Source of the DNA: Bdellovibrionales bacterium
Lineage (GTDB): Bacteria > Bdellovibrionota > Bdellovibrionia > Bdellovibrionales > UBA1609
Reading direction: 5' to 3'
Length of the DNA: 64,000 bases
Assembly (NCBI GenBank): GCA_965247685.1
Contig: OZ252021.1
Coordinates: forward strand, 833,271-897,270
Shown here: positions 1-64,000 of the stretch, piece by piece
Layout of the letters: every line of letters starts with the position of its first letter
Numbering within the stretch: position 1 is the first letter of the stretch
Position numbers and translations under genes: made by a program
Notes under the pieces: model-generated
Database searches by the model: none
What the model saw: only the letters and a program-made list of their open reading frames with translations
What the model was told of the DNA's origin: nothing

Positions 1-68
1 CCTTAAGAGATAAAATAGAGAATCTAGATATTGATTTTGGAGTCAGAAAGAAAGCTTTATTTACTTTA

Positions 69-686
69 ATGGAATGGAGTGCAAATCCAAAAGACGCGAA
101 TGTAGATGATATAAATTTAGATTTTTTATCTCATCAGTTAGAATTTTTTTCAAAAGAAGATCAAGAAACTATTGTGGCAGAGATATCTTCTTGGAAAGAA
201 GCAGAAGAACTTTATAAAAGAAAATTTATAAGTAAAATTTCTCAAGTACTTTTTTCTAGGGACAAACAACAAATAGAGAATGTCTTAGATTCCAAATTTG
301 GAACGTTATTAGATCTAAATGCCATTGATGAGAGTGTTTTGTCTCGTAGAGTAGGTAATAGATGGACGCCTCTTTTGGTAGCACTATTGAGAAGTAATCA
401 GGAGCTTGCACAGTTATTGCTAAATAGAGGAGCTGATATAAATGCTAAAAATGAAGATGGTGTGACGGCTCTGATGGAAGTGTTGTATAGAGGTTATCCT
501 CCTAAATCAGTAGTGAAGTTCTTGTTGGAGAATGGAGCTGATCGAAAGGTCAAAGATAATGCTGGCAAGACGGCTTTTGATTATGCAAAGGGAAGCGGTC
601 ATGAGGAACTCGTGCGAGCCTTTCGTCGGACGGGGAAAGAAAAGCTAAAGTCGTTAATACAGAGGATAAAAGACTCATTCAGTTGA
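69..686 (+). CDS. Ankyrin-repeat protein (possibly 5'-partial)
   Basis: 205-aa ORF with C-terminal ANK units (GADINAKNEDGVTALM). Its C-terminal tail (from KFLLENGADRKV to the end) is near-identical to that of 982..2316 (one substitution seen), and the 3' flanks are closely similar. The frame has no stop back to nt 3, so the real start may lie outside the window. Confidence 0.75.
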   Translation: MEWSANPKDANVDDINLDFLSHQLEFFSKEDQETIVAEISSWKEAEELYKRKFISKISQVLFSRDKQQIENVLDSKFGTLLDLNAIDESVLSRRVGNRWTPLLVALLRSNQELAQLLLNRGADINAKNEDGVTALMEVLYRGYPPKSVVKFLLENGADRKVKDNAGKTAFDYAKGSGHEELVRAFRRTGKEKLKSLIQRIKDSFS

Positions 687-981
687 ATTTATTAGACTGA
701 AATTATTTAATCATCGGCTCATCCAATAGTAACTCAACAAAAGATATTTTGGATTAAAAAAAACTCTAGGAGAGTGTAGAAATTACATTTTTCATTTTTT
801 GCTGGTATTTTCGATTTATTATGTGGTATATCTTTTGCATAAATGGAAAGAGTTAAGTCGAACTGTTTATTTAAAAAAGACTTTTTTTATTTTGCATCGA
901 GTATGTTTCTAATAGGAGTTAAATAAGATAATACTTAGAAAGTTAAAAGAAAGTTTTATATTTATAAACAGGAGTAATGGA

Positions 982-2316
982 ATGACATTTAAGAAATTAA
1001 AAAACAGTTTTCAGTATGGATACGCAACAATAGTCTCATGTGTTTTTATGGTGATTGTGTTTATACTGCCTTTTCAAGCCTACACACTACAGGATGATTC
1101 TCGAACAACTCTTATGATTGCAGCGATGGAAGGTCGTGTAGAAATTGTAGAGTCCTTGCTAAAAAATGGAAGTGATCCAAAAGCCAAAGATATTAATGGT
1201 AATACGGCTCTGACGTACGCAACGTGGTATGGGAATCTGCAAGTCGCGGACTTCTTAGTGGAAAGAAGTGGAGCTGATGTCAATGCCACAGATAATGATG
1301 GTAGGACGGCTCTGATGCTGGCAGCGTGGTATGGGAATCTGCAAGTCGCGGACTTCTTAGTGGAGAATGAAGCTAATCTCAATGCCACAGCTAAGAATGG
1401 TATGACAGCTCTGATATACGCAATGTGGTATGGGCATCTGCAAGTCGCAGAGTTCTTAGTGGAAAGTGGAGCTGATCTCAATGCCACAACTGAAGATGGT
1501 GTGACGGCTCTGATGTGGGCAGCGTGGTCTGGGACTCTGCAATTCGTGGAATTCTTAGTGGAGAATGAAGCTGATATCAATATCGCAGCTGATGATGATA
1601 GGACGGCTCTGATGATCGCAGCGAGGTTTGAGCATCTGCCAGTTGCGGAGTTCTTAGTGGAAAATGGAGCTGATATAAATGCTCAGAATGAAGATGGTGT
1701 GACGGCTCTGATGTGGGCAGCGAGTTCTGAGAATCTGCCAGTCGCGGAGTTCTTAGTGGAAAGTGGAGCTGACATCAATGTCGCAGCGAAGAATGGTATA
1801 ACAGCTCTGATGATGGCAGCGTGGAATAATGGGAATCTGCCAGTCACGGAATTCTTAGTGGAAAGTGGAGCTGACATCAATGTCGCAGCGAAGAATGGTA
1901 TGACAGCTCTGATGTACGCAGCGTGGAATGAGAATCTGCAAGTCACGGAATTCTTAGTGGAAAATGAAGCTGATATAAATGCCACAGATAATAAGGGTAG
2001 GACGGCTTTGATGATCGCAGCGTGGCATGGGAATCTGCGAGTCGCGGAATTCTTAGTGGAAAGTGGAGCTGATATCAATGTCGCAGCTAATGATGGTAGG
2101 ACGTCTCTGATGATCGCAGTGAAGAAAGGTGATATAGAAACTACGAAGTTCTTGTTGGAAAATGGAGCTGATCGAAAGGTCAAAGATAATGCTGGCAAGA
2201 CGGCTTTTGATTATGCAAAGGGAAGCGGTCATGAGGAACTCGTGCGAGCCTTTCGTCGGACGGGGAAAGAAAAGCCAAAGTCGTTAATACAGAGAATAAA
2301 AGACTCATTCAGTTGA
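982..2316 (+). CDS. Ankyrin-repeat protein with N-terminal hydrophobic anchor/signal, about 12 tandem ANK repeats
   Basis: 444 aa. Hydrophobic N-terminus (IVSCVFMVIVFILPF), then 33-aa units of the form G.TALM.AAW.GNLQVAEFLVESGADLNA. The 99-bp periodicity is visible in the DNA. Confidence 0.9.
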   Translation: MTFKKLKNSFQYGYATIVSCVFMVIVFILPFQAYTLQDDSRTTLMIAAMEGRVEIVESLLKNGSDPKAKDINGNTALTYATWYGNLQVADFLVERSGADVNATDNDGRTALMLAAWYGNLQVADFLVENEANLNATAKNGMTALIYAMWYGHLQVAEFLVESGADLNATTEDGVTALMWAAWSGTLQFVEFLVENEADINIAADDDRTALMIAARFEHLPVAEFLVENGADINAQNEDGVTALMWAASSENLPVAEFLVESGADINVAAKNGITALMMAAWNNGNLPVTEFLVESGADINVAAKNGMTALMYAAWNENLQVTEFLVENEADINATDNKGRTALMIAAWHGNLRVAEFLVESGADINVAANDGRTSLMIAVKKGDIETTKFLLENGADRKVKDNAGKTAFDYAKGSGHEELVRAFRRTGKEKPKSLIQRIKDSFS

Positions 2317-2618
2317 ATTTATCAGACTGAAATTATTTAATCATCGGCTCATCCAATAGTAACTCAACAAAAGATATTTTGGATTTAAAAAAAAACTCTA
2401 GGAGAGTGTAGATATTACATATTTCACGATTTTTGATGGATACTTTTAGTGCATTATGATAGTTTATCTTTTGCATAAATGGAAAGAGTTAAGTCGAACT
2501 GTTTATTTAAAATAGACTTTTTTTTATTTTGCGTCGAGCATGTTTCTAATAGGAGTTAAATAAGATAATACTTAGAAAGTTAAAAGAAAGTTTTATATTT
2601 ATAAACAGGAGTAATGGA

Positions 2619-3609
2619 ATGACATTTAAGAAATTCAAAAACAGTTTTCAACACAGATATACAACAGTCTCATGCGTTTTTATGGTGATTTTGTTTATAC
2701 TGCCTTTTCAAGCCTACACACTACAGGATGATTCTCGAACAACTCTTATGATTGCATCGATGGAAGGTCGTGTAGAAATTGTAGAGTCCTTGCTCAAAAA
2801 TGGAAGTGATCCAAAAGCCAAAGATATTAATGGTAATACAGCTCTGATGCTGGCAGCGAGGTATGGGAAACTGCGGGTCGCGGAGTTGTTATTAGTGGAG
2901 AATGGAGCTGATGTTAATGCCAAAGATAATTATGGTAGGACGGCTCTGATGTACGCAGCGAGGTATGGGAAACTGCGGGTCGCGGAGTTGTTATTAGTGG
3001 AGAATGGAGCTGATGTTAATGCCAAAGATAATTATGGTAGGACGGCTCTGATGTACGCAGCGAGGTATGGGAATTTGCAAGTCGCGGAATTATTAGTGGA
3101 GAATGGAGCTGATATGAATGCCACAGATAATGATGGTCTGACGGCTCTGATGTACGCAGCGTGGGATGAGAATCTGCAAGTCACGGAATTCTTAGTGGAA
3201 AGTTGGAGCTGATATAAATGCCACAGATAATTGGGGTCAGACGGCTCTGATGATCGCAGCGTGGGATGAGAATCTGCAAGTCACGGAATTCTTAGTGGAA
3301 AGTGGAGCTGATCTCAATGCCACAGATAATAAGGGTAGGACGGCTCTGATGCGGGTAGCGAGGTATGGGAATCTGCAAGTCGCGGAGTTCTTAGTGGAAA
3401 GTGGAGCTGATCTCAATGTCGCAGCTGATGATGGTAGTACGGCTCTGATGATGGCAGCGAGGTCTGAGAATCTGCCAGTCACGGAATTCTTAGTGGAAAG
3501 TGGAGCTGATATGAATGCCACAGCTGATGATGGTAGGACGGCTCTGATGTTCGCAAAGGAAGAAGGTCATATAGAAATTGTGAAGTTATTACAAAATCTA
3601 AACAAATAA
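2619..3609 (+). pseudogene. Ankyrin-repeat paralog interrupted by a +1 frameshift
   Basis: ORFs 2619..3212 and 3250..3609 are in different frames but both are ANK repeats. The recurrent 'gtggaaagtggagctga' reads 'gtggaaagTtggagctga' at about 3196-3212. The extra T (3203/3204) creates TGA at 3210-3212. The N-terminus is nearly identical to that of 982..2316. Confidence 0.7.
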
Positions 3610-4181
3610 AGAGTAAAGTAAAGTTTACGAAATTTATTTAGATTGTGAAATCAGATCGATATTATTTAATCACAAACTCTTCTCTAATCATCGATTTCCC
3701 AAATAGATATAACAACAGATCATTCCTCTCTCTTTCAAGTCTGTCAAATATTTACACTTCACACTTTTATCTTTAAAAATTTAGTGTTTTTTTGTACTGT
3801 TGGTGTGAGTCAAATAAATATATTTTAATTGGAAGTAGCGACCTATTTCTTGGAGTGAATATGAATTTGAGAATATCAATGAGATACTTTGTGAGTTTAA
3901 GTTTAGAAAAATAGAAAAGCATCTTGGAATAAACAAAAAGAAGTGAAGACAGGTTTTAGTGAAGTTAAGTAATTTCTCTTTCTTTTGTAGTGTAAGCGTA
4001 AAAAATATAAAAACAAAATCCAATAAAGAGGAGAAACTTTAATCCTTTTACTGCTTTTTTAAAAAGAAGATAAAGAAAGTTGAGTATTTGCAGTTTGCAT
4101 CTCTATGTAGCACATTTCTTCATACCACGGATACATGAATAGCCCATCTCAACATTTGTTTTTTGTATTCTCAAATTAAGT

Positions 4182-5120
4182 TTATGGTTTATTTGCTTCA
4201 AGTTCTTTGATTCTGTCTTTCATCCTTTGCTTAATACGCTCTCGCACTCTTTTATCGGAGCCTGTAAGTATAGTGGTCGCTGATCCAATGAGTGTCACAG
4301 GTGCCATCAAAAATCCTCCGATTTTCAATAGCTGATCTCTAAAAGGTGTAGCCCATGGGGAAAAGAGTAATCCCACTCCAAAGGCTGCTCCCCCCACCCC
4401 TCCAGCTATTTCCAAATCCTCGTCGTCAGTCATAGCTTTCGCTATCTCGGAGCCAACCTGGTATCCAATATATCCTGTTCCTGTTATGACCAGCACCAAT
4501 GGGCCGAAGGTCGTCGAGGCTTGCAAGAGTGTTACTGTCAAGCCCATTGGACCAAGCGCTCCCACATAGCGACATATTAAGTTTGTCAACCCCGGGGTGT
4601 TTAAACAAGACTTCACATCACCCAGTGCATCTAAGTAGAGATTCAGAACAGGACGCACTGTTTCAAGAGAGGCCTTGATTGTTCCGGCATCTTGACTGGC
4701 ATTTTCAAACTCTGCATGGAAATAAGACTTGATAGTTGAATTTTCTTTATCCACTAAAAGCTCTTTTGTTAGTTTATAAGTAGATATGAGATAATCATGC
4801 ACCCCTGCCATTATCCCCATGCCACAACCTGTGACGTGGTTTGATCTAGGACAACCTTTAATAAATTTCCTTTTCACCCCTTTGCATTCAGGTTTTCTTC
4901 GCATCTTTCTGCAAAGCAAGTTACCAGTATCAGTTGAAAATTCTATCAAGTCTCTTTCTCCTAAGTTGCTACTGAGTGGTGTTTTTTGAGGGCAATTTTG
5001 AGTAGTACAAGGACTTCCAGCTTCTGTATCAGATTCATCAGGATCATAGGAAAAACTAGATCCAGCGCTTAAAAGAAATAAACTTAATAGCACTACCTTT
5101 AAACTATTTTTTGTATTCAT
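4182..5120 (-). CDS. Secreted Cys-containing protein with C-terminal Gly-rich hydrophobic helices (cassette copy A)
   Basis: 312 aa. Signal peptide (VVLLSLFLLSAGSSFS). Gly-zipper-like segments (ITGTGYIGYQVG, AGGVGGAAFGVGLLF) and a basic tail. Paralog of 7123..8109. Confidence 0.6.
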   Translation of the reverse strand: MNTKNSLKVVLLSLFLLSAGSSFSYDPDESDTEAGSPCTTQNCPQKTPLSSNLGERDLIEFSTDTGNLLCRKMRRKPECKGVKRKFIKGCPRSNHVTGCGMGIMAGVHDYLISTYKLTKELLVDKENSTIKSYFHAEFENASQDAGTIKASLETVRPVLNLYLDALGDVKSCLNTPGLTNLICRYVGALGPMGLTVTLLQASTTFGPLVLVITGTGYIGYQVGSEIAKAMTDDEDLEIAGGVGGAAFGVGLLFSPWATPFRDQLLKIGGFLMAPVTLIGSATTILTGSDKRVRERIKQRMKDRIKELEANKP

Positions 5121-5770
5121 TTCTCTTCTCCTTCTTTATCTTTACCTTTATTCTTATCTTTCTGATCTAAAACTGTCATTTGTATTCCTATTTTTTGTGC
5201 TTTTTTGAAAAACCTACTCACACTTCTATTTTGAAGTGCCTCTGTTTTTGGACTAATCACCAATATTTGATAGATGTGATCTGAAAAATAAAGCAGTCTT
5301 TCTTTAAAGAAGACAAGTTGTGTAACATTTCTTTTATAAGAGCCAGTGATATTCAATTCAATAAATTTTTTTCTCTTCTTTAAACTGTGTTGATCGGCTT
5401 TCCAAGTTCCGATATTGAAGAGCATAAGATCTTCTTGTTTTAGTTGAACAAATTTTTCGAAAAAATCATCGGACTGTAATTCTTTCCAATCAACTTTTTT
5501 ATCTTTTTTTTGGAGATAAAGAGTGCCAATAACTTTAGGATTGTCTTTTAATTTGTAAGTTGAAACTCCATCGGCGACACGAACTCCTGACCATTGAGAA
5601 CCCATATCATGGATAGGAAGAGGAGCAGGAGCTAGCTCTAACTCTATTTTTTCTGTTTCTTTAGGAGATTGCTCTTTATTAGAAGTGTTATTTTTTTTTG
5701 AAAAGGCAGTTCCACTAATAAAAAGAGTTAATAAAATAAAAAATTTCATAAGGTAAATTATACGATACAT
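5117..5770 (-). CDS. Secreted hypothetical protein (cassette copy A)
   Basis: 217 aa with a signal peptide. 4-nt overlap with the downstream gene. Differs at 2 residues from 8106..8759. Confidence 0.6.
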   Translation of the reverse strand: MYRIIYLMKFFILLTLFISGTAFSKKNNTSNKEQSPKETEKIELELAPAPLPIHDMGSQWSGVRVADGVSTYKLKDNPKVIGTLYLQKKDKKVDWKELQSDDFFEKFVQLKQEDLMLFNIGTWKADQHSLKKRKKFIELNITGSYKRNVTQLVFFKERLLYFSDHIYQILVISPKTEALQNRSVSRFFKKAQKIGIQMTVLDQKDKNKGKDKEGEEK

Positions 5771-6135
5771 TGACGACAGTTATCAATGAAAGACTATTTA
5801 TTAAGTTGATGTTCCTAGACTTTATTCTACTTAACAAACGATTGATATAGCAATGCCGATCTATGGAAGGGAAATTTTAACAGAGCCATAAATAAAATAG
5901 AAAAATTTGCTGAAGAAAGAGATTGGAGTAAATGGCTTAACTAGTGATATGGACAAATAACTCAAAGCACACAGTTCTAAATTCGTCCAGTTGCCCCCGC
6001 CATTCTCTCGCATCAGTGACACCAACAAATAAATCGAATGGTTTTTTATAGAGATATTCGACACTTCTATTTATGACTTGAGATGAAAATTTATTAATTT
6101 TTTTAATAAATATTCGATATAGAAATGTACTTGAT

Positions 6136-6171
6136 GTTTTGATTGCACCACAATTTCCTATATGATAAAAT
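6136..6171 (+). repeat. Solo CRISPR repeat (35/36 match to array repeat)
   Basis: gttttgattgcacCacaatttcctatatgataaaat, same orientation as the array, with one substitution. It retains the TGaTAAAAT extended -10. Confidence 0.85.
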
Positions 6172-6177
6172 CACCAT

Positions 6178-6250
6178 ATAGAGGCACGCGAGCTGGGTCT
6201 CTATCTTTCATGGGTGCAAGAAGGTAGTGAGTTTTTCACCTTCTTTTTTA
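6178..6250 (+). ncRNA. Candidate small RNA driven by the solo-repeat promoter
   Basis: Starts about 7 nt after the repeat's TAAAAT. Contains an unusually GC-rich stem region (atagag-gcacgcgagctgggt-ctctat). Ends in a hairpin (agaaggt...accttct) plus a T-run at 6219-6249. No plus-strand CDS lies upstream that this terminator could serve. Confidence 0.3.
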
Positions 6251-6272
6251 TTATAAATTATTTAAAAATAAA

Positions 6273-6956
6273 TTATGGAAAGAACAGCGTTTTTATCCAA
6301 TGAGTAAAATTTCCTTTAAAGGTATTCATGGATTCACACGAGTATTCCTTTTGGTAAATGGGTTGATTAGAGTATTTTGAAAAATATTTTTTTACTTCTT
6401 GATCCGTCATAGGTTCTCTTTTTACAGGATACACATGACCAGTTGATTTTTTTCTCTTTTTGGTATCAAAATAAATTTTAGTTCCTTTTCTTGGGTGCTC
6501 TAAATAAGTAGAAGTCTCAGTGAGCTTGTGAGTTTTAAGATCTAAACTGAAAGTCACTAAGCTTGGACAGATAATATGTAAGCGAACGATTTGTTGATAC
6601 TCACCCTTATAAAGTTTATCAAAAGTTTTTGTTCCTTCCTCAGCTAATTTTCCAGTTGGAGCTTTTATACTTGTCAAAACTGTATCTTGGATATAGTTCA
6701 CTTGTGCCAATTGATCTGTGATTTGAATGTTATAGTGTCCACCCGGAGTTTTTGCATCTAAATGATCTTTATAATTCTTTTGTAAAGAACTTATGATTTT
6801 TGGAGGAAAGTCCATGTGATCGACTTGAATACCATTAAAATGTGACACAGAAAAAATAACACCTGTTCCAGTTTCTTTATGCAAGCAACTGTAATGTTTT
6901 TCTGCGCAGGCGTTAAAGCTGAATAAAATAAAAATAAGCAAGCAAAGTTTTTTCAT
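6273..6956 (-). CDS. Secreted hypothetical protein
   Basis: 227 aa with signal peptide (LCLLIFILFSFNACA). Lies between the two cassette copies. Confidence 0.55.
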   Translation of the reverse strand: MKKLCLLIFILFSFNACAEKHYSCLHKETGTGVIFSVSHFNGIQVDHMDFPPKIISSLQKNYKDHLDAKTPGGHYNIQITDQLAQVNYIQDTVLTSIKAPTGKLAEEGTKTFDKLYKGEYQQIVRLHIICPSLVTFSLDLKTHKLTETSTYLEHPRKGTKIYFDTKKRKKSTGHVYPVKREPMTDQEVKKYFSKYSNQPIYQKEYSCESMNTFKGNFTHWIKTLFFP

Positions 6957-7122
6957 CTTCTTGCTTTAAAGTAACAAAATATTAAAAAATATGCAATTTA
7001 GAGGCATTAGAATAAGTGATATTTTAGTATCAAAGTATTACAAACTCTTATCCATTTTCAATTTTATCAAAATGAAAAATTAATATTATACTATGTTCTG
7101 TTTGTCGTACTTAGCAGTGAGT

Positions 7123-8109
7123 TTAAGGCTTATTTGCTTCCCATTGCCTAATACGCTCTCGCTTTCTTTCAAGTTTATTTGCTTCATGTTCTTTGATTTT
7201 GTCTATCATCCTTTGCTTAACACGCTCTCGCACTCTTTTATCGGAGCCTGTAAGTAGAACTGTCATTGATCCAATGACTGTCACAGGTGTCGTAAAAATT
7301 CTTCCGAATTTCGAGAGCTTATTTCTAAGAGGTGCACCATATTTGGAAAATATTAATCCCACTCCAAGGGCTGTTCCCGCCACCCCTCCAGCTATTCTCG
7401 AATCCTCGTCGTCAGTCATAAGTTCCGTTATTTCGGAGCCAATCTGGTACCCAATAAATCCTGCTCCTGTTAGGAACATCGTGAATGCGGCGGCCCCTCT
7501 CACGCGAGCCAAGACTGCTGTTGTCATGCCCACTAGAGGAACTCCTATCACATAGTGACATGCCATGTTTACCAACCCAACGTCGTTTAAACAAGAATTC
7601 ACATCACGCAGTGCATCGAAGTAGAGCTGCAGAACAGGACGTACTGCTTCAATAGAGGCCTCGAATGTTCCGGCATCTTGACTGGCATTTTCAAACTCTG
7701 CATGAAAATAAGACTTGATAGTTGAATTTTCTTTATCCACTAAAAACTCTTTTGTTAGTTTATAAGTAGATACGAGATAATCTAACAACCCGTCAAACAT
7801 CCCTAAGCCACAACCTTTGATTCCGTCAAAGACTTCGTCTGAACTACAACCTTTAAGAAATTCCTTTTTCTCCCCTTTGCATTCAGGTCTTTTTTGCATC
7901 TTTTTGCAAAGCAAGTCATCAGTTGAAAATTCTATCAAGTCTCTTTCTCCTAAGTTGCTACTGAGTGGTGTTTTTTGAGGGCAATTTTGAGTAGTACAAG
8001 GACTTCCAGCTTCTGTATCAGATTCATCAGGATCATAGGAAAAACTAGATTCAGCGCTTAAAAGAAATAAACTTAATAGCACTACCTTTAAACTATTTTT
8101 TGTATTCAT
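7123..8109 (-). CDS. Secreted Cys-containing protein with C-terminal Gly-rich hydrophobic helices (cassette copy B)
   Basis: 328 aa. The first ~64 aa match copy A except one residue (G/E in the signal peptide). The central STYKLTKE..ENSTIKSYFHAEFENASQDAGT block is near-identical (one substitution). The membrane half is strongly diverged. The tail carries an extra ERKRERIRQWEANKP unit. Confidence 0.6.
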   Translation of the reverse strand: MNTKNSLKVVLLSLFLLSAESSFSYDPDESDTEAGSPCTTQNCPQKTPLSSNLGERDLIEFSTDDLLCKKMQKRPECKGEKKEFLKGCSSDEVFDGIKGCGLGMFDGLLDYLVSTYKLTKEFLVDKENSTIKSYFHAEFENASQDAGTFEASIEAVRPVLQLYFDALRDVNSCLNDVGLVNMACHYVIGVPLVGMTTAVLARVRGAAAFTMFLTGAGFIGYQIGSEITELMTDDEDSRIAGGVAGTALGVGLIFSKYGAPLRNKLSKFGRIFTTPVTVIGSMTVLLTGSDKRVRERVKQRMIDKIKEHEANKLERKRERIRQWEANKP

Positions 8110-8759
8110 TTCTCTTCTCCTTCTTTATCTTTACCTTTATTCTTATCTTTCTGATCTAAAACTGTCATTTGTATTCCTATTTTTTGTGCTTTTTTGAAAA
8201 ACCTACTCACACTTCTATTTTGAAGTGCCTCTGTTTTTGGACTAATCACCAATATTTGATAGATGTGATTTGAAAAATAAAGCAGTCTTTCTTTAAAGAA
8301 GACAAGTTGTGTAACATTTCTTTTATAAGAGCCAGTGATATTCAATTCAATAAATTTTTTTCTCTTCTTTAAACTGTGTTGATCGGCTTTCCAAGATCCG
8401 ATATTGAAGAGCATAAGATCTTCTTGTTTTAGTTGAACAAATTTTTCAAAAAAATCATCGGACTGTAATTCTTTCCAATCAACTTTTTTATCTTTTTTTT
8501 GGAGATAAAGAGTGCCAATAACTTTAGGATTGTCTTTTAATTTGTAAGTTGAAACTCCATCGGCGACACGAACTCCTGACCATTGAGAACCCATATCATG
8601 GATAGGAAGAGGAGCAGGAGCTAGCTCTAACTCTATTTTTTCTGTTTCTTTAGGAGATTGCTCTTTATTAGAAGTGTTATTTTTTTTTGAAAAGGCAGTC
8701 CCACTAATAAAAAGAGTTAATAAAATAAAAAATTTCATAAGGTAAATTATACGATACAT
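8106..8759 (-). CDS. Secreted hypothetical protein (cassette copy B)
   Basis: 217 aa, near-identical to 5117..5770. 4-nt overlap with 7123..8109. Confidence 0.6.
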   Translation of the reverse strand: MYRIIYLMKFFILLTLFISGTAFSKKNNTSNKEQSPKETEKIELELAPAPLPIHDMGSQWSGVRVADGVSTYKLKDNPKVIGTLYLQKKDKKVDWKELQSDDFFEKFVQLKQEDLMLFNIGSWKADQHSLKKRKKFIELNITGSYKRNVTQLVFFKERLLYFSNHIYQILVISPKTEALQNRSVSRFFKKAQKIGIQMTVLDQKDKNKGKDKEGEEK

Positions 8760-8897
8760 TGACGACAGTTATCAATGAAAGACTATTTATTAAGTTGATG
8801 TTCCTAGACCTTATCACCTCTAATACATCTTAATGTTTGTTTTATTTGTATAAATAATACTACAATTGATGATAAAGTATCTGGGGAATCAAATCAT

Positions 8898-9398
8898 ATG
8901 AAATTTAACAATCATGCTTTAGTATTTATTATCCTTACCCTTATCGCATCACTCACCAGTTGTTCTTCTTCTTCTCGAAAGACAAAAACAGATAACAATA
9001 GAGAATACTTGGACGGATACCTTCTTGCAACTCCTGATGATCCACCACCCAGTAAACAAGGTCCCTCTAACAACATCTATTATGGTCGATTTAAAACTTG
9101 CACTGCATACTCTGAACTCTCTAGATCTCAATTACCATTAATGGCACGATTAACACTTCCTTTGTTAGGAAAGTTGCAAGATCTAACTACGGTTGATTGC
9201 AAAACAGCTCACACCTGTGACTGCTATAAGAATGAACACTTGGTGGTAGAAAGCTCTTTTGAGCCACCCCTTTATAGGTGTGTGGAATCTTCCTCTGCCC
9301 AAGTAGAAAATGAGGAAATATACAAACCAAATGAGAGTTTCTCAGGAGACGGTGTTATAAAGTTTGCTCTTCCTCGATCGGTTTGTAATAAGAATTAA
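8898..9398 (+). CDS. Putative lipoprotein
   Basis: 166 aa with lipobox-like LTSCSSSS after a hydrophobic N-terminus. Cys-rich mature part. Confidence 0.55.
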   Translation: MKFNNHALVFIILTLIASLTSCSSSSRKTKTDNNREYLDGYLLATPDDPPPSKQGPSNNIYYGRFKTCTAYSELSRSQLPLMARLTLPLLGKLQDLTTVDCKTAHTCDCYKNEHLVVESSFEPPLYRCVESSSAQVENEEIYKPNESFSGDGVIKFALPRSVCNKN

Positions 9399-9432
9399 AT
9401 GCACTAATATAATGAGTGTTCTATTGTACTAA

Positions 9433-9537
9433 GATTTCAATTCTTCTTGAGAGACAAAATGCTAATCTTATGAATAAAACTGTTAGTAACAGGCAATACG
9501 ATAGAATTCAAAAAATTGACTGTAACTATATAGATCC
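9433..9537 (+). other. Second copy of the CRISPR leader
   Basis: About 105 nt aligning to 12549-12651, nearly identical from 'atgaataaaactgttagtaacaggcaatacgatagaattcaaaaaattgactgtaactata' onward. It directly abuts a repeat. Confidence 0.7.
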
Positions 9538-9573
9538 GTTTTGATTGCACTACAATTTCCTATATGATAAAAT
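9538..9573 (+). repeat. Solo CRISPR repeat (36/36) attached to the leader copy
   Basis: Perfect gttttgattgcactacaatttcctatatgataaaat with no second repeat after it. Confidence 0.9.
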
Positions 9574-9628
9574 CTATATCAAAACCAAGCTAACAAACAA
9601 AATAAATTTCAATTTGTAAGTAGTTTAA

Positions 9629-9982
9629 TTACTTCTCACATTGAAACTCATAATTATGAGTTGGGTTGTAGCCCATAATCCATAAAAAAGGAATCCAAAA
9701 AAATAGTCCGCCAATTAAAGCTCCAACACTTAACCGTTCAGTTCGACTGAACATTACAGATTGGCTTTGACAGCCTGCTTTTCTCAAATTAACAGATGTT
9801 GTAGAACCCACTACTTTAGTATCAGAGTGCAAAACCTCACCTGTACCTTGATATTGACCATCGACATACACTTTGACGTTGCGGTCAATATTGCCATTCC
9901 TATCTACTACACGAATAGATGTGGTGCTAGCACAAGATATTAAAGAGCTTGCTACACAAATAGAAATGATACGAAAAAACAT
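9629..9982 (-). CDS. Putative lipoprotein (PEGA-like beta domain plus C-terminal hydrophobic segment)
   Basis: 117 aa. Lipobox SLISC, a VKVYVDGQYQGTGEV motif, and a C-terminal GALIGGLFFWIPFLWIMG segment. Confidence 0.5.
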   Translation of the reverse strand: MFFRIISICVASSLISCASTTSIRVVDRNGNIDRNVKVYVDGQYQGTGEVLHSDTKVVGSTTSVNLRKAGCQSQSVMFSRTERLSVGALIGGLFFWIPFLWIMGYNPTHNYEFQCEK

Positions 9983-10259
9983 AAAAACCCCCTTGGAATA
10001 GTTTATAGCATCCTACTGAGATGATTTAACATAGTCAATAATCAAAAGAAAAATAAATGAAGAAGTGTTCATTTTAATCAAATTTATTACAAACTAAGGC
10101 TAAACCTGCAACCATAAGTAATGCCAATTCAAAGAACTCGCTATTTTTTTAAGGGTGTTCTTATGGAAGACATAGCTGAAAGACATCAAAATGTCTTTCA
10201 GGTTATTTTATACCGAGCACATGGGTAACACTTTCGCTCTAAAGGGATGATCTTACTTG

Positions 10260-11108
10260 TTAAAAGTTTATCTTTTTAACAATATCTTTTGTTGTTTGAA
10301 CATAGTATGAAAAATTTTGATTAAGACCTTTTACTGTAGATTGTACTTCTTGCCATCCTATTTCCTGTGATGTCAGAAAATCATCACTATTCAAACAAGA
10401 ATCAATCAATGAAAGAGGTACATTTTTTGCTTCAAATACCTTTACGATATGTTTGGACAGCTCTTTAAAAAAATCATTAATTTTTCCTTCATCAAGAACT
10501 TTTGTATAAATTTGTTCTATATCATAAAAGTCACGAGCCCTATTGTTATGTGTGCTTCGATACTTATAATCAGGATGAGATTGACATATAGCTCGAAGTT
10601 TTTCCAGAATAAGTAAAGCCTTGGAATAAACTTTTATTTCAATGGACTTTACTCTAATTATTTCGAAACTTTCACTGTATTCCATTTCACTGATATCAAT
10701 TGGAATTTTATTTGTTAACAAACCTTCCGGAATAATAGCGGAGGCGGATTTTTGATAGACTTTGTTGTTCTTTAGTTATGAGTTTAAATTCAATAGCCCA
10801 TCCACTCAAGGAGTCAGAACTCCAGTCTGTCTTATTATAGGTTTACGAATTGGTTTGAAATCGATAACATATAGTTTATTTTTTAAAAATTCTTTACGTA
10901 TTGCTGATTCAAGATAATTAAAAAAATTATTTTCTTTCTCAATTTTTTCAGGAAAAGAAAAATCAGAATCTCTGGATAATCGAGATTTTAAATTATGTAC
11001 AAATCTTAGAGCTTGTCCTCCTTTTAAATACATCTTTCCACTTAAGATATCATGTGAATAAATGGCTACAAGAATTTTCCAAACAACCTCTTCAGCGGTT
11101 ATCATCAA
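10260..11108 (-). pseudogene. AbiEii/AbiGii-family nucleotidyltransferase toxin gene with two in-frame stops
   Basis: ORFs 10806..11108 and 10260..10721 are in the same frame. They are separated by TGA (10806-10808) and TAA (10776-10778). The N-terminal part has the KGGQALRF..RLSRDSDFSF NTase-like motif. The restored length of about 280 codons fits the family. Confidence 0.6.
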
Positions 11109-11961
11109 TCACTCCTTTGGGATAATGAATTTTCCATTTTGAATCATAAGACCAATTTTTATTAAAATTTTTATCTAAATAAAATGTTATTTTAGGAGAA
11201 GAAAAATAATTTAACCATTTTTTGCTGATATGAGGTTCCTTTAATCTGGAAAGTAGGAAACCTATAGACTGCCAGTAAGGATAAAAAGGGGAATAAGCTT
11301 CATAAACTTTATAGAGTTTGTTAATGTTTATGCGAGCTTTAGCAAAAGCATTTATAAGAGTTTTAATTCCACCACTATAATGGGGGCTGATTAGAGAATC
11401 GATAAGTGTTCTTTCCAGTGATGTAAAAAATATTTTAACTTGTCTTGTTTTATCTATTTTCAGTAATTTATTTTTAACTCCTATTTTACCTAAGTCTTGT
11501 TTTTCTAATAATGTAATTTTAGTTTTTTGATACATAAAGTATTTAGATGTTTTTCTTGGGGATTTAAGGAAGGCTTGATGTATTTTTGCTGAAATCTTTT
11601 CCTTTGAATGAGTAGGAATTCTTCCAACAATCTCTTTGGATAAAAAATATTCTTCTGGCCTATGATTTGTTAATTCATTTAAGTATAAAGCTGAAAAATG
11701 ACTAAGGTAATATCTTGGATGAAAAGCTGTTAATATATCAATAATTTGGATCTTATTTAAATTAAAAGTTAAGAGCTTATAATCTGCTGTTGCATTCCAA
11801 ACTACAGGGACTTCTGTTACAGCTCTTAGAATACGTGTTTTTTCTTGATCTGTAATACGTTTGTTTTTATGCATTTTTTGAAGTAGTTTTTCCAATGTTA
11901 TCTCAGGAAAAACCATAGGTAATTTTGAAGAAAGTTCTGTTTTAAATTTTGCAATGGACAT
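11092..11961 (-). CDS. AbiEi-family antitoxin / transcriptional regulator
   Basis: 289 aa. Overlaps the downstream toxin gene by 17 nt. LSHFSALYLNELT and TSLERTLIDSL..P.YSGG motifs resemble AbiEi proteins. Confidence 0.6.
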   Translation of the reverse strand: MSIAKFKTELSSKLPMVFPEITLEKLLQKMHKNKRITDQEKTRILRAVTEVPVVWNATADYKLLTFNLNKIQIIDILTAFHPRYYLSHFSALYLNELTNHRPEEYFLSKEIVGRIPTHSKEKISAKIHQAFLKSPRKTSKYFMYQKTKITLLEKQDLGKIGVKNKLLKIDKTRQVKIFFTSLERTLIDSLISPHYSGGIKTLINAFAKARININKLYKVYEAYSPFYPYWQSIGFLLSRLKEPHISKKWLNYFSSPKITFYLDKNFNKNWSYDSKWKIHYPKGVIDDNR

Positions 11962-11983
11962 TACTGTTTAACTCTGTTTTATT

Positions 11984-12011
11984 GTATCATGTGTATATAT
12001 ACACATGATAC
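11984..12011. promoter_or_regulatory. Perfect 28-bp palindrome upstream of abiEi (candidate operator)
   Basis: gtatcatgtgtatatatacacatgatac, located 23 nt upstream of the abiEi start codon. Confidence 0.5.
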
Positions 12012-12171
12012 TTCTAATTTTAAGATAAGTCAAGAGAAAAAATGGTAATTTATTAGTTTACATAATTCTTAGTTTCTCCTACAATTTGAAGGGATTTTAA
12101 AGGGAAACTTCGGTTACTATAGGTTGTAAGCGGTTACCAACAGGATGAATAGGTGGTATTTTGTTTAATTT

Positions 12172-12326
12172 TGAAGTTATTTTAGAGTTTTGAAACCCTT
12201 ACCTTCTATCCCGTCCACCCCACAGATTTCTTCAAGAAGTGTAGAAAAAATATTTGGAACCTTTTGAACTTCATCTAAAACAACCTTCTTTGATAATCCT
12301 TTTACAAACCCAATAGGATCTTCTTT
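12172..12326 (-). pseudogene. Relic fragment of an AAA_14/DUF4143-type ATPase gene
   Basis: The minus-strand frame reads KEDPIGFVKGLSKKVVLDEVQKVPNIFSTLLEEI. This is a Walker-B-like VVLDEVQ..P context typical of that family. It is bounded by stops after about 50 codons. Confidence 0.25.
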
Positions 12327-12548
12327 GCTGTTTTAGTCACTACATCATCTTTAGCTATTCTGTTTGCCGTACTTAGCAGTGAGTTTAAGTTTAGAAAAAT
12401 AAAAAAGCATCTTGGAATAAACAAAAAGAAGTGAAGACAGGTTTTAGTGAAGTTAATTAAAGATTTTCTATCAGGATATGGAAGGGAGATTTTAACAGAG
12501 GCCATAAATAAAATAGAAAAATTTACTGGAGAAAGAGATTGGAGTAAG

Positions 12549-12651
12549 GATTTCAATTCTTATTGAGAGATAAAATGATATATATGAATAAAACTGTTAG
12601 TAACAGGCAATACGATAGAATTCAAAAAATTGACTGTAACTATATGGATCT
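12549..12651 (+). other. CRISPR leader (cas-distal end of array)
   Basis: 103-nt AT-rich sequence abutting repeat 1. It is conserved in a second copy at 9433-9537. Confidence 0.6.
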
Positions 12652-14270
12652 GTTTTGATTGCACTACAATTTCCTATATGATAAAATAAAGATATCAGCT
12701 CATCAAAAAAGCGGGTAGTTTTGATTGCACTACAATTTCCTATATGATAAAATGGTAAAACAATTTATAAGTATGCAAATGGTGTTTTGATTGCACTACA
12801 ATTTCCTATATGATAAAATGGGCTTGTTAAGCACTATTAATAGGTATATGTTTTGATTGCACTACAATTTCCTATATGATAAAATAGGTTGCGTTGAAAG
12901 TCTGTTTTGAAGGGCGTTTTGATTGCACTACAATTTCCTATATGATAAAATTGTTATATTATAGTTAAGTAAATAAATCTAGTTTTGATTGCACTACAAT
13001 TTCCTATATGATAAAATATAAATCTTGAACAATTCACTAAGATAATAGTTTTGATTGCACTACAATTTCCTATATGATAAAATTCTTCTTTTGTACTTTC
13101 TATTTTTGTAAGTGTTTTGATTGCACTACAATTTCCTATATGATAAAATTTAAAAGAAATAAACAAGGAGCTGGAAGTGGTTTTGATTGCACTACAATTT
13201 CCTATATGATAAAATTATTCGGTCATATTGTGTAAAGAGATCATGGTTTTGATTGCACTACAATTTCCTATATGATAAAATAAAGAATATGATGAATGAG
13301 GTGGCCAGAAGGTTTTGATTGCACTACAATTTCCTATATGATAAAATATATTATAGTTAAATAAACAATTGTCTAGGGTTTTGATTGCACTACAATTTCC
13401 TATATGATAAAATTGGTTTACAATTGGTGTAAAAACCAGCTGGGTTTTGATTGCACTACAATTTCCTATATGATAAAATATCTATAGATCAATTAAATAA
13501 AAAAGTCTAGTTTTGATTGCACTACAATTTCCTATATGATAAAATTGAAAAGCCGTGGTTGTCCGATAAGACTAGGTTTTGATTGCACTACAATTTCCTA
13601 TATGATAAAATATTACAAGTTGATTCACAAGCTCGGACGATGTTTTGATTGCACTACAATTTCCTATATGATAAAATATTTATAGAAGATTACAATAATA
13701 AATATGCGTTTTGATTGCACTACAATTTCCTATATGATAAAATACCACTAGAATAAATATGGATTGGAACTCCGTTTTGATTGCACTACAATTTCCTATA
13801 TGATAAAATTCATTGTACTGGATGGAATGAATATAATGTGTTTTGATTGCACTACAATTTCCTATATGATAAAATTCCTCGGTTAAGGACCTCGCCTCGA
13901 TTTATGTTTTGATTGCACTACAATTTCCTATATGATAAAATAGTTACAGAAATTGTGGGTTTCACAACTCCGTTTTGATTGCACTACAATTTCCTATATG
14001 ATAAAATGGGTCTTCGTTCCACACACCACCTGCGTTGGTTTTGATTGCACTACAATTTCCTATATGATAAAATAAATGTAAAATTTGAGAATGGATGTGC
14101 TTAGTTTTGATTGCACTACAATTTCCTATATGATAAAATTGAAGTGGCCGGAACTATTAATATTGCTACGTTTTGATTGCACTACAATTTCCTATATGAT
14201 AAAATTTATAAATATGCAAACGGTAGGAAGCCTTGTTTTGATTGCACTACAATTTCCTATATGATAAAAT
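12652..14270 (+). CRISPR. CRISPR array: 25 x 36-bp repeats, 24 spacers (23 x 30 nt, last one 29 nt)
   Basis: The repeat gttttgattgcactacaatttcctatatgataaaat recurs every 66 bp (12652, 12718 ... 14170, 14235). All 25 copies look identical. The plus-strand crRNA sense is inferred from tracrRNA complementarity. Confidence 0.97.
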
Positions 14271-14312
14271 AAGCCATTTATAACTCCTTGAAATTACAGG
14301 AGTTATTGGCTT
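14271..14312. terminator. Hairpin between array end and cas2 stop
   Basis: aagcca-ttt-ataactcct...aggagttat-tggctt imperfect inverted repeat. It is T-rich on the minus-strand side, downstream of cas2. Confidence 0.45.
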
Positions 14313-14321
14313 ATTAAAAAC

Positions 14322-14654
14322 TCAAAATAGTAGCAACTGTTGTTTCTTCTTAGTTAATTTTTCATCATACTTTCCACGAAAACTCACAATATTACTAAAC
14401 TGCTTATCCGTCACAGCTAATAGATCAATTTTCCCATTTTGAGGCAGTTGGTAAGAAATTTTTTTAATGAGACTTTCCACCTTTTCTTTACTAGGGCATA
14501 CCTTAGAATAAACAGAATATTGAACCATCTGAAAACCAAGATCCAATAAACGATACCTAAATTTAGATGCCATTTTTCTCTCTTTTTTTGTTGTTACCGG
14601 TAAATCAAAAAAAGTAAATAACCACATAACTCTATAATGACCTAAATAACTCAT
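14322..14654 (-). CDS. cas2: CRISPR-associated endoribonuclease Cas2
   Basis: 110 aa. VMWLFTFFDLPVTTKKERK..FRYRLLDLGFQMVQYSVY is typical of type II Cas2. ATGA overlap with the cas1 stop. Confidence 0.92.
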   Translation of the reverse strand: MSYLGHYRVMWLFTFFDLPVTTKKERKMASKFRYRLLDLGFQMVQYSVYSKVCPSKEKVESLIKKISYQLPQNGKIDLLAVTDKQFSNIVSFRGKYDEKLTKKKQQLLLF

Positions 14655-15601
14655 GCCGAAGTTTTTATTTTCTTAGAATATAAAAAACTTAAATTAAAAT
14701 TTTGCCAATTTATCTTTAGATTAATATCCCATTTTTTCTTTTCCTTACACAATACTAACGCCAAGGCGGTGGACATTCGAGAAATAACTTGAAACAGTGG
14801 ACTTATTCCAGAGCATCCTTCAACATCCACAATCACAAGACCTGACAGTACCTGCTTCACTTCCTTATTCACATCACGATATGCTTGTGAGTATAACTGT
14901 CTTACAACATAATCTGCGATAGGTCTAAAAGGCTCTATTAAGTCATCTACCAAACACATAGGATTATACATATTTCTATGATGAATACCTATACTAGGAT
15001 GAAGCCCTGACACAATAACACCTCTTGCAACACAAGACCGTATAATAGCATAAGCATAATTTAACATCGCATTAATGCCATCTCCATTTTGATCTCTTTT
15101 AAATTTGTTGGAAAATAATCTCATCCAATAGACCCTAGCACCTTGAGCTTCTAAATTATTCAAATCTCCAGGTTGAACTAAATTGGACATATTGAATAAT
15201 TTTTTATAAGGCAAACCTAACTCCTTCAATACTAAAGATTGATTTTTTAACTTTAACTTTACCACTTCTTTCCACAATCTTTTTTGTAAAGATTGACTCA
15301 TATTAACCTGAGATTGAATCCTTATATTTTGTTTACAATTTCCAACTAACGGCAAAAGAATAGCTCTTGGTGAAAAATTGGATCCACATATAGAAACTGG
15401 AATCCCACGATCTGATAATTCCACTAAAATATTAGAAGAATAAATACAACCATAACCTGTAATAACAATACCTAAAATATCATCAAGAGAAACACGAGAT
15501 AATAAATTCTGTTTTTCTTTGATCTCTAAAAACCCTCTATATAAACTTAGACGAATATTAGGTCTCGAGATTTCAATAAACTGTCCAAAACTACTACTCA
15601 C
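14651..15601 (-). CDS. cas1: CRISPR-associated integrase Cas1
   Basis: 316 aa. LNYAYAIIRSCVARGVIVSGLHPSIGIHHRN and DLIEPFRP motifs. Positioned between cas9 and cas2. Confidence 0.93.
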   Translation of the reverse strand: MSSSFGQFIEISRPNIRLSLYRGFLEIKEKQNLLSRVSLDDILGIVITGYGCIYSSNILVELSDRGIPVSICGSNFSPRAILLPLVGNCKQNIRIQSQVNMSQSLQKRLWKEVVKLKLKNQSLVLKELGLPYKKLFNMSNLVQPGDLNNLEAQGARVYWMRLFSNKFKRDQNGDGINAMLNYAYAIIRSCVARGVIVSGLHPSIGIHHRNMYNPMCLVDDLIEPFRPIADYVVRQLYSQAYRDVNKEVKQVLSGLVIVDVEGCSGISPLFQVISRMSTALALVLCKEKKKWDINLKINWQNFNLSFLYSKKIKTSA

Positions 15602-15610
15602 AAACTCAAC

Positions 15611-18600
15611 CTAAGCACTATGTCTTTTAGATTCTTCTTTACCAACAATAAAATCAGTCAATTGAACCAAACCACAAGGGCTAATATTAACTCGTTTAGG
15701 ATTACATTTTTGTAGAGAAGATGGACTCTTTTGTGTGTACTTATATTGATCTGATCTACTTCTGTTTCTTGCATCTACATTCGCTTCAAAATGCTCTGAA
15801 AATGTTAGATTTTTATTTTGTGTAAATTTAACAAGCCTCCAGAATCGACCAGCAAAAAATAACATATCCCCTTTCATCAATCTTGCTTTGTCTGGAATAG
15901 GCTTAAAAGTCTTTTGATTAGCAGAAAATATACTTATAACTTGTGCATCCCATTTTCCGCTTGAGTTTTTAAACAGTTGAATTGCATAATTTCCATCCTC
16001 CTGAAAAAATTTGTAAATTTTTCCAAATTTATTTTCAATAGGTATCACTCGTTCCTTTCTATTTAAGCGAACCCTGCGAATACCTGTTTTTTGGTGATAA
16101 TTAATTAAAAATTCTTTAGAGAGGGTATTATTGACTTTTAATTCTTTTAAAAAATCTTGTTTCACCTTTTCACTAATGATTCGACTTTCTATTTTCTTTT
16201 TATCTGCTCCGTTTAAAGTCAAAATTTCAACATAATGGATCACATTAATTGGCTTGGAAAAAGTATTAACACTACCTAATACCCCGTAAGCTGTATCATT
16301 GTGGAGTTGACCTGCTTTTTTAGTTCTCCTTCTGTGAGATACAATAATTTGATCTATTACTCTCTTAGCATCTTCTTTAAAAGAAGGCCAAGGAATCACA
16401 TCTTGTGTTATCACTCTACCAATATTCTCCAGCCTCTCTTTACTCTTTCCTTCTATTCCCTTCGCAATATTACTAATCTGTTGAACTAAAGAACGATCAA
16501 CTAAACCTATCACAAGAGCATCTTTTGCATGATGTCTATGATCGTTCCTATTTTTTTTATCATACTGTAACAAAGATCTTAAAAGAAATGTAGTCTGTCC
16601 TTTAACACTCCACACATCTTTACAAACTCTTCCTAAATACTGAATAGCATATTTAGATATATAACGAGTATCATTCAACTGCCTTTCTAAAAAGTTTCCA
16701 TTTTCTTCAAATTTCTTCATAGCATCCTTGTTAAATTTCCATCGTTTTTGCTCAGATAACTCATTAACTCTCTGAAGAATTCCTGCCCATCGCACTTTAT
16801 CAGATGAAAAGGCTTCATAAGGAGTTTGGTTCCCTTTTTGTTGATTAAAAACTTTATAAACCAACACTTTATTCATAAAGCCGTCATCTAAAGTCTTAGA
16901 GTAGGGCAATATGTGATCAACTTCCAGCTCTGGACTAAGAAGTTTAGTTTCTGGAATCTTTTTACCAGAGTAAACACAGGTATTGTTTTGCTCTTTCCAA
17001 AGCTTATATCTGACACGATTCGTTTTATTGTTAATTCCTCCAAACTCATCAATAAATTTTTTCGCATCTTCATTTCTTTTTTTATTATCATTTATTTTCT
17101 TATCTGATTTTTTTTTAGTTTCTGAGCCCATTGGTAAATCTCTAGCTGTCTCTATCACCACCTCCATCGGTTTTCCATAGACACGAAGGATATCATTTAC
17201 CAATAGCCTTAATTGATTAAAAGCAATATGGACTGTAGGATTTGGAATTCTGAAGGACTCAAATTTATTATGTTTACTCTCTGCTGTTTCAGACAATTTC
17301 ATCTCCACACAATGGTCTCCTAAAACTTGCTGATAAAGAGGTAGCTTGTCTAACAACTCACCTTTATGTCTCCTATCTGAATGATGCCAGCCTGCTAACT
17401 TAATAGCTTCAATTTCCAATTCTCCCTTTTCAAGAAAAGGTATAATTTTGTGAATAACTTTTCTACTGTATTTCCCATGATCTTGTGGAAGATCGTTCAT
17501 GTTTTCCAAAACGTTATCCAAAATTTGATCAGAAATATTTAAATTATTTTCTCTACTAAACTTTTGTAAATCTTTTAAGACTTCCTCATCCTTTTTTATA
17601 AAGATATCTTCTTGGCTTTCACCCTCCAATAACTCGATAAATTGATCCTGAATATCTAAAGACCAACTTTGCCAATCAGGTATAAGGTTTGTCAAAACTA
17701 TACTAGTTTGCTCTCCCTCTAAATAATTCCTATCGTTAATATCTAAGTTAAAACGAGAAAAGTCTTCTACATCAGAGAAAAAATTTTTAAATTCTTTTTC
17801 TAAAGAAGAAAATGTAACTTTATTTTTCTTTTGAAATAGCTTTTCAATAACATAATTTCTAAACTCAATACCTTTATCCATATCCTTCAATAACACACTT
17901 TCACCCATCATATTTATATAAGATAAATTATTTAATTCTTTTAAAATCCTAAATTTTTGAAAAGAAGGCAATGCTCTACTAATTCGTTTCTCACTAGGGA
18001 GAAAATAACATTTTCCGACAATAGACTTCTTTAATTGCCTTTGATGAAAAATAGCCTTATGAAATAAAGCTTTCAACTTTTGATCTTTCAACTTATCGTA
18101 ATATTGAGACTGAGAGTCCCAGAGTTTATTAAATTCATTTTCAATCATAGACCTTTGAGCATAAACAACATAATTCTCCTTAGCTCCAGCACCTATTGGC
18201 TTTCTAGCTAATATCCAGTGTTCTTGTTGAGATCCTGGGTGTTTTCTACTTTCTTCCATCTTTTGAAAACGTTTCCATAAAAATTCACCATATGTTCTAG
18301 CTCCACATTTTTCTAGTTGCTCTTCTGAATTTTCTACAGATTTAGCAATAATCCCATCCTCTTTTCCACTTCCTGATTTCCTATTACTTTTAAAACCTCT
18401 TCTTTGATTTAAGTGAAATAAAGCTCTTCCAAAATGATAAATATTCAACTTTTCATCCAGCCCCTTGGTTCTTATTTCATATGGGTTTAAATTTTGTAAC
18501 TCTTTTAAAGAACATTGATCCTCCGGGAATAATCCATATTTTTTCAACAAATGAAGAAGATAAGCTCTTCTCTGTAAATAACGATCTCTTTGTCTTCTTT

Positions 18601-18838
18601 GCAGCCTTGCCTGCCTGCGAGTGGCATTTAAAGTTGTATAATCTTTGGAATTTCTACCAGAGGGAAAAATCCTCACCCCTGCTTCTGTAATCTCTTTAGG
18701 ACTGTTGTTTTTATCTAAATTATATAAAGCCCACCCTATAGAATTAGTTCCTATGTCTAAAGCAAGTCTTAAGTTATTTGGGGGTTGTTTTAAATCTTGA
18801 TTTAGATCTTTCAGTTTTAAAATTTTATCACCTGACAT
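15611..18838 (-). CDS. cas9: Cas9 (type II-C-sized, 1075 aa)
   Basis: RuvC-I LALDIGTNSIGWAL. Arg-rich bridge helix RRQARLQRRQRDRYLQRR. RuvC-II VVIETARDL. HNH EVDHILPYS...NKVLV...N. RuvC-III HHAKDALVIG. All catalytic residues are present. Confidence 0.95.
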   Translation of the reverse strand: MSGDKILKLKDLNQDLKQPPNNLRLALDIGTNSIGWALYNLDKNNSPKEITEAGVRIFPSGRNSKDYTTLNATRRQARLQRRQRDRYLQRRAYLLHLLKKYGLFPEDQCSLKELQNLNPYEIRTKGLDEKLNIYHFGRALFHLNQRRGFKSNRKSGSGKEDGIIAKSVENSEEQLEKCGARTYGEFLWKRFQKMEESRKHPGSQQEHWILARKPIGAGAKENYVVYAQRSMIENEFNKLWDSQSQYYDKLKDQKLKALFHKAIFHQRQLKKSIVGKCYFLPSEKRISRALPSFQKFRILKELNNLSYINMMGESVLLKDMDKGIEFRNYVIEKLFQKKNKVTFSSLEKEFKNFFSDVEDFSRFNLDINDRNYLEGEQTSIVLTNLIPDWQSWSLDIQDQFIELLEGESQEDIFIKKDEEVLKDLQKFSRENNLNISDQILDNVLENMNDLPQDHGKYSRKVIHKIIPFLEKGELEIEAIKLAGWHHSDRRHKGELLDKLPLYQQVLGDHCVEMKLSETAESKHNKFESFRIPNPTVHIAFNQLRLLVNDILRVYGKPMEVVIETARDLPMGSETKKKSDKKINDNKKRNEDAKKFIDEFGGINNKTNRVRYKLWKEQNNTCVYSGKKIPETKLLSPELEVDHILPYSKTLDDGFMNKVLVYKVFNQQKGNQTPYEAFSSDKVRWAGILQRVNELSEQKRWKFNKDAMKKFEENGNFLERQLNDTRYISKYAIQYLGRVCKDVWSVKGQTTFLLRSLLQYDKKNRNDHRHHAKDALVIGLVDRSLVQQISNIAKGIEGKSKERLENIGRVITQDVIPWPSFKEDAKRVIDQIIVSHRRRTKKAGQLHNDTAYGVLGSVNTFSKPINVIHYVEILTLNGADKKKIESRIISEKVKQDFLKELKVNNTLSKEFLINYHQKTGIRRVRLNRKERVIPIENKFGKIYKFFQEDGNYAIQLFKNSSGKWDAQVISIFSANQKTFKPIPDKARLMKGDMLFFAGRFWRLVKFTQNKNLTFSEHFEANVDARNRSRSDQYKYTQKSPSSLQKCNPKRVNISPCGLVQLTDFIVGKEESKRHSA

Positions 18839-19044
18839 AAAAAAAACTCCTTTATAAATATACAGTCACTTTGAAAGTAGTTTCGGATAAAATATTAAAA
18901 ACATTAGGAATAATTTTACTTTTTTAATAAAAAAATAAAATCTATTTCATAATGAAACATAAAAATAGAGTATGAAAAAAAATTATACAGTAAATAATCA
19001 AAAAAACATTTGATCATATTGATAAACTATGTTCTAATGATCAA

Positions 19045-19130
19045 CAATCATATAGGAAATTGTGGTACTCTCAATAACAAGCGAGTATTCGCACCAGTCT
19101 TAGGCGAAGGAAACTTCGCCTTTGTTTTTT
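19045..19130 (+). ncRNA. tracrRNA: tracrRNA
   Basis: Anti-repeat atcatataggaaattgtggtac (19047-19068) is complementary to repeat nt 10-31, with one G:U and one A:C. The tcaa at 19072-19075 can pair again with repeat nt 4-7 after an internal loop. Small hairpin gcga-gtat-tcgc. Terminator ggcgaagg-aaa-cttcgcc plus T-run (19103-19130). Promoter-like TTGATC-N17-TCTAAT at 19010-19038. Confidence 0.8.
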
Positions 19131-19346
19131 CTATATTAAAAAATAAATCTTTTAATATCTGCATAAAAAGCCCCTTTCCAAAAGATAGGTAATAAGAAGA
19201 AGACTGTACACCTTTTGCACATTCATATTTTTGAGATGGCTGATAATTCAATTGGTCTCTTCCAAGATAAACAGATTTTTTAATAAAAAACTGAATATTT
19301 GTATATACTTTAGAATTTTTCTATAAGATCAAATAAGACTTTTATG

Positions 19347-19382
19347 GTTTTGATTGTACTACAATTTCCCGTAGGTAAAACT
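19347..19382 (+). repeat. Degenerate solo CRISPR repeat next to the tracrRNA
   Basis: gttttgattgTactacaatttccCGtaGgTAaaaCt. The first 23 nt match the repeat except C11T; the 3' third has decayed and the embedded -10 is lost. Confidence 0.7.
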
Positions 19383-19587
19383 TATAGAATCAACAGCCTA
19401 TATACTTTTTTGAATTTTATCACTGATAGAAGTTGATCTGTTTTTGTCACAACTGATCATAACTAAAATTAAAAAAAAATCCCAAATGGAACGATAAAGT
19501 TTTTACTGATTTTGATTAAGAATTTCGTTTCTTATCTTCAGTATATATGCTTTCGTGAGGGTTGCTTAATACCTAAGATCTTAAGTA

Positions 19588-21228
19588 TTAAACTCTATTC
19601 AGTACACTATCGCATTCACGTTCTTGATATAAATCTTCAAGAGCTGCTACAGGCTCTTTTGCGTATGTCAGTAACTTACAAGCCTGAATAAGGTTATTTT
19701 CTTTTCTGTAATATAGATTACTTAATAAATATAAATACAAAGGATTCCTTAATTGAGCAAGTCCTTGAAACAGTTGATGAGCTTCTTTAAATTGCCGTGT
19801 CAAATAAAACTGATGACCCACAACAAATTGTGCTTCTAAATTACCTGCTTGAGCCGCTTCACGTATACGTATATCAAGTCTTTGAATATTTGTAATATTC
19901 TTTTGAACTAAAAACTTCAAAATATTTTTATCTACCTCATTTAGTTCTGGATTTGAACTGGACAATTTGTGGTAAGTATCGAGCAAATCATCTTTGTTTA
20001 CAGGGTTTAAAAAATTGGATAAAATCATATCATTATCTAAGTAAAATATAGCTCTCATCATCAAATCTTTTTTATTTTCTTCATCAGATAATAATTGATA
20101 GTAAAACAATGATTCTTGCTCTTTAATCAAGCTAGCTATACTCTCTTTACTTGTTTTCAAGGAAGACATAAAATTCTCGAAACCATTATTGATAGGAATT
20201 ACATTCAAGTGCCTACACTCTGATGAAGGATGGATAGAGGAGGTAATTCCAATAATTTTCCCATCCTGATTTAAAGCAGGGCTTCCGCTGATTCCAATTA
20301 AAGTCTTACAAGAAGTCATATTATGAGAAACCATAAAAGAAGTGTATAAGGAATTTATTGAAAATGCGTTTGTAGCTTTTATTTTTTGTAAACCCCATTT
20401 TGTAGGGTAACCTAAAATATAATTTGGAACTTCATTCAAGTAATCATCCGCTAAACTTAAAGTAGACCCTGTATAATTTTCCACCTCCAAAACAGCTAGA
20501 TCCATCAAAAGAGACAAATCTCTAACACCTGTGATAAGAAACTTTTGATCTCCTTGCTCAACATAAAAAGGAGTATTAGATGTCTTCTTAAACCAATCTT
20601 GATCAGGAATATTCATTTGAATTAAAAGCCATAGAATGCTTCCAAAAATATGATAATTAGTAACAAATATTGGTTGTTTATTAGAGTCTTTAATGAAGAA
20701 TCCAGATCCGATACCTTCGCTTCTTGTATCAACATCTTCTCTAAATTGCACAATAACTCGTCCAACTCCACTTTGAGTTTTCTCCAGCCATTGTGGAAAG
20801 ATTAATTCTTCTTGGTGATTAGTTTTATCAACTGAGCTAGTTTCTTCTTGCGAAGAAAAATCTTCTGGAGACTCTTCTTTAGGATCGATACAAAACTCTG
20901 AATATCTTCCATTTGAGTGTAATTCTATAAAACAGTCTTTGATATAGGGAGACTGTGTGCTCAACATTTCTAAAGCATTGTTCCGAGGATCAGAGTTATC
21001 TCCTCTTATCTCTATCGAACAGTTTTTAGAATAACCTGTTAATACTTTCTCAATAGAGCATTCTTTTGTATATTCTTGTAATAGAAAAGTTTCCGAGGAA
21101 TTCACTTCCACGATTTCCCCTCCCACTAACTTTTTTTTCCCTTTCAAAGGATCTAAAAGAATCTTGGAGTCATCTGCATAAAGATGAAAGGAAGTCAAAA
21201 ACAACAAAAGACAAATTAAATTTTTCAT
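19588..21228 (-). CDS. Secreted trypsin-like serine protease with C-terminal Sel1/TPR-like repeats
   Basis: 546 aa with a signal peptide. Catalytic-triad contexts VTNYHIF (His), DLAVLEV (Asp) and GISGSPAL (Ser). C-terminal AAQAGNLEAQFVVGHQFY is Sel1-like. Confidence 0.8.
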   Translation of the reverse strand: MKNLICLLLFLTSFHLYADDSKILLDPLKGKKKLVGGEIVEVNSSETFLLQEYTKECSIEKVLTGYSKNCSIEIRGDNSDPRNNALEMLSTQSPYIKDCFIELHSNGRYSEFCIDPKEESPEDFSSQEETSSVDKTNHQEELIFPQWLEKTQSGVGRVIVQFREDVDTRSEGIGSGFFIKDSNKQPIFVTNYHIFGSILWLLIQMNIPDQDWFKKTSNTPFYVEQGDQKFLITGVRDLSLLMDLAVLEVENYTGSTLSLADDYLNEVPNYILGYPTKWGLQKIKATNAFSINSLYTSFMVSHNMTSCKTLIGISGSPALNQDGKIIGITSSIHPSSECRHLNVIPINNGFENFMSSLKTSKESIASLIKEQESLFYYQLLSDEENKKDLMMRAIFYLDNDMILSNFLNPVNKDDLLDTYHKLSSSNPELNEVDKNILKFLVQKNITNIQRLDIRIREAAQAGNLEAQFVVGHQFYLTRQFKEAHQLFQGLAQLRNPLYLYLLSNLYYRKENNLIQACKLLTYAKEPVAALEDLYQERECDSVLNRV

Positions 21229-21336
21229 ACATTATGAATACCATAATAATTACGAAAAAAATATATTCCTAATCTCCTTGTAATAATTACATAGATTTCT
21301 TAAGGACTTTACACCGATGAGCGTACTCAAAAAAAC

Positions 21337-22350
21337 CTACAAGCTAGCTACAGATTGTTCGCATTTTCGCCTTTCTGCTTCTTGAAGAATTTTCCCTGCA
21401 TATGGAAAACTACTTGAAATTGCCATAAATGAAGGTTTTCGATCCTGGTTATCTGGGATGCTCGGATCTGCTCCGAGTTCGAGAAGAGTGGTTATTGTAT
21501 TTTGATGACCTTGTTCAGCTGCATGGTGTAAAGGTGTTTGACCTTTATTATCTTGTTCATTTAGATTTACTCCTTCTCTGTCGAAAAGTCTTATCATATA
21601 TGAACGACCTTTTGTAGCTTCCAAGTGTAGAACTGTTTCACCCTTGTTATTTTTTCTATCCAGATCTGGTTTGTATTTGAAGAAAATTTCTGCCAGAAAT
21701 GAATGACCCTTGTATTGGTGGGCTACGAGTGAAAGTAGGTGTAAAGGTGTTTGGCCCTTGTTATTTTGGCTATTCAGATCTGCTCCATTTTTAGCAAGAT
21801 GGATTGCTATACCTGAGAAGAAATTTCTTACTTGAACTGCACGATGTAAAGGAGTGTTACCTTCGTTATCTTTGATTTTTAAAACTTCTACTAAATCTTC
21901 TACTTCGATTTTTTTGAAGAGATTTTGTAATTCACGTGAACTGCTTGCTTGAGCTAACAGGTGTAAAGGTGTTTGACCCTTGTTATTTTGGCTGTCTAGC
22001 CTTGTTTTGTTGAAGAGAGTTTTTGTTACGAGTGAATGACGTGCTTCAATTGCAAGATGTAAAGGTGTTTGACCTTCATTATCTGGTTTATTCAGAACTG
22101 CTCCATGTTGGAAGAGAACGTTTGCCATACGTGAATTACCTCTTTGAGCTGCTATATGTAAGGCTGTTTGACCCTTGTCATATTTGGTATTTAATAAATC
22201 TCTTACTGTCGAAAGATCTGTTGCTTTAAGAAAAGTATCAATTTTCCGAGCATTTCCTTTTTGAACTAAATCGAAAAATTGATTTTCAAGTTCTTTTGCT
22301 CCTGCATAAGTAGTAAAACATAATATTATTCCGATAACATAAATTTTCAT
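21337..22350 (-). CDS. Secreted ankyrin-repeat protein
   Basis: 337 aa with a signal peptide. Repeated GQTPLHLA/NKGQTPLHLL ANK units, a family distinct from the 69-3609 genes. Confidence 0.9.
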   Translation of the reverse strand: MKIYVIGIILCFTTYAGAKELENQFFDLVQKGNARKIDTFLKATDLSTVRDLLNTKYDKGQTALHIAAQRGNSRMANVLFQHGAVLNKPDNEGQTPLHLAIEARHSLVTKTLFNKTRLDSQNNKGQTPLHLLAQASSSRELQNLFKKIEVEDLVEVLKIKDNEGNTPLHRAVQVRNFFSGIAIHLAKNGADLNSQNNKGQTPLHLLSLVAHQYKGHSFLAEIFFKYKPDLDRKNNKGETVLHLEATKGRSYMIRLFDREGVNLNEQDNKGQTPLHHAAEQGHQNTITTLLELGADPSIPDNQDRKPSFMAISSSFPYAGKILQEAERRKCEQSVASL

Positions 22351-22542
22351 AACTAACCCTTCCAGTTAAATAAATATTATTGAGTGATTTTTTTATCTAT
22401 TAAATAACGAATATAATCAAGTCAATTTAGTACAGTGTAATAATTACATAGACTCATAAAGCTGCAAGAGTAGTTTTAAATAATATTTTGGATTAAAATA
22501 GTTATAATTTGAAAAAATATTTAAAGTTACTTCATCAAATAT

Positions 22543-22581
22543 GTTTCAATTTCACTGCAATTTCCTATCAAGATGTGAAAC
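22543..22581 (+). repeat. Degenerate CRISPR-repeat-like element
   Basis: In gtttcaatttcactgcaatttcctatcaagatgtgaaac, 21 of the first 26 nt match the repeat, including cactNcaatttcctat. Confidence 0.5.
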
Positions 22582-22742
22582 AGGATGGGTCATTAGAGTC
22601 TCCAATGAAGGATCCAGATTCGACACCTTCTTCTTTATAGAAGGATTCATTCTTAAAAAATTAAGAAGAGAACTTTGTTAAAAGCTTCCAGCAAAACTAG
22701 TCATTGTTATTCGCCTAACAGCCATTGATCAGTATAAATACT

Positions 22743-24281
22743 TCAACTATAGCGATCTTCACATTGTTCTTTTTTTTCTAAACAAGATGGGTGGTCAATA
22801 GAATGTTGCCCAGCTTGCTCAATACATTCATAAAAAAACTGATTTTTCTCCTGACATTTTCCATATAAAATAAAATTAAAATGACGAGGACTTAAAAGAG
22901 AGATATTTTTTTCTTTATTAAAAGTACTATTCCATCTCTTCCAATGATTGCTCATAATACTATCTTCACTAGTAAATCTACAATCATAGACTGAATGGGA
23001 ATATTGTCCATAGTTATCAGATATCGCCTTTAGATTTTCTTTTTGAGAATAACTCCTTTCTTCATATTCATCCTCAAGCCCAAATAAGTGCAACATCTCA
23101 TGAAGTATCGAGGGACAGTCGATATTTGAGGAATATTGGAATGTATTAGAGCGATGATGTCTTGACTGAATTTCAATTTTTTCTGATTTCTTTTTTTCAC
23201 AAGTGTCTTTTGGAGATGAAATAATGATATTCAATTTTTCTCCGTTGGGACCTATTAGTTTTGGATTGGCTTTATTCATACATTTTTTTACTTTTGTCAT
23301 ATAATGTTCAGGGATTTGGTCTTGAGGGATACTTCCATCATAATTTTTTCCTGCAACAAAATGCATGTTTAAATTAATAACATAAGATCCGTTTAGTTTT
23401 CTCTGGACTGAGTGGAATGGTGTAACAAGGTATCCATAAGGAAAAATCTTTTTTTCTGATCCAGGTTCTAAAGATTGACATATTTCCAATTCTTGCACTT
23501 TATTTAGAAAGTCTTTTATATCACTTATTCCGGTATTCGTTGTGAAATTTTGAGTTAGGCATATACCACCTTCTATATTAAATGTATCTTGTGGACTAAC
23601 AAAAAGAGCTGTTAAATTTTCAATACGATTTTGGCGGATACGTATATCTTCATCAATAGTTTGACAAACAAAATTGTTTCTACTTTCCTTATTGAGACAT
23701 TCCTGAGGTATCCTTTGTGTTTCTATTTTATTAACTATTCTATTTAAGATTTGTGCAATGCAGTTTACGTCTTTATTTTTGATTTTATTAAAAACCTCAG
23801 AATGAACTTGGTCTGAACCATACCATATACGATTTCTAAACGTATTCTTTGAACAGTGGTTGCAGTCTAGTGCCTCTTGCATTTCTTGGTAACCAATTGG
23901 TGCATCGACTGGATAATAGCCTTTTGGAAATAATGTCATTTCTTCCATTTCTTGATAAGTTTGTTGAGATGCTTCAAGTATACGTGTTGTTGCGTCTTCA
24001 ATGCATTCAGGGGAATTTTTACATAAATTTGCAATATCTTGTTGAAGGTTTTGCTTTATTTTTTGTAATTTTTCCAGATTCTCTTCATAAGGATATTTCT
24101 GAGGAAGTTCTCTTATTCGTTCAATAATATCAGATACATCTAGGAGATCACCTTTTGTTTTCAAAGTAGCGTAGGGTCTCTCGGAGGTTATAGGAATGTA
24201 TATTTTTTGTTCTTCTGCTATGGAAAATGAGGCTTTAGCAGTAATAAATATCAACAGTAATATAGATAGATATTTGTACAT
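22743..24281 (-). CDS. Secreted zinc metalloprotease (HExxH)
   Basis: 512 aa with a signal peptide. ILHEMLHLFGLEDEYE zincin motif. Many Cys residues. Confidence 0.65.
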   Translation of the reverse strand: MYKYLSILLLIFITAKASFSIAEEQKIYIPITSERPYATLKTKGDLLDVSDIIERIRELPQKYPYEENLEKLQKIKQNLQQDIANLCKNSPECIEDATTRILEASQQTYQEMEEMTLFPKGYYPVDAPIGYQEMQEALDCNHCSKNTFRNRIWYGSDQVHSEVFNKIKNKDVNCIAQILNRIVNKIETQRIPQECLNKESRNNFVCQTIDEDIRIRQNRIENLTALFVSPQDTFNIEGGICLTQNFTTNTGISDIKDFLNKVQELEICQSLEPGSEKKIFPYGYLVTPFHSVQRKLNGSYVINLNMHFVAGKNYDGSIPQDQIPEHYMTKVKKCMNKANPKLIGPNGEKLNIIISSPKDTCEKKKSEKIEIQSRHHRSNTFQYSSNIDCPSILHEMLHLFGLEDEYEERSYSQKENLKAISDNYGQYSHSVYDCRFTSEDSIMSNHWKRWNSTFNKEKNISLLSPRHFNFILYGKCQEKNQFFYECIEQAGQHSIDHPSCLEKKEQCEDRYS

Positions 24282-24297
24282 TTAGACACTCTTCGTT

Positions 24298-24984
24298 TTA
24301 TATTTTAAAAATTCCAAATTCAGGATCTATACACTCTATGTCCACTTTTCCTTCAGATATGCACTGGAATTGTTTTTGAGAAAATCTTTTCTGTATCCTT
24401 ATCCATTGAGGAGATATATCCCTTGATGGATCTTGTTTCGGAGCAGGGGCAGGTTTATATAAAGTACGTTGAATAAAGCTGTTATCTCTTGTATAAAAAG
24501 CGCAGTTGACACATTGCCATTTGTTTTCCCATATTTCATATATAAGCTTTTCTAGGGCTTTAAAATCTGAATGGTCTGGATGTATTTTTTCTTTGTTGAT
24601 GTGGATGACAGGGGAATGGGGGTCTGGCTTAGACTGAAACCGCTTGTCTATTTTCATCATTGAAGACAAGGGGACTGTTTTTTGAAAGCGACTGTGAATC
24701 TTTAGCACTTGTTCTTTGAATAACTTTAATTGAGGAGTAATTTCAGATTGAAAGAGTCCTAAGCGGACTTTTTACCTCTCCTTTTGAAAGTTTGAAGTGT
24801 TGACAGCTAACTGCACGGTATTTTGTTTTAAGATAACAGAAATTATATCTTTATTTCTGTAGTGAGATACTTGCCATGCCAGAGCAATAGATTCTTCGGA
24901 GGCATAAACAAGGCAGTGGAAAAATAAAGATAATCCAATCAATAAAATATTTAGATTTTTAGAAAAAATAAAAAGTTTATTCAT
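24298..24984 (-). pseudogene. Secreted hypothetical gene split by a single in-frame TAA
   Basis: ORFs 24772..24984 (signal peptide) and 24298..24708 share a frame. The only stop between them is TAA at 24772-24774; the 21 intervening codons are open. Confidence 0.45.
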
Positions 24985-25208
24985 AATCTCACCTTCTTAT
25001 GTAACATTTTATACCTATATTTTCCTTTTCGGTCTTTTAGCTATTAATTTTAGTAAAAAACGTCGATTAATAAATTGCTAGGTGACTAACTAAACTACCC
25101 TTTATCCTAGATTGAGACACTGTAAGTCATTATAAACACTCATAAAAATAATATCAAATAAAATAAGGTTCATTTCTAATGGTTTATTGACGACAGTAAA
25201 GTATAGAA

Positions 25209-26351
25209 ATGATAATTTTACGAGAACATTTGTTTTTCGATTGGTGGAGTGTTTTTACGGTGTGTTATTGTAGGGTTTCCTCTTATTTTCAGTTTTTGTT
25301 CATTATTCTTATTATGTTCTTATCGGCATACGTACAGTCCGAACCTTGTACCTTTGTCTCAATAGATAATAATAATGTGGATTTGTGTGAAGAGGATTAC
25401 AGAAACAATCTCTTAGAGCAAATGGAGAATCTTATTTGTCCTTTTCCAAATTTGCGGGAGGCAATGGCAGATGAAAGAATGGCTCAAGTTATTGCTGGTA
25501 AAAATGTTTTTCAGACAATCGCAAGCAACGATGTGGTTAGACTGCGGAAGGATGTAGGTCTTTATGTAGCTCTTAATCCTTTGAAAAAAAAGATTCATAA
25601 AACTTATAAAGATTTTTATGAAGTGGTTCACACGGATTTTACTCTTAATATTACAACTTACCCAGCGGAGGTTAAGAAAGATTCTTGTGTAGGTCATAGT
25701 ACTATCGTGAAGAAACCTACTGCTGAAAAGAACTTTGGAGAATTGGAAATATTATTAGAGGAAGGGCAGTTAAAGAGCACTTCAGAGACTTTAGGTGTCA
25801 AGAGAGATATATCGGAGGTTTTTGGAGATTACTTAACAGTGGAGGGAAAAAAGCCTCGTTATTTTGAGCTACGAGAAGATCTAAAAAAAAATGAGGAAGG
25901 GAAGAGAGATATAATAATTATTTGCGAAAATTCAAAAAATTCTTTAGACGAGAGGCTGAGTTTATACTGTGATGGTGATAATAGTGACAAATGTAAGAAA
26001 CAAATGCCTCCTCTATGTTCGGAATGGGATAAAAATAATAATCAGAGTTCAGAAAAGAAAAATATTTGTTCTTCTTGGAATACATTTGAGAAAATATCTG
26101 GAGATTTTTTTCTTCACAACATTACGATGAATCATTTTTGTCCGGATGATTGTTCTTATTATGTGCAATTACTACAGAGAGTTCGTAAGAAAGAGAGTGA
26201 ACATTGTGTAGAAAGCCATGCTATTGTGCATTGTGGCCCTAAGAAAACGGAAGCCAAATACAATTTAAATATTAAGGTAGTAGATGACTTTTGTGAGGAT
26301 TTTAATGTGATGTGTGTCCCTGATAATCTCGATCAAATAGCTTCTCAATAA
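25209..26351 (+). CDS. Cys-rich secreted hypothetical protein
   Basis: 380 aa with a hydrophobic N-terminal segment and many paired cysteines. No recognisable motif. Confidence 0.5.
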   Translation: MIILREHLFFDWWSVFTVCYCRVSSYFQFLFIILIMFLSAYVQSEPCTFVSIDNNNVDLCEEDYRNNLLEQMENLICPFPNLREAMADERMAQVIAGKNVFQTIASNDVVRLRKDVGLYVALNPLKKKIHKTYKDFYEVVHTDFTLNITTYPAEVKKDSCVGHSTIVKKPTAEKNFGELEILLEEGQLKSTSETLGVKRDISEVFGDYLTVEGKKPRYFELREDLKKNEEGKRDIIIICENSKNSLDERLSLYCDGDNSDKCKKQMPPLCSEWDKNNNQSSEKKNICSSWNTFEKISGDFFLHNITMNHFCPDDCSYYVQLLQRVRKKESEHCVESHAIVHCGPKKTEAKYNLNIKVVDDFCEDFNVMCVPDNLDQIASQ

Positions 26352-26509
26352 AAAATTAAATTATATTTAAAAACCTATAGATCAGTTGGTTAGAGTACAT
26401 ACTTAAAAAGGTGAAACTTGTTTTTTTTATCACTTTAGTTTTCTAATTTTTAGGCAGCTTAGAACTAAAATTAACTCAACTTGGAGCTGAAAAATATGAT
26501 CTTAGATAA

Positions 26510-27040
26510 TTATTTTGAACCATTTGTATTTATAGGGAAGCACCAGTTGGGTTTTTGTTTTGTGCCTCCGTCATAAGGATAGGAGAAACCCTTCTTAATC
26601 AAATAATTAGATAGATTAATATTATCAACATAAACATCTGCAACGATTCTAAAATATTTTCCCCTTTGAATATTGAGCAGATCAATTCTTTTTGCAGACT
26701 TTAATAAATCCTCAATTAATTTTTGGGCTTGAAGAGCTTTTTCTTTTTCACAGTCTGTGTTTCCTTGGATCTCTGGAGTATCTACACCGTTGACCCTAAT
26801 GTTTATATTTTCTCCTATGAGAGGGTGGATATCTGGAATGTTAAAAGTGATAGTATCTCCGTCATAATTTCTCACATACTCCACACATCTCAAATTGAAG
26901 TCATCATGAATACAAGCATGGATCTGAGAGTTTTTAGTTCGAGTTGAGGAAGTTGTTTGAGGTTGTAGTGATGAAAGTTTTCTATTTAAGAAAGTGCAGC
27001 CAAAAATAAAAAAAATAACAATAAACAAACTGTATTTCAT
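26510..27040 (-). CDS. Thermonuclease (SNase-like) lipoprotein
   Basis: YDGDTITF...IRVNGVDTPE...RGKYFRIVADVY SNase motifs. The likely start is MKYSLFIVIFFIFGC (lipobox) at 27040 rather than the track start at 27088, which overlaps purE. Confidence 0.8.
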   Translation of the reverse strand: MKYSLFIVIFFIFGCTFLNRKLSSLQPQTTSSTRTKNSQIHACIHDDFNLRCVEYVRNYDGDTITFNIPDIHPLIGENINIRVNGVDTPEIQGNTDCEKEKALQAQKLIEDLLKSAKRIDLLNIQRGKYFRIVADVYVDNINLSNYLIKKGFSYPYDGGTKQKPNWCFPINTNGSK

Positions 27041-27078
27041 AATGTTAATTATATCTCGCTCAATGGATATAGGGAGGC

Positions 27079-27603
27079 TTAATTCCATTGTTTTTTAATT
27101 TGTGCTTGAAAAAGTTTTACGTTCTCGTTGGCTTGCTCTACTTTACTTTGTTGTTTTTTCATGTGTTGCTTTAGTTTTTTTGTGAGATTCGCTTGGGATA
27201 GGCTGAGTATTCTTATGGTCAGAAGTGCGGCATTATGAGCATTATCTATGGCAACAGTAGCTACTGGTATTCCATTTGGCATCTGAACGATAGATAATAA
27301 AGAGTCTAAACCTTTTAATTTTGCACTACAAATAGGAACTCCAATAACAGGCAAAGTGGTGAGAGAAGCCACCATACCAGGTAGATGTGCAGAACCTCCA
27401 GCACCTGCAATGATCACTTGGATACCCTTGTTTTGTGTTTGCAAAGCATATTTTTGCATAGCTTGTGGTGTGCGGTGAGCAGAAATCACCTTGGATTCAT
27501 AAGGAACGTCGAACTGCTCAAGCACTTCAACAGCTTTTTGCATCACGGACCAGTCTGAATCGCTACCCATAATAATAGACACAATCGGCTTTTTTTTAGA
27601 CAT
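27079..27603 (-). CDS. purE: N5-carboxyaminoimidazole ribonucleotide mutase
   Basis: [17 protein letters not shown] and [13 protein letters not shown] motifs. Confidence 0.95.
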
Positions 27604-27620
27604 AACTTATTCCTAACATA

Positions 27621-28778
27621 TTATTTAAGCTTTGTAGAAAAAAATTTTTGTGCTTTAAACAGTTTTTTTAGAGCATCATTTCCAGAAGCTCCTCCAGCGT
27701 TCAAATGCCCCATTTTTCTGGTGGATCTCAGTTCTTTTTTTCTGTAATCATGCAGAAAAACATCATTAATTTTTTGCCAATCTGTAGATTTCTCTACTTG
27801 TCCAATTAAATTGAGCATAGCAAATCCCTTATATAGTATTTTAGGTGTGATTAAGGGGCGATTCAAAATAGCTTCTATATGAAGAGAAAATTGATCCTTA
27901 GATAAAACGTTCAAGGAATAGTGACCTGAGTTATGGACTCGTGGTGCAACTTCATTCACGAGTAAACCCTTTTGAGTTTGAAAAAGTTCAAAAGCAATAA
28001 CCCCATCATATTTTATAGCTTTTAAAAATTTTTTAATCCGAATGATTAAGTTTTTTATCTGAGAATGTGTGACAGGACCTTTAACCCAGTAGCATCTAAA
28101 GTTTTTTTGAAAAGTTTCTACTAAAGGAAGATGAACGATCTTTTTTTTATATTGAGATGCAAATAGAAGTGCTAATTCTTTTTGAAAAGGAATAAATTCT
28201 TCTGCAATAAAACCTTTTTTTAATTTGGATTTTATTTTTTTTAAATCTGAAATATTTTTTACTACGAAAGTTCCATATCCATCGTAGCCAAGACGTCTTT
28301 GTTTTAAAACCATTTTATTATTCAATTGATTCAAAGCTGTTAGGGCTTCTTTATAGCTGCTGACAGAGTAGAAAGTGGATGTTGGAATATTGTGTTTTTT
28401 GAGAAGTTTTTTTTGTGAGAGTCGATCTTGTAAAGTGTCTATAATTTGAGGATGAGGGCGAACAGGTGTTTTAGATCGCTTCATGGCTTGCTGTAAAGCG
28501 GATGTGTTTACAAATTCATTTTCAAAAGTCACAACATCTGTTTTTTTTAAAAACTGAACAAGAGAGGTTGTGGAATTTAAGTTTCCTTTTGTCCAAAAGG
28601 ACGTCACTTGTGCAGAAGGGTCATCTGAGTTAGAGCTGAGGACATGAGGCTCTAAACCTAACTCATGAGCTTTGAGAACCATCATGCGAGCAAGTTGACC
28701 TCCTCCTAATATTCCAATTTTTTTTTTAATTTTTGGCAAGCTCGACCTAATCCATTTGTACTTGGAGTATCGGATCAA
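27621..28778 (-). CDS. purK: N5-carboxyaminoimidazole ribonucleotide synthase
   Basis: IGILGGGQLARMM, an ATP-grasp body and a C-terminal RKMGHL motif. The track start overlaps grx by 32 nt; a TTG at 28739 would remove the overlap. Confidence 0.9.
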   Translation of the reverse strand: MIRYSKYKWIRSSLPKIKKKIGILGGGQLARMMVLKAHELGLEPHVLSSNSDDPSAQVTSFWTKGNLNSTTSLVQFLKKTDVVTFENEFVNTSALQQAMKRSKTPVRPHPQIIDTLQDRLSQKKLLKKHNIPTSTFYSVSSYKEALTALNQLNNKMVLKQRRLGYDGYGTFVVKNISDLKKIKSKLKKGFIAEEFIPFQKELALLFASQYKKKIVHLPLVETFQKNFRCYWVKGPVTHSQIKNLIIRIKKFLKAIKYDGVIAFELFQTQKGLLVNEVAPRVHNSGHYSLNVLSKDQFSLHIEAILNRPLITPKILYKGFAMLNLIGQVEKSTDWQKINDVFLHDYRKKELRSTRKMGHLNAGGASGNDALKKLFKAQKFFSTKLK

Positions 28779-29010
28779 GTTTTTTCTCTTGGTCCAGCTT
28801 CATAAGATCCGAACATCCGCCAATCATTTCATCATTAATAAAAATTTGAGGAACAGTTTGTAAACCTGTACGAGCTTTGAGTTCATTCAGCTCTTCTAGT
28901 TTATCGTCCATGCAAAATTCTTGAAATGATGCACCTTTTTCCTTAAGGATTTTTTTTGCCAAGTCACAAGCGGGGCAAGTGGTTTTTGTGTAAATTTCTA
29001 TTTTAGCCAT
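28747..29010 (-). CDS. grxC: Glutaredoxin
   Basis: 87 aa with CPAC active site, TVPQIFI and GGCSDL motifs. Confidence 0.85.
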   Translation of the reverse strand: MAKIEIYTKTTCPACDLAKKILKEKGASFQEFCMDDKLEELNELKARTGLQTVPQIFINDEMIGGCSDLMKLDQEKKLDPILQVQMD

Positions 29011-29137
29011 GGTGAAATACCTCCCTGATTTAAAAATACTATCATAGTTTTTTAAGTAAAGTCCAACACTGAATCAAAAATTAATGAAGTTGAAATTGGA
29101 ACAAGTAAAAAGTCCAAAAAGATTTTCAATTCGTTCA

Positions 29138-30985
29138 CTAATAAATACTCACCACTTGAATTTCTAATTCTTTGGCTACCTCATCTCTAATTTCATAAGA
29201 GTGGTCTGTATCTTTACCTACACCAAAGTAAACAAACTCAAACTCTGTAGTCTTTTTTAACGACTTAAGCCCCTCAATGAGATTCTCCGGCAGGATTTTC
29301 ACGGTTAAAATAATATCCTTATCGACATGAAGGGGAGAAATTTGTTGTGAAACAACTCTTTGTAGGAGTTCATAAAAATGAATGTACCTAGAAGATTCCT
29401 CTTCCTCCTCCGCATAAAAAAGAATCAACTCAAAAGGCTCCTTATGATTTTTTAAAATGTATTCAATGGTTTGATTAATCAAGCGTCGAATGCGATGATT
29501 ACCTACACATAAAATAAATTTCTTGCAGCAGTTTTCTGGGATTTCATTCAAAGATTTAAATTTACCGAGTCCCAGTCGTAAATCTATGTGGGATTCTAAT
29601 CGTTGTTCCAGCATACCCCATCTATAATACGCCATCATCAATAATGTACTACCAAATAAAAAGGTGAACATGAGAAGGGGGGCCGAAGAAGAATGTATCA
29701 CCAGTGTATAAACAGAAAAACTTAAAATGATCGCCGTAATAAGAGGAGGAAGAGGTATTTTATATTGGCTCACTTGAAGATATGTTTTCGAAATGTATTC
29801 CAAAGGGGTTTTTTTACTTAAATTTCTGTTTCTAAGTAATATAACTCCCACAGCAAAACTGACCATAACTCCTAAGAAGGCAATCTCATACACTTTCGCT
29901 GTGATCTCCACTGCCCCCGCGACAAAAGAAGACATCATCATCACAATAAGCATCATAGAAAAAACAATGACAGGGTAGCCTTCAAATTTAGGAACGATAT
30001 GATTTATTCTTTTAAGGAAAATTTGAGGAAGATTTCCATGCTTGGCCATTGTCGTTGCTAAACCAATAAAACCCACATAGGCAGTGTTAGTAGCTGCAAA
30101 TAAGGTCAAAGTGGCATCAACCACTATAAGGAAAAGGAGAAAAGAGCCTCCTATTTTTTTACTTAAACCAGAAAGAAGGTGATTGAGATTGCTGCTCACT
30201 TCCTCAGGAGTGAGAATAATCAAACAAAAAATGGAAATAACAGGTGCAGTGGCAGAGACTAAAATAATAACAGCTCGGTAAAGTTTTCTGACTGTGAGCA
30301 TAGTTGGCCTTTCTAAGGTTTCTACGATTTGTGCTGCAGACTCAAAACCTGTAATACCTAAAAATGAAGCTGCAAATCCATAAGCTAAGGTGGCAATTGT
30401 AATTTCTTTAGGATAATTGAAGAAATTGAAAAATTTTGAAAAATCAACATCGTTCCAATGAAATACAAGGTAAATAAGACTCCAAGTAGAAATAATCATG
30501 AGTAATGAAAAATGAGTGATGGCAATTACTGTAACAATTTTTGCAGGTTCTTTGATCCCTTTGATGTTGAGGACACCAAATAAAATCAATGGGATAAATG
30601 AAATATAAACCACCTGATGGACGTGAAGCCCTCCTGAGAAAAGAGAAGAAAAATAATAGCTTCCAGATAAAGAACTAACGGCTGCAGTCGCAAGATAAGA
30701 GACTACAGTTAAAGCTCCTGCGACAACAGCCATTCTACGGCCAAGGCTTCTAAGAATCATCGAATAAGCGCCACCATTATAAGGGCTCATTGCAAGACCT
30801 TCTTCATAAGTTCTTTTGAAGATCCACATTGCAAGGCATGCGATGAGGATAAAAAGTGGAGCAAAGTAACCCACAATAGGAAATAAGATTCCCGTACCGT
30901 AAAAAACAGATGTTCCAATATCTGCTCCCACAATACCTGCAGCGATAATCCAGTTTAATTCACTGTTTTCTTTTTCAAATTCCAT
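29138..30985 (-). CDS. APC-superfamily amino-acid permease with C-terminal cytoplasmic domain
   Basis: 615 aa. About 12 hydrophobic helices and an N-terminal GADIGTSVFYGTG motif. The soluble tail of about 170 aa may be Usp-like. Confidence 0.7.
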   Translation of the reverse strand: MEFEKENSELNWIIAAGIVGADIGTSVFYGTGILFPIVGYFAPLFILIACLAMWIFKRTYEEGLAMSPYNGGAYSMILRSLGRRMAVVAGALTVVSYLATAAVSSLSGSYYFSSLFSGGLHVHQVVYISFIPLILFGVLNIKGIKEPAKIVTVIAITHFSLLMIISTWSLIYLVFHWNDVDFSKFFNFFNYPKEITIATLAYGFAASFLGITGFESAAQIVETLERPTMLTVRKLYRAVIILVSATAPVISIFCLIILTPEEVSSNLNHLLSGLSKKIGGSFLLFLIVVDATLTLFAATNTAYVGFIGLATTMAKHGNLPQIFLKRINHIVPKFEGYPVIVFSMMLIVMMMSSFVAGAVEITAKVYEIAFLGVMVSFAVGVILLRNRNLSKKTPLEYISKTYLQVSQYKIPLPPLITAIILSFSVYTLVIHSSSAPLLMFTFLFGSTLLMMAYYRWGMLEQRLESHIDLRLGLGKFKSLNEIPENCCKKFILCVGNHRIRRLINQTIEYILKNHKEPFELILFYAEEEEESSRYIHFYELLQRVVSQQISPLHVDKDIILTVKILPENLIEGLKSLKKTTEFEFVYFGVGKDTDHSYEIRDEVAKELEIQVVSIY

Positions 30986-31098
30986 AGATAATTTTTTGAC
31001 CTATAGTAGGAGTGTTTAAGCTTTAATTATTTCATATAATCATTTTAAAAATGACAAGTATTTTATGAATTTCAATCACAAGTCTAGCCTTTTTTATT

Positions 31099-31566
31099 TT
31101 AAGACAGCTTAAGAATATGCTCAAATTCTTTTTTTTGAACAGGCATAATAGAAAGCCTTTGACCTTTTTTTAAAACAAGCATGTTTTTCAGCACTTTCTC
31201 TTTTTTCAGTTGCTCTAAAGTGATGAACTTCTTAAATATTTTTTTAAAAATCACTTCCACACAATACCAACGAGGATTTTCTAAAGTGGACTTAGCATCA
31301 TAGTATTTAGATTTCTTATCTAAGGCTGTGAGGTCAGGTTGAGCTCTTTTTGAAATAGCAGCTAAGCCTGTTATTCCAGGTGGATTTCCTAAAGAATGAT
31401 AGAATAAAACTTCGTCACCCACATTCATGTCATTCATCATAAAGTTTCGTGCTTGATAATTTCTCACTCCATCCCACAAAGCTTTTTTATCTTTTTGCAA
31501 ATCTTTTATGGAATAGTTGGAAGGTTCAGATTTCATAAGCCAATATTTTTTCATTTGATCATCCAT
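31099..31566 (-). CDS. EVE (PUA-like) domain protein
   Basis: YWLMKSEP..YSI.DL......WDGVRNYQARNFM..M..GD.VLFYHS is the classic EVE-domain N-terminus. The start is probably the MKKYWLMK Met at 31554. Confidence 0.75.
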   Translation of the reverse strand: MDDQMKKYWLMKSEPSNYSIKDLQKDKKALWDGVRNYQARNFMMNDMNVGDEVLFYHSLGNPPGITGLAAISKRAQPDLTALDKKSKYYDAKSTLENPRWYCVEVIFKKIFKKFITLEQLKKEKVLKNMLVLKKGQRLSIMPVQKKEFEHILKLS

Positions 31567-31707
31567 CTTTAGAGGTTAAGAAAATTGTTTTAAATGAGAA
31601 AGAGATGGAAAGTCAATTTGTTGTTGATTTGTAGAGTTTTTGAAGCGTTAATCTTATTCAGACAAAAGTTGCTATCTTCTTTATCTTATAGTTATATGAG
31701 GAAATAT

Positions 31708-31781
31708 GCGCTCGTAGCTCAACTGGATAGAGCATCAGACTTCGGATCTGAGGGTTAGGGGTTCAAATCCTCTCGGGCGCG
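31708..31781 (+). tRNA. tRNA-Arg (anticodon TCG)
   Basis: The cloverleaf folds by hand: acceptor GCGCTCG/CGGGCGC, D arm GCTC..GAGC, anticodon stem TCAGA/TCTGA with loop CTTCGGA, T arm AGGGG-TTCAAAT-CCTCT. CCA is not encoded. Confidence 0.9.
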
Positions 31782-31922
31782 TGATTTTTATGAAATTTTG
31801 TTTTGAAAAAAAGCTATTTGTATAGCTTTTTTTTATTGGCTATGTGAGATAAAAAGAGCAGTGACATGAAGTTGCTACAGGATGACTCGATAAGCTGCGG
31901 CGAATGCCTTCGCTTATCTCCA

Positions 31923-32015
31923 GGGTTCAAATCCTCTCGGGCGCATGATTTTTTATGAAATTTTGTTTTGAAAAAAAAAAGCTATTTGTATAGATTTTTT
32001 TTATTGGCTATATGA
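31923..32015 (+). repeat. Direct repeat of the tRNA-Arg 3' end plus its downstream terminator region
   Basis: gggttcaaatcctctcgggcgc plus about 70 nt of downstream sequence (31759-31847) recurs at 31923-32015 with a few substitutions and indels. The 5' half of the tRNA is not repeated. Confidence 0.85.
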
Positions 32016-32031
32016 AATTTTATATGATGTT

Positions 32032-32775
32032 TTATTCAGGAAAGTGAAATCCTACTCCCTGTTTGAGTACCGAATTGAGTTCCGGAAGAGGTTCTGGGAG
32101 AGGAGAAGCTGTTCGAATAGTATCAATAACTACTTGATCGAAAGTTTCATTGCCTGAAGTTCTTTCCAGTTCGATACGAGTGATATCTCCATAAGAGTTG
32201 ACTTGAATAATCACCGTCGCCCGCAGATCTTTATCCGCAAGCCACTGCGGAAGATTCCAGTATCGAATCACATGCATTTTGACTCGATCAAAATAGGCAT
32301 TCAACAATACTGTGCTAATCTCTCCATCTTGAGACTGTCCTTTAGAAATTTTTTCTCCCTTATATGTTGGAGGTTCTAGGCTTTGATCTTGTTTTAATTT
32401 TTCAATAGCATCTGCTTGTGCTGCTCTCGTATCTACTGGTTTCTTCGGAGTGGATTTTTTCTTTTGAGATTTCTTTGGAGTTGCTTTCTTTTTAGGTCGA
32501 GAGGCTTTCTTTTTAGGTCGAGAGGCTTTCTTTTTAGGTCGAGAGGCTTTTTTCTTTTTTTGGACTTTCTTCTTTTTAGGAGTTGAAGTTCTTTTGATGT
32601 CTGGTAGACCGACCATATCTACTCGCACAGTTTGTTTGATCTGTGTAGATCTGGACCTACTAAAAATATTAGGAGATGCAAAAATCATTAGAAGAAATAA
32701 AACAAAGTGACCTGTAATGGAATATAGGATCCACCGGCGAAAGGTTTTTTTGAATAATAACTGAGAAGTAATCAT
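32032..32775 (-). CDS. TonB/TolA-family energy-transducer protein
   Basis: 247 aa. N-terminal TM anchor, Lys/Pro-rich spacer with KKKASRP x3, and a C-terminal TonB_C-like domain (ATVIIQVNSYGDITRIELERTSGNETFDQ). Confidence 0.75.
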   Translation of the reverse strand: MITSQLLFKKTFRRWILYSITGHFVLFLLMIFASPNIFSRSRSTQIKQTVRVDMVGLPDIKRTSTPKKKKVQKKKKASRPKKKASRPKKKASRPKKKATPKKSQKKKSTPKKPVDTRAAQADAIEKLKQDQSLEPPTYKGEKISKGQSQDGEISTVLLNAYFDRVKMHVIRYWNLPQWLADKDLRATVIIQVNSYGDITRIELERTSGNETFDQVVIDTIRTASPLPEPLPELNSVLKQGVGFHFPE

Positions 32776-32777
32776 TA

Positions 32778-33188
32778 CTATTTTAATTGAGTGACTAAGT
32801 TCACTTGCTTTAGCCCTGCAGACTGAACTTCACCTAAAGTTTCAGCTACGATACCATAGTCCACGTTTTTGTCTGCTTGAATATAGACAGCTTTAGATCT
32901 TCTATTTTTAAAAATAGCTTTCAGTTTAGTTTGAATCTTTGAAACGGGAACGACCTTAGTGCCGAGATAAATTTTACGATCTCTTTTAATGACGATGATA
33001 AAAGGATCTTCAGGAACTTGTAATCCTGTATTTTTAGCATCTGGAAGTTCAATGCTGAGACCTTGCTGCATCATAGGAGCTGTCACCATAAAAATGACAA
33101 GCAAAACAAGCATGACATCCACAAAAGGAGTGACATTTATTTCTGACAATACACGTTGAGATTTTCGATCTGAAAGTTCAACACCCAT
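32778..33188 (-). CDS. ExbD/TolR-family protein
   Basis: 136 aa. INVTPFVDVMLVLLVIFM motif. Adjacent to the ExbB/TolQ gene. Confidence 0.85.
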   Translation of the reverse strand: MGVELSDRKSQRVLSEINVTPFVDVMLVLLVIFMVTAPMMQQGLSIELPDAKNTGLQVPEDPFIIVIKRDRKIYLGTKVVPVSKIQTKLKAIFKNRRSKAVYIQADKNVDYGIVAETLGEVQSAGLKQVNLVTQLK

Positions 33189-33979
33189 TAGGAATCCTTA
33201 AAAAAGTTTCTTTTAGCAATATTTAAAAAATCTGTTTTGAAGTTGTTAAACAAAAGTTCTGTTTTTCTTACTTTATTCAAATAATGATTATAGAAAACAG
33301 TAGCGGGAATGGCTGCAAATAAACCAATACCTGTTGCAATCAAAGCTTCTGAAATACCAGGTGCAACAACAGCGAGGCTTGCTGAACCCATTTGTCCGAT
33401 TTTTTGAAAGGCGTCCATAATACCAAATACTGTACCAAAAAGACCAATAAAAGGGCTCACAGAACCTGTTGTTGCTAAAAATGTAAGTTTATCTTCCATG
33501 GCGGATATCTCATTGGCGATAGCTTTATTTAAAGTGCGATCTAAATTGTCAATGCCTGTAAATAAGTTGTCCGTGGAATTTTGAGCTTCAGATTCTGCTA
33601 ACTTGGATGTGGATATGCGATGAATCTCTTTATAACCTGCTCGAAAAATAGTGGCTAAAGAGCTTTTGGTGTATTTGTTGCTTACTTCGTAAATGCTTTG
33701 TAAATTATTTGCTTTTTGAAAAATATCCTGAAAAGGAGCGTTGTAAATATCTATCATGCGAAAAGTTTTTCTCTTAGTCAGAATAATTCCCCAAGAAAGG
33801 ACAGACATAAAAATAAGGATGATAAAAGTAGCTTGTACAAACAGATTAGCATGAAGAATAGAGTAGATGATGTTCACATTGGAGTGGGGAGTATCTGCTA
33901 CAACGGCTATAGGCTCTGCAAATGCAAAACTGGATAGTGAAGTGGTTAAAATAAAGGTGAGCATTAAAAAAATTTTCAT
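33188..33979 (-). CDS. ExbB/TolQ (MotA/TolQ/ExbB proton-channel) protein
   Basis: 263 aa. GLFGTVFGIMDAF and APGISEALIATGIGLFAAIPA motifs. Confidence 0.85.
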   Translation of the reverse strand: MKIFLMLTFILTTSLSSFAFAEPIAVVADTPHSNVNIIYSILHANLFVQATFIILIFMSVLSWGIILTKRKTFRMIDIYNAPFQDIFQKANNLQSIYEVSNKYTKSSLATIFRAGYKEIHRISTSKLAESEAQNSTDNLFTGIDNLDRTLNKAIANEISAMEDKLTFLATTGSVSPFIGLFGTVFGIMDAFQKIGQMGSASLAVVAPGISEALIATGIGLFAAIPATVFYNHYLNKVRKTELLFNNFKTDFLNIAKRNFFKDS

Positions 33980-34144
33980 GTTATAGGCTATATTCTCATA
34001 AGCTTAAAGAGAGTCAATGATATTTTAACTTATTATTTATTGATAATTGATTGGAAAATTTGAACTCTGTATGTTAGTTTAGACTTCCAGAGGCTTAAGA
34101 TTGGCTGAAGTTTTGTCACTCATAAAACATTAGAGGAAAAATTT

Positions 34145-35554
34145 GTGGAACAATATAAGTACGGTTTTGTTACAGATATAGAAGCAGAGACTTTATCTAA
34201 AGGGCTAAACGAATCAACTATTGAGCAGATTTCTCAAAAAAAAGGAGAGCCTCAATGGATGTTGGATCTACGGCTCAAAGCTTACCATCATTGGCTGACC
34301 TTGAAAGAGCCCAATTGGGCGCACCTCAGGTATTCTGCTATCGATTATCAGAAAATTCATTATTATTCAGCGCCTGTGCAAAAGAAGAAACTGGCATCTT
34401 TAGAAGAGGTAGATCCGGAGTTATTAAAAACTTTTGAAAAACTAGGAATCCCTTTGAATGAACAAAAAAGACTATCTGGAGTGGCAGTGGATGCGGTGTT
34501 TGACAGTGTTTCCGTAGTCACTACTCAACAAAAAACTTTAGAAAAACATGGTGTTATTTTTTGTTCTATGTCGGAAGCAATTCAAAATCATGGTGATTTA
34601 GTCCGAAAATATATGGGAACTGTTGTTCCTTATCGAGATAATTTTTTTGCGTGTTTGAATCAGGCTGTTTTTACAGATGGTTCTTTTTGTTATATTCCTA
34701 AAAATGTCAAATGTCCTTTGGACTTATCTACTTATTTTCGTATCAATCAAGAAAATACAGGTCAGTTTGAACGTACATTAGTGATTGCTGAGGAAAAGTC
34801 TTATGTGAACTACTTGGAGGGTTGTACAGCTCCTATGCGAGATACTAATCAGCTTCATGCTGCTGTGGTGGAGCTTATTGCTTTAGATGATGCTGAAATT
34901 AAATACTCCACAGTGCAAAACTGGTATCCTGGAGATCAAAAAGGGATAGGTGGAATTTATAATTTTGTAACTAAAAGAGGAAAATGCCAAGGGAAAAGAT
35001 CTAAAATTTCATGGACTCAAGTGGAGGCCGGTTCGGCAATCACATGGAAATATCCTAGTTGTATTTTAAAAGGGGATGACTCTGTGGGCGCTTTTTATTC
35101 TGTAGCTCTCACGCATGATCATATGCAGGCAGATACAGGGACTAAGATGATTCATATTGGAAAAAACACAAAGAGCACTATTATTTCTAAAGGAATTTCT
35201 TCAGACTATGCCGTCAATAGCTATCGAGGTTTGGTCGATATTTTACCCAAAGCAAAAGGAGCACGAAACTACACGCAATGTGACTCTATGTTGATTGGAA
35301 GCTCCAGTTATGCAAATACTTTTCCATCCATTGATGTTAAAAATTCAGAAAGCATTGTGGAGCATGAAGCTTCAACTTGTCGAATGAGTGAAGAGCAATT
35401 GTTTTACTTGCATTCTAGAGGTTTAAGTAAGGAAGAATCTATATCCACTTTAGTCCATGGCTTTTGCAAGGAAGTGTTCAAGCAACTTCCTTTAGAATTT
35501 TCTGTGGAAGCCGTTAAACTCATTGAAATGAAATTAGAAAATAGTATAGGTTAA
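34145..35554 (+). CDS. sufB: Fe-S cluster assembly protein SufB
   Basis: 469 aa with a GTG start. [24 protein letters not shown] and EHEA....S.EQLFYL motifs. Followed by sufC and sufD. Confidence 0.95.
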
Positions 35555-35558
35555 AACG

Positions 35559-36314
35559 ATGATTAAAATTTCAAACCTTTGTGTTGAAACGGGTGGCCTT
35601 GCTATTTTAAAAGGCCTCAGCCTTACTATTTTGCCTGGTGAAATGCACTCTATTATGGGTCCTAATGGGTCAGGTAAAAGTACTTTGTTTAAAGTGCTCA
35701 CAGGTTATCCCGGCTATGAAATTACAAAAGGGAGTATTTTTTATCGAAGACAAGATGATCTAGAGTATGAAGATTTAATGAATAAAGCTCCAGAACTGAG
35801 GGCTCAAGAAGGAATTTTTATGGCTTTTCAACACCCTGTGGAAGTTCCTGGTGTGACCAACTTAAATTTTTTAAGAGCATCATTTAATTCTATCTGTAAG
35901 CATTTAGGTGCTGAAGAAATGAATGAAGAAAATTTTTTGAAATTTATAGAGCCTAAGTTAAAAACTCTACAGTTGAAACAAGAGTTTTTATATCGTTCTT
36001 TGAATGCAGGGCTGTCAGGTGGAGAAAAAAAGAAGAACGAGATGCTTCAAATGCTCGTTTTATCTCCGACACTTTGTTTACTCGACGAGGTCGACTCAGG
36101 TTTAGACATCGACTCCATTAAAATGGTTGCTCAAACTTTGAAAAAGATGAAGAGTTCTCATGACTCTATTCTATTGATTACTCACTATCATCGAGTGTTG
36201 GAAGAATTGAAACCTGATTATGTACATATTCTGGTGGATGGGCGAATTAAAAAATCTGGAGATTACTCACTGGCTGTCGAAGCGGATCAAAAAGGCTATG
36301 ATCAATGGATCTAA
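35559..36314 (+). CDS. sufC: Fe-S cluster assembly ATPase SufC
   Basis: Walker [10 protein letters not shown], signature LSGGEKKK and Walker [11 protein letters not shown]. Confidence 0.95.
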
Positions 36315-37339
36315 ACTCTGATTTATCTTTCTCAAAAAATGTTATTGAAGTGTGTGACCATCAAATAAAACTTCTTAAAGATGAGCATATTTTTTTACTT
36401 CAAAACACTCCTTTAGACTCTCATTATGGGAAGTGGATTCAGAGTCAATGGTCAAAAAGCATGGAGGATGAAAATGCTTCTTTAGAAGAGATAAAAAAAC
36501 AAATAGGTGTGGTGTGTGTTTTAAAAAAAGGGGAGAAAAAAAATATTCAGGTGAACTACTCTTCTTCTCACTTCAAATCAACTCTCATTAAAAATTTTAT
36601 TTTTTTAGAAGAATTTTCTTCTCTTTCTTGGTTTGAAAATATTTGCTCATCTCAATTTCAGATAGAAACATATATTCATGTTGCGAATCAAGCGACACTT
36701 CAGAAGTTAGTTTTTAATCTTCAGGATTCATCTTTGCGGACTTTATGTGATCTTCATCATAAATCCTGCTTGCTTTCTTTTGATTTTAATCTCAACTCAT
36801 CCACTCAATACACTAAAGTAAGAGGTCAAGATTCTGAACATTTAGCTATTCTTCAAGGTTTGAATGTGCTTCATGAAAAACAGCAAGTCCGCCAACGTAT
36901 TGAGACTCAACATGAGGGTGAGAAAGGTTATGGTAGGCAAAGATTTTATAGTGTTCTTGGTGGAAAATCTAGAAGTCATGTTCACTCTAAAGTGATCATC
37001 AATGCGCAAGGGACAGACTCTCACCAGCTTCTGAAAAATTTGATTTTAAATCCTTACGCTCAAGCGAAAAATCAACCTGAACTGGAAGTCTCAAAAGATC
37101 AAGTGAAGGCCTCTCATGGATCGACAACAGGACAACCGAATCCATTGGAGATTTTTTATATGAATACTCGAGGAGTATCTTCAAAAAAAGCTTTGGAATT
37201 TTTAGTGCATGGTTGGGTGGAATCAGTTTTTAATCTTGATGAAGATGAAGACATCATTTCAGATTCATTTGAAAACTTTGTTCAGCAAGTCCAACCTATT
37301 TATCCTTTTATTAAAAAGCATATTAATCGTATGCTCTAG
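36305..37339 (+). CDS. sufD: Fe-S cluster assembly protein SufD (divergent)
   Basis: 344 aa. Overlaps the sufC stop. C-terminal SHG.TTG......FY...RG.S...A motif shared with the SufB/D family. Confidence 0.75.
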
Positions 37340-37343
37340 CACC

Positions 37344-37727
37344 TTAAAATTGGGTGGAAGTCAAAGAGAAGTCTTTCACGATGTCTTGAGCATCAAAAGT
37401 AATAACAGCATCAAAAGATGAAGTTGTCGTTTGATGAGAGGCTGAGCCTCTTCCAAAAATAATGATAGAGCCGGCAGAGGCTTCATTTTTAGAATCAAAA
37501 GATTGTTTAGAGTATGTCCATACTGCTTCACCATTAGATTTTTGAGTGACAATATTAGGAGAACCCCAAGTTTTTAGAATTTGAGCTTGAGTAGTTTCCC
37601 CTTTTACCAGTAGTTTTTTTGCAATCCCAGGAGTGAAGTTGGATTTTTGCAAGTGCATGGTTTGGCAGCTTATAGCTAAAAAAGCTACTATTAAGTAAAT
37701 AAAACGCATAATTTGAGTCCTCCTCAA
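37344..37727 (-). CDS. Small lipoprotein (BamE/SmpA-like?)
   Basis: 127 aa with lipobox FLAISC. The family assignment is uncertain. Confidence 0.5.
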   Translation of the reverse strand: MRRTQIMRFIYLIVAFLAISCQTMHLQKSNFTPGIAKKLLVKGETTQAQILKTWGSPNIVTQKSNGEAVWTYSKQSFDSKNEASAGSIIIFGRGSASHQTTTSSFDAVITFDAQDIVKDFSLTSTQF

Positions 37728-37928
37728 GTGAAATAAGATTGCATTATTCTATATTTAAAGTCTTTTGAGGTCAAAGGGGAGGTGACGGAAAGCTAGAGTT
37801 TTCTAAGATTGTTTTTATTTGAAGCACGATCTGAAAACACTGCTCATGACAGAAACACACGGTTCAAAAGCCCTTCAAAGCCCTTCGTAGTATGAAAATT
37901 TTATCTCTAAAATCTATTAAAAGTGAGG

Positions 37929-37956
37929 TTGACCAATAGGATATTAAGAGTATAAT
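37929..37956 (+). promoter_or_regulatory. Near-consensus sigma-70 promoter upstream of the 16S rRNA
   Basis: TTGACC-N16-TATAAT, about 180 nt upstream of the mature 16S 5' end. Confidence 0.6.
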
Positions 37957-38134
37957 AACGAGTCTTTTCGTTCTTTGAAAACTGAATAGTCACTTAAAAA
38001 TGGTTTCGGGAACCTGTCGAAGAGTTCTTTAGGGAGCTCCGAGATATTGGTTTTGATTTTTTTCACATATGTCTTTTTTTAAGACAATGTGATTGTTTTT
38101 TTATTATATTTAAGAGCTAGTTAAAGTTCTTCTT

Positions 38135-39646
<1,512 letters not shown>

Positions 39647-39830
39647 TTAAGGAGTAGGGTTTTCTTTCTGTAAAGAAGGAAAACTTTAGGTCAAACCGAA
39701 ACCGGTGGCTTTTCAGTTTTGAGAGAATGCTTTTTGCATTTCCTATCAAACTTTATACAAATGTAAATTTATTTTTTAATAATAAAGATCTTTTCCTTTT
39801 TGTTCAAAAGATTCATAATAAAAAGGAAGT

Positions 39831-40400
39831 ATGAAGACTCTAAATAAATTTTTATTTTCTATTTTTTATCTTTCAATTATATTTTTGCTCACGAATTGTG
39901 CTTCCTCAGAAGATTGGAGAGATGCTTCGAGAGCATCTGCTAACATTGCTCCACTTCCTCAAGAAACAAAAGATGCTATTGTGCATGTGTATGCTGCAGC
40001 ATTGTGGGGAATTAGAGGTCGTTTTGCGGATCACACATGGATTGCTACAAAAAAAACTGGAGCTTCTAGTTATAAAGTCTACGAGGCAGTAGGTTGGAAT
40101 AAAGACCGAGGAAAGAATGCTTTGAGTGTTTTGTATGATATACCGGATAGGCTGTGGTATGGGAATCAACCAAAACTTCTCTTTAAGTTGGAAGGTAAAG
40201 AAGCAGAACCTGTTGTGGACAGAATAGAAGAGCTGGCAAAGAGGTATCCTTACAAATCGGAATACACTATATTCCCTGGACCTAATAGTAATACTTTTAC
40301 AGCTTGGATGATTTGTCAGATTCCGGAACTCGATCTGAAACTTTCTAAGAGAGCTATTGGTAAGAATTATTTAGAAGATTGTGAATTTTCCAAAAGGTAG
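39831..40400 (+). CDS. Putative lipoprotein (resembles DUF3750 family)
   Basis: 189 aa with lipobox LTNC and an AGGAAG RBS. WRDASRAS...VHVYAAALWGIRGRFADHTWIATK resembles DUF3750 proteins; this is from memory and unverified. Confidence 0.55.
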   Translation: MKTLNKFLFSIFYLSIIFLLTNCASSEDWRDASRASANIAPLPQETKDAIVHVYAAALWGIRGRFADHTWIATKKTGASSYKVYEAVGWNKDRGKNALSVLYDIPDRLWYGNQPKLLFKLEGKEAEPVVDRIEELAKRYPYKSEYTIFPGPNSNTFTAWMICQIPELDLKLSKRAIGKNYLEDCEFSKR

Positions 40401-40439
40401 TTTTTTTGAAAGAAGTTCTCAAAAAGAGGAATAAGGTCA

Positions 40440-41219
40440 ATGAAATATATTATTATATTGTTTTTGTGGATATGTTTATCTTGTGCTTCTCAAACGTCGC
40501 CTGATTCTCAAACGTCGGCTCATAAAGATGCAGAAGCTCAAGAAGTGAATCCAGAAGAAAAAGAAAAGGCCTCTTCTACTCAGAGTTCAAAAGATTCCTC
40601 TTCTTCACAAAAAACTTTTGTTGTCCCTTTTCAATCTGATCAGTGGCATTCTTTAGAGTATAGCTCCATTCCTTCTCATGAAGTTACATTTGCATCCGAT
40701 CATATTCAAATTAAAGTACGAAGTTCAGCTTCTCCTTTGATTTATCCTATGAAGGATAACCCGCTCCTTGTGAAGCAAGTTTCTATAAAAGGAGTTGTGA
40801 GTCAGTTACTCAATATCTCACCTGCTGAAAAGCAAGGGGAGAAAGGGCTCGATGATTTTAATTTAAGAGTAGGTTTAGTTTTGCTAGGTGCAAAACGACT
40901 GGAGTGGTATCAAAAGCTTACGGCTGCAGACTGGATTAAGCAAATGTTTGCACTAGCACCAAAAGATCAAGGTATTGATCATGTATATTTTCTTAATGGT
41001 GTTTTATCTCCTTCTTTAGTTAATAAAAAACGCACACACCCATTATCCAAATATATTAAAGAACATTATGTTTGGTTGATGAATCAATCAGGAGTTTTTG
41101 ATTATACCTATACTCTTGAGCAGCCTCGAAAGACGGTTGCCTTATGGATATCTGTAGATGGAGATGATACAGGCTCTAACTTCGACCTTAAAATCAATAA
41201 TATCACCCTCTTTAAGTAA
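40440..41219 (+). CDS. Putative lipoprotein (possibly DUF3047-like)
   Basis: 259 aa with lipobox LSCAS, a Ser-rich linker and a beta-rich C-terminal domain. Confidence 0.5.
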   Translation: MKYIIILFLWICLSCASQTSPDSQTSAHKDAEAQEVNPEEKEKASSTQSSKDSSSSQKTFVVPFQSDQWHSLEYSSIPSHEVTFASDHIQIKVRSSASPLIYPMKDNPLLVKQVSIKGVVSQLLNISPAEKQGEKGLDDFNLRVGLVLLGAKRLEWYQKLTAADWIKQMFALAPKDQGIDHVYFLNGVLSPSLVNKKRTHPLSKYIKEHYVWLMNQSGVFDYTYTLEQPRKTVALWISVDGDDTGSNFDLKINNITLFK

Positions 41220-41309
41220 GGGTCTTAAGGGGATTTTTTGATTGTAAAAGAGTTAAAAAAATCCTTTACTTGATCGAGATATATATTCATTATGTGAAAC
41301 CGTAAATAC

Positions 41310-41386
<77 letters not shown>

Positions 41387-41747
41387 TTTCTTTTTTAAGT
41401 ATTTAACATTACTGATGGTTTTTATCTGGTATTCCGTTGTTTCGTTTCCTTATTAAATAGATTAAAAGCTTTTGTAGTTTTTTTGCTGTGTCTCTACTCA
41501 AGAGAGCTATCACTTTAGTATGCCTTTCTTTCAATTTAAAAGTTTAACAAAGTGAGAAGTCTTTGTTGCCTCTTCATAAGAAGGGACTTTTTATTTATTG
41601 ATCCTAGAGAACTTGGCGGATGATCGTTGTGTTGTAGTATGAAAATTTTACATGGATCATTCTTCATTCTTGACGTTAGAAGAGTATACTGTACATTATA
41701 CAAAGTCTTATTAGGTTTTTTATATTTTCTTTACTAAGGGTGTTGAG

Positions 41748-42773
41748 ATGAAGTTTCTATTTATTGTTTTTGGTTTAATATTTATTTTTCAGACGTTCGC
41801 AGAGGGGCAGACTTCTGGCTCGGATACAATGTTGAAGAAAGAGACTTTAGAATCTGAGGAGGAGTCGAAGGAATCTAAAGAAAAGACTGTAGAACCTGGA
41901 GAGGAGTCTGAAGAAGAAGTTTTGATGAGATTTCTAATGGAAGAAGTTATTCCTGCATTTGGGGGATTTCAGGATTTATTTTTTTCAAATAAACCTTCTT
42001 TTGATATTCATTGGACGCCCCAAGGAATGCAAGTAAGAAATTGTTCCTTTAAATTTCAGCTCAAACAACTTAGAGCAGTACAATACAATCTGGCAGATAT
42101 AAAACTTTATGGATTTCATTCGAATGCGGAAATTGGTGATCCTGGGTTTTTGTTTGTTCAAATGTCTTGTGGTGAAGCAGGGTATGTTGAAAATAAAATC
42201 CATTTTAATATTAAATTTTTTGTTACAGATGAGGAGCTTACTCCTGCTTATTATAGTTTAAAAATTAAAACAATGGATAAAGAACAATTGGATATCAAAT
42301 TGAAGTCTATTGACATGGATGTAGATATTGAAACTGCTGATTTTACTTTGATATTGGACCAATATGGTCATACTAAAATTCTACCTCATGAATCTCCTTT
42401 TTTAAAATTTTTTGATGAAGAAAAAGCTTATATGGAGATTGTTGAAGATGATGGAGAAGATGAATCGAATGGAGATGATAAAGATAATGAGGAAGATGAA
42501 CAGATTAAAAATATGTATGACATTCCTATATCTATTTGGAATCAAATCAATGAAGTAGATAAAGTGTCTTCCGATGAAAATTCTCTAGTTCCTTTGAAAA
42601 AGGTCGCTGTGGAACAAACTATTCATTTAAAGGGTTCTGTCGAGATGTTTTTACCTATTTATAAAGGTGGGGTGAAGGAATACAATCGTGTTGTTGTTCC
42701 TATTGTTGGACGTATTTTTTCTCCTGTAAAAGGTGAAGTTATTCCAATTATTGATATATCTACAAGAAAATGA
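41748..42773 (+). CDS. Secreted acidic hypothetical protein (operon gene 1)
   Basis: 341 aa with a signal peptide and Glu/Asp-rich stretches. Its stop overlaps the next start. Confidence 0.55.
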   Translation: MKFLFIVFGLIFIFQTFAEGQTSGSDTMLKKETLESEEESKESKEKTVEPGEESEEEVLMRFLMEEVIPAFGGFQDLFFSNKPSFDIHWTPQGMQVRNCSFKFQLKQLRAVQYNLADIKLYGFHSNAEIGDPGFLFVQMSCGEAGYVENKIHFNIKFFVTDEELTPAYYSLKIKTMDKEQLDIKLKSIDMDVDIETADFTLILDQYGHTKILPHESPFLKFFDEEKAYMEIVEDDGEDESNGDDKDNEEDEQIKNMYDIPISIWNQINEVDKVSSDENSLVPLKKVAVEQTIHLKGSVEMFLPIYKGGVKEYNRVVVPIVGRIFSPVKGEVIPIIDISTRK

Positions 42774-43525
42774 AATATTTAAGTTTTTTAATCTTTTTGT
42801 TTTTATTGACTGGAAAAGTGGAGAGTCAGTTATTGTCGTCTGAAGATTCTTCGTTGGATCCAAAAGTTTCATCTGAAATTTATGATAAACCTTCTATATA
42901 TAGGTATTTATTGGAGCCTTTACTTTCCTTAGATGAAGCATGGGGTGATACAGTGACCCATTGTAGTGTTTTAGGAGAAGACTTATCTCAGGTGATTCAA
43001 ATTTATGATGGCTTAGGATCTTGTATTTTTGAACAGGTTGATTTGTTTTCAGATGAAGAAGAAATTCAGAAAAATATTATTTTTCACATACAAGTAAAGA
43101 GTCGGTTATTTGATTTGTTGTTTCAGTGGACAGATTTAAGTGTTCAGGACATATTTAATTCTTATTTAGAAAATAATCCTCACAAACTATCCAGCCAAAT
43201 AACTCTTGAGTTACTTGGTGATGAGCAGTCTCTTTTTGATGATTTATCTTATTTTGTCTTATCTGAGATGTTTAAAACATCTCTTTCTAAAGATGAGCAT
43301 AACCTTCAAAATGCATCTCCATTGTTATTGCAGAAAAAAATTGATACCATTCATCTGAATGTTGTTCCCTATGCAGATGGATTATTAAAAGTGACTTTGA
43401 GTTTTTTTGATTCACAGGATGTAGAGTTTTATAAGTTAGGAGTTATTACTAATTATTATATTGGTGCAGATGAGTTTTTTGTGACTTCTATAGATCAATA
43501 CCTAGAGGAAAAGAATGAAGAGTAG
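42770..43525 (+). CDS. Secreted hypothetical protein (operon gene 2)
   Basis: 251 aa with a signal peptide. Overlaps both neighbouring genes. Confidence 0.55.
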   Translation: MKYLSFLIFLFLLTGKVESQLLSSEDSSLDPKVSSEIYDKPSIYRYLLEPLLSLDEAWGDTVTHCSVLGEDLSQVIQIYDGLGSCIFEQVDLFSDEEEIQKNIIFHIQVKSRLFDLLFQWTDLSVQDIFNSYLENNPHKLSSQITLELLGDEQSLFDDLSYFVLSEMFKTSLSKDEHNLQNASPLLLQKKIDTIHLNVVPYADGLLKVTLSFFDSQDVEFYKLGVITNYYIGADEFFVTSIDQYLEEKNEE

Positions 43526-44708
43526 AATTTATATTCTATTATTTTTTTATCCCTCTTTTTTATTTGCTGGAGAATTTTGTAAATTACAGCCTGAGGATTT
43601 TGATGAAGATGCCAGGAGTTCTCTTTCGGTTTTTGAGGAGAATATTGAGAATAAGGTCTCTGATATTTATCGTACTCAATACCCGCATGTAATTAAAAAA
43701 TTAAAAACTCTTGAAGAGTTGCAAAATAAGTTAACAAGAATTGAAAATCAGTATAGTCAAAAATACATCAGATCTCCAAATAGACATCCAAGGAATCGTG
43801 CGGTGGATCGTTTAAGCAAAAGAAGAAGAAAAAAGTTATTTTTGAAATTAGCAGAACAAAATATTCATTCTGAATCAGATTTGAGTGATTACTTGAAAAA
43901 AATAAAAGTGATTCGTCCTATGTCTTTTGACGTATATCAGGATTATTCAAATACAGTGAATGATTTAAAGTCACAAATTGAGGAAGTGAATACGTTGTTA
44001 TTGGAAATACAATCCTTTGGGTTTCTACAGTTCCCAGATTTTGGTTTCTCATTAAGAGGAGATAAATTTTATGGACATTTTAAAATGGAAGGATTGTTTC
44101 GTGTACCAAAAGATGATTTGTTAAGATTGCCTTTTTTAAAAATTGGTTTTGAAACAAGTCCTAATACGGTAATCTATTCTTGTGTTCATCTAGATGAGTT
44201 TAAACCAGATAACAATCGTATTTATATTTACTTTTTAAATACAACAAAACTTGATATTTTGCGTAGGACAGATTTTATAATGCGTCCGATTTCGTCTATT
44301 CGTAATTTGTTAGGGCTTAGCCAAGAGCCTCAAGCTGTCATTTCTCATTTGCCTTTTGTATTGAATTCTGCAGCTGGTGAGGTTTCCGAGACGTTGAGTA
44401 ACTTGGGTCAAGTTCAGCAGATTGGCAATCATCCTTCTTTTAATCAAATTATGGATGAAGTTGGTAGATTAAAAATTTTGAATTTTGCAGCAAATCTTAA
44501 TCCTATTCTTGCAGTGATTAATGATAATGTGCAGATCGGTGTTCAGGGCTTTGTTATTCATCCGGACAAACTGCAAATTCGATATGCTGGAACAACCTTA
44601 TATGGTTTTATTAATTTTAATTTACCTACTCAAAATCAGAGTGTGGATTTTTCATCTTTTATGAATATTATAACTCTGGACTTAAATAGTGACAATGTTG
44701 ATCTTTAG
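43515..44708 (+). CDS. Secreted hypothetical protein (operon gene 3)
   Basis: 397 aa with a signal peptide. 11-nt overlap with gene 2. Confidence 0.55.
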   Translation: MKSRIYILLFFYPSFLFAGEFCKLQPEDFDEDARSSLSVFEENIENKVSDIYRTQYPHVIKKLKTLEELQNKLTRIENQYSQKYIRSPNRHPRNRAVDRLSKRRRKKLFLKLAEQNIHSESDLSDYLKKIKVIRPMSFDVYQDYSNTVNDLKSQIEEVNTLLLEIQSFGFLQFPDFGFSLRGDKFYGHFKMEGLFRVPKDDLLRLPFLKIGFETSPNTVIYSCVHLDEFKPDNNRIYIYFLNTTKLDILRRTDFIMRPISSIRNLLGLSQEPQAVISHLPFVLNSAAGEVSETLSNLGQVQQIGNHPSFNQIMDEVGRLKILNFAANLNPILAVINDNVQIGVQGFVIHPDKLQIRYAGTTLYGFINFNLPTQNQSVDFSSFMNIITLDLNSDNVDL

Positions 44709-44973
44709 TCAAACTCTGCTGGATATTCTTTTAATTGATGATATAGGTTACTCAACAGTAATCCACAAATTTTTTCAGCTTCCATGAATTAATTATTTTT
44801 ATAATCCTTCAAAAACAGGTGCACCATGCAAAAACTAACCAAAAAAAGAGAACAATAAGTAACAAATTAGGATTAATAATCTCTACACAGGTCACTGTCA
44901 GGCTATACTTCTTTTCTGCAGCAAAGAAGACTTTTATAAACTTTATACAATTAGTTGGGTTGTGACTTTTTTT

Positions 44974-45786
44974 TTAAAGCGAGAAAATAGGATTTTGTAA
45001 ACTGTATTTTTCTAACATATTCTTCATTTTTTGTTTTCCCCATTCTTTTTCTTTCTGTTTAAGTTGATTGGGTGTGACTTTTGAAAAACCTTGGAGATCT
45101 TTTCTCATCTTGTCTTTGACTGCATTTTTTCCGATAAGGTCTTCTATAAATTGAACTATTTTTTTTAGTTCACTGAGATTGATTCTTGAAAAAGCTTGGA
45201 GATTTTTCTTCATTATTTCTCTGGTAGCCTCTTTTTCGATGTAGTTTTCTATAAATTGAACTACTTTTTTTAGTTCGCTGAGATTGGCTCTTGAAAAACC
45301 TTGGAGATCTTTTTCTATCCTTTCTCTGGTAGCCTCTTCTCCAATGTAGTCTTTTATAAATTGAATATTATCTTTTATATTCTTCACTGAGTTTTTATGA
45401 AAACCGCTCAAGGATTTTTTTAAACGTTCGTTCACCCCCTCTTTTTCTATATAATTCTCATAGAGCTTGACTCTTTCCAAAAAATTCTTAAATCGAAAGA
45501 GTTTAAAATAAGAGACTGCTCGGATTCTTTTTAAAGTTTCCTCTTCTCCGATTCGATTGATTAAAAAATTGAGGAATTCTTTCATTTCAGGTTCATCCCA
45601 AGACTTTGTAGTTTCTGTTACCTTAGTTTTCCAATTTTTAGGCATCTCAGAATTGAAGTTTTTTCCTATTTGATTTTTTGCAAACTGAATAAAGACATGC
45701 TCACATTTACCTTGAGCAAAAGAGTTAAGAGCAAAAAGTAAAGTAAATATATGTATGCGAAAAGAATGCATATTTTTAACTCCCAT
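44974..45786 (-). CDS. 35-aa-repeat secreted protein, short paralog (2 canonical repeats plus degenerate flanking units)
   Basis: 270 aa. The N-terminal about 95 aa and the C-terminal LKQKEKEWGKQKMK tail are shared with 46004..48496. FIENYIxKEATREIMKKNLQAFSxxNLSELKK units. Confidence 0.7.
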   Translation of the reverse strand: MGVKNMHSFRIHIFTLLFALNSFAQGKCEHVFIQFAKNQIGKNFNSEMPKNWKTKVTETTKSWDEPEMKEFLNFLINRIGEEETLKRIRAVSYFKLFRFKNFLERVKLYENYIEKEGVNERLKKSLSGFHKNSVKNIKDNIQFIKDYIGEEATRERIEKDLQGFSRANLSELKKVVQFIENYIEKEATREIMKKNLQAFSRINLSELKKIVQFIEDLIGKNAVKDKMRKDLQGFSKVTPNQLKQKEKEWGKQKMKNMLEKYSLQNPIFSL

Positions 45787-46003
45787 TAATGAAGGGCCAT
45801 TTGAAGGAAGTTAGAACATTTTAGCGTATTAAAGTCTACATATTTTTTCATTGTAAATCATATATGTGGTTTAAGTTTTTTGTAATTCTTAATAAGAGGC
45901 TATTTATTGCCTGAGAACAGGTCACTGTCAGGCTATACTTCTTTTCTGCCGCAAAGAAGATTTTTATAAATTTTACAAAAGTAGTTGGATTTTAATCTTG
46001 TTT

Positions 46004-48496
46004 TTAAAGCAAGAAAACAGAATTTCGTAAATTGTATTTTTCTAACATATCCTTCATTTTTTGTTTTCCCCATTCTTTTTCTTTTTCTTTAAGTTGATTG
46101 AGTGTAACTTCTAAAAAGCTTCCAAGATCTATTTTTATTTTCTCTTTGACTGCCTCTTCTTCGATGTAGATTTCTATGTACTTAACTACTTGTTTTAATT
46201 CATTGAGTTTAGCGTCTGAAAACCCTCGAAGACCTTTCCTTATTTTCTCTCTGACTACATCTTCTTCGATGTAGATTTCTATAAATTGAACTACTTTTTT
46301 TAGTTCGCTGAGTTTAGTATTTAAAAAAGATCGGAGATCTTTCTTCATTATCTTTCTGGTAGCCTCTTTTCCGGTATAGCTTTCTATATACTTAATTACT
46401 TGTTTTAATTCATTGAATTTAGCATATGAAAAAGCTTGAAGATTTTCCTTCATCATTTTTATTGTTGCCTCTTTTCCAATATAATTTTCTATATGCTTAA
46501 TTACTTGTTTTAATTCATTGAGATTGGCAATTGAAAAAGATCGGAGATCTTTTTTCATTATCTCTCTGGGTGCCTCTTCTTCAATGTAGCTTTTTATAAA
46601 TTGAACTACTTTTTCTAGTTCACTGAGATTGGCTCTTGAAAAAGATCGGAGATCTTTCTTCATTATTTTTATTGTTGCCTCTTTTCCGAGATAGTTTTCA
46701 ATATACTTAACTACTTTTTCTAGTTTGATGAGTTTGGCTATTGAGAAACTTTCAAGATTTTGTTTCATTATTTCTTTGATTGCCTCTTTTCCGATATAGT
46801 TTTCTATAAATTGAACTACTTTTTCTAGTTCGCTGAGTTTAGCATATGAAAGAGCTTGAAGATTTTTTTGTATTATTTTTATTGTTGCCTCTTTTCCGAT
46901 ATAGTTTTCTATAAATTGAATTACTTTTTCTAGTTCGTTGAGGTTGGCTATTGAAAAACCTTTGAGATTTTGTTTCATTCTTTCTTTGGTTGCCTCTTTT
47001 CCGATATAGTTTTCTATAAATTGAACTGCTTTTTCTAGTTTGCTGAGTTTAGCCCTTGAAAAAGCTTGAAGATTTTTTTTCATTATTTTTATTGTAGCCT
47101 CTTTTCCGATATAGTTTTCTATATACTTAATTACTTGTTTTAATTCATTGAGTTTGACATATGAAAAAGCTTGAAGATCTTTTTTCATTCTTTCTTTGAT
47201 TGCCTCTTTTCCGATATAGTTTTCTATATACTTAATTACTTGTTTTAATTCATTGAGTTTGACATATGAAAAAGATCGGAGATCTTTTTTTATTATTTCT
47301 CTGGTAGCCTCTATTCCGATATAGTTTCCTATATACATAATTATTTTTTTTAATTCATTGAGATTGGCGTCTGAAAATCCTCGAATACTTCTCCTTATTC
47401 TCTCTCTGATTGCCTCTTCTTCGATGTAGATTTCTATAAATTGAACTGCTTTTTCTAGTTCGCTGAGATTGGCATTTGCAAAAGATCGGAGATCTTTTTT
47501 CATTCTTTCTTTGGTTGCATTTTTTCCGATATAGCTTTCTATATACTTAACTACTTTTTCTAGTTTGCTGAGTTTGGCTATTGAGAAACCTTCAAGATTT
47601 TGTTTCATTATTTCTTTGGTTGCCTCTTTTCCGAGATAGTTTTCTATAAATTGAACTACTTTTTCTAGTTCGCTGAGTTTAGCCTTTGCAAAAGCTTGAA
47701 GATCTTTTTTCATTCTTTCTTTGGTTGCCTCTTTTCCGATATAGTTTTCTATAAATGGAACTACTTTTTTTAGTTCGTTGAGGTTGGTTCTTGAAAAAGC
47801 TTGGAGATCTTTTTTCATCCTGTCTTTGACTGCCTCTTCTCCGATGTAGTTTTTTATAAATTGAACTACTTTTTTTAGTTCACTGAGATTGGTATTTGAA
47901 AAAGCTTGAATATTTTTCTTCATTATTTCTCTGGTAGCTTCTTTTCCGAGATAGTTTTCTATAAATTGAACTACTTTTTTTAGTTCTCTGAGATTGGCTA
48001 TTGAAAAACCTTGGAGATCTTTTTTTATCCTTTCTCTGGTAGCCTCTTCTCCGATGTAGTTTTCTATAAATTGAATATTATTTTTTATATTCTCCACTGA
48101 GTTTTTATGAAAACCGCTCAAAGATTTTTTTAAACGTTCGTTCACTCCATCTCTTTCTATATAATTCTCATAGAGATTGACTCTTTCCAAAAAATTCTCA
48201 AATCGAAAGGATTTAAAATAAGAAACTGCTCGGATTCTTTTTAAAGTTTCCTCTTCTCCGATTCGATTGATTAAAAAATTGAGGAATTCTTTCATTTCAG
48301 GTTTATCCCAAGACTTTGTAGTTTCTGTTACCTTAGTTTTCCAATTTTTAGGCATCTCAGAATTGAAGTTTTTTCCTATTTTATTTTCTGCAAATTGAAT
48401 AAATACATGCTCACATTTACCTTGAGTAAAAGAGTTAAGAGCAAAAAGTAAAGTAAATATATGTATGCGAAAAAAACGCATGTTTTTAACTCCCAT
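46004..48496 (-). CDS. 35-aa-repeat secreted protein, long paralog (18 canonical repeats plus degenerate first/last units)
   Basis: 830 aa with a signal peptide. About 2 kb of 105-bp tandem repeats encoding [FY]IENYIGKEAT.E.MKK[DN]L[QR].FS-x-[ATV]-[NK]-L.EL.K[VA][VI]. Confidence 0.75.
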   Translation of the reverse strand: MGVKNMRFFRIHIFTLLFALNSFTQGKCEHVFIQFAENKIGKNFNSEMPKNWKTKVTETTKSWDKPEMKEFLNFLINRIGEEETLKRIRAVSYFKSFRFENFLERVNLYENYIERDGVNERLKKSLSGFHKNSVENIKNNIQFIENYIGEEATRERIKKDLQGFSIANLRELKKVVQFIENYLGKEATREIMKKNIQAFSNTNLSELKKVVQFIKNYIGEEAVKDRMKKDLQAFSRTNLNELKKVVPFIENYIGKEATKERMKKDLQAFAKAKLSELEKVVQFIENYLGKEATKEIMKQNLEGFSIAKLSKLEKVVKYIESYIGKNATKERMKKDLRSFANANLSELEKAVQFIEIYIEEEAIRERIRRSIRGFSDANLNELKKIIMYIGNYIGIEATREIIKKDLRSFSYVKLNELKQVIKYIENYIGKEAIKERMKKDLQAFSYVKLNELKQVIKYIENYIGKEATIKIMKKNLQAFSRAKLSKLEKAVQFIENYIGKEATKERMKQNLKGFSIANLNELEKVIQFIENYIGKEATIKIIQKNLQALSYAKLSELEKVVQFIENYIGKEAIKEIMKQNLESFSIAKLIKLEKVVKYIENYLGKEATIKIMKKDLRSFSRANLSELEKVVQFIKSYIEEEAPREIMKKDLRSFSIANLNELKQVIKHIENYIGKEATIKMMKENLQAFSYAKFNELKQVIKYIESYTGKEATRKIMKKDLRSFLNTKLSELKKVVQFIEIYIEEDVVREKIRKGLRGFSDAKLNELKQVVKYIEIYIEEEAVKEKIKIDLGSFLEVTLNQLKEKEKEWGKQKMKDMLEKYNLRNSVFLL

Positions 48497-48691
48497 TAAT
48501 GAAGGGCCATTTAAAGGAAGTTAGAGCATTGTAGCATATTAAAGTCTACATATTTTTTAATTGTAAATTATATATGTGATTTAAGTTGTTTTAAGTTTTT
48601 TGTAATTCTTAATAAAAGGCTATTTATTGCCTGAGAACAGGTCCTGTCAAGCTATACTTCTTTTCTGCAACAAAGAAGATTTTTATAAACT

Positions 48692-49222
48692 TTACAAAAG
48701 TAGTTGGATTTTAACTTTGTTTTTTAAAGCAAGAAAATAGAATTTCGTAAATTGTATTTTTCTACCATAATCCTTTATTTTTTGTTTTCTCCATTCTTTT
48801 TCTTTTTCTTTAAGTTGATTGAGTGTAACTTCTAAAAAGCTTCCAAGATCTATTTTTATTTTCTCTTTGACTGCCTCTTCTTCGATGTAGATTTCTATAA
48901 ATTGAACTACTTTTTCTAGTTCACTGAGATTGGCTCTTGAAAAAGATCGGAGATCTTTCTTCATTATTTCTCTGGTAGCCTCTTTTCCAATTCGACTGAT
49001 TAAAAAATTGAGAAATTTTTTCATTTCAGATCCATCCCAAGAATTTGTAGCTTTTGCTACCTTAGTTTCCCAATTTTTGGGCATCTTAGAACTGAAGTTT
49101 TTTCCTATTTTATTTTCTGCAAATTGAATAAATACATGTTTACATTTACCTTGAGCAAAAGAGTTAAAAAAAAGTAAAGTAAATATATGTATGCAAAAAG
49201 AATACGTATTTTGAATTCCCAT
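48692..49222 (-). CDS. 35-aa-repeat protein, collapsed paralog (about 1 repeat, altered C-terminus; possibly decaying)
   Basis: 176 aa. It has the same N- and C-terminal modules, but an indel near 48760 shifts the frame past the family stop codon. Confidence 0.5.
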   Translation of the reverse strand: MGIQNTYSFCIHIFTLLFFNSFAQGKCKHVFIQFAENKIGKNFSSKMPKNWETKVAKATNSWDGSEMKKFLNFLISRIGKEATREIMKKDLRSFSRANLSELEKVVQFIEIYIEEEAVKEKIKIDLGSFLEVTLNQLKEKEKEWRKQKIKDYGRKIQFTKFYFLALKNKVKIQLLL

Positions 49223-49526
49223 TAATGAAGGACTATTTAAAGAGAGTTAAGGCATTGTAGTATGTTTCAATGAACGAATGATGTATTTGTCAGTGTTTCA
49301 TTTTTTAGTAGTTTGATATTGTTTTATTTTAAAACTTTATTTTTGATTCTTTAGCTAAATTTTCTTTATAATTGGCTCACTTAAACGCTTAAGATATGAT
49401 TGTATTTTGCTCTGAGATAACTTATGTACTTAATTAAACTATATTTTATGTTAGATATAAATATAAAGTTGTTAAATTTTTTAAATAATGTTAAATGTTA
49501 AGAACAATGAATCAGATTGAAACAAT

Positions 49527-50021
49527 ATGAATACAAAAAAACAGTCTATAAAAGATTATTTTTATTTTTCACCCATTGGCTGTCTGAAGATTCAAATGAA
49601 AGATAATAAAATTTATGCTCTTTCTAAAGATTCTTCTCGAACTCCTAGAAGTTCTTCTTGGGGAACGGCTCCTTGTGTTGTTCAAAGTTTAAAATTGCAA
49701 CTGGATCAGTATTTTGCAGGTCAAAAAATAAAAATGAAAAATTTATCTCTTTCTGCTCGAGGAACTTTTTTTCAAAACAAAGTTTGGAAGTGTTTGATGG
49801 ATATTCCTTATGGAAAGACTCTGACTTATTCCGAGGTAGCTCAAAAAATTGGATCCTTTAAAGCATTTAGAGCTGTCGGTACAGCTTGTGGACAAAACCC
49901 TTGGTTATTGGTTGTTCCATGCCATCGTGTAGTCTCACAGAATGGACTTGGGGGCTTTGCTTTAGGTTTAAAAACGAAATCTTGGCTTCTCCATCGAGAA
50001 AATTCCACGGAGATTTTATGA
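49527..50021 (+). CDS. ogt: Methylated-DNA-protein-cysteine methyltransferase
   Basis: PCHRVV active site and YGKTLTYSEVA helix-turn-helix context. Confidence 0.9.
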   Translation: MNTKKQSIKDYFYFSPIGCLKIQMKDNKIYALSKDSSRTPRSSSWGTAPCVVQSLKLQLDQYFAGQKIKMKNLSLSARGTFFQNKVWKCLMDIPYGKTLTYSEVAQKIGSFKAFRAVGTACGQNPWLLVVPCHRVVSQNGLGGFALGLKTKSWLLHRENSTEIL

Positions 50022-50716
50022 TTTGTGTTGCTAATTGGAAAATGAATCATAATCTGGAAACAGCTCAAGATTTTTTGATGCAATTTAAAGATCAGATTGA
50101 AAAAAAAGATCAAAATTCTTTTATTTTTTTAGCACCAGCTCTTTTGTTTTCTGTTGTTAGTCAAGAACTTCAAGGTACAGATATTCAATGGGGAGGGCAA
50201 AATTGTTTCTTAAAAAAATCTGGAGCTTTTACAGGAGAAAATTCACCAGCATTGATGCACGAAATGGGGGCAACTCACTGTCTTGTTGGGCATAGTGAGA
50301 GACGTTTATTGTTTGGTGAAAATCAAGATATGATTGTAAAAAAAGTAGAATCTATTATTGAAAATAAAATGACTCCTATTCTTTGTGTGGGTGAGCAAAG
50401 GCAAAGTGATCAATGGAAAGAAGTTATAAAATCTCAATTGAATGGTCTGCTTTCAATTCCGTCACTCATGATCGCTTACGAGCCTATATGGGCTGTTGGA
50501 TCTAAAAATTCTGCTTGTGTGGAGCAAGTTCAAGAAGTCATAAATTATATTCTTCAAATGGTGTCTTCTCCAGTTCCAATTTTATATGGGGGAAGTGTGA
50601 GTGTATCTACTGCAAAAGAATGGAAATCTGCTCAAAACCTAAGTGGATTCCTGATAGGGAGAGCTTCTTTGCAAGTGGATTCTCTGCTCTCTATTTACAA
50701 ACAGATCTATTCTTGA
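50018..50716 (+). CDS. tpiA: Triosephosphate isomerase
   Basis: The start is moved to MICVANWKMN (ATG at 50018, an ATGA overlap with the ogt stop). VGHSERR, AYEPIWA.G and ILYGGSV motifs. Confidence 0.92.
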   Translation: MICVANWKMNHNLETAQDFLMQFKDQIEKKDQNSFIFLAPALLFSVVSQELQGTDIQWGGQNCFLKKSGAFTGENSPALMHEMGATHCLVGHSERRLLFGENQDMIVKKVESIIENKMTPILCVGEQRQSDQWKEVIKSQLNGLLSIPSLMIAYEPIWAVGSKNSACVEQVQEVINYILQMVSSPVPILYGGSVSVSTAKEWKSAQNLSGFLIGRASLQVDSLLSIYKQIYS

Positions 50717-51870
50717 GAAAACGGTTTATATTTATAAAAAGTTAGGACTCCTTCTTCTAATTTGGTATTTTTAACGTCACTGTTTCTTTCGATTGAAGAT
50801 TTATACATTTCCATAAATAGTAAAGTGCTACTTTTTGTTTCTGCATCCATATGAACAGGTTCAACAATGTTGTAGTGTTCCCACAACAAGTAAGGAGTAT
50901 AATTTGAATCGACAATACAATGAGTAAGAATACTAGTGTTGAGTTTATTGTATATCTTAACCCATAACGATAAAAGCTGTAGGTTGTGCATGATATTAGG
51001 GAACTGCTCAAGAGATTTCATTTTGTCATCTTGGTACATATGGTCCATTAGTGTTTGAAGAAATGGAACTTTCATTTGAGACCAGTGATTCAAGTAAGAT
51101 ATTTCTGTATTATCAGATTTGATTTCTTGTAGTGTATATAGAAAGTATAAAAAATTCATCAACTCAGGTTCTTGTTGACTTAAATAAGTGTCCACTCGTT
51201 TTTGCAATATATCAAAAAAAGGTAAAAGGATATGTTGAGAATCATCTGTGGATTGGCACAGAGCTTGGCTTCTTTCTGTTAAAAAAGTATATACTGTACC
51301 CTTGAGATTGACCCCATTGAATTCGAAATTACTGTTCTGAACAGGAAATGATGAATGCTTTTGGTAAGGCGGGACTAGATTATGTACGAAAAACGGCTGA
51401 GTTCCCGTTGTCTGAATGAGTAGATCTTTCATAAGTGTTTGTTCTGTGATTTTTTCTAATTGATTCAAAGATGGTTGAGAAATATTTTCAGAAATAAATT
51501 GTGTCAATGACAAGAAAGCCTTCCATACATTTAAATTATTGATTTTTAAATTACCTTTGTGGTTGAGGGTGAGGTTTTTCAGGACAGTTGAATATAAAAT
51601 ATATTGATCGGCAATAGGACTTTCACATTGAGAAGAGTATTTTATAAATTGTCGAATATACTCCATCGGCTGAACAGGTTGTTTAATGTTATTCACAAAT
51701 TTTTCTAATTCTAAACAGTAACTGATGTTTTGAGTGCTTTTTGTAGACTTTGTTGAATGAGAGGGAAGAGTTTCTACAACATCTGTATTCATTTTTTCTT
51801 CAGCTTGCAACAAGGGAGAGACCCATAAACATATTGCTAATAGAACAAGTTTACATCGATTGCTTTTCAT
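50707..51870 (-). CDS. Secreted hypothetical protein
   Basis: 387 aa with a signal peptide. Its start overlaps the 3' end of the KamA-like gene by 20 nt. Confidence 0.55.
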   Translation of the reverse strand: MKSNRCKLVLLAICLWVSPLLQAEEKMNTDVVETLPSHSTKSTKSTQNISYCLELEKFVNNIKQPVQPMEYIRQFIKYSSQCESPIADQYILYSTVLKNLTLNHKGNLKINNLNVWKAFLSLTQFISENISQPSLNQLEKITEQTLMKDLLIQTTGTQPFFVHNLVPPYQKHSSFPVQNSNFEFNGVNLKGTVYTFLTERSQALCQSTDDSQHILLPFFDILQKRVDTYLSQQEPELMNFLYFLYTLQEIKSDNTEISYLNHWSQMKVPFLQTLMDHMYQDDKMKSLEQFPNIMHNLQLLSLWVKIYNKLNTSILTHCIVDSNYTPYLLWEHYNIVEPVHMDAETKSSTLLFMEMYKSSIERNSDVKNTKLEEGVLTFYKYKPFSQE

Positions 51871-53056
51871 GACGGTTTGAACCTCCGTACGGCTGATTTT
51901 TAATTAGATTCCATTCTTTCAAGTAGGGCATCATTGATTTTTCATCAGGTAACAGAGAAACTTCTGGGTTGCAATAAGTCGACTCTATTCCGTCAAATCC
52001 TTTGTGCGTGGATCCGCTTTTTGTTTTTTTAATCAAATGATCTGGAGTGAGCTCCACTTTTCCTCCCCCATCAGGCAAGTCCATACTGAGACGGGGAAGA
52101 GCTAATCCAGATAAAATTCCCCACAACTCTTTTTGAATCCATTTAGAGTTTTCTATTGTTGTACGAAAGTGATTCGTACCTAAAGATGGATCGCATTGGA
52201 ACATATAGTAAGGGTGAGTGCGCAAAGAAAGAAGCCTTCGATTTAATGCTTGAACAAGGGCAGGGTGATTATTAATTCCATTAAGTAGAACCATTTGATT
52301 GTAGACGGAAATGCCGTTATTGGAAAACCTTAGAAGATGATCGGCGCATTCATAAGTGAGTTCATCGGGATGATTGAAATGTGTCATGATGAATACAGGC
52401 TGGTGTTGTTTGAGAATCTCCATCAGTTCCACATCGAGTCGAAAGGGGCAGACCACTGGCATGCGGCTACCTATACGAATGATTTCAATATGTGGAATAC
52501 TTCTAATATCTTTCAAAATACGATGAATTTTATTATTAGAAAGAGTCAAAGGATCTCCTCCAGATAAAATCACTTCTCGAATTCCTTTGTTATTTTTGAT
52601 GTATTCCATTGCATTTTGATATTCATTTTTAGGAACTACATGGTGACCTTGAGCAGTAAAATATTTTCTTGTGCAGTACCTGCAGTAAATTCCACAAAAA
52701 TCAGTAATCAAAAATAGAACTCGATCGGGATAGCGGTGAATGATTCTAGAGGTTGGACTATGTGCATTTTCTCCTAAGGGATCTTTTTGATGAAAACCTT
52801 TAGAATCTAATTCTTTTAAATGAGGTAAGGCTATTTTTTGCAGAACGGAATTTTGTTGTATGACCTTTGCGTAATAGGGGGTAGATTGGACAGCGAACTT
52901 TTCTTGAATTAAAGAAAAAGAATTTTCTTCAAGATGGAAAAGAGATTTAAAATCTTTCTCTGATTTTAAAGAGTTTTGCATTTGCCAAGTCCAGTTTTCC
53001 CATTGATCTTGAGAAACTTTTAAAGGAGGTGTTATTTTTTTATAATCAAAAATCAC
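51851..53056 (-). CDS. KamA-family radical-SAM lysine 2,3-aminomutase-like enzyme
   Basis: 401 aa. CGIYCRYCTRK (CxxxCxxC) and SGGDPL motifs. Conserved HRYPDRVL and THFNHP blocks. Confidence 0.85.
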   Translation of the reverse strand: MIFDYKKITPPLKVSQDQWENWTWQMQNSLKSEKDFKSLFHLEENSFSLIQEKFAVQSTPYYAKVIQQNSVLQKIALPHLKELDSKGFHQKDPLGENAHSPTSRIIHRYPDRVLFLITDFCGIYCRYCTRKYFTAQGHHVVPKNEYQNAMEYIKNNKGIREVILSGGDPLTLSNNKIHRILKDIRSIPHIEIIRIGSRMPVVCPFRLDVELMEILKQHQPVFIMTHFNHPDELTYECADHLLRFSNNGISVYNQMVLLNGINNHPALVQALNRRLLSLRTHPYYMFQCDPSLGTNHFRTTIENSKWIQKELWGILSGLALPRLSMDLPDGGGKVELTPDHLIKKTKSGSTHKGFDGIESTYCNPEVSLLPDEKSMMPYLKEWNLIKNQPYGGSNRHEKQSM

Positions 53057-54333
53057 GGCTTGTTTCTCTGCGAAGGAGGATTCTTTTTGAAAGGAAGGGC
53101 AGTTCTAATGAAATTTCCGTTATATCTTCGATTCAAATCATGATGAGTTAATTCTGAAAGCTGAATGGCAGATGTTTCGAAAACAGTATGTGGTTGCCGA
53201 TACATATTGTGTAAAAATAGTAAGGGAGTGGTAAAGAGTTCATATTTGAAGGAAAGAGATCGAAGCTTATTGGTTTGTGAATCATCGTTTGCATAATTTT
53301 CTTCCTTTTGGGATAGGTAAGGCTGATAATTCTGTACAGTGAGCTGTTCTTCAAAAGTATAAGGGTAACAAGAGCTCACTTCGTAGAGAAAACTTCGTAA
53401 AAAGGTCACATACTTAATGCTGCGTACAAGTAGACTTAGATCTTGTTGAAATTGCGGATCGATTAGTTGAAATAGAGAATCTGGAATCTCTATGATTTGG
53501 TAGTAGTTGAGGTTATTAATATCTAAGTGCTGATAAAAACTGTAATGGTCTTTCATAGAGCGAACAAGGTTGAGAGTAGTGATGTAAAAAATTCTTATAT
53601 AGTTGTTTTGCTGAAGCCATTGAGTCAGCGATTGTTGTTGTGTATTTACTTCTTCCCCTATCTCTTTATATTTCTCATAAAGGCTAGAGTTGCAAAATAC
53701 GTACTGGGCTGGAGTCAGTTGAATATTTGTTCCAGCCGTTAACTGGGATAGCAGGTTGAGGTTAGAGGACTCTTCCTTATCAGAATCTTTAGGATTGGTA
53801 AATCTCAGTACTCGATTAATGTCTTTGTATGGAGAGTTAAAATAATCATCTATTTGAATACTACTTCGGAATTGGGCAGTTTGAATATTTTCTTCAGTAT
53901 GTTGAGGTTGAAGACCTATATTTTGTATTTTTTGCGTACTGTTTATGGGGATTTTTAACATTGTTTTAAAACCATGTTGTATTGCATACTCTACTAGAGA
54001 TTGAGGAGGGTTGAGGGATTGTATGTTCCTTGCAACTCCTTTTTCAAGCAAGGTTTTGATGCGAAAAAGACTTTCAGTGGCAGTCATCTGAAATGTACTT
54101 GGAAGAGGTATGTCTTTGTGGTGATTGCTCAATTTCTCCATGGTAGAGAGTTTAAGTAATTCTAAACATGAGAAATCTATAGGAGTATTTAATGTAGATA
54201 TTTTTCTAATTTTTCCTACTAAAGTGGACTCACCTTGAGTTGCGTTGTCACATAATGTAGTCGTCTCTTGCCCCCACAAACGAATTGGCAAATGAAGAAC
54301 GACAAGGGCGATAAAAAAATAACATTTTTTCAT
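53053..54333 (-). CDS. Secreted hypothetical protein
   Basis: 426 aa with a signal peptide. 4-nt overlap with the KamA-like gene. Confidence 0.55.
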   Translation of the reverse strand: MKKCYFFIALVVLHLPIRLWGQETTTLCDNATQGESTLVGKIRKISTLNTPIDFSCLELLKLSTMEKLSNHHKDIPLPSTFQMTATESLFRIKTLLEKGVARNIQSLNPPQSLVEYAIQHGFKTMLKIPINSTQKIQNIGLQPQHTEENIQTAQFRSSIQIDDYFNSPYKDINRVLRFTNPKDSDKEESSNLNLLSQLTAGTNIQLTPAQYVFCNSSLYEKYKEIGEEVNTQQQSLTQWLQQNNYIRIFYITTLNLVRSMKDHYSFYQHLDINNLNYYQIIEIPDSLFQLIDPQFQQDLSLLVRSIKYVTFLRSFLYEVSSCYPYTFEEQLTVQNYQPYLSQKEENYANDDSQTNKLRSLSFKYELFTTPLLFLHNMYRQPHTVFETSAIQLSELTHHDLNRRYNGNFIRTALPFKKNPPSQRNKP

Positions 54334-54490
54334 AGGAGTAATTTTATATATAAAAATTCCATGTATGTAAACGACGTATTGTAAAATAATCTAGAATGCG
54401 AACAAGTATAACTAACAGGCTATATCTTTTTTTTACACATCGAGTTAACATGCTTTTCATATGAATTTAATCAATGGTAGAAGCTAGAGC

Positions 54491-55264
54491 ATGTATTGTT
54501 TAAGATTTTTTTTTATATTTTTAATTTTTTGTTCTACAGTTTCTCATGCCATGAGTTGGAAGGGGGAATGGCAAACTCGTTTTTATAGACCTATTCATTA
54601 TTCTCAAAACGATTGGGATGATTTTACGGTTTATCATAGTTTACTTTTTGGGGTTCTTGCAGAAACATTTGAAGATACCCAAAACACATTACAATGGACT
54701 GTCAATATGAGCTACAATCATCCCTTAAAGAAAGTTCCGAAGGTGTACGGTTGGGGGCCTTTGCAATTTGGAGTTTCATATAAAATTTATCCTTCTTATC
54801 AATTATTTGTTCATCTCGCCACCTCATATTTAAAAGATTTTTATACGAGTCCTCTCTTATTTGGTTTTGAGTGGGGAGGTCGAAAGACTTTTGCTTTTAA
54901 GACTTTTTCTTTGGAATGGGATCATTTCATATCTTTTAACGCCCCCCGTTACCTTTTAAGAAGTTTTTTAGGGAGTTACTTTCATAATAATCTTTTATCT
55001 TTGGGTTCTTCTATTGACTGCTATACTTCGATCTACAAGGGGTGGCAACTTTACTCTCGATGGGGTTTTTATACATTCTATACTTATTCAAAAAATCTTT
55101 ACTATACATGGGATTCAGAATGGATTTTATCGTATTCTATGCATCGATGGAGTGTCTTCTTCTCATTTATTAAGAACTTTAACAGCAGAGAGTTTTTAAA
55201 TATGCAAAACTTTACTGCTTATGACAAAGCATTACATACAGGTATAAAAATTAATTTTCTATAA
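54491..55264 (+). CDS. Putative outer-membrane beta-barrel protein
   Basis: 257 aa with a signal peptide. Aromatic-rich alternating pattern with a C-terminal ..GIKINFL. Confidence 0.45.
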   Translation: MYCLRFFFIFLIFCSTVSHAMSWKGEWQTRFYRPIHYSQNDWDDFTVYHSLLFGVLAETFEDTQNTLQWTVNMSYNHPLKKVPKVYGWGPLQFGVSYKIYPSYQLFVHLATSYLKDFYTSPLLFGFEWGGRKTFAFKTFSLEWDHFISFNAPRYLLRSFLGSYFHNNLLSLGSSIDCYTSIYKGWQLYSRWGFYTFYTYSKNLYYTWDSEWILSYSMHRWSVFFSFIKNFNSREFLNMQNFTAYDKALHTGIKINFL

Positions 55265-55270
55265 ATTGAT

Positions 55271-58200
55271 ATGAATAGACTTGTGTTTTTGATCAAAATC
55301 TTGTTTATAGAGTCAGAAATGATGCAGATATTATATAAAACTTTTTATTTTATCTTTTTGTGTGCCACGGGGTTGTCTTGTACATTAGAGCTCCCTCTTC
55401 AATTTTCTCCTAATAGTGATAAGCAAGATCAAGTTTTTTCCATTGAAGATATCCATCAGTTGGAATGTGGTATTCGAACTTTATCTGCTTTTGAAGAGAA
55501 CAGCTTGGAGATTTCAGCCCAGCATTTAGTGATTGAGGCTAATCAACCGCCTTCGGTAGTTTTTCCTTCAGAGTCTTCTCTCGCGCCGCCTATTATTAAC
55601 AATTTACCGTTTGTTCAGTATCAAGTGGAGGGTTCGTCCGTCTGCGAATTATTACTTGCTCAAAAAACAATTCGTCTGATAGCTCAGCCGAATGAATATT
55701 ATAAAGTTCATTTTCAAATTGTGGGTTCTTATTTAAGAGTGTTTATATCTGGAGATCTTCATCGTCTTCCTTATCAATGGCTTTCTCAAAGAGTAGTGAT
55801 GAAAAATGGTCAGTATGCACTACCTATTGGAGTTTATTCTATTCTTCAAGGTCGTGTACAACCAATGAAAAATGTAGAAAATGAAGAAATCCACATTTTA
55901 GATTTTTTCCCCAACGAAGAACCTTTGGTTCGATTTGAAGATTCAAAAGGGCTGGTGCATTGGGTGCGTTCGGAGTCTCAAGATATTTTTATTGTCGATT
56001 TGAATAAAGGGCTGACTTCTTATCAATACCAAGAGAAGAAAAATATTTTACCTAAAAATTATTTTGATGGCGAGTGGTACTCTCAGGTGAGTTTACATTT
56101 AACAGAACCATTAAAGTCGCAAGGGGGATGGGGCTCTGGTGTAAGTGTCTCTGGTAACAACTATTCTGGAAAAATGTTGGGGCAAAAAATATACTTTAAA
56201 TTTGAATTCCAAAATTTAAAGGCCCTAAATTATAACTATGCCCATCAAACTCAATCTTTGAACTTAGGTGCAGAGGCTGAAGCTTTATCCATTCCTATTG
56301 AGCATTTGGACTATCGCAATGTTATAAATAAAAACGAGGATGTGTCTCAAGAAAAGCTGGACAAGTATACTTCATGGCAAGACAAGAAATATATTTCTGC
56401 TCATTTTGATAAAGTATCTGACTTTTTTAGAGATTGGGTGAAAAGAGTAGGGGTTCGATATGGCTATGACTTGTCTGATACGACGACTTTGAAAGAAATT
56501 CGTTTTGCTTCAAACTATTTTGACTTTGTAGTTTATGATGGGACTTTTGAATATCGCTTTTCTTTCTTCAAAAAAGAAAAAGATTCTCACTATAAACCTA
56601 AAACTATAGCTGCCACAGATTTAAGGTTTGAGTTTTTTAATGTTCCTTATAATCAAGTTTTTTCTTCACCTTTAGACTCTTTTAATCGAGAGTATGAGGA
56701 AAAAATTAATCTTCTAAGACCTCAGCCTGACAAAGATGGTAATATTCATATTCACTTTTCTCGTTTGACTCCAAAGAACGATAAAACTCGAAGTATTGGT
56801 CGTGAAGCAGTTTTCGTTTGGAATCAAGCTTTAGAAAAGGCAAGTCTTCCCTTAAAACTTGTATTGCATGAAGATAAGGATGTGAACCTTGGAGACAGTC
56901 GATATCATGTACTCCATATACCTGAGGAGCTGAAAAAAGCTTATGGAGGAATTGCTCAAACACTGGTGGATGACGAAACGGGTGAGGTGATTTCTTCAAC
57001 TTCCACAGTTCTTTTAGATGATTATAAATTTTTTCTAGAGAAAAAAATTATTGATTATGTATACACCAAGTATAGTTTGATTAATTCTATAACGAGTCCC
57101 TTTGTTGATTATCCAAAAATAAAGAATAATCGTTTTGCACATAGTTTTTCTCAAGAAAAGCTTCCTTTTTCCGTAGATACTTTAGAATATGTGTGGGTTC
57201 AACATACCATGAACCAGCATCAAAGTGTGATTTTCCCTCGTTCTGTAAAGAATTCTTGGTACGATAGTATTCTTCAATATTTCGAATTTAAAAAAGATGT
57301 GCGAAAGAATTGGCTGCAAACACTTTCTAATCCTACCATCTCAGACATTAGTCACTTACCTCCGGAACTGAAAGCGTGGTGGAATGATTTTAAACTGCAG
57401 TACGCTTTAATACATCAAAAGTTTGTGGAAGAGGAAAACTGGAATACTATTCTAGAAAATGTTCGGCAATGGGGAGCAACGAGTGAATATCGTTCAATAG
57501 CTTCTAGTAATTTACATCAAACCTTGTCTAAAGTGTGTCACTTCCTTCCTCATCCTCTCCAACAAGAAAAAGATGTTTTTAAAACAGCAGTTCGACAATG
57601 TGTCGAAGCTATTCTTCCTATATATGGTTTAGGAATAGCTGTTCATGAAATAGGGCATTCCATTTTTTCTCTTCGTCATAATTTTGCAGGAAGTACAGAT
57701 GCTCATAATATTAAAAACTCCCCCTCTTATCAATTGAAGCATCTTAAGTCTTATCTTTCTTACACTGATTCAAAAGGTCAAAAAACTTCTCTTGAAGATC
57801 AATTTAATCCTGTATCCTCTTCTGTCATGGAATATATTGCTGTTGCAGATGGAGATCAGTGGGGACCAGGTTCTTATGATATTGCAGCGATTGAATATTT
57901 ATTCGCTGACTTTGGTGTTTCGTCCAAAGAGTCTGTTGAAAAAGATTCTGTTGAAAAATTTTCCAATCATTTTGAAAGATGCTCGGATTATGAAGTTAAT
58001 ACTTCTGCTTATTGTCTCACTCACGACAAAGGTGTGACTCCTCTGGAAATTACAAGAAATGAAGTACGCAATTTATTAGAATACTTGAATCAAAACTTTT
58101 ATGATCTCGAATATTCGGTATCACCTCTTAAATATCATTTCACTTTATTCCGCCAGATTAAAAAGTTAGTGGTAATTTACAGTGACTGGAGGGCGAAGCT

Positions 58201-60691
58201 ACGTAATCTATCTGTTCAATTTTTGAATGAAAGTCCTGAGAAATTGGATCAACAAGAATGGAAAAAACTAATTAATGAAGTCATTCTCAGAGGAAAGTCT
58301 GATATCGGAACTCCACAAGAAAAAGAACTCTATAGTTTTTATCAAGCTCGGAATTTAATTTATCATACTTTGACCTACCTCTCATTTTTACCCAATAGAT
58401 ATTGTGTGTTAGAAAAAAGATGGTCTCGATTTAAAAATTTGGAGGATAAGAAATGGAAACCTTCAGTGAAGGTATTACTGGAGCTATCTAAAGTCATAGC
58501 TCATCAAAGAGTAGATGATAGTCAGCCACAATTAAAACCTTTGCTTTCTTGCTGGGCAAGTGAAAAAAAGGCTCAACCTCATCCTGTTGTCGAGCGATAC
58601 ATGAAAACTTATTACCCTCACTACAAGCTCCAAGAAGAGGTGGGGCATTTCTTATACCCAGACTCTTTCCCTAAAAATGCTCCATATCGACATCTCTTTA
58701 GACCTTCTTCTTACAAAGGGAGTGTCTTACTACGTCTTTTTGCTTTTGCTGCTTTATCTATGACACAGCCGATCTATCAGGCTTCTTCTCATAGACCTGC
58801 TTATTTCTCTATGATGAGTGAGCATGATATTTCTGAAGGGGTCGAGCGTTTATTGATCACCCGTCTGACTCGAGGAGTCTTTTTATATCAAACAGACTTT
58901 TTTAAATCGTTGCAAAATATATCTTTTGAGGATCTCACTCCTGAAAAATCTGCACAAGCACTGTTTAAGTTCCCTTCTATCCGTAAAGGTCAGGACTTAG
59001 TTTTAAGAGATGAGTTTATTCAGCCTAGTAAATTAATAGATAAAGCCTCTCGCCCTTATATGCGGGATGATCAAAATAGATTAAAATTTTATCAAAATTT
59101 TTCAGAAGAGTCTTCTTTACTCAATATATTTAATATGTTCTTTCACATATCATATTCTTTATCCAGTGGATTTACTCATGAAATGGTCAGTAACAAAAGT
59201 GTCGAGTGGACCAAAGATTTAGATTTATTTCCAGCTCTCACATCCTTTGTCTTAGCTTCTAAAGCCAGAAACCACATTCCTTACAATATTTATCCTCAAT
59301 TATCATCTTTATATTATTTTGAGTTGGATGATATTTTAGTTTTACCTTCTTTTTCTATATCTTCTGATAATTTTGGCAATCACTTGCTCAGTGAGCTTTC
59401 TAAAAATTCTGTAAGGCAGTTGTGGACGCCTCTTCATAATAAGATGTTGCAAGGATCATCTCATCCTGTTTTTCAAAATAGTGGTTTGGTCGAAGGCTTA
59501 TTCAGTTATCTTCAAAAATTAATCCAACAATATCAAGGAACTCGATTAGGTCGTTTTTATTTTATGTATGCTTATCTTTCTATTCTAGGACAATTAGAAG
59601 CATACGAATATATATTAAAAATGGAGAGTCCTATTGACTTGCATAAGCAGACTAATAAATGGACTAGTCATTTTGAAAATACAATCAATGAACTCTTTTA
59701 TTTTCGAAGATGTCAAATAGAAGATATCAATAGTTATTTGAACAAGTTGTCTCAGATTGCACCTTCGTTTAGGCAAGTTGATGCTGAAGATAAGAGTGCA
59801 GCTCGATCTGTTTGGGGGGGGTTCAAGAATTTTTTACAACAAAAAATACAAATCTCGTATAGCAAGTATTGTCCTTCTCCTCTAAAGGATAGAGGGAAAA
59901 TGGTGGATATGTTTTATAAACAAGGTCTGATTTTCAATACTCAAAGATCTCAAGAGTGGAATAGTACTTTGAGAGGAAATCAAAAAGGGCTGAATTATCC
60001 GTATCAAAAAATAACTACAGATTTCTTTTTTCAAGAGACTTTAAATTCTTTAGAGTCTCATCTTTCTTCTCAAGGAGGTGTGCCGGGTATTCACTTGTCT
60101 GTACAGATGCTTTTTCATGAGTTGTTTTCTACTTCTGATGATGTTCCGTTGATGCAATCTAGAGTATCTATGCTGAGGCAGCTTATGATAGATGTCGTTC
60201 CTAAAATGATGTTGATGTATTCAGAGGATAGAATCTTTATAGGAGAAATGATGATTCTTATGTCTGTGATGCACCAATTTTGTTTTTATGGAGATCCTAC
60301 AGGTAATTATTGTCGTCTTGCCACTGAAAAGATTGTAGGGAATTATTTTAAAGGTTCTAATTATGGAGAAGATGAAAAAATAAATAACATTTTCGGAAGA
60401 ATGTTTGATGGATATCTAAATGATAGCAACAAAATTCCTGTACAATTGTTTTTGAGTAAAAATGCTAAGAATTATTTTGACCGTTCGATTAACACTCTTC
60501 CTTTTGATTTAGAGGTGATCACGGACTACTTATTCTATGAAAGGGGATGGGATGCTTCCGATGTGAACAATCTAGAACTGAATGCTCAAAGACAGTTGTT
60601 GTTTTCTTTGCTCCCTTTAACTTCATTAAGAATGCTCAACTCTTCCTTGGTCTTCAAGTTAGCAAATTGGAATCCTATTTTGAATTTTTAA
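55271..60691 (+). CDS. Giant (about 1800 aa) lipoprotein with Met-zincin-type metalloprotease domain
   Basis: The likely start is the MMQILYK.. Met (about 55319) with lipobox GLSC. AVHEIGHSIFSLRHNF resembles the HExGHxLGLRHNF motif of DUF4953/DUF5117-type zinc proteases. Confidence 0.7.
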   Translation: MNRLVFLIKILFIESEMMQILYKTFYFIFLCATGLSCTLELPLQFSPNSDKQDQVFSIEDIHQLECGIRTLSAFEENSLEISAQHLVIEANQPPSVVFPSESSLAPPIINNLPFVQYQVEGSSVCELLLAQKTIRLIAQPNEYYKVHFQIVGSYLRVFISGDLHRLPYQWLSQRVVMKNGQYALPIGVYSILQGRVQPMKNVENEEIHILDFFPNEEPLVRFEDSKGLVHWVRSESQDIFIVDLNKGLTSYQYQEKKNILPKNYFDGEWYSQVSLHLTEPLKSQGGWGSGVSVSGNNYSGKMLGQKIYFKFEFQNLKALNYNYAHQTQSLNLGAEAEALSIPIEHLDYRNVINKNEDVSQEKLDKYTSWQDKKYISAHFDKVSDFFRDWVKRVGVRYGYDLSDTTTLKEIRFASNYFDFVVYDGTFEYRFSFFKKEKDSHYKPKTIAATDLRFEFFNVPYNQVFSSPLDSFNREYEEKINLLRPQPDKDGNIHIHFSRLTPKNDKTRSIGREAVFVWNQALEKASLPLKLVLHEDKDVNLGDSRYHVLHIPEELKKAYGGIAQTLVDDETGEVISSTSTVLLDDYKFFLEKKIIDYVYTKYSLINSITSPFVDYPKIKNNRFAHSFSQEKLPFSVDTLEYVWVQHTMNQHQSVIFPRSVKNSWYDSILQYFEFKKDVRKNWLQTLSNPTISDISHLPPELKAWWNDFKLQYALIHQKFVEEENWNTILENVRQWGATSEYRSIASSNLHQTLSKVCHFLPHPLQQEKDVFKTAVRQCVEAILPIYGLGIAVHEIGHSIFSLRHNFAGSTDAHNIKNSPSYQLKHLKSYLSYTDSKGQKTSLEDQFNPVSSSVMEYIAVADGDQWGPGSYDIAAIEYLFADFGVSSKESVEKDSVEKFSNHFERCSDYEVNTSAYCLTHDKGVTPLEITRNEVRNLLEYLNQNFYDLEYSVSPLKYHFTLFRQIKKLVVIYSDWRAKLRNLSVQFLNESPEKLDQQEWKKLINEVILRGKSDIGTPQEKELYSFYQARNLIYHTLTYLSFLPNRYCVLEKRWSRFKNLEDKKWKPSVKVLLELSKVIAHQRVDDSQPQLKPLLSCWASEKKAQPHPVVERYMKTYYPHYKLQEEVGHFLYPDSFPKNAPYRHLFRPSSYKGSVLLRLFAFAALSMTQPIYQASSHRPAYFSMMSEHDISEGVERLLITRLTRGVFLYQTDFFKSLQNISFEDLTPEKSAQALFKFPSIRKGQDLVLRDEFIQPSKLIDKASRPYMRDDQNRLKFYQNFSEESSLLNIFNMFFHISYSLSSGFTHEMVSNKSVEWTKDLDLFPALTSFVLASKARNHIPYNIYPQLSSLYYFELDDILVLPSFSISSDNFGNHLLSELSKNSVRQLWTPLHNKMLQGSSHPVFQNSGLVEGLFSYLQKLIQQYQGTRLGRFYFMYAYLSILGQLEAYEYILKMESPIDLHKQTNKWTSHFENTINELFYFRRCQIEDINSYLNKLSQIAPSFRQVDAEDKSAARSVWGGFKNFLQQKIQISYSKYCPSPLKDRGKMVDMFYKQGLIFNTQRSQEWNSTLRGNQKGLNYPYQKITTDFFFQETLNSLESHLSSQGGVPGIHLSVQMLFHELFSTSDDVPLMQSRVSMLRQLMIDVVPKMMLMYSEDRIFIGEMMILMSVMHQFCFYGDPTGNYCRLATEKIVGNYFKGSNYGEDEKINNIFGRMFDGYLNDSNKIPVQLFLSKNAKNYFDRSINTLPFDLEVITDYLFYERGWDASDVNNLELNAQRQLLFSLLPLTSLRMLNSSLVFKLANWNPILNF

Positions 60692-60728
60692 TCTTCATTT
60701 TGATATTAGAATTACATGATAAATAAAT

Positions 60729-61649
60729 TTATCGTTTATCTTTAGAAGAAGGATCTAAGGCATCTTGTAAGCCGTCACCTAAAAGATTAAAGGCTAGACA
60801 AGTGAGGAATAAACATACGCCTGGTGCAATCATTAAATGTGGGTAAACTCTGAATAATCTCCAACCTTCGTTAGATAAAATCCCCCAGCTGCTGTACGGA
60901 GGCTGCAATCCTAATCCTAAGAAGCTTAAAAAACTTTCACTCAAAATATTAAGAGGCATTTGCATTGTTAAAAGAACAATAATAGGCCCCATCATATTAG
61001 GTAGAATTTGTTTAAGAATAATTCTAGAATGTTTTGCTCCTAACGCTCGCGCCGCCTCCACATACAAAGAGTTTTTCAACTGTAACACCTGACCTCTGAC
61101 TACTCGTCCCAAAGTCATCCATCCAGAAATGCTTAAAGCGATCAACATACCAATAACAGATCGAAGTTCGGGGTTATCAATATCCATGACAGATTCAAAA
61201 ATAATTTTTATTATAATGATTAATACTAATAAAGGAATGGAGTACATAATGTCTAAGACTCTCATCATGACAGCATCCACTCGCCCTCCAAACCATCCTG
61301 AAATAGACCCGTAAAAAGCTCCAAATATCAATGCGAGTAAAGAAGACAATATACCAATGGCCATTGAAACACGAGAGCCATAGATGAGTCGAGAGAGTAG
61401 GTCTCGGCCGAGGTCATCCGTACCTAACCAGTGCTTCCAAGAAGGGGAGGAAAAAATCATATCTAGATTTTGCTGATCAAAAGGGTAGGGAGATATTTGA
61501 TTTGCAAATAAGGATATCAGGATCATAAATAAGAGAAAAACTCCACAACAAACAGCTAATTTGTTCTTGGATAATGTTTTAAATGATTCGTACCAAATAT
61601 TTTTTTTAAAAGTAAAATAGACTAATTTTTCTTCGAGTTTCTTTTTCAT
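60729..61649 (-). CDS. Peptide ABC transporter permease (OppC/DppC-like)
   Basis: 306 aa with the EAA-loop context YVEAARALGAKHSRIILKQILPN. Confidence 0.85.
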   Translation of the reverse strand: MKKKLEEKLVYFTFKKNIWYESFKTLSKNKLAVCCGVFLLFMILISLFANQISPYPFDQQNLDMIFSSPSWKHWLGTDDLGRDLLSRLIYGSRVSMAIGILSSLLALIFGAFYGSISGWFGGRVDAVMMRVLDIMYSIPLLVLIIIIKIIFESVMDIDNPELRSVIGMLIALSISGWMTLGRVVRGQVLQLKNSLYVEAARALGAKHSRIILKQILPNMMGPIIVLLTMQMPLNILSESFLSFLGLGLQPPYSSWGILSNEGWRLFRVYPHLMIAPGVCLFLTCLAFNLLGDGLQDALDPSSKDKR

Positions 61650-62713
61650 GAAAGTTTGATCCTTGGGTCAAAATAACTATAAAGTAAATCTACAATGAGA
61701 TTAGCTAAAATTAAAATCAAGCAGTAAACTAGTGTTGCTCCAAGCACCAGAGGGTAGTCTCGATTAGTTACCGATAAAATAAGATGTTTACTCATCCCTG
61801 GAATGGCAAAAATTTGCTCAATGATAAATGAACCTGTGAGTAAGCCAGCCACTAACGGACCAGAGAAAGTTAATACAGGAAGAAAAGCATTTTTTAAAAC
61901 ATGCTTATATAGAATCACAAAGGGATGAAGACCTTTAGATTTTGCTGTTCGAATATAATCGGAATAGATAATTTCTAACATACTTGAACGAACCAAACGG
62001 GCGATCACTGAAACAGGCCTGGTTCCTAATACGAGTACAGGTAAAATATAGTAAGAAGGACCCTCCCATAATGCGACTTCAAACCAATCTAGATAGAAGC
62101 AAAAGAATAAAATTCCAAGAGGCGCCACTAAAAAAGAAGGGACAGCTAAACCGCTTATGGCTATCACCATAGCAATTCTATCCCAAAGTGTATTATGCTT
62201 AAATGCGGCGAGTGCTCCTAAAGGAATACCTAAAAGATAAGAGAGAATCAGGGCGTAAAGACCAAGTTGAACAGATACAGGCAAGCTATCCTTAATAATG
62301 TCTGTGACATTTTGTTCTAAGTATTTGAAAGACTCTCCTAGGTCTCCTTTTAATAATTTTTTCATGTAGATAAAATACTGTTCGTACAAAGGAGCATCTA
62401 AATGATACTTAGCTTGAATGTTGGCTTTAATTTCTGGAGGCAGACTTCTTTCTTCGTCAAAAGGTCCTCCCGGAAGAGTTCGCAGAAGTACAAACACTAA
62501 AGAGGCTATAACAAGTAACAAAACAATGACTCCGACAAGCCTTTTAAGTACATAAGTAAGAAGGTTTTTATTTGAAATATAGATGATAATATTCACAAGT
62601 AGTGAACCGATAGCTAGTCCAATTAAGAATGTGGGAAGCTTATAGTAAGCAAAGCTCAAAGAAATCAAAGCTAAGGATGAAAGGGCTAATGTTAAAACAG
62701 CTATAGATTTCAT
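61646..62713 (-). CDS. Peptide ABC transporter permease (OppB/DppB-like)
   Basis: 355 aa. YIRTAKSKGL...HVLKNA motif. 4-nt overlaps on both sides. Confidence 0.85.
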   Translation of the reverse strand: MKSIAVLTLALSSLALISLSFAYYKLPTFLIGLAIGSLLVNIIIYISNKNLLTYVLKRLVGVIVLLLVIASLVFVLLRTLPGGPFDEERSLPPEIKANIQAKYHLDAPLYEQYFIYMKKLLKGDLGESFKYLEQNVTDIIKDSLPVSVQLGLYALILSYLLGIPLGALAAFKHNTLWDRIAMVIAISGLAVPSFLVAPLGILFFCFYLDWFEVALWEGPSYYILPVLVLGTRPVSVIARLVRSSMLEIIYSDYIRTAKSKGLHPFVILYKHVLKNAFLPVLTFSGPLVAGLLTGSFIIEQIFAIPGMSKHLILSVTNRDYPLVLGATLVYCLILILANLIVDLLYSYFDPRIKLS

Positions 62714-64000
62714 TGTAAAATCACTTCTTTAAAAATGTATCTTTCCATTGAGTTGAAGGGGTATTTTTTTATGCGAGGTGAAATTAGAAAATGTCTGGAG
62801 CTTTGCCAGAAGGGAATGATAGGAGCATCCTTCAGAAGAACTCTTTGAGCTTGATTCAATATGGACTGTCTTTCTGGAGTATTTTTTAAAACGGAAGCTT
62901 TTAAAACTAAACGATCGTATTCGGAATTCTTCCAGCCTGTGTAATTGTTATCAGAATAAGATAAAAGAAGATTCATGTAAGTCATCGGATCAGGGTAATC
63001 AGGCACCCATCCCATTCGGTAAATGTAAATTGCATTTTTCGGGTTTTCCTGAGATGCTTTATCTAAATTTTGAAGACGATTTAAGTAAGTTTTCCATTCT
63101 TCGTTTCGAACCTCTACATTTAAAGAAATATTTTTTTTCAACTGTGCTTGAATATTTTCAGCAATTCTTTTGTGATCTTCAAAGGTGTTAAAAAATATAG
63201 ATAATCTGGGTAAAGATTGAATCCCTCCTATTTCTCTAATTAGTTGTTGAGCTTTTTTTGGATTAAAAGGAAGACCTAAAGAAGGATTGTACCCAAAAAT
63301 AGAACTAGGAATCAAAGTGTTCAGAGGTTTTTCACCAGGAAGCAGTTTTGTAAACTCTTTTCGATCAATAGCCATACTTAAAGCATGGCGAAATTTGACA
63401 TTCTTCATGGGAGAAATACGCGTATTTAATCCATAGTAGTATATTATAGGTGTTGAAAAAGTGTGATAGTTGGATCGTTTCTTTAAAACAGGTATCATCT
63501 TCGAAGGCAGTGTATAGAGTATATCTAATCTTCCTGTTTCAAATAGATTAAGATTTGTGGAAAGCTCTGGGATGATGCGAATGCTGACATTTTCTACATT
63601 ACCTGTAAAAGTATCGTGGTAAGAAGGGTTTTTTTTCAGTATAACAAGTTTATCATGTTTCCACATGTCCAGAAGATAAGGTCCAAGTGTTACAATGTTT
63701 TCTGGTTCTGTCCATTTTGGACCGTAGTTTTGAATCACATCTTTTCGGATAGGATAAGTTGTCGAATGCGTGAGGGTAAGAGGGAAAAAATATTTTGAAC
63801 CTGTCAGTTCCACTTTGAGCTTTCCATTGCTAGTGATGCTCACTCCAACTTTGGAGAAATTTTTTATTTCGCCCCCATTATATTCCTTAGCATTTTTAAT
63901 ATGGTATAAAAAATAAGCGTAAGGGGATGCAGTTTTTGGATTGAGAACTCTTTCCCAACTATCTAAAACATGTTGAGCTTGAAAAGGGACTCCATCGCTC
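62710..64000 (-). CDS. Peptide ABC transporter substrate-binding protein (family 5), 5'-truncated by window end
   Basis: The frame stays open from the track start (GTG at 63843) to nt 64000. The upstream residues (..DSWERVLNPKTASPYAYFLYHIKNAKEYNGGE..) are typical of the SBP_bac_5 family. Confidence 0.85.
   Translation of the reverse strand, partial: SDGVPFQAQHVLDSWERVLNPKTASPYAYFLYHIKNAKEYNGGEIKNFSKVGVSITSNGKLKVELTGSKYFFPLTLTHSTTYPIRKDVIQNYGPKWTEPENIVTLGPYLLDMWKHDKLVILKKNPSYHDTFTGNVENVSIRIIPELSTNLNLFETGRLDILYTLPSKMIPVLKKRSNYHTFSTPIIYYYGLNTRISPMKNVKFRHALSMAIDRKEFTKLLPGEKPLNTLIPSSIFGYNPSLGLPFNPKKAQQLIREIGGIQSLPRLSIFFNTFEDHKRIAENIQAQLKKNISLNVEVRNEEWKTYLNRLQNLDKASQENPKNAIYIYRMGWVPDYPDPMTYMNLLLSYSDNNYTGWKNSEYDRLVLKASVLKNTPERQSILNQAQRVLLKDAPIIPFWQSSRHFLISPRIKKYPFNSMERYIFKEVILQ

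Follow-up and report, generated by a model that had tools for sequence, protein, structure and literature searches.

A stray type II-C CRISPR repeat with an embedded promoter abuts a probable rRNA-operon remnant in a Bdellovibrionales genome

Transcription from the repeat-embedded promoters of type II-C CRISPR systems is expected to start ~7 nt past each repeat. Work on these systems (Feussner et al. 2025, PMC12080349) has described a promoter of its own in each repeat, spacers that enter at the last repeat while the first is an 'extra' repeat, and arrays insulated by terminators against unwanted transcription. Repeat-like sequences were found in 76% of type II-C loci, a figure that counts tracrRNA anti-repeats, and mini-arrays in 6%, with type II standalone repeat units arising mostly from spurious repeat duplication (Shmakov et al. 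2023, PMC10120712). Among RNAs related to repeats, scaRNA of Francisella (type II-B) and tracr-L of Streptococcus pyogenes (type II-A) lie near cas9 and outside the array, as does the repeat described here, and work through repeat/anti-repeat pairing together with a partial guide. RNA anti-CRISPRs (Racr; PMC10651486) involve a solitary repeat on a phage or mobile element.

We analysed a 64-kb window (the whole stretch of DNA under study) from a Bdellovibrionales bacterium that holds a complete CRISPR-Cas locus and several repeats outside its array:

6136-6171, plus strand: solo type II-C CRISPR repeat, 35/36 identity to the array repeat
9423-9573, plus strand: second solo repeat region, a 98% full copy of the array's upstream region, with a repeat at 9538-9573 (36/36)
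12652-14270, plus strand: main CRISPR array of 25 repeats, read towards cas2
14271-14316, plus strand: hairpin terminator after the last array repeat, strong (-17.2 kcal/mol)
14322-14654, minus strand: cas2 (Pfam Cas2)
14651-15601, minus strand: cas1 (Pfam Cas1)
15611-18838, minus strand: cas9 (HNH_4, Cas9_a and RuvC_III domains; homologues named Cas9)
~19040-19131, plus strand: tracrRNA, then a terminator; anti-repeat at ~19047-19078
19347-19382, no strand assigned: degenerate repeat

Like the systems of Neisseria meningitidis and Campylobacter jejuni, whose repeat-embedded promoters are summarised in PMC12080349, this locus has the gene set cas9, cas1 and cas2, an array read towards cas2 and against the cas genes, a tracrRNA that adjoins cas9, and 36-nt repeats (plus strand, GTTTTGATTGCACTACAATTTCCTATATGATAAAAT) ending in an extended -10 element, TGATAAAAT. 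No other ORF between 14322 and 18838 in the ORF list has a cas identity, and csn2 and cas4 are absent. This gene set, the extended -10 at the 3' end of the repeat and the orientation of the array opposite to the cas operon assign the locus to type II-C by sequence. The tracrRNA was recognised by the complementarity of 19047-19078 to the repeat and by its fold (z = -4.4 against shuffles), and its region is homologous in the related loci L006-L008. The nearest Cas9 relatives, at 55-66% identity, come from metagenome-assembled genomes of Bdellovibrionales. For comparison we used five related type II-C loci from this order (L001, L006, L007, L008 and L009), whose Cas9 is 56-63% identical to that of the window; no closer relatives were found in the collections searched.

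The sequence at 6136-6171 is a true copy of the type II-C repeat, stranded ~6.5 kb from the main array. It departs from the array repeat only by a T>C change at 6149, outside the -35 and -10 hexamers; the number of such matches expected in shuffled sequence is 0. The earlier note's report of a lone repeat with 35 of 36 positions matching and an intact TGaTAAAAT element is thereby borne out. The embedded promoter comprises a -35-like TTGCAC (6143-6148), a 17-bp spacer and the extended -10 (TG-n-TAAAAT; 6163-6171), which ends every array repeat and the solo repeat alike. Repeats of the five related loci vary in their middle portion, and TTGCAx and the TGnTAnAAT ending are kept in all five. In six of six arrays (the window and the five loci), the last repeat is followed within ~15 nt by a strong hairpin terminator facing cas2, an arrangement that makes sense only if the repeats fire on the plus (repeat) strand. 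The same note's claim that the solo repeat carries an intact promoter is plausible on sequence grounds, and because the element is intact, conserved and in line with the published II-C rule, a short plus-strand transcript ending at a downstream T6 tract is plausible as well. The promoter inside the solo repeat is probably still active.

In contrast to the N. meningitidis and C. jejuni arrays, one repeat here stands alone, 6.5 kb off and facing non-CRISPR DNA, and is followed by no spacer-repeat unit, so its product cannot be a crRNA. Nor is it a mini-array, since no second repeat-like sequence (with up to 11 mismatches) occurs within 3 kb of 6136-6171. Regulatory mini-arrays (PMC10120712) differ further in having a second degenerate repeat, which is missing here, and a partial match to a cas promoter, of which the 64-kb window shows none; solo repeats in the related loci lie at other, non-homologous places. 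The closer likeness is to the standalone repeat units of the same study, which are likewise single repeat-like sequences outside the array and near the cas locus, with a probable origin in the recombinogenic nature of repeats and with most type II examples judged non-functional; unlike most of them, the repeat at 6136-6171 has its own promoter.

Overall, the window contains three stray repeats, and solo repeats occur in four of the five related loci (L006, 16722; L007, 17984 and 20244; L008, 5906; L009, 9111). Their surroundings are non-homologous and their downstream sequence shares nothing with 6172-6252; such non-orthologous sites fit spurious repeat duplication. We judge the present case to be a further spurious standalone type II repeat, whose curious feature is the fusion of a promoter-bearing repeat to an rRNA relic. 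Between the second solo repeat (9538-9573) and the gene converging on it (9629-9982) there is no terminator, and no terminator-bounded unit lies downstream of this repeat. This repeat and the degenerate one at 19347-19382 were absent from the earlier note, as was the rRNA origin proposed below for the GC-rich segment.

The immediate surroundings of the solo repeat comprise a copied module, an interposed stretch, three blocks of rRNA-operon similarity and a convergent gene:

5862-5931, plus strand: module copy, a non-coding fragment; its counterpart (12477-12547) lies upstream of the main array
5932-6135, no strand assigned: 204-nt stretch between module and solo repeat, replacing the main array's 104-nt upstream region
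6173-6198, plus strand: block 1, matching 23S domain V in sense; CCA--TATAGAGGCACGCGAGCTGGGT against 23S CCAATTAAAGAGGTACGCGAGCTGGGT
6199-6222, plus strand: block 2, matching 23S; CTCTATCTTTCATGGGTGCAAGAA against 23S CCCTATCTTCCGTGGGCGCAGGAA, 19/24
6228-6253, plus strand: block 3, matching the 3' half of the post-5S rrn terminator; TGAGTTTTTCACCTTCTTTTTTATTA against TGATTTTTTCATCGCCTTTTTTATTA (L005), 22/26
6273-6956, minus strand: convergent gene of 227 aa with a signal-peptide-like N-terminus (ORF)

The module copy matches its counterpart at 67 of 71 positions (94%), with one 1-nt gap and a frameshift relative to the main copy. Its presence had been reported earlier, but with coordinates (5864-5933 and 12479-12548) that were 2 nt off. 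Our guess is that the module resembles the N-terminus of a MazG-type pyrophosphohydrolase (KIEKFxxERDW); a Pfam search with the 41-aa peptide of the main copy returned no match. The stretch at 5932-6135 recurs nowhere else in the window, nor in L001 and L005-L009; it is not rRNA-like and has no Rfam match.

Downstream of the repeat, 6173-6253 most likely descends from the 3' end of a 23S-5S operon, terminator included, that has decayed and suffered internal deletion. A short-word BLAST search (blastn-short) of 6172-6272 against the fetched loci recovered the same 18/19 match twice in L007 and once in L005, and Rfam LSU identifies these sites as 23S rRNA (full genes in L005 and L007, plus a 23S fragment in L007). 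Block 1 had E = 0.01 against the 137 kb of loci and z = 7.6, with 0 of 500 dinucleotide shuffles scoring as well when compared with both strands of a 23S gene; by itself, it reached E ~0.7 in a whole-window BLAST with the rrn operon. Block 2 is collinear with block 1 and sits 25 nt further downstream in intact 23S, from which it follows that the relic carries an internal deletion, and in the following 100 nt of 23S none of 5,000 shuffles scored as high. For block 3, a single shuffle in 5,000 did so in the remaining 612 nt of the rrn 3' flank, and the chained alignment to the L005 operon scored 76 against 49.8 +/- 4.2 for shuffles (0/300). The matches are lineage-specific in that AAAGAGG, TATCTTCCG and GCAGGAA in the relic follow the 23S of L005 and L007. 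Five of the six substitutions relative to 23S are C>T or G>A, the GC-to-AT bias that neutral decay in an AT-rich genome predicts.

Interpolated onto the Rfam LSU model, the 23S part falls at about positions 2590-2660, which we take to be the stretch of domain V containing GGUACGCGAGCUGGGUU, the A-loop region. The LSU covariance model itself gave no match in 5800-6400 at E <= 10, the fragment of ~50 nt with its 25-nt deletion likely lying below the reach of the model. What identifies the segment as rRNA-derived is thus a set of short pairwise blocks, compared with the operons of relatives (L005 and L007).

Together, the hairpin and T6 tract (6219-6253) are likely the remnant of the rrn operon's intrinsic terminator. 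On the plus strand, AGAAGGT (6219-6225) and ACCTTCT (6238-6244) are followed by T6 (6244-6249) and ATTA, whereas on the minus strand the hairpin is followed by TGCACCC instead of a T-tract. Two observations made earlier are thus upheld, namely that this hairpin is oriented for the plus strand only and that no plus-strand CDS exists here (no plus-strand ORF of at least 40 aa in 5864-6252). The structure is weak, with an 8-bp stem, a 12-nt loop and a stability of -7.6 kcal/mol, against -19.8 (L005) and -17.9 (L007) for rrn terminators and -13.5 to -19.8 kcal/mol for the comparison terminators overall (tracrRNA, array end and rrn), and a consensus terminator scan, whose loop setting it does not satisfy, did not pick up 6219-6249. 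Survival of the T6 tract and 8-bp stem could reflect selection for termination. The earlier remark that this terminator has no other obvious client is answered by the match to the rrn terminator (22/26 to L005), which supplies one in the former rRNA operon.

The rRNA origin likewise accounts for what had looked designed in the segment, beginning with its GC richness. The reported stem atagag/ctctat with a GC-rich loop is present (6178-6183 with 6199-6204, 6 bp, 15-nt loop gcacgcgagctgggt), and the 25-nt deletion explains it by bringing AGAG (from AAAGAGG) next to CTCT (from CCCTAT). Yet the fold of the whole 73-nt candidate is not unusual: its energy is -17.2 kcal/mol where shuffles give -15.8 +/- 2.8 (z = -0.49), and 54 of 200 shuffles fold at least as well. 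The Rfam scan and homologue search that had been proposed as checks both came back empty. Rfam at the gathering score on the window gave no family for the segment, and on 5800-6400 at E <= 10 it gave chance-level matches only (STnc390, E = 0.62, driven by the terminator). Metagenome scans returned 0 matches for the core GAGGCACGCGAGCTGGGTCTCT and 0 for a degenerate repeat pattern, and neither the five related cas9 loci nor the flank of the orthologous 227-aa gene contained a homologue of 6172-6252. Separately, the 19-mer GGCACGCGAGCTGGGTCTC was considered as a protospacer and rejected; it occurs in one viral sequence (three copies, 64-67% GC) with differing flanks, which we judged to be chance.

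We hold with moderate confidence that the region is a rearrangement scar joining a stray, promoter-bearing repeat to a decayed rrn 3' end, and not a purpose-built RNA gene. Under this scenario, the first-transcribed end of the array (the upstream module and the first, 'extra' repeat) would have been copied ectopically at least twice, to 5862-6171 and 9423-9573; alternatively, an array may have collapsed to a single repeat at the solo site. The copy ending at 6136-6171 would stop exactly at the repeat boundary, abutting an older, already decaying 23S-5S remnant made up of a domain V piece with the 25-nt deletion (6173-6222) and the operon terminator (6219-6253), the rest of 23S, the spacer and 5S having presumably been lost between the two. 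Every repeat of this system contains a complete sigma-70-type promoter; the one in the stray repeat probably fires at ~6178, and a chimeric transcript of ~70 nt is probably made. The relic terminator would halt it, at least in part, ahead of the convergent 227-aa gene, into which it could otherwise continue in antisense. We consider this RNA most likely to be a by-product without a function of its own.

We infer the order of these events, with the repeat copied beside an older remnant. The solo repeat differs at 1 of 36 positions and the relic at 6 of 43, with two deletions in addition; if the two were equally old and neutral, we estimate a probability of ~0.015 for one mismatch or fewer in 36. 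The repeat is accordingly far better preserved than the relic, which means that it is younger, has been homogenised with the array or is under selection.

Pseudo-rRNA remnants left by rrn rearrangements offer a parallel for the other half of the junction. They are likewise short, decayed, internally deleted pieces of sense 23S followed by the operon terminator, and the relic here also adjoins a gene that neighbours the rrn 3' end in a relative (L005). It differs from them in that its 5' edge is fused to a CRISPR repeat supplying a new promoter. We know of no described case of a repeat/rRNA-relic junction, and none appeared in the literature searched. A partial rrn 3' duplicate does occur in L007, where it comprises 23S model positions 2473-2632, the 3' half of 5S, the terminator and 90 nt of flank and ends at a degenerate solo repeat; it is young and independent of the relic in the window.

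Among the alternatives, we think it unlikely that the RNA is junk while the hairpin and T6 tract have been selected as an insulator against antisense transcription into the 227-aa gene. The terminators that shield cas2 in all six arrays, together with the insulation of II-C arrays described by Feussner et al. (2025, PMC12080349), would give such an element a precedent, and the T6 tract and 8-bp stem do persist in an otherwise decayed relic. The hairpin is, however, much weaker than real terminators, and insulation is no general requirement, given that the solo repeat at 9538 faces its convergent gene without a terminator.

The interpretation put forward earlier, in which the repeat was domesticated as the promoter of a functional, trans-acting sRNA of ~70 nt (6178-6250) with the GC-rich stem-loop as its functional module and a terminator of its own, seems to us distinctly improbable. 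It draws on the intact promoter in a nearly perfect repeat, on the plus-strand-only hairpin and T6 ~75 nt downstream where no plus-strand CDS exists, and on the better preservation of the repeat than of the adjoining relic; gene fragments can, moreover, give rise to new sRNAs. Against a dedicated, structured regulatory RNA stand the unremarkable fold (z = -0.49), the lack of an Rfam family and of any homologue in the metagenome scans, the five related cas9 loci or the orthologous gene flank, and a body explained by descent from an rRNA operon with AT-biased decay and a weak terminator. Stray repeats in relatives also lie at unrelated positions, and the perfect solo repeat at 9538 has no terminator-bounded unit downstream. 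Thus, while the observation behind the earlier note is confirmed, its view of a domesticated repeat driving a regulatory sRNA is only partly supported.

A variant that accepts the rRNA origin, namely that the repeat promoter was exapted for a constitutive ~70-nt mimic of the A-loop/peptidyl-transferase region of 23S with a function of its own, strikes us as very unlikely. Such a mimic could, for instance, act as decoy to an rRNA-directed toxin, a modification enzyme or a ribosome-assembly factor, and the near-perfect repeat and the surviving U-tract would then reflect selection. Were the transcript functional, this would be, to our knowledge, the first CRISPR repeat recruited purely as a promoter and the first repeat-driven rRNA-fragment RNA.

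We give hardly any credence to a role for the solo repeat through Cas9 and tracrRNA, whether as an upstream-read 'extraneous' crRNA-like guide, as a regulator resembling scaRNA or tracr-L, or as a sponge that titrates tracrRNA and Cas9 in the manner of a phage RNA anti-CRISPR. Regulatory standalone repeats are documented in other CRISPR types (PMC10120712, PMC10651486), and pairing with the tracrRNA anti-repeat is better for the C at 6149 than for the T of the array. The ~70-nt RNA proposed here differs from scaRNA and tracr-L in that it would start past the repeat and contain no repeat sequence. Against a Cas9-mediated role, no convincing promoter was found upstream, neighbouring genes had no phage-family matches, so that the repeat lacks the phage or mobile-element context of Racr, and solo-repeat positions are not shared with the related loci. 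Repeat-proximal seeds of 10-14 nt from four solo or first repeats had no second match in the 64-kb window except for one chance 10-mer, so a guide complementary to a cas or cargo promoter was not found there.

Least credible of all, and on a par with a Cas9-mediated role, is a relic mini-array with 6172-6201 as a 30-nt spacer from 23S rDNA (own or foreign) and its next repeat degenerated beyond recognition: the 23S similarity does begin 1-2 nt from the repeat boundary, block 1 would fit one such spacer and main-array spacers are GC-richer than the genome, but 23S similarity resumes past 6198, in collinear order after a 25-nt skip (0/5000 shuffles), and gives way to rrn terminator, no repeat-like match with up to 11 mismatches lies downstream and a spacer directed at 23S would, if functional, kill its own cell.

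If the region is a rearrangement scar, it serves mainly as a caution. Each repeat of a type II-C system amounts to a portable promoter, and strays produced by recombination can switch on adjoining DNA. Transcripts from stray repeats can also look designed, and the GC-rich, terminator-bounded appearance of this one, which comes from a dead rRNA operon, is a cautionary example. Bdellovibrionales CRISPR loci shed solo repeats often, which in principle provides raw material for regulatory RNAs.

The setting of the convergent gene also fits an rRNA origin. Searches among 5.8 billion proteins found one orthologue group for the 227-aa protein (57% identity, L005), and the L005 orthologue lies ~2 kb from the 3' end of 23S-5S in the same convergent orientation, with neither a CRISPR repeat nor an sRNA in its flank. 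Apart from the cas genes, no other window gene between 69 and 26351 has a homologue in the fetched loci. The window itself contains a 16S gene (38135-39646) without 23S or 5S (Rfam), from which we conclude that this organism has a split rRNA operon. Elsewhere in the source genome, outside the window, is a gene for a 93% paralogue (P0003) of the 227-aa protein, which would fit a segmental duplication of the rrn flank. The eight proteins around the solo repeat had no PHROG matches and do not mark the region as a mobile element. More broadly, duplicated segments and broken genes make up a patchwork at 3.9-12.6 kb of the window: 3891-3972 matches 12379-12460, an AbiEii gene ~4 kb from the solo repeat is broken into two ORFs (Pfam), and a two-gene cassette is present twice, at 4182-5820 and 7123-8810.

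The window holds copies of the CRISPR repeat outside the main type II-C array in addition to the solo repeat at 6136-6171 (+):

9538-9573: second solo repeat, 36/36 match to the array repeat
19347-19382, same strand as the tracrRNA (+): degenerate repeat, with seven mismatches and a damaged -10 box

Upstream of the second solo repeat lies a copy, 98% identical, of the 104-nt region that precedes the main array; copy and repeat together span 9423-9573. No terminator lies between this repeat and the convergent 117-aa gene at 9629-9982, into which its promoter would, judging from the sequence, direct antisense transcription. The degenerate repeat lies approximately 210 nt downstream of the tracrRNA. 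Among related Bdellovibrionales type II-C loci, L009 carries a near-perfect solo repeat (9111-9146) at the equivalent place beyond its own tracrRNA, and L008 carries one further out (5906-5941). The position is possibly a recurrent one.

We also found that solo repeats from three genomes have a sequence variant in common, GCACCACAA (the window, at 6149; L008, 5906-5941; and L007, 20244-20279), where the resident arrays carry CACTACAA or CATCACAA. This variant is common to three genomes, and it is the CCACAA form that the tracrRNA anti-repeats complement; these solo repeats may therefore preserve an ancestral state of the repeat.

In L007, the stretch at 19790-20279 is a young partial duplicate of that genome's own rrn 3' end, in which 23S model positions 2473-2632 run straight into the 3' half of 5S, followed by the terminator and a 90-nt flank. 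The duplicate terminates in a degenerate CRISPR repeat, at the place where the real L007 locus has the tracrRNA. In the window, the 16S rRNA gene (38135-39646) stands alone, followed by protein genes and a tRNA, and neither 23S nor 5S was found within the 64 kb; the rRNA operon is therefore split in the source organism. Outside the window, the source genome also encodes P0003, a paralogue sharing 93% identity with the 227-aa protein whose gene (6273-6956 (-)) adjoins the window's probable rRNA relic.

In the main array, a hairpin terminator directly follows the last, cas2-proximal repeat (14271-14316), as it does in every array of the clade (L001 and L006-L009), and its loop region is conserved (CCTTGAAATTACAGG-like). 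Since spacers are added at the last-repeat end of the array in II-C systems (PMC12080349), this hairpin may double as an acquisition leader. Within the array, pairs of spacers resemble each other (12754-12783 and 14206-14234; 12952-12981 and 13348-13377; for example, tttataagtatgcaaatggt and ttataaatatgcaaacggt), which suggests that related targets were sampled repeatedly.

A two-gene cassette (312/328 aa plus 217 aa), without Pfam or PHROG matches for either gene, occurs at 4182-5820 and 7123-8810. Identity between the copies reaches 100% across 4929-5228 and drops to 83-87% elsewhere, a pattern that suggests patchy gene conversion. The interval from the solo repeat at 9538 to the main array contains an AbiEii toxin gene broken into two ORFs of 153 and 100 aa and adjoined by a 289-aa ORF with no Pfam match; this region (10260-11961) probably represents a toxin-antitoxin module that has decayed. 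An intact AbiEii occurs at a similar position in L006. The window additionally contains ankyrin-repeat genes with 99-nt tandem units and an 830-aa ORF (-) comprising approximately 19 copies of a 105-nt unit (1163-3555 and 45075-48087).

Follow-up and report, generated by a model that had tools for sequence, protein, structure and literature searches.

The locus and its polarity

The stretch of DNA that we analysed (64 kb, here called the window) carries a CRISPR-Cas locus, an AbiE operon, genes for lipoproteins and secreted proteins, and copies of the CRISPR repeat lying outside the array (Table 1). Only cas9, cas1 and cas2 are present, with neither csn2 nor cas4, and the system is therefore type II-C, its array convergent with the cas genes. 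The same gene content and orientation are found in the II-C arrays of the C. jejuni/N. meningitidis type (PMC12080349), with which the locus also shares an extended -10-like TGaTAAAAT at the repeat 3' end, a terminator hairpin separating cas2 from the array, and a cas-distal 'extra' repeat adjoining the oldest spacer. Every repeat (GTTTTGATTGCACTACAATTTCCTATATGATAAAAT) contains promoter elements on the + strand (TTGATT-16-TATGAT and TTGCAC-17-(TGa)TAAAAT). The repeat ends resemble those of the C. jejuni repeat (GTTTT...TGGTAAAAT).

Table 1. Features of the locus, in positions of the window. U is the duplicated flank that precedes the repeat.
Feature	Coordinates	Strand	Remarks
Third solitary repeat	6136..6171	+	one mismatch, T14C
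227-aa secreted protein gene	6273..6956	-	in the segment following the 6136 repeat
Gene pair II	7173..8814	-	328-aa and 217-aa secreted proteins
166-aa lipoprotein gene	8898..9398	+	LTSC lipobox; immediately left of left U copy
Left U copy	9423..9537	+	from alignment
Solitary perfect repeat (left copy)	9538..9573	+	embedded promoter, rightward, antisense to 117-aa lipoprotein gene
117-aa lipoprotein gene	9629..9982	-	signal peptide with LISC lipobox
Hairpin, 11-bp stem	10176..10201		terminator-like on both strands; between lipoprotein gene and abiEii
abiEii, nucleotidyltransferase toxin	10260..11108	-	Pfam PF08843
abiEi, antitoxin/regulator	11092..11961	-	intact, 289 aa; PADLOC E 3e-14
28-nt perfect palindrome	11984..12011		upstream of abiEi; conserved in L008, L009
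AAA_14/DUF4143 ATPase relic	12180..12349	-	~51 codons; Walker-B region VVLDEVQ
Modules C and A	12358..12460	+	intergenic
Module B	12477..12547	+	intergenic; 94% to 5862-5931
Right U copy	12538..12651	+	from alignment; directly upstream of array transcription-wise
CRISPR array	12652..14270	+	25 perfect 36-nt repeats, 24 spacers of 29-30 nt; transcribed toward cas2
cas2-proximal flank	14271..14321	+	hairpin AACTCCTTGAAATTACAGGAGTT, T-rich tail ATTGGCTTATT; conserved across seven loci
cas2	14322-14654	-	
cas1	14651-15601	-	
cas9	15611-18838	-	1075 aa
tracrRNA	19046..19130	+	anti-repeat, GCGA/TCGC hairpin, terminator
Degenerate repeat	19347..19382	+	crRNA sense; upstream of cas9; 7 mismatches

The tracrRNA is kept in three related loci (L002, L003 and L005), and its terminator stem shows compensatory changes. 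The degenerate repeat upstream of cas9 is distinct from the tracrRNA; its first 23 nt are almost intact, and it is a further solitary repeat in the crRNA sense. Beyond these, the repeat occurs outside the array at 9538-9573, where it is perfect, and with a single mismatch at 6136-6171; none would be expected by chance.

Spacers enter II-C arrays at the last, cas2-proximal repeat (PMC12080349; PMC6008519), for which there is experimental support in Riemerella (PMC6008519). Seven related loci share a conserved cas2-proximal flank, while their cas-distal flanks cannot be aligned, and three of six related arrays (L001, L003 and L007) carry mutations in the cas-distal terminal repeat. Given this polarity and these patterns of conservation, U flanks the array at its old, cas-distal end, upstream with respect to transcription, and is not the acquisition leader that the earlier note took it to be. 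The true acquisition leader, and also the convergent terminator, is probably the cas2-proximal flank, whose motif has its sole occurrence at 14271 and adjoins neither the 9538-9573 repeat nor the one at 6136.

A duplicated flank within three mosaic units

Alignment of 9423-9573 with 12538-12687 gave 92% identity over 152 nt (E 9e-57), defining a unit of ~115 nt of flank plus the perfect 36-nt repeat. The limits proposed previously for this direct duplication (9433-9573 and 12549-12687) were borne out. Identity climbs towards the repeat, from ~31/36 (9433-9468) through 67/69 (9469-9537) to 36/36 in the repeat itself, and the 9538 repeat is perfect despite ~10% divergence of the adjoining flank. 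In principle, the 3-kb segment that separates the two copies could be looped out if they recombined with each other, for which exact shared runs of 55 and 36 nt are available.

Within U lies a fossil repeat 3' end (ATACGATAGAAT, 9496-9507; background frequency ~3e-4 per position), in phase and exactly 30 nt before the repeat. A -10-like box stands exactly 30 nt upstream of the 9538 repeat, the spacing of a normal repeat-spacer unit. The two U copies differ at two positions within the PAM-proximal six nt of the upstream 24-mer, and RNA structure analysis of the flank revealed nothing unusual.

The repeat at 6136, which the earlier note had missed, carries T14C, as do the repeats of L002, L003, L005 and L007 (T in L001 and L006). 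Neither of its flanks is homologous to U or to spacers, and a terminator-like hairpin is located downstream on the + strand (~6218-6250). In both solitary copies, at 6136 and 9538, homology ends precisely at the repeat 3' edge, and the segments that follow are unrelated to each other.

A repeat ends each of three copies of a larger mosaic unit (I, 3891-6171; II, 7096-9573; III, 12358-12687), which are 91-99% identical and carry deletions that differ from copy to copy. The ancestral order would roughly have been module C/A, a pair of secreted-protein genes, module B, U and the repeat. Module C at 12358-12389 is 97% identical to 7096-7127, and module A at 12379-12460 is 97.6% identical to 3891-3972. 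Gene pair II is a duplicate of pair I (4187-5825), at 90.8% identity over 1650 nt. Similarity is distributed unevenly: the 217-aa genes of the two pairs differ at 4/654 nt (99.4% identical) and the U core with the repeat is 98-100% identical, whereas the 5' part of U falls to ~86% and the 312-aa and 328-aa proteins share 69% overall, with C-terminal regions far more diverged. This unevenness points to ongoing gene conversion.

Contents of the intervening 3 kb

All of the contents listed by the earlier note (a lipoprotein gene, the abiEi/abiEii pair, an ATPase relic and repeated modules) are present between the two flank copies, an inventory that was sound as far as it went but overlooked two frameshifts in abiEii as well as the third repeat and the three-unit duplication. 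The abiEii reading frame is split into 10806-11108 and 10260-10721 by frameshifts ~85 nt apart, with two stops in the out-of-frame stretch (~10755-10830). Its product retains 75% amino acid identity to an intact homologue in L009, and the gene is either a pseudogene or affected by long-read indel errors. Otherwise the operon resembles known AbiE systems (type IV toxin-antitoxin/abortive infection) in the overlap of its two genes (11092-11108) and in the palindrome upstream of abiEi, probably the AbiEi operator; it is 79-86% identical at the nucleotide level to operons in related genomes. It differs from known AbiE systems in that the toxin gene frame is broken twice.

The ATPase relic shares 90% nucleotide identity with an AAA_14/DUF4143 gene that is intact in L009; the stub alone had no Pfam match. 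An intact gene of this kind also lies just past the distal end of the array in L001. The 117-aa lipoprotein had no family match.

Comparison with relatives, the closest genome found having 77% Cas1 identity, showed that AbiE homology to L009 and L008 stops at the operon borders (10260-12041). The L009 homologue of the ATPase relic is a different gene, not part of that homology, and the 117-aa lipoprotein gene and the intergenic modules are absent from all relatives compared. In the relatives, homologues of AbiE and of the gene pair occupy different islands, and no repeat lies close to them. The segment is a composite patchwork, and we infer that it is not a discrete captured cassette. It contains no integrase or transposase, has no terminal inverted repeats, and matched no plasmid or phage. 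The description of a 'defence cassette' overstates what is a mosaic of a lipoprotein gene, an AbiE operon whose toxin gene is frameshifted, an ATPase stub and intergenic modules that also occur in the two units upstream.

Origin of the solitary repeats

The explanation that we favour, with modest confidence, is homology-driven segmental duplication and gene conversion, including the terminal repeat, in a decaying accessory island at the old end of the array. The duplicated unit would comprise the cas-distal flank and the terminal 'extra' repeat, and the recombining segment would abut the array inside a variable accessory/defence island. Homology-dependent recombination would have produced the copies, through unequal crossing-over or through allelic import of the locus from another strain; gene conversion would then keep the repeat-proximal part and the repeat uniform. 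The 3 kb between the copies would be resident island DNA undergoing decay, and in such a scheme the order of the duplication events is one that we infer. Island duplications of this type are characterised by tandem units with unit-specific deletions and mosaic identity, and by pseudogenes and gene stubs between the units. In keeping with such a history, direct duplications flank the CRISPR-cas loci of relatives as well, and in L001 the array's distal end is adjoined by the intact AAA_14/DUF4143 gene.

Four observations sit uneasily with this explanation. A plain tandem duplication would copy the DNA after the repeat, yet the segments following 6136 and 9538 have nothing in common. Unlike in ordinary segmental duplication, one border of each unit is an exact CRISPR repeat edge, and borders as precise as these point to some process specific to the repeat. 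Both flanks of the 6136 repeat lack homologues, and the 9538 repeat is better preserved than its flank. Typical II-C arrays differ from this locus, where the extra repeat with its ~115 nt flank occurs twice, a third repeat stands alone, ~3 kb of genes lie in between and the extra repeat is unmutated.

Alternatively, circular or linear DNA bearing a repeat (or flank and repeat) could have been captured by integration into the first repeat of the array, leaving inserts between perfect repeats. Homologous (Campbell-type) recombination would be the route, Cas1-Cas2 being less plausible, and 6136-14270 would amount to one array in which two of the 'spacers' are giant (3366 and 3078 bp). Two inserts, with borders exact at repeat ends, are indeed delimited by three repeats that all point the same way; U lies at the right end of both inserts, and module C is common to them. 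Moreover, mobile elements are known to carry solitary repeat units, as in the RNA anti-CRISPRs (Racrs) of phages and mobile elements (PMC10651486). Unlike Racrs, the copies here are chromosomal, come with the array's own flank and have no recognisable mobile element around them. The inserts lack mobile-element genes or ends, they hold decayed genes of a chromosomal island that have homologues in the chromosomes of relatives, and a 3-kb insert is ~100 times the length of a spacer. The site is at the old end, remote from II-C Cas1-Cas2 action (PMC6008519), and unit I, to the left of the 6136 repeat, contains the same modules without being preceded by a repeat on its left side. We therefore regard capture as unlikely. 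A simple splitting of the array, also suggested by the earlier note, leaves the duplicated non-repeat flank unexplained.

Somewhat less likely again, the solitary repeats could be remnants of earlier arrays or of whole CRISPR-cas insertions, each of which repeat-repeat recombination reduced to one repeat before the cas genes were lost. The 6136 repeat would fit such a history: T14C is the state in most relatives' repeats, the upstream flank is its own, and the downstream hairpin mirrors the cas2-proximal layout of the functional array. Direct duplications also bracket the CRISPR-cas loci of relatives, hinting at repeated insertion. However, neither solitary repeat adjoins the conserved cas2-proximal flank or cas genes, and the 9538 copy has the live array's upstream flank, for which a separate array would have no need.

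CreA and the F. novicida scaRNA are crRNA-like regulators built on solitary repeats. The repeats described here could similarly be functional, giving with ~24 nt of upstream sequence crRNA-like RNAs (crlRNA/ecrRNA, scaRNA-like) that pair with tracrRNA and steer Cas9 to repress neighbours such as the AbiE and lipoprotein genes, in the manner of CRISPR-supervised immune systems (CRISIS). This we hold to be improbable. In its favour are the accessory or defence genes beside both solitary repeats, the preservation of the 9538 repeat next to a diverged flank, the -10-like box, and a type I-C precedent (bioRxiv 10.1101/2024.12.27.630466), in which a lone repeat near the cas locus is likewise preceded by a 'pseudo-spacer' placed as in a normal crRNA unit. 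The type I-C cases shown there have the unit within the cas operon, whereas here the repeats are perfect, not degenerate, and the 64-kb window yielded no partial target. The upstream 24-mers gave no match above shuffled-guide controls in this window and none to cassette promoters, the copies differ within the PAM-proximal six nt, and the flank RNA structure is unremarkable.

An assembly artefact, in which a long-read metagenome assembly joined strain variants of one hypervariable locus end to end, appears more improbable still. Units I to III do resemble allelic versions of one array flank, the contig names of relatives suggest long-read metagenome assemblies, and the paired abiEii frameshifts could be indel errors. 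Against this, the copies differ by substitutions as well as indels, and the junctions (from repeat into unique DNA and from unique DNA into module C) are each distinct and must exist on real molecules. Least credible of all is that the left copy, with its perfect repeat and ~105 nt of the live array's flank, is a minimal leader-plus-repeat locus still able to acquire spacers, because the cas2-proximal repeat is where II-C spacers integrate (PMC6008519, PMC12080349) and 9538-9573 lacks the conserved cas2-proximal flank; it also holds zero spacers.

Taken together, the duplication looks more like ordinary recombination than a new mechanism of gene-cassette capture. Under segmental duplication with gene conversion, the solitary repeats would be by-products that keep their embedded promoter and could give rise to stray transcripts or extraneous crRNA.

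The array and the polarity of its duplicated flank

The cas locus carries cas9, cas1 and cas2 only, without csn2 or cas4, and is flanked by a trypsin-like peptidase ORF and the array; on this gene content the system belongs to type II-C. The array (12652-14270) comprises 25 perfect copies of a 36-nt repeat (GTTTTGATTGCACTACAATTTCCTATATGATAAAAT) with 24 spacers of 29-30 nt between them, the first of which starts AAAGATATCAGC. A further perfect repeat lies at 9538-9573, and another, overlooked in the earlier note, at 6136-6171 with a single mismatch (T14C); by chance no match would be expected. The substituted base is the one found in the repeats of four related loci (L002, L003, L005 and L007); those of L001 and L006 have T at position 14, unlike the 6136 copy.

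A promoter scan detected sigma-70-like elements on the + strand of every repeat (TTGATT-16-TATGAT), and direct reading a second set (TTGCAC-17-TAAAAT, with TGa before TAAAAT), which predicts transcription of the array in the direction of cas2, convergently with the cas genes. The anti-repeat of the tracrRNA forms a duplex with the repeat at -33 kcal/mol, and the tracrRNA is kept in L002, L003 and L005, its terminator stem showing compensatory changes. The sequence at 19347-19382(+) was rejected as a tracrRNA, having crRNA sense and no conserved tail; it is a fourth solitary repeat (a lone copy outside the array), degenerate in sequence. A tandem pair of repeat-like sequences lies upstream of cas9 in L006 (6073-6174), placed and oriented as the tracrRNA anti-repeat is in the other relatives.

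With respect to transcription, the array is preceded by a flank (U, about 115 nt) that the earlier note called the leader. Together with the adjoining repeat it is present twice, at 9423-9573 and 12538-12687, with 92% identity over 152 nt (E 9e-57), and the alignment bears out the limits and lengths previously assigned to the duplicated unit (a 36-nt repeat preceded by 105 or 103 nt). Identity rises along the unit, from about 31/36 at 9433-9468 (a 2-nt indel included) through 67/69 over 9469-9537 to 36/36 in the repeat; because it is graded in this way, the copies are not one sequence used twice by the assembler. Folding z-scores for U were about 0 and no known RNA family was found in it, the Rfam matches in the window being just a complete 16S rRNA gene (38135-39646) and two tRNAs (at 31708 and 41310), with no 23S rRNA gene at gathering thresholds.

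In type II-C systems new spacers are inserted at the cas2-proximal repeat (PMC6008519, PMC12080349), and mutation of the 'extra' repeat adjoining the oldest spacer is a pattern described for them. Relatives for comparison of the flanks were found through Cas9 and Cas1 homologues (Cas1 56-77% identical, the nearest 77%), and a genome scan with Cas9 turned up a single locus, 56% identical. All seven loci (7/7) conserve the cas2-proximal flank, which contains a hairpin, AACyCCtTGAAATtACAGGrGTT, followed by T-rich sequence, and the sole occurrence of this motif in the window is at 14271. The cas-distal flanks of the seven loci are unalignable, and the cas-distal terminal repeat carries G1A in L001 and L007 and is degenerate in L003. 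(An N run, masked or unresolved, at 11789-11885 inside the L003 array makes the spacer counts for that locus incomplete.) U thus has neither the position of a leader, at the repeat where spacers are inserted, nor the conservation of one among related loci. Judged from these comparisons and the published polarity, what has been duplicated is the array's old end and not an acquisition leader; the cas-distal position, the unalignable distal flanks and the mutated distal repeats all speak against the earlier identification, and the left copy, proposed to be still competent for spacer acquisition, is a very unlikely site for it.

U also holds ATACGATAGAAT, 10/12 identical to the 3' end of the repeat and stopping exactly 30 nt before it; such 12-mer matches occur at about 3e-4 of window positions, true repeats excluded. 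From this in-phase match, the final 30 nt of U resemble a relic spacer that follows a decayed repeat, which further supports placing U at the old end. U as a wholly fossil array was rejected, since none of the local alignments between repeat and U is significant individually; significance is confined to the in-phase 12-mer.

Two spacer pairs in the array (12754-12783 with 14206-14234, and 12952-12981 with 13348-13377) each cover overlapping, slightly differing forms of one protospacer; the members of one pair are the array's newest and second-oldest spacers. The pairs suggest that variants of a single invader were sampled more than once. Three spacer cores, used to look for protospacers and hence a PAM, matched nothing viral, and no spacer matched within the window. 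The exact repeat was not found in the viral contigs searched, nor the exact repeat and U core in the metagenome contigs searched.

Features of the locus and of related loci. Positions are those of the window unless a related locus is named; A, B and C are shared intergenic modules
Feature	Position	Strand	Remarks
Unit I	3891-6171		A (3891-3972); gene pair (4187-5825); B (5862-5931); then 204 nt unrelated to U; repeat (6136)
Unit II	7096-9573		C (7096-7127); gene pair (7173-8814); ORF166 (166-aa lipoprotein gene); U; repeat (9538)
Unit III	12358-12687		C/A (12358-12460); B (12477-12547); U; first array repeat (12652)
Lipoprotein gene	9629-9982		LISC lipobox
Two-way hairpin	10176-10201		
28-nt perfect palindrome	11984-12011		just upstream of abiEi; 96-100% in the AbiE homologue loci L008 and L009
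AAA_14/DUF4143 ATPase stub, ~51 codons	about 12180-12349		90% nucleotide identity to the intact L009 gene
Modules C/A and B	12358-12460, 12477-12547		right part of the segment
cas2	14322-14654	-	Pfam Cas2
cas1	14651-15601	-	Pfam Cas1
cas9, 1075 aa	15611-18838	-	Pfam Cas9 domains
tracrRNA	19046-19130	+	anti-repeat, small hairpin, terminator; divergent from cas9
Bracketing duplication, L001	7062-7778 and 16267-17019		
Bracketing duplication, L005	5583-5695 and 13964-14076		
Bracketing duplication, L007	4017-4090 and 13566-13640		

Contents of the segment between the copies

All of the elements that the earlier note placed between the two copies were found: a lipoprotein gene, abiEi and abiEii, an ATPase relic and repeated modules. 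The abiEi gene is intact (PADLOC AbiEi models, best E 2.6e-14) and its product has 36 homologues besides the source protein, about 30 of these 62-82% identical. AbiEii is 75% identical to the intact L009 protein, with its PF08843 matches split over two ORFs; the gene carries two frameshifts ~85 nt apart, leaving about 25 codons out of frame (10755-10830) with two stops, and the reading frame is regained after the second. As assembled, the toxin-antitoxin/abortive infection module has its antitoxin/regulator gene and lacks an intact AbiEii nucleotidyltransferase toxin. The frameshifts may reflect very recent inactivation or long-read indel errors, the latter being possible because the contig names of the relatives suggest long-read assemblies. 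The palindrome upstream of abiEi is probably an operator for AbiEi autoregulation.

Nucleotide homology to relatives ends at the borders of the AbiE operon (10260-12041), and the lipoprotein gene and modules were in none of the related loci fetched. AbiEi homologues in relatives (66-82% identical) are located in toxin-antitoxin/defence islands with Thoeris, Zeta, HipA, AbiE pairs and AAA_14, with no array adjoining and no repeat-like sequence near. In L001 an intact AAA_14/DUF4143 gene lies directly past the distal end of the array, so the ATPase stub may be a native array neighbour. In L007 the 3' end of an AAA_14/DUF4143 gene directly adjoins a lone degenerate repeat (738-773; 5 mismatches, array orientation), ~6 kb upstream of cas9.

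Searches of the segment with Pfam, NCBIfam and PADLOC found no integrase, transposase or recombinase; it has no convincing terminal inverted repeats and no plasmid or phage similarity, and its GC content (27-33%) is not distinct from the surroundings. Lacking a recombinase gene, defined ends and a plasmid or phage match, it was rejected as a mobile element or gene cassette. The segment is a patchwork of partly decayed island genes, and the capture of a defence cassette, as suggested previously, is not the simplest reading. Elsewhere in the window, an ankyrin-repeat gene cluster (69-3609 and 21337-22350) contains large internal duplications (e.g. 2145-3555 and 515-1920, 87%). The 1.28-Mb source contig and relatives named Bdellovibrionales hint at a host-associated lifestyle.

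A mosaic of three repeat-ended units and its origin

Self-comparison of positions 1-12700 revealed three mosaic copies, units I to III, each ending in a repeat. Each is the ancestral order C/A, gene pair, B, U and repeat, minus its own deletions. The secreted-protein genes of units I and II occupy 4182-5770 and 7123-8759. The gene pairs, at 4187-5825 and 7173-8814 in the self-comparison, are 90.8% identical: their 217-aa genes differ at 4/654 nt, and the 312-aa and 328-aa proteins are identical over the N-terminal ~64 residues and divergent beyond (69% overall). Such mosaic identity along the pair suggests gene conversion that is recent or still under way. The homology breakpoints between units I and III and between II and III are the same within about 10 nt (12538-12547).

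The C-terminal region of the 312-aa and 328-aa proteins is glycine-rich and hydrophobic. The layout of this secreted-protein pair resembles that of polymorphic toxins or effectors; it has no family match in Pfam, NCBIfam or PADLOC, and its homologues in relatives lie in a variable island without repeats. The upstream flank of the 6136 repeat was considered as a diverged U and rejected, the similarity not being significant; the flanks of this repeat are unrelated to U and to all spacers, and downstream on the + strand is a terminator-like hairpin with a T-run (about 6218-6250).

The best-supported explanation is homology-dependent segmental duplication including the terminal repeat of the array. 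A segment that happened to include this repeat would have been duplicated, either through unequal crossing-over or because an allelic form of the flank was imported from another strain; unit-specific deletions would have followed, with gene conversion holding the repeat-proximal part uniform. We infer the order of events from comparison with loci of which the nearest has a Cas1 77% identical. The CRISPR-cas loci of three relatives (L001, L005 and L007) are bracketed by direct duplications 79-96% identical, the same tendency as in the window, and the CRISPR-cas module itself may be moved or rearranged by recombination in this lineage. The duplication could, as the earlier note proposed, mediate excision of the segment, only not at a leader. 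We rate the locus as a further instance of solitary CRISPR repeats made by recombination around an array.

Four observations fit poorly with a simple tandem duplication: the homology stops exactly at the repeat edge, the DNA to the right of the 6136 repeat is unrelated to that right of the 9538 repeat, neither side of the 6136 repeat has a homologous flank, and the 9538 repeat is perfect despite its diverged flank. Together they keep two repeat-specific alternatives alive: DNA bearing a repeat may have been integrated through recombination with the terminal repeat, or former arrays may have collapsed to one repeat. It is improbable that the repeats act as recombination sites at which the old array end accretes gene cassettes in integron fashion. 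The stretches 6172-9537 and 9574-12651 (~3 kb each) would then have entered as related circles, each with flank and repeat, by recombination with the terminal repeat of the array; the solitary repeats would be junction scars, the units re-excisable, and the circular junction would read module B-U-repeat-CTATATCAAAACC. Perfect repeats (9538-9573 and 12652-12687) do flank 3078 bp, as in a product of Cas1-Cas2 integration, but the insert is ~100 times as long as a spacer and sits at the cas-distal end, not at the leader-proximal repeat. A split array, also raised previously, is rejected because splitting would leave the non-repeat flank unduplicated.

Solitary repeats as possible regulators

Units with a single repeat can specify crRNA-like RNAs that regulate nearby defence genes (bioRxiv 10.1101/2024.12.27.630466), and on phages they can encode RNA anti-CRISPRs (PMC10651486). 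As in crlRNA/CRISPR-supervised systems, repeat-like units (6136, 9538 and 19347) occur here by a cas locus and candidate genes; unlike in those systems, no pseudo-spacer match to a promoter with a PAM was found in the 64-kb window. With the 24-nt stretches that precede the solitary repeats as putative guides, both strands of the window were searched in comparison with shuffled guides. No match, total or contiguous next to the repeat, rose above the shuffled controls in this PAM-independent search of the 64-kb window, and the cassette promoters contained none of the matches. Between the two U copies, two of the six positions nearest the repeat differ, and a possible crRNA-like RNA of the solitary repeat would consist of AATTGACTGTAACTATATRGATCY and the repeat. 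Each solitary repeat has a predicted embedded promoter, that at 9538 aiming antisense into the lipoprotein gene and that at 6136 into the terminator-like hairpin about 50-80 nt downstream.

If the ordinary reading, segmental duplication, is true, it carries a lesson for annotation: the AT-rich flank lying transcriptionally upstream of a II-C array is not its acquisition leader. Island-scale recombination that takes in the terminal repeat of an array can leave lone perfect repeats behind. Each of these brings along a promoter and a site for pairing with the tracrRNA, and so could be a source of stray transcripts or extraneous crRNAs, a point relevant to recent work on how II-C systems limit such RNAs. 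If instead repeat-precise capture or a regulatory role were true, CRISPR arrays would be tied mechanistically to the way in which nearby defence genes accumulate or are controlled.

Follow-up and report, generated by a model that had tools for sequence, protein, structure and literature searches.

Among type II-C CRISPR-Cas9 systems, the repeats of Campylobacter jejuni take the form GTTTT...TATGxTAAAAT, which appears similar to that of the repeat described here, and the PAM preferences of GeoCas9 and ThermoCas9 are of the N4CRAA/N4CNNA type. In Neisseria, an extended -10 promoter lies at the 3' end of each repeat and the array is read towards the cas genes (PMC5965381, PMC12080349); new spacers enter, as a II-C rule, at the cas2-proximal repeat (PMC12080349). 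The locus analyzed here lies in a 64-kb stretch of Bdellovibrionales DNA (the window); its host is probably uncultured and AT-rich, with ~1.3 Mb of genome. Read from its sequence, the locus is very probably a complete, apparently working adaptive immune system of type II-C, in the style of Neisseria and Campylobacter. It is of the known compact II-C kind, and its novelty is that of a new Cas9 member only, without new biology. A literature search found Cas9 never mentioned together with Bdellovibrionales, and the clade to which this Cas9 belongs is without a characterised member.

The cas operon and its proteins

The features of the locus are collected in Table 1. On the minus strand cas9, cas1 and cas2 are contiguous and make up one operon, with 9 nt separating cas9 from cas1 and a 4-nt overlap of cas1 and cas2; another 51 nt lead from the cas2 stop codon to the last repeat. 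Profile searches and PADLOC find csn2 and cas4 neither in the operon nor among the neighbouring ORFs, and the subtype is therefore II-C; related loci likewise have only three cas genes. The predicted cas9 promoter points away from the tracrRNA promoter, the two forming a divergent pair. The flanking ORFs encode a trypsin-like peptidase, an ankyrin protein, AbiEi/AbiEii and products without matches. The AbiEii gene adjoining the array is split, so that gene decay or assembly errors do occur near the locus. One protein flanking the locus is 48% identical to the product of a gene beside the related locus L081.

Table 1. Features of the CRISPR-Cas9 locus and its surroundings (positions in the window)
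Feature	Position	Strand	Description
solo repeat	6136-6171	+	35/36 identical to array repeat (T14C); 6.5 kb from array
flank copy	9423-9537	+	copy of the 114-nt flank preceding the first array repeat
solo repeat	9538-9573	+	36/36 identical; 3078 bp upstream of array
flank before first repeat	12538-12651	+	114 nt; oldest, 'extra' repeat end
CRISPR array	12652-14270	+	25 identical 36-bp repeats, 24 spacers; each repeat ends in extended -10 box TGATAAAAT
cas2-array junction	14271-14321	unstranded	inverted repeat ATAACTCCT-TGAAATTAC-AGGAGTTAT at 14280-14306
cas2	14322-14654	-	110 aa; ORF, TIGR01573, PADLOC Cas2_II
cas1	14651-15601	-	316 aa, GTG start; type II/NMENI class
cas9	15611-18838	-	1075 aa; RuvC and HNH catalytic residues intact
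predicted cas9 promoter	18982-18989	-	extended -10 box TGTATAAT; read by eye, absent from promoter scan calls
predicted tracrRNA promoter	19010-19038	+	TTGATC-17 nt-TCTAAT; aligned upstream regions
tracrRNA	about 19042-19130	+	terminator call, folding, cofold, covariation
degenerate repeat	19347-19382	+	29/36; one difference in first 23 nt; same orientation as array, beyond cas9

Cas9 scores 616 bits against TIGR01865 (cut-off 100) and matches the Pfam families HNH_4, RuvC_III and Cas9_a; Cas1 scores 228 bits against TIGR03639 (cas1_NMENI, the type II Cas1), Cas2 is assigned to TIGR01573, and PADLOC calls Cas9, Cas1_II (2e-88) and Cas2_II (9e-41). Thus cas1 and cas2 of the type II class adjoin a cas9 whose product has the HNH domain and the split RuvC domain (I, II and III) of type II. 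The catalytic residues of Cas9 are D28 (RuvC-I, LDIGTNSIGWA), E563, D641-H642, N665, H770 and D773; they are invariant or nearly so in 19 clade members, and D641-H642 lies within EVDHILPYS, which aligns with the HNH motif of ThermoCas9/GeoCas9. An AF2 model of the protein (pLDDT 71), compared with the PDB by Foldseek, has only Cas9s as its top matches (Nme1, Hpa, Thermo, Sa and Geo; E 1e-40 to 1e-31). Against the solved II-C Cas9s, HMMER reaches E ~1e-68, with 19-23% identity over structural alignments, and by sequence and by fold the solved enzymes that match best are Thermo/Geo, Nme1/Nme2 and Hpa, all of them II-C. Compact proteobacterial Cas9s encoded in the same three-gene locus are its database neighbours at 35-39% identity. 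By these best sequence and fold matches the protein groups with II-C orthologs. Its identity to any other database protein, itself apart, is at most 66%.

The preliminary description of this DNA had proposed a complete II-C system with all its protein and RNA parts, and the ORFs, protein families, array and tracrRNA all bear it out. Its contiguous cas9-cas1-cas2 genes, 51-nt gap and missing csn2 and cas4 are confirmed by ORF coordinates and profile searches, as is its Cas9 of 1075 aa with intact RuvC and HNH motifs, by residues located and conserved in the 19 clade members. The suggestion that Cas9 is a distant ortholog agrees with the identities just given (at most 66% to other database proteins, 19-23% to solved II-C Cas9s). 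The comparison with known orthologs that it called for finds the protein not near-identical to any characterised enzyme, the solved ones being only distantly related.

Array, tracrRNA and a model of their action

The repeat, GTTTTGATTGCACTACAATTTCCTATATGATAAAAT on the plus strand, is present in exactly 25 copies. Spacer length is 30 nt in 23 of the 24 spacers and 29 nt in the other; all are different, none is duplicated, and two pairs are partly similar. Repeats of 36 bp with unique spacers of 29-30 nt are those of a type II array, and the earlier counts of 25 identical repeats and 24 unique spacers are exact. The 23-nt core of the repeat has 28 matches in the window against 0 expected by chance. 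No spacer targets the window itself, even with up to 7 mismatches allowed.

The tracrRNA, ~85 nt long, is encoded divergently, ~200 nt upstream of cas9. Its anti-repeat (19047-19078) pairs with repeat nt 31-1 and is followed by hairpin 1 (19081-19092), by a terminator hairpin called by the terminator scan (19102-19121) and by a T-run, so that anti-repeat, stem-loops and terminator of a type II tracrRNA are all present. The folding z-score is -3.8, and repeat and tracrRNA cofold at -51.6 kcal/mol. The same RNA is found in the same place in seven related loci (L001-L003, L081-L084), and TTGACA occupies the same promoter place in five of seven relatives. RNAalifold, applied to repeat-GAAA-tracrRNA chimeras of eight loci, yields 41 pairs; 12 of these show compensatory double changes, seven of the 12 within the repeat:anti-repeat duplex, and both hairpins covary too. 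A search of Rfam with 12000-20000 at E up to 1 gives no match, and no curated tracrRNA or CRISPR-DR family covers the repeat. The eight loci thus provide a clean tracrRNA model backed by covariation. The upstream tracrRNA had been placed correctly beforehand, as terminator, duplex and covariation in eight loci agree. The sgRNA proposed with it, from 12652-12675 and 19047-19130, stands as to the place of the tracrRNA and needs correction at one end: for a 24-nt repeat stub the matching start is ~19054, and the layout becomes guide, GTTTTGATTGCACTACAATTTCCT, GAAA and 19054-19130.

The repeat complements the tracrRNA only with the array read on the plus strand, and array transcription is therefore on that strand, towards cas2. 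The extended -10 box, TGnTAnnAT, ends the repeat in eight of eight loci. A promoter scan places plus-strand promoter-like sites inside the repeats, such hexamers occurring at chance density in the AT-rich DNA here. Operon, tracrRNA placement and array orientation come from sequence and comparison; for transcription and interference the II-C model is followed, after Zhang 2013 and Dugar 2013 as reviewed in PMC5965381 and PMC12080349. On that model, each repeat's 3'-terminal extended -10 box would start a short transcript whose 5' end lies a few nt inside the next spacer and which carries a guide of ~23-24 nt and the following repeat. The crRNA would pair with the tracrRNA in a duplex whose upper stem has 20 bp and whose lower stem, beyond an internal loop, has 7 bp and one bulge; Cas9 would bind this duplex, RNase III trimming being optional, and the complex would cut PAM-flanked DNA through its HNH and RuvC sites. 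Cas1-Cas2 would put new spacers at the cas2-proximal repeat, beside the conserved hairpin of the cas2-array junction.

This junction hairpin is kept in eight of eight loci, with the loop TGAAATTAC or variants of it, whereas the far-end flank is not conserved. We infer that the junction serves as the acquisition-side leader and as a bidirectional stop; the terminator scan called no terminator at its inverted repeat. By the II-C rule on spacer entry, 12549-12651 flanks the array at its oldest end rather than being a leader for acquisition. The newest spacer would then be 14206-14234 and the old end 12652. The far-end repeat is the only mutated one in L002 and L084, the change lying in nt 1-2, as expected of an old 'extra' II-C repeat. 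Here the first repeat is unmutated, and the flank before it, which has no conservation in relatives and no significant RNA structure (z -0.13), contains no hairpin or terminator of the kind that suppresses extraneous crRNA in PMC12080349. Thus, none of the three published safeguards against extraneous crRNA is visible. The eight-locus comparison independently supports the II-C rule by which the conserved, acquiring side of the array is its cas-proximal junction rather than its far end.

Spacer targets, extra repeats and other readings

The spacers were searched for protospacers in phage, plasmid and metagenome data, as had been proposed for deriving the PAM; the search found none and yielded no PAM. 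The whole array, compared with INPHARED phages and PLSDB plasmids, has only chance-level matches (E at least 0.4), and spacer cores find no protospacer in IMG/VR and JGI metagenomes. Twelve IMG/VR matches to TTATAARTATGCAAAYGGT do not extend past the pattern and look like chance or a common YKYANG coding motif; the one match that the repeat core has in IMG/VR (L097) is due to chance. Eight related arrays have no spacer in common, hence this comparison offers no flank information. With no protospacer found, no PAM can be derived, and the only hint comes from overlapping spacers 2 and 24, through the 3' flank AGGAAGCCTT: their sequences hint at AGGAAGCC as PAM. The newest spacer and the old one that it overlaps differ at two positions, as if a single evolving target had been met more than once.

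Outside the array there are three more copies of the repeat (6136, 9538 and 19347), all on the plus strand and all keeping the 23-nt core that binds Cas9 and tracrRNA (one base is changed at 19347). The segment 9423-9573 is 93% identical to 12538-12687, the repeat being included in the measurement. The repeats at 6136 and 9538 bracket two gene blocks of ~3 kb each, 6172-9422 and 9574-12537, both on the array's old-end side; these blocks hold an AbiE toxin-antitoxin pair and, from a duplicated pair of secreted-looking genes, one copy. With the repeat at 19347 situated past cas9, the entire cas operon stands between direct repeats. Similar layouts occur in L081, L082, L083 and L084. That such repeats are recombination or capture sites, shuffling defence and effector cassettes or the cas module, or else sources of orphan guide-like regulatory RNA, is highly improbable. 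Split arrays or extra repeats are also found in ~13 of 42 other II-C loci, which weakens the case for orphan repeats as a peculiarity of this clade. The copy at 19347-19382 is most likely a decayed direct repeat, a relic. As a second tracrRNA or scaRNA it was rejected: it has no structure on either strand, its place and orientation are not conserved, and it has no exact seed match.

An opposite orientation would give that degenerate copy a function: the array would be read on the minus strand as one pre-crRNA from the cas2 side, II-A style, with 19347-19382 as anti-repeat. Alternatively, the copy would encode a second tracrRNA or a scaRNA-like regulator. The copy does match the repeat at 29 of 36 positions, and at 22 of 23 in the Cas9-bound part, and a plus-strand promoter-like site ends at 19309; however, promoter-like sites are at chance level, shuffled sequences fold as well as either strand around the copy (z 0.03 and 0.55), and its surroundings lack a terminator. 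In L001 the element is doubled and inverted, in L002 it lies 6 kb away, and L003 lacks it, whereas the RNA at 19042-19130, which covaries in all eight loci, needs plus-strand crRNAs. An exact match to the 12-nt seed that such a guide would have is absent from the rest of the window, and none of the seed's four one-mismatch matches falls at a regulatory site. A minus-strand reading, or a second RNA of this kind, is scarcely credible on this evidence, and the plus-strand reading is retained. The system thus oriented might nonetheless be an intact-looking but inactive relic in a shrinking symbiont-type genome, e.g., through lack of expression or of ongoing adaptation, and the small size (1.28 Mb) of a contig with the identical protein, the split AbiEii toxin, the scattered solo and degenerate repeats and spacers that match no known mobile element would all fit. 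Yet the three cas ORFs are full length by comparison with relatives (Cas1 317 aa and Cas2 110 aa there), the catalytic residues are intact, 25 of 25 repeats are identical and 24 of 24 spacers different, the overlap of the newest spacer with an old one, differing at two positions, points to repeated encounters with an evolving target, and promoter, duplex and terminator of the tracrRNA are intact; inactivity is accordingly unlikely. The apparent functionality suggested at the outset keeps the support of intact genes, uniform repeats and unique spacers, and has no protospacer match for any spacer on its side.

Relation to characterized type II-C systems

The system shares with the II-C system of Neisseria meningitidis (Nme1Cas9, 1082 aa) an operon of cas9, cas1 and cas2 only, 36-bp repeats and 30-nt spacers, as well as an extended -10 promoter in each repeat, predicted here from the motif, and an array directed towards the cas genes (PMC5965381, PMC12080349). 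Nme1Cas9 is of similarly compact size and is the best structural match (6je4/6jdq, E ~1e-39), but identity is ~20% over the structural alignment (HMMER E 1e-62), repeat and tracrRNA are of unrelated sequence, and the tracrRNA here is divergent upstream of cas9. Repeat-borne promoters and spacer acquisition at the last repeat, both predicted here, are likenesses to Campylobacter jejuni (PMC12080349), whose CjeCas9 (984 aa) is ~90 aa shorter and a much weaker sequence match (5x2g, E 3e-27). Among solved structures, the Geobacillus II-C enzymes GeoCas9/ThermoCas9 (1082-1087 aa) match best in sequence (9ar4, E 4e-68; 8jtj, E 2e-67), with RuvC-I and HNH motifs aligning residue for residue; they differ in host lineage and base composition, and identity over the structural alignment is ~21-23%. 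At ~20% identity to enzymes in use, PAM and properties of this Cas9 may differ from theirs. The locus supplies a full parts list (protein, crRNA repeat, tracrRNA and sgRNA design) for a compact 1075-aa Cas9, of modest practical value.

The closest relatives are the Cas9s of a clade from 'Bdellovibrionales' MAGs (P0002-P0036; L001-L003, L081-L084), at 51-66% identity. The clade has ~35 database members, from uncultured, small-genome, AT-rich bacteria. Its loci have gene order, repeat family, tracrRNA and junction hairpin in common with the one described here, but they share no spacer with it and are flanked by other genes.

The cas9 operon and the protein it encodes

The cas9, cas1 and cas2 ORFs are contiguous on the minus strand. 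Cas9 matches TIGR01865 at 616 bits (cut-off 100) and has the Pfam domains HNH_4, RuvC_III and Cas9_a; Cas1 and Cas2 match TIGR03639 (228 bits) and TIGR01573, and PADLOC concurs on the identities of Cas9, type II Cas1 and Cas2. Neither csn2 nor cas4 turned up in the locus or among neighbouring ORFs (Pfam, PADLOC). The intergenic gaps are too short and the adjoining ORFs are of other kinds (trypsin-like peptidase, ankyrin protein, AbiEi/AbiEii, ORFs with no hit); both genes are therefore absent, as the preliminary description had it. That description, of a complete type II-C CRISPR-Cas9 system, also had every number right: the 1075 aa of Cas9, the 51 nt from the cas2 stop to the array, the 25 repeats and the 24 spacers.

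Features of the CRISPR-Cas9 locus and its surroundings (window positions)
Feature	Position	Strand	Remark
Solo repeat	6136-6171	+	35/36 identical to array repeat; 6.5 kb past old end
Solo repeat	9538-9573	+	36/36 identical; 3.1 kb past old end
AbiEii	10806-11108 and 10260-10721	-	split in two ORFs; AbiE module 10260-11961
AbiEi	11092-11961	-	type IV toxin-antitoxin module AbiE, between solo repeat and array
CRISPR array	12652-14270	+ (reading strand)	25 repeats, 24 spacers
cas2	14322-14654	-	110 aa
cas1 (type II)	14651-15601	-	316 aa, GTG start
cas9	15611-18838	-	1075 aa
tracrRNA anti-repeat	19047-19078	+	complementary to repeat nt 31-1
tracrRNA hairpin	19081-19092	+	GCGA-GUAU-UCGC, directly after anti-repeat
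tracrRNA terminator	19102-19121	+	called by scan; G+C-rich hairpin and T-run
Degenerate direct repeat	19347-19382	+	29/36 overall, 22/23 in core
tRNA genes	31708-31781 and 41310-41383

The claim of intact RuvC and HNH motifs likewise holds: the catalytic residues (D28, E563, D641-H642, N665, H770, D773) align with the RuvC-I and HNH motifs of ThermoCas9 and GeoCas9 and are invariant or nearly so across 19 clade members. With an AlphaFold2 model (mean pLDDT 71), the top PDB matches are all Cas9 structures, the closest being Nme1Cas9 (E 8e-40), HpaCas9, ThermoCas9, SaCas9 and GeoCas9. An identical Cas9 is present in NCBI/ENA on a 1,280,446-bp contig; the next-best database protein is 66% identical, in keeping with the expectation that this is no near-copy of a characterised ortholog. 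Some 35 proteins lie at 51-66% identity, beyond which identity falls to ≤39% (compact proteobacterial II-C Cas9s). The named relatives are on 'MAG: Bdellovibrionales bacterium' chromosomes of 1.3-2.3 Mb, and a literature search found no paper naming Cas9 together with Bdellovibrionales.

Guide RNAs, array polarity and targets

The anti-repeat is encoded on the strand opposite cas9, ~200 nt upstream of that gene. In its duplex with the repeat, an internal loop separates an upper stem of 20 bp from a lower stem of 7 bp that has a single bulged base; the repeat:tracrRNA cofold amounts to -51.6 kcal/mol. A tracrRNA stands at the equivalent position in all seven related loci compared (L001-L003, taken from GTDB genomes, and L081-L084, from ENA assemblies), and five of them have a TTGACA -35 box upstream. 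RNAalifold, run on repeat-GAAA-tracrRNA chimeras, predicts 41 pairs, 12 of them with compensatory double changes, seven of these in the repeat:anti-repeat duplex (e.g., in L083 the repeat has UU in place of CC and the tracrRNA, correspondingly, AA in place of GG). An Rfam search of 12000-20000 gave no match. The duplex, the called terminator, folding far better than shuffles (z -3.8) and covariation across the eight loci bear out the proposed tracrRNA. Since it is encoded on the plus strand, so are the crRNAs, and the array is read towards cas2.

The repeat, GTTTTGATTGCACTACAATTTCCTATATGATAAAAT, is present in exactly 25 copies, separated by 24 different spacers, all 30 nt long except one of 29 nt; across the window there are 28 matches to its 23-nt core, with 0 expected by chance. 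In II-C arrays new spacers enter at the repeat that is transcribed last, and the first repeat is an old "extra" one, often mutated (PMC12080349). The eight loci fit this rule: each has, in its cas2-array junction (51 nt here), a hairpin whose loop is conserved (TGAAATTAC and variants), the flanks at the far end are unrelated from locus to locus, and L002 and L084 carry a mutation (nt 1-2) in the far-end repeat and in no other. Rule and comparison together make 14206-14234 the newest spacer and 12549-12651 old-end flank rather than acquisition leader. The system within 12549-19382 is complete; that span starts in old-end flank and closes on a degenerate repeat (19347-19382), not on tracrRNA.

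The newest spacer and the second-oldest (12754-12783) overlap by 19 nt, 17 of them identical, which looks like two samplings of one evolving target. The spacer at 12952-12981 partly resembles those at 13348-13377 and 13480-13509 (21/26 identities); such groups suggest that homologous sites in diverged mobile elements were sampled more than once. From the overlap just one 3' flank can be inferred, AGGAAGCCTT, which is a hint but does not define a PAM. The spacer search proposed for finding the PAM gave chance-level BLAST matches in phages and plasmids, none extending past the pattern in scans of IMG/VR and metagenomes, and none elsewhere in the window with 7 or fewer mismatches; with no protospacer, no PAM was derived.

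Repeat copies outside the array and the gene neighbourhood

Three further repeat copies, all on the plus strand, lie outside the array. The stretch ahead of the 9538 solo repeat (9423-9537) is a copy of the 114 nt that precede the first repeat of the array; with the repeat included, 9423-9573 and 12538-12687 are 93% identical. The degenerate copy sits past cas9 and the tracrRNA, so that direct repeat copies flank the cas operon. A role as second tracrRNA was rejected: on both strands the fold is no better than that of shuffles, there is no terminator, and its counterparts in relatives vary in place and orientation. If it did supply a guide, the 12-nt seed would match nothing else in the window exactly; the four matches with one mismatch fall at no regulatory site. 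Near-intact copies occupy a similar position in L083 and L082.

The array is preceded by 290 nt that form a mosaic, with pieces recurring at 3891-3972, 5862-5931 and 7096-7127, adjoining a duplicated gene pair (217 aa and 312/328 aa). The 1.65-kb segmental duplication (4187-5825 vs 7173-8814, 91% identity) places one copy between the solo repeats, where small ORFs also lie; the pair's N-termini resemble signal peptides, and neither gene has a Pfam match. The relatives likewise have solo repeats or split arrays: ~1.4 kb past the old end in L084 and L081, as a copy (96%) of old-end repeat and flank upstream of cas9 in L083, and beside a PDDEXK_2 gene in L082. PDDEXK_2 (Rpn/YhgA-like nuclease) genes in L082 (2906-4026 and 12828-14159) adjoin both the solo repeat upstream of cas9 and the array's old end, and are a possible agent of the rearrangements. 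Of 42 II-C loci that are more distant, about 13 are fragmented in the same way, and we therefore read the solo and split repeats as probable products of ordinary recombination and decay around arrays.

The AbiEii split is either a frameshift or an assembly error; an AbiEii gene also adjoins the L084 array. One flanking gene encodes a solute-binding protein that shares 48% identity with a protein encoded beside L081. Several ankyrin-repeat protein genes (69-3600 and 21337-22350) are present, the first block built of 99-bp tandem units and itself duplicated (~1630-bp spacing). Host-associated bacteria typically carry genes of this sort. The 16S rRNA gene (38135-39646) is complete and is followed by protein-coding ORFs with no adjoining 23S, i.e., an unlinked rRNA operon, as found in many reduced genomes. 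Together with a G+C content of ~33% in the window, these features suggest a host-associated lifestyle.

A probably functional system of a known kind

The preliminary finding is real and its interpretation right. A compact, so far uncharacterised Cas9 with a ready sgRNA design is of some use; the sgRNA can indeed be taken directly from the locus, as 24-nt repeat stub, loop and window 19054-19130, the tracrRNA part beginning there rather than at 19047. The biology is already known in kind and is unlikely to surprise a specialist. An extended -10 box (TGnTAnnAT) closes the repeat variants of all eight loci, and a promoter scan places a plus-strand promoter-like site inside the repeats. A promoter within each repeat has been shown experimentally for the N. 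meningitidis and C. jejuni II-C arrays (review PMC5965381; PMC12080349). We infer that this array would be transcribed in the same manner; the locus is a complete, probably functional type II-C system, with predicted repeat-borne promoters in the style of N. meningitidis and C. jejuni.

What the first reader, a model, noticed from the sequence alone, without database searches (positions are those of the whole stretch)
12652..14270. Each CRISPR repeat contains a whole promoter; the array is read toward cas2, convergent with the cas operon
tracrRNA complementarity fixes the crRNA sense as the plus strand, which is opposite to cas9-cas1-cas2. In that sense every repeat ends with TGaTAAAAT (an extended -10) and has TTGCAC exactly 17 nt upstream. 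Transcription would then start a few nt into each following spacer. The same arrangement is established for Neisseria meningitidis and Campylobacter jejuni type II-C arrays, where crRNA 5' ends are primary and RNase III-independent; the C. jejuni repeat ends in ..TGGTAAAAT. Any solo repeat elsewhere would therefore be a potential outward-firing promoter.
Basis: partly seen in the sequence, partly recalled or inferred. Interest (0 to 1): 0.6.

Follow-up and report, generated by a model that had tools for sequence, protein, structure and literature searches.

The report
Promoter inside every type II-C repeat
This is a 25-repeat type II-C CRISPR array from a Bdellovibrio-like bacterium in which every repeat ends in a promoter-like box, as already shown in Neisseria and Campylobacter, so it is a sound but ordinary new example and not a new mechanism.

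Summary
Window 12652-14270 holds 25 identical 36-nt repeats, GTTTTGATTGCACTACAATTTCCTATATGATAAAAT. Each ends in TGATAAAAT and has TTGCAC exactly 17 nt upstream.

The plus-strand sense is confirmed. A tracrRNA lies at about 19047-19130(+). It is conserved in 12 related loci, each with a terminator; most relatives have a clear TTGACA-type promoter. In the 11 loci that have an array, 14 of its pairs with the repeat show compensatory changes.

All 11 distinct repeats of this Cas9 family end in TGnTAnnnT, and the variable bases are the ones a -10 box tolerates. Among 43 more distant type II-C repeats, 40 end in TAnnnT at the same position. The last five bases do not pair with tracrRNA in the family consensus, and clearly not in this window. 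The oldest repeat is mutated at its 5' end in 6 of 11 loci but always keeps its 3' box.

Promoters inside repeats were shown experimentally in N. meningitidis and C. jejuni, and recent papers treat them as general for type II-C. This is therefore a new member of a known kind. Promoter activity here was not tested.

Caveats: the "-35" matches the consensus at only 3 of 6 positions. It also lies in the crRNA handle, which is constrained for other reasons.

Extras: there are two intact solo repeats (6136, 9538) and one degenerate repeat (19347). Flank-plus-repeat modules are duplicated, and a conserved hairpin sits between the array and cas2.

The parts
12652..14270 (+). CRISPR array: 25 identical 36-nt repeats and 24 spacers (23 of 30 nt, one of 29 nt). 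The crRNA sense is the + strand.
12659..12664 (+). TTGCAC, the -35-like hexamer of the first repeat (repeat positions 8-13). It recurs every 66 nt. It matches the consensus at 3 of 6 positions and lies in the bulge/lower-stem part of the crRNA handle.
12679..12687 (+). TGATAAAAT, the extended -10 box of the first repeat (repeat positions 28-36). It recurs in every repeat. The predicted start is about 7 nt downstream, at spacer nt 6-8.
   Evidence: start site inferred by analogy
12538..12651 (+). Cas-distal flank of the array ('c' segment). It is duplicated together with a repeat at 9423-9573. No conserved promoter was found here, and the flanks of relatives are unrelated to each other.
14271..14312 (.). 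Hairpin in the cas2-proximal leader (inner stem 14280-14306). It is conserved in all 11 family loci, 9-13 nt past the last repeat. It is a likely terminator or insulator between the convergent array and cas operon.
14322..14654 (-). cas2
   Evidence: TIGR01573
14651..15601 (-). cas1 (NMENI / type II subtype)
   Evidence: TIGR03639
15611..18838 (-). cas9, 1075 aa
   Evidence: TIGR01865
19047..19130 (+). tracrRNA: anti-repeat 19047-19078, small hairpin 19081-19092, terminator 19102-19121 followed by a T run.
19347..19382 (+). Degenerate repeat copy (7 mismatches). The 5' 23 nt that pair with tracrRNA are nearly intact, but the TG and the final T of the -10 are lost.
9538..9573 (+). Exact solo repeat, preceded by a copy of the array's upstream flank (9423-9537).
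6136..6171 (+). Solo repeat with one mismatch (T14C). Its promoter box is intact.
6218..6254 (+). Hairpin plus T run, 47 nt downstream of the solo repeat at 6136. It would end a repeat-initiated RNA of about 75 nt.

Best explanation
This is a canonical type II-C CRISPR-Cas locus (cas9-cas1-cas2, tracrRNA, array) of a Bdellovibrionales-like bacterium. The array is transcribed on the + strand, antisense to the cas operon. Transcription does not come from one leader promoter. It starts at a sigma-70-type extended -10 promoter (TGATAAAAT) that forms the last nine bases of every repeat. RNA polymerase is expected to start about 7 nt into each following spacer, giving primary (5'-triphosphate) transcripts with roughly 23-24 nt of guide. 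The downstream repeat pairs with tracrRNA over positions 1-31, and RNase III would cut the duplex to set the 3' end. Shown here: the motif and its spacing, the strand, the repeat:tracrRNA pairing with covariation, conservation of the box across relatives, and retention of the box in decayed first repeats. Inferred by analogy: promoter activity, the exact start sites, and independence from RNase III.
For: The locus is type II-C: Cas9, Cas1 (NMENI) and Cas2 only. The strand is set by tracrRNA on + with its terminator. That tracrRNA is conserved in 12 loci. Relatives have TTGACA-type promoters, which also shows that this lineage uses the sigma-70 consensus. Fourteen of 32 predicted pairs carry compensatory changes, and in the consensus fold repeat positions 32-36 lie outside the duplex; in this window complementarity clearly ends after position 31. 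All 11 family repeats end in TGnTAnnnT. T31, A32, A35, T36 and T28-G29 are invariant, while positions 30, 33 and 34 vary. Across 54 distinct II-C repeats, T31 is present in 53, A32 in 54 and T36 in 52, while position 33 carries 0.10 bit. The cas-distal first repeat is mutated at position 1 or 2 in 6 of 11 loci, yet its 3' 22 nt are always intact; the last repeat is always perfect. This matches the published II-C pattern. Cas-distal flanks are unrelated between loci, so there is no conserved leader promoter. Experimental precedent exists for C. jejuni and N. meningitidis. C. cellulolyticum has the same terminal nine-base box. A 2025 survey states that in II-C each repeat has its own promoter.
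Against: There are no RNA data for this organism, so no start site was observed. The -35-like TTGCAC matches at only 3 of 6 positions, and its invariance can be explained by the crRNA handle. The genome is AT-rich (34% GC) and promoter-like hits are common: 61 were found against 39.9 expected in 12000-19700, and the repeats supply 25 of the 61. The scanner prefers a different pair in the repeat, TTGATT-16-TATGAT, which is not conserved. The TAnnnT end is also the leader-proximal end of the repeat, where Cas1-Cas2 integrates new spacers in II-C. Part of its conservation could therefore reflect the integrase rather than RNA polymerase. The attempt to confirm orientation independently from a PAM failed because no protospacers were found.
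Confidence: 0.8

Rival explanations
1. The array is transcribed as one long pre-crRNA from a promoter in the cas-distal flank. The TAnnnT repeat end is conserved for another reason, such as recognition of the leader-proximal repeat end by the Cas1-Cas2 integrase, and has little promoter activity.
For: In II-C, spacers enter at the cas2-proximal repeat, so the TAAAAT end abuts the leader. Conservation alone cannot separate the two constraints. The window's first repeat is intact and has a 152-nt conserved flank-plus-repeat module.
Against: The conserved and variable positions match a -10 hexamer plus TG closely. Cas-distal flanks share no sequence or promoter between 11 loci. No good promoter lies within about 300 nt upstream of the array. 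Decayed first repeats keep the 3' box even though they are never integration sites. Direct experiments in two II-C systems show that these boxes fire.
Confidence: 0.12
2. The promoter resemblance is a chance feature of an AT-rich repeat.
For: The genome is 34% GC. Shuffled sequence gives about 40 promoter-like hits per 7.7 kb. The 25 copies are identical, so they are not independent.
Against: TGnTAnnnT sits at exactly the last nine bases in 11 of 11 divergent family repeats, and TAnnnT at that position in 40 of 43 distant II-C repeats. It occurs essentially nowhere else in the repeat.
Confidence: 0.03
3. crRNAs come from the - strand, co-transcribed with cas9-cas1-cas2 by read-through.
For: The array lies directly downstream of cas2 on that strand.
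Against: tracrRNA has its own terminator on the + strand, and in relatives a clear TTGACA-type promoter too. It is complementary to the + strand repeat, with compensatory changes. A - strand crRNA would be identical in sense to the anti-repeat and could not pair with it. A conserved hairpin separates cas2 from the array. Repeat decay at the cas-distal end fits + sense polarity.
Confidence: 0.02

Closest known systems
Neisseria meningitidis type II-C array (Zhang et al. 2013, as summarised in PMC5965381)
   Same: It has a cas9-cas1-cas2 operon and 36-nt repeats starting GTT and ending in an extended -10 (TGCTACAAT from my own recollection, not checked in a paper; several distant metagenomic II-C repeats end the same way). 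Transcription starts within spacers, giving 5'-PPP crRNAs, and RNase III is dispensable.
   Different: Here the box is TGATAAAAT, and a TTG lies 17 nt upstream. By my recollection the Neisseria repeat has no -35-like element. The host is a Bdellovibrionales-like bacterium. Nothing has been tested experimentally here.
Campylobacter jejuni NCTC11168 minimal type II-C array (Dugar et al. 2013, PMC3656092)
   Same: The repeat ends in GGTAAAAT, which the authors read as an extended -10. Primary transcripts start inside each spacer, and tracrRNA plus RNase III make the 3' end. The box is nearly identical to the TGGTAAAAT of five family members here.
   Different: The rest of the repeat sequence and the tracrRNA differ. 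The position of the C. jejuni tracrRNA was not checked in the papers read; here it lies upstream of cas9, antisense to it.
Clostridium cellulolyticum H10 type II-C (Fedorova et al. 2020, PMC7038990)
   Same: The array is transcribed opposite to the cas genes, and the terminal nine repeat bases resemble an extended -10. As here, this was inferred rather than proven.
   Different: That system has small-RNA sequencing from a heterologous host, showing 23-26 nt guides.
Extra-repeat / ecrRNA framework for type II-C (Feussner et al. 2025, PMC12080349)
   Same: The first, cas-distal repeat is the oldest. It is mutated in about 60% of systems, mostly within the first 15 nt, and must keep its promoter. 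Here 6 of 11 family loci show exactly this pattern.
   Different: The first repeat in this window is unmutated. I did not establish which of the three proposed counter-measures applies, if any.
scaRNA of Francisella novicida type II-B (concept as in PMC6199352)
   Same: The degenerate repeat at 19347 lies outside the array and next to tracrRNA. It keeps the part that pairs with tracrRNA.
   Different: No promoter, convincing terminator or target match was found in the window. The element is not conserved in most relatives. It is more likely a relic.

Membership tests
Type II-C CRISPR-Cas | Effector is Cas9, with cas1 and cas2 as the only other cas genes (no csn2, no cas4) | tested here: met
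   TIGR01865 Cas9, TIGR03639 Cas1 (NMENI) and TIGR01573 Cas2. Searches show no further ORF within the operon. Flanking ORFs have no cas domains.
Type II-C CRISPR-Cas | tracrRNA with an anti-repeat complementary to the repeat | tested here: met
   the anti-repeat is at 19047-19078, and 14 pairs show compensatory change across 11 loci.
Type II-C CRISPR-Cas | Array transcribed opposite to the cas operon, with new spacers added at the cas-proximal end | tested here: met
   Orientation comes from the tracrRNA strand. Polarity comes from decay of the cas-distal repeat only. Acquisition itself cannot be tested here.
Repeat-embedded-promoter arrays (Nme/Cje type) | Extended -10 (TGnTAnnnT) formed by the last nine bases of the repeat in crRNA sense | tested here: met
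   TGATAAAAT at repeat positions 28-36 in all 25 repeats.
Repeat-embedded-promoter arrays (Nme/Cje type) | The box is conserved among related systems while neighbouring repeat positions vary | tested here: met
   11 of 11 family repeats and 40 of 43 distant repeats. Positions 30, 33 and 34 are variable.
Repeat-embedded-promoter arrays (Nme/Cje type) | Primary (5'-triphosphate) crRNA 5' ends that map inside each spacer | not testable with these tools
   This needs dRNA-seq or 5' RACE on the organism, or metatranscriptome reads.
Repeat-embedded-promoter arrays (Nme/Cje type) | crRNA production and function independent of RNase III and of a leader promoter | not testable with these tools
   This needs genetics. 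The only indirect evidence is the absence of a conserved cas-distal promoter.
Complete sigma-70 promoter (-35 plus -10) within the repeat | A -35 hexamer close to TTGACA, 16-18 nt upstream of the -10 | tested here: inconclusive
   TTGCAC at 17 nt matches at 3 of 6 positions, which is below the scanner's threshold. The TTG is invariant in the family but lies in the invariant crRNA handle GTTTTGATTGC.
scaRNA-like element (degenerate repeat at 19347) | Own promoter, terminator and a guide segment matching a host target | tested here: not met
   there is only a weak 5-bp AT hairpin followed after a few bases by a T run, and no seed match of 12 nt or more elsewhere in the window. The rest of the genome was not available.

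The most novel reading that the evidence does not exclude
The intact solo repeats may be more than debris. On this reading, copies at 6136 and 9538, and equivalents in 8 of 11 related loci, act as portable outward-firing promoters. The 6136 copy plus the + strand hairpin and T run at 6218-6254 would form a complete repeat-driven small-RNA gene of about 75 nt. The duplicated flank-plus-repeat modules would serve as recombination handles through which cassettes are inserted or excised. In the window these modules bracket a 3.1-kb AbiE block. In L085 they bracket the whole array, cas operon and tracrRNA (7.4 kb).
Probability: 0.1. Interest if true: 0.55.

Novelty: new member of a known kind. Interest (0 to 1): 0.22.

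Why it matters
The finding extends a well-documented type II-C feature, one promoter per repeat, to a family of Bdellovibrionales-like predatory bacteria. The 54-repeat comparison suggests the terminal TAnnnT box is close to universal among the type II-C loci sampled here. Two practical points follow. Guide length and array orientation can be predicted for these Cas9 orthologues, with about 23-24 nt of guide and + sense. Any relocated repeat also carries a potential promoter, which matters here because solo repeats are frequent around these loci. None of this changes current understanding of type II-C biology.

Tried and rejected
1. I tried to test orientation independently through a PAM. BLAST of the whole array against 50,697 phage records gave only chance-level hits. 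Exact scans of IMG/VR with spacers 22 and 23 gave nothing. A degenerate core shared by spacers 2 and 24 gave 12 contigs that match only the 19-nt core (13-17 mismatches in the flanks). A local BLAST of 259 family spacers against all fetched loci found only tandem duplicates within arrays.

2. The scanner's alternative promoter in the repeat, TTGATT-16-TATGAT, was rejected as the conserved element. Relatives have AGTGGT or similar at that -10 position.

3. The scaRNA reading of the degenerate repeat at 19347 found no convincing promoter or terminator and no target in the window. The element is also not conserved.

4. An exact look-up of the window's Cas9 to name the source record found nothing. 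The organism is placed only through its nearest Cas9 relatives, which are Bdellovibrionales MAGs.

5. The sequences downstream of the two solo repeats and the array's upstream flank (a-b-c) have no match in any fetched locus, so their conservation could not be assessed.

6. Zhang et al. 2013 itself is not in the held library. Its content is cited through reviews and later papers.

Full report
**What is in the sequence.** Window 12652-14270 holds 25 exact copies of the 36-nt repeat GTTTTGATTGCACTACAATTTCCTATATGATAAAAT on the + strand. They are separated by 23 spacers of 30 nt and one of 29 nt. Within the repeat, TTGCAC occupies positions 8-13, TG positions 28-29 and TAAAAT positions 31-36. Directly beyond the array, on the - strand, lie cas2 (14322-14654), cas1 (14651-15601, NMENI type) and cas9 (15611-18838, 1075 aa). 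There is no csn2 or cas4, so this is a type II-C locus. The nearest Cas9 relatives (51-67% identity) come from Bdellovibrionales metagenome-assembled genomes. The window is 34% GC and also carries a bacterial 16S rRNA gene.

**Which strand is the crRNA.** The only strong complement of the repeat outside the array lies at 19047-19078 on the + strand, 209 nt upstream of the cas9 start codon. It is followed by a small hairpin and an intrinsic terminator (19102-19121 plus a T run), also on the + strand. I fetched eleven related loci: ten with arrays and one with cas9 only. In all twelve loci the same element sits upstream of cas9 on the strand antisense to cas9, with its own terminator. In the relatives it also has a clear TTGACA-16/18-TAnnnT promoter. 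That promoter doubles as an internal control showing that this lineage uses sigma-70-type promoters. I joined each locus's repeat to its own tracrRNA and folded the alignment. This gave a duplex over repeat positions 1-7, 10 and 12-31, and 14 of the 32 predicted pairs keep pairing through changes on both sides. The crRNA sense is therefore the + strand.

**Is the promoter-like box more than chance?** The 25 repeats are identical, so within the window this is a single observation in an AT-rich genome. Shuffled sequence gives about 40 promoter-like hits in 7.7 kb. The weight comes from comparison.
- The 11 distinct repeats of the family all start GTTTTGATTGC and all end in TGnTAnnnT. The endings are TGATAAAAT, TGGTAAAAT, TGGTAATAT, TGGTATCAT and TGATATAAT.
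- T28, G29, T31, A32, A35 and T36 are invariant, while positions 30, 33 and 34 vary.
- In 43 further distinct repeats from more distant type II-C loci (32-36% Cas9 identity, metagenomes), 40 end in TAnnnT at exactly positions 31-36 in the sense antisense to cas9. The motif is almost absent at every other offset and on the other strand.
- Over all 54 repeats, T31 is present in 53, A32 in 54 and T36 in 52, while position 33 carries 0.10 bit. This is the profile of a -10 hexamer.
- In the family consensus fold, positions 32-36 lie outside the tracrRNA duplex. In this window complementarity clearly ends after position 31, so pairing does not explain their conservation here. In at least one relative (L001) the sequence upstream of the anti-repeat could extend pairing further, depending on where that tracrRNA starts.

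**Evidence from decayed repeats.** In 6 of the 11 family loci the first (cas-distal) repeat is mutated at position 1 or 2. In L003 the mutations run through the first 13 nt. Its 3' 22 nt, including the box, are always intact, and the cas2-proximal last repeat is always perfect. This is the pattern reported for type II-C in a survey of 357 systems: the extra repeat is mutated in 60% of arrays, mostly within the first 15 nt. The authors note that this repeat must keep its promoter to express the first spacer. The cas-distal flanks of the 11 loci share no sequence with each other. No good promoter match lies within about 300 nt upstream of the array in the window. This argues against a conserved leader promoter on that side.

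**How it most likely works.** RNA polymerase holoenzyme would recognise the TGnTAAAAT at the end of each repeat and start about 7 nt into the next spacer. The transcript runs into the next repeat, which pairs with tracrRNA, and RNase III trims the 3' side. The result is a guide of about 23-24 nt with a primary 5' end. Only the sequence features and their conservation are shown here. Promoter activity, start sites and RNase III independence are inferred from precedent. In C. jejuni, TEX-enriched starts lie within each spacer and the repeat ends in GGTAAAAT. In N. meningitidis, crRNAs carry 5'-PPP ends from repeat promoters and processing is dispensable. I put the probability that these repeats have promoter activity at about 0.8.

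**What weakens or qualifies the claim.**
- 'A whole promoter' is generous. TTGCAC shares only TTG with TTGACA, which is below the scanner's threshold. It also lies inside the invariant crRNA handle, where the bulge and lower stem are constrained by Cas9 and tracrRNA. Extended -10 promoters do not need a -35.
- The scanner's own pick in each repeat, TTGATT-16-TATGAT, is not conserved in relatives.
- The TAnnnT end is the leader-proximal end of the repeat, where type II-C integrates new spacers. Integrase recognition could therefore contribute to its conservation. I cannot separate the two constraints with sequence alone.
- An independent orientation test through PAMs failed because no protospacer was found.

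**Convergent transcription.** A hairpin lies 9-13 nt past the last repeat in all 11 loci (window 14271-14312). Five of its eight consensus pairs show compensatory change. In most relatives a T run follows it on the crRNA strand. In the window that tail is weak on the + strand. On the - strand the hairpin is followed by ATTTTAT, which is the reverse complement of the last repeat's -10. It probably insulates the array and the cas operon from each other. The transcript from the last repeat, which has no downstream repeat, would end there or run antisense into cas2.

**Comparison with what is known.** The arrangement is the one established for N. meningitidis and C. jejuni. It has been proposed for C. 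cellulolyticum from the same terminal nine bases. Recent work treats it as a general property of type II-C. The locus meets every sequence-level criterion for membership; the two RNA-level criteria cannot be tested here. The small differences are the TTG 17 nt upstream and the host lineage. This is a new member of a known kind, and a specialist would not be surprised.

**Other things seen.**
- An exact repeat sits at 9538-9573 and a one-mismatch copy at 6136-6171. Both are on the + strand with the box intact.
- A degenerate copy at 19347-19382 lies 220 nt past the tracrRNA terminator. It keeps the tracrRNA-pairing half but has lost the TG and the final T.
- The 9538 copy carries 115 nt of the array's upstream flank (9423-9573 matches 12538-12687 at 92%). 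Other pieces of that flank recur at 3891-3972 and 5862-5931, interleaved with a duplicated 1.65-kb two-gene block.
- A decayed AbiE toxin-antitoxin pair lies between the 9538 copy and the array.
- Solo or degenerate repeats occur in 8 of 11 family loci. Flank-plus-repeat duplication recurs in L090 and in L085, where the two copies bracket the whole array, cas operon and tracrRNA.
- The 6136 copy is followed on the + strand by a hairpin and T run at 6218-6254, with no ORF. This would delimit an RNA of about 75 nt if the repeat fires.

The simplest reading is that these are relics of array splitting and recombination. Whether any of them is a live promoter or a recombination handle is open, and I give that about a 10% chance.

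**Verdict.** The mechanism is already known, so interest is low to moderate.

Noticed in passing
window 9538-9573 and 6136-6171 (+): There are two intact solo CRISPR repeats (one exact, one with a single mismatch) 3.1 and 6.5 kb upstream of the array. Both are in array orientation with the TGATAAAAT box intact. The genes downstream of them are on the opposite strand.
   Followed up: partly
window 9423-9573 vs 12538-12687; 5862-5931 vs 12477-12547; 3891-3972 vs 12379-12460; 4187-5825 vs 7173-8814: The array's cas-distal flank recurs in three separated pieces upstream, in the same order and orientation. The pieces are interleaved with a duplicated 1.65-kb two-gene block of unknown function. How this mosaic arose is unexplained.
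   Followed up: partly
window 6172-6254 (+): The solo repeat at 6136 is followed by two hairpins. The second (6218-6245) is followed by a T run, and there is no + strand ORF. If the repeat is a live promoter, this forms an orphan promoter-terminator unit of about 75 nt.
   Followed up: partly
window 19347-19382 (+): A degenerate repeat lies 220 nt past the tracrRNA terminator. Its tracrRNA-pairing half is nearly intact, but its promoter box is destroyed. Together with the array it brackets the cas operon. Copies of the repeat beyond tracrRNA also exist in L085 (1 mismatch, with the array's flank) and L003 (9 mismatches).
   Followed up: partly
window 14271-14312; the equivalent position in L001-L003, L084-L088, L090 and L091: A conserved hairpin lies 9-13 nt past the last repeat in the cas2-proximal leader, with compensatory changes in 5 of 8 pairs. 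It is probably a terminator between the convergent units, though a role in spacer integration is not excluded.
   Followed up: yes
window 19074->19047 (-): The antisense strand of the tracrRNA anti-repeat reads TTGAGA-16-TATGAT, a 10 of 12 promoter match pointing toward cas9. It may be only a by-product of repeat complementarity.
   Followed up: no
window 10260-11961 (-): An AbiE-type toxin-antitoxin pair lies between the solo repeat and the array. The AbiEii toxin is split into 153-aa and 100-aa ORFs, probably by a frameshift. An intact 289-aa AbiEii gene sits near the array in L002.
   Followed up: partly
L089 (crRNA-sense coordinate 1180; cas9 8001-11240): This related locus has cas9 and tracrRNA but no cas1, cas2 or array within 8 kb. 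Its only repeat is a divergent solo copy ending in TGATAAACT, followed directly by a hairpin and T run.
   Followed up: no
L003, L084, L086, L087, L088, L090 arrays: Identical spacers are repeated in tandem or nearby within the arrays (up to three copies in L087). This suggests frequent repeat-mediated duplication.
   Followed up: no
window 69-3609 and 21337-22350: There are several ankyrin-repeat genes with 99-nt tandem periodicity, and segmental duplications among them.
   Followed up: no
window spacers at 12754-12783 and 14206-14234; 12952-12981, 13348-13377 and 13480-13509: Different spacers overlap the same target regions with small offsets and a few mismatches. This implies repeated acquisition from related invaders.
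   Followed up: no
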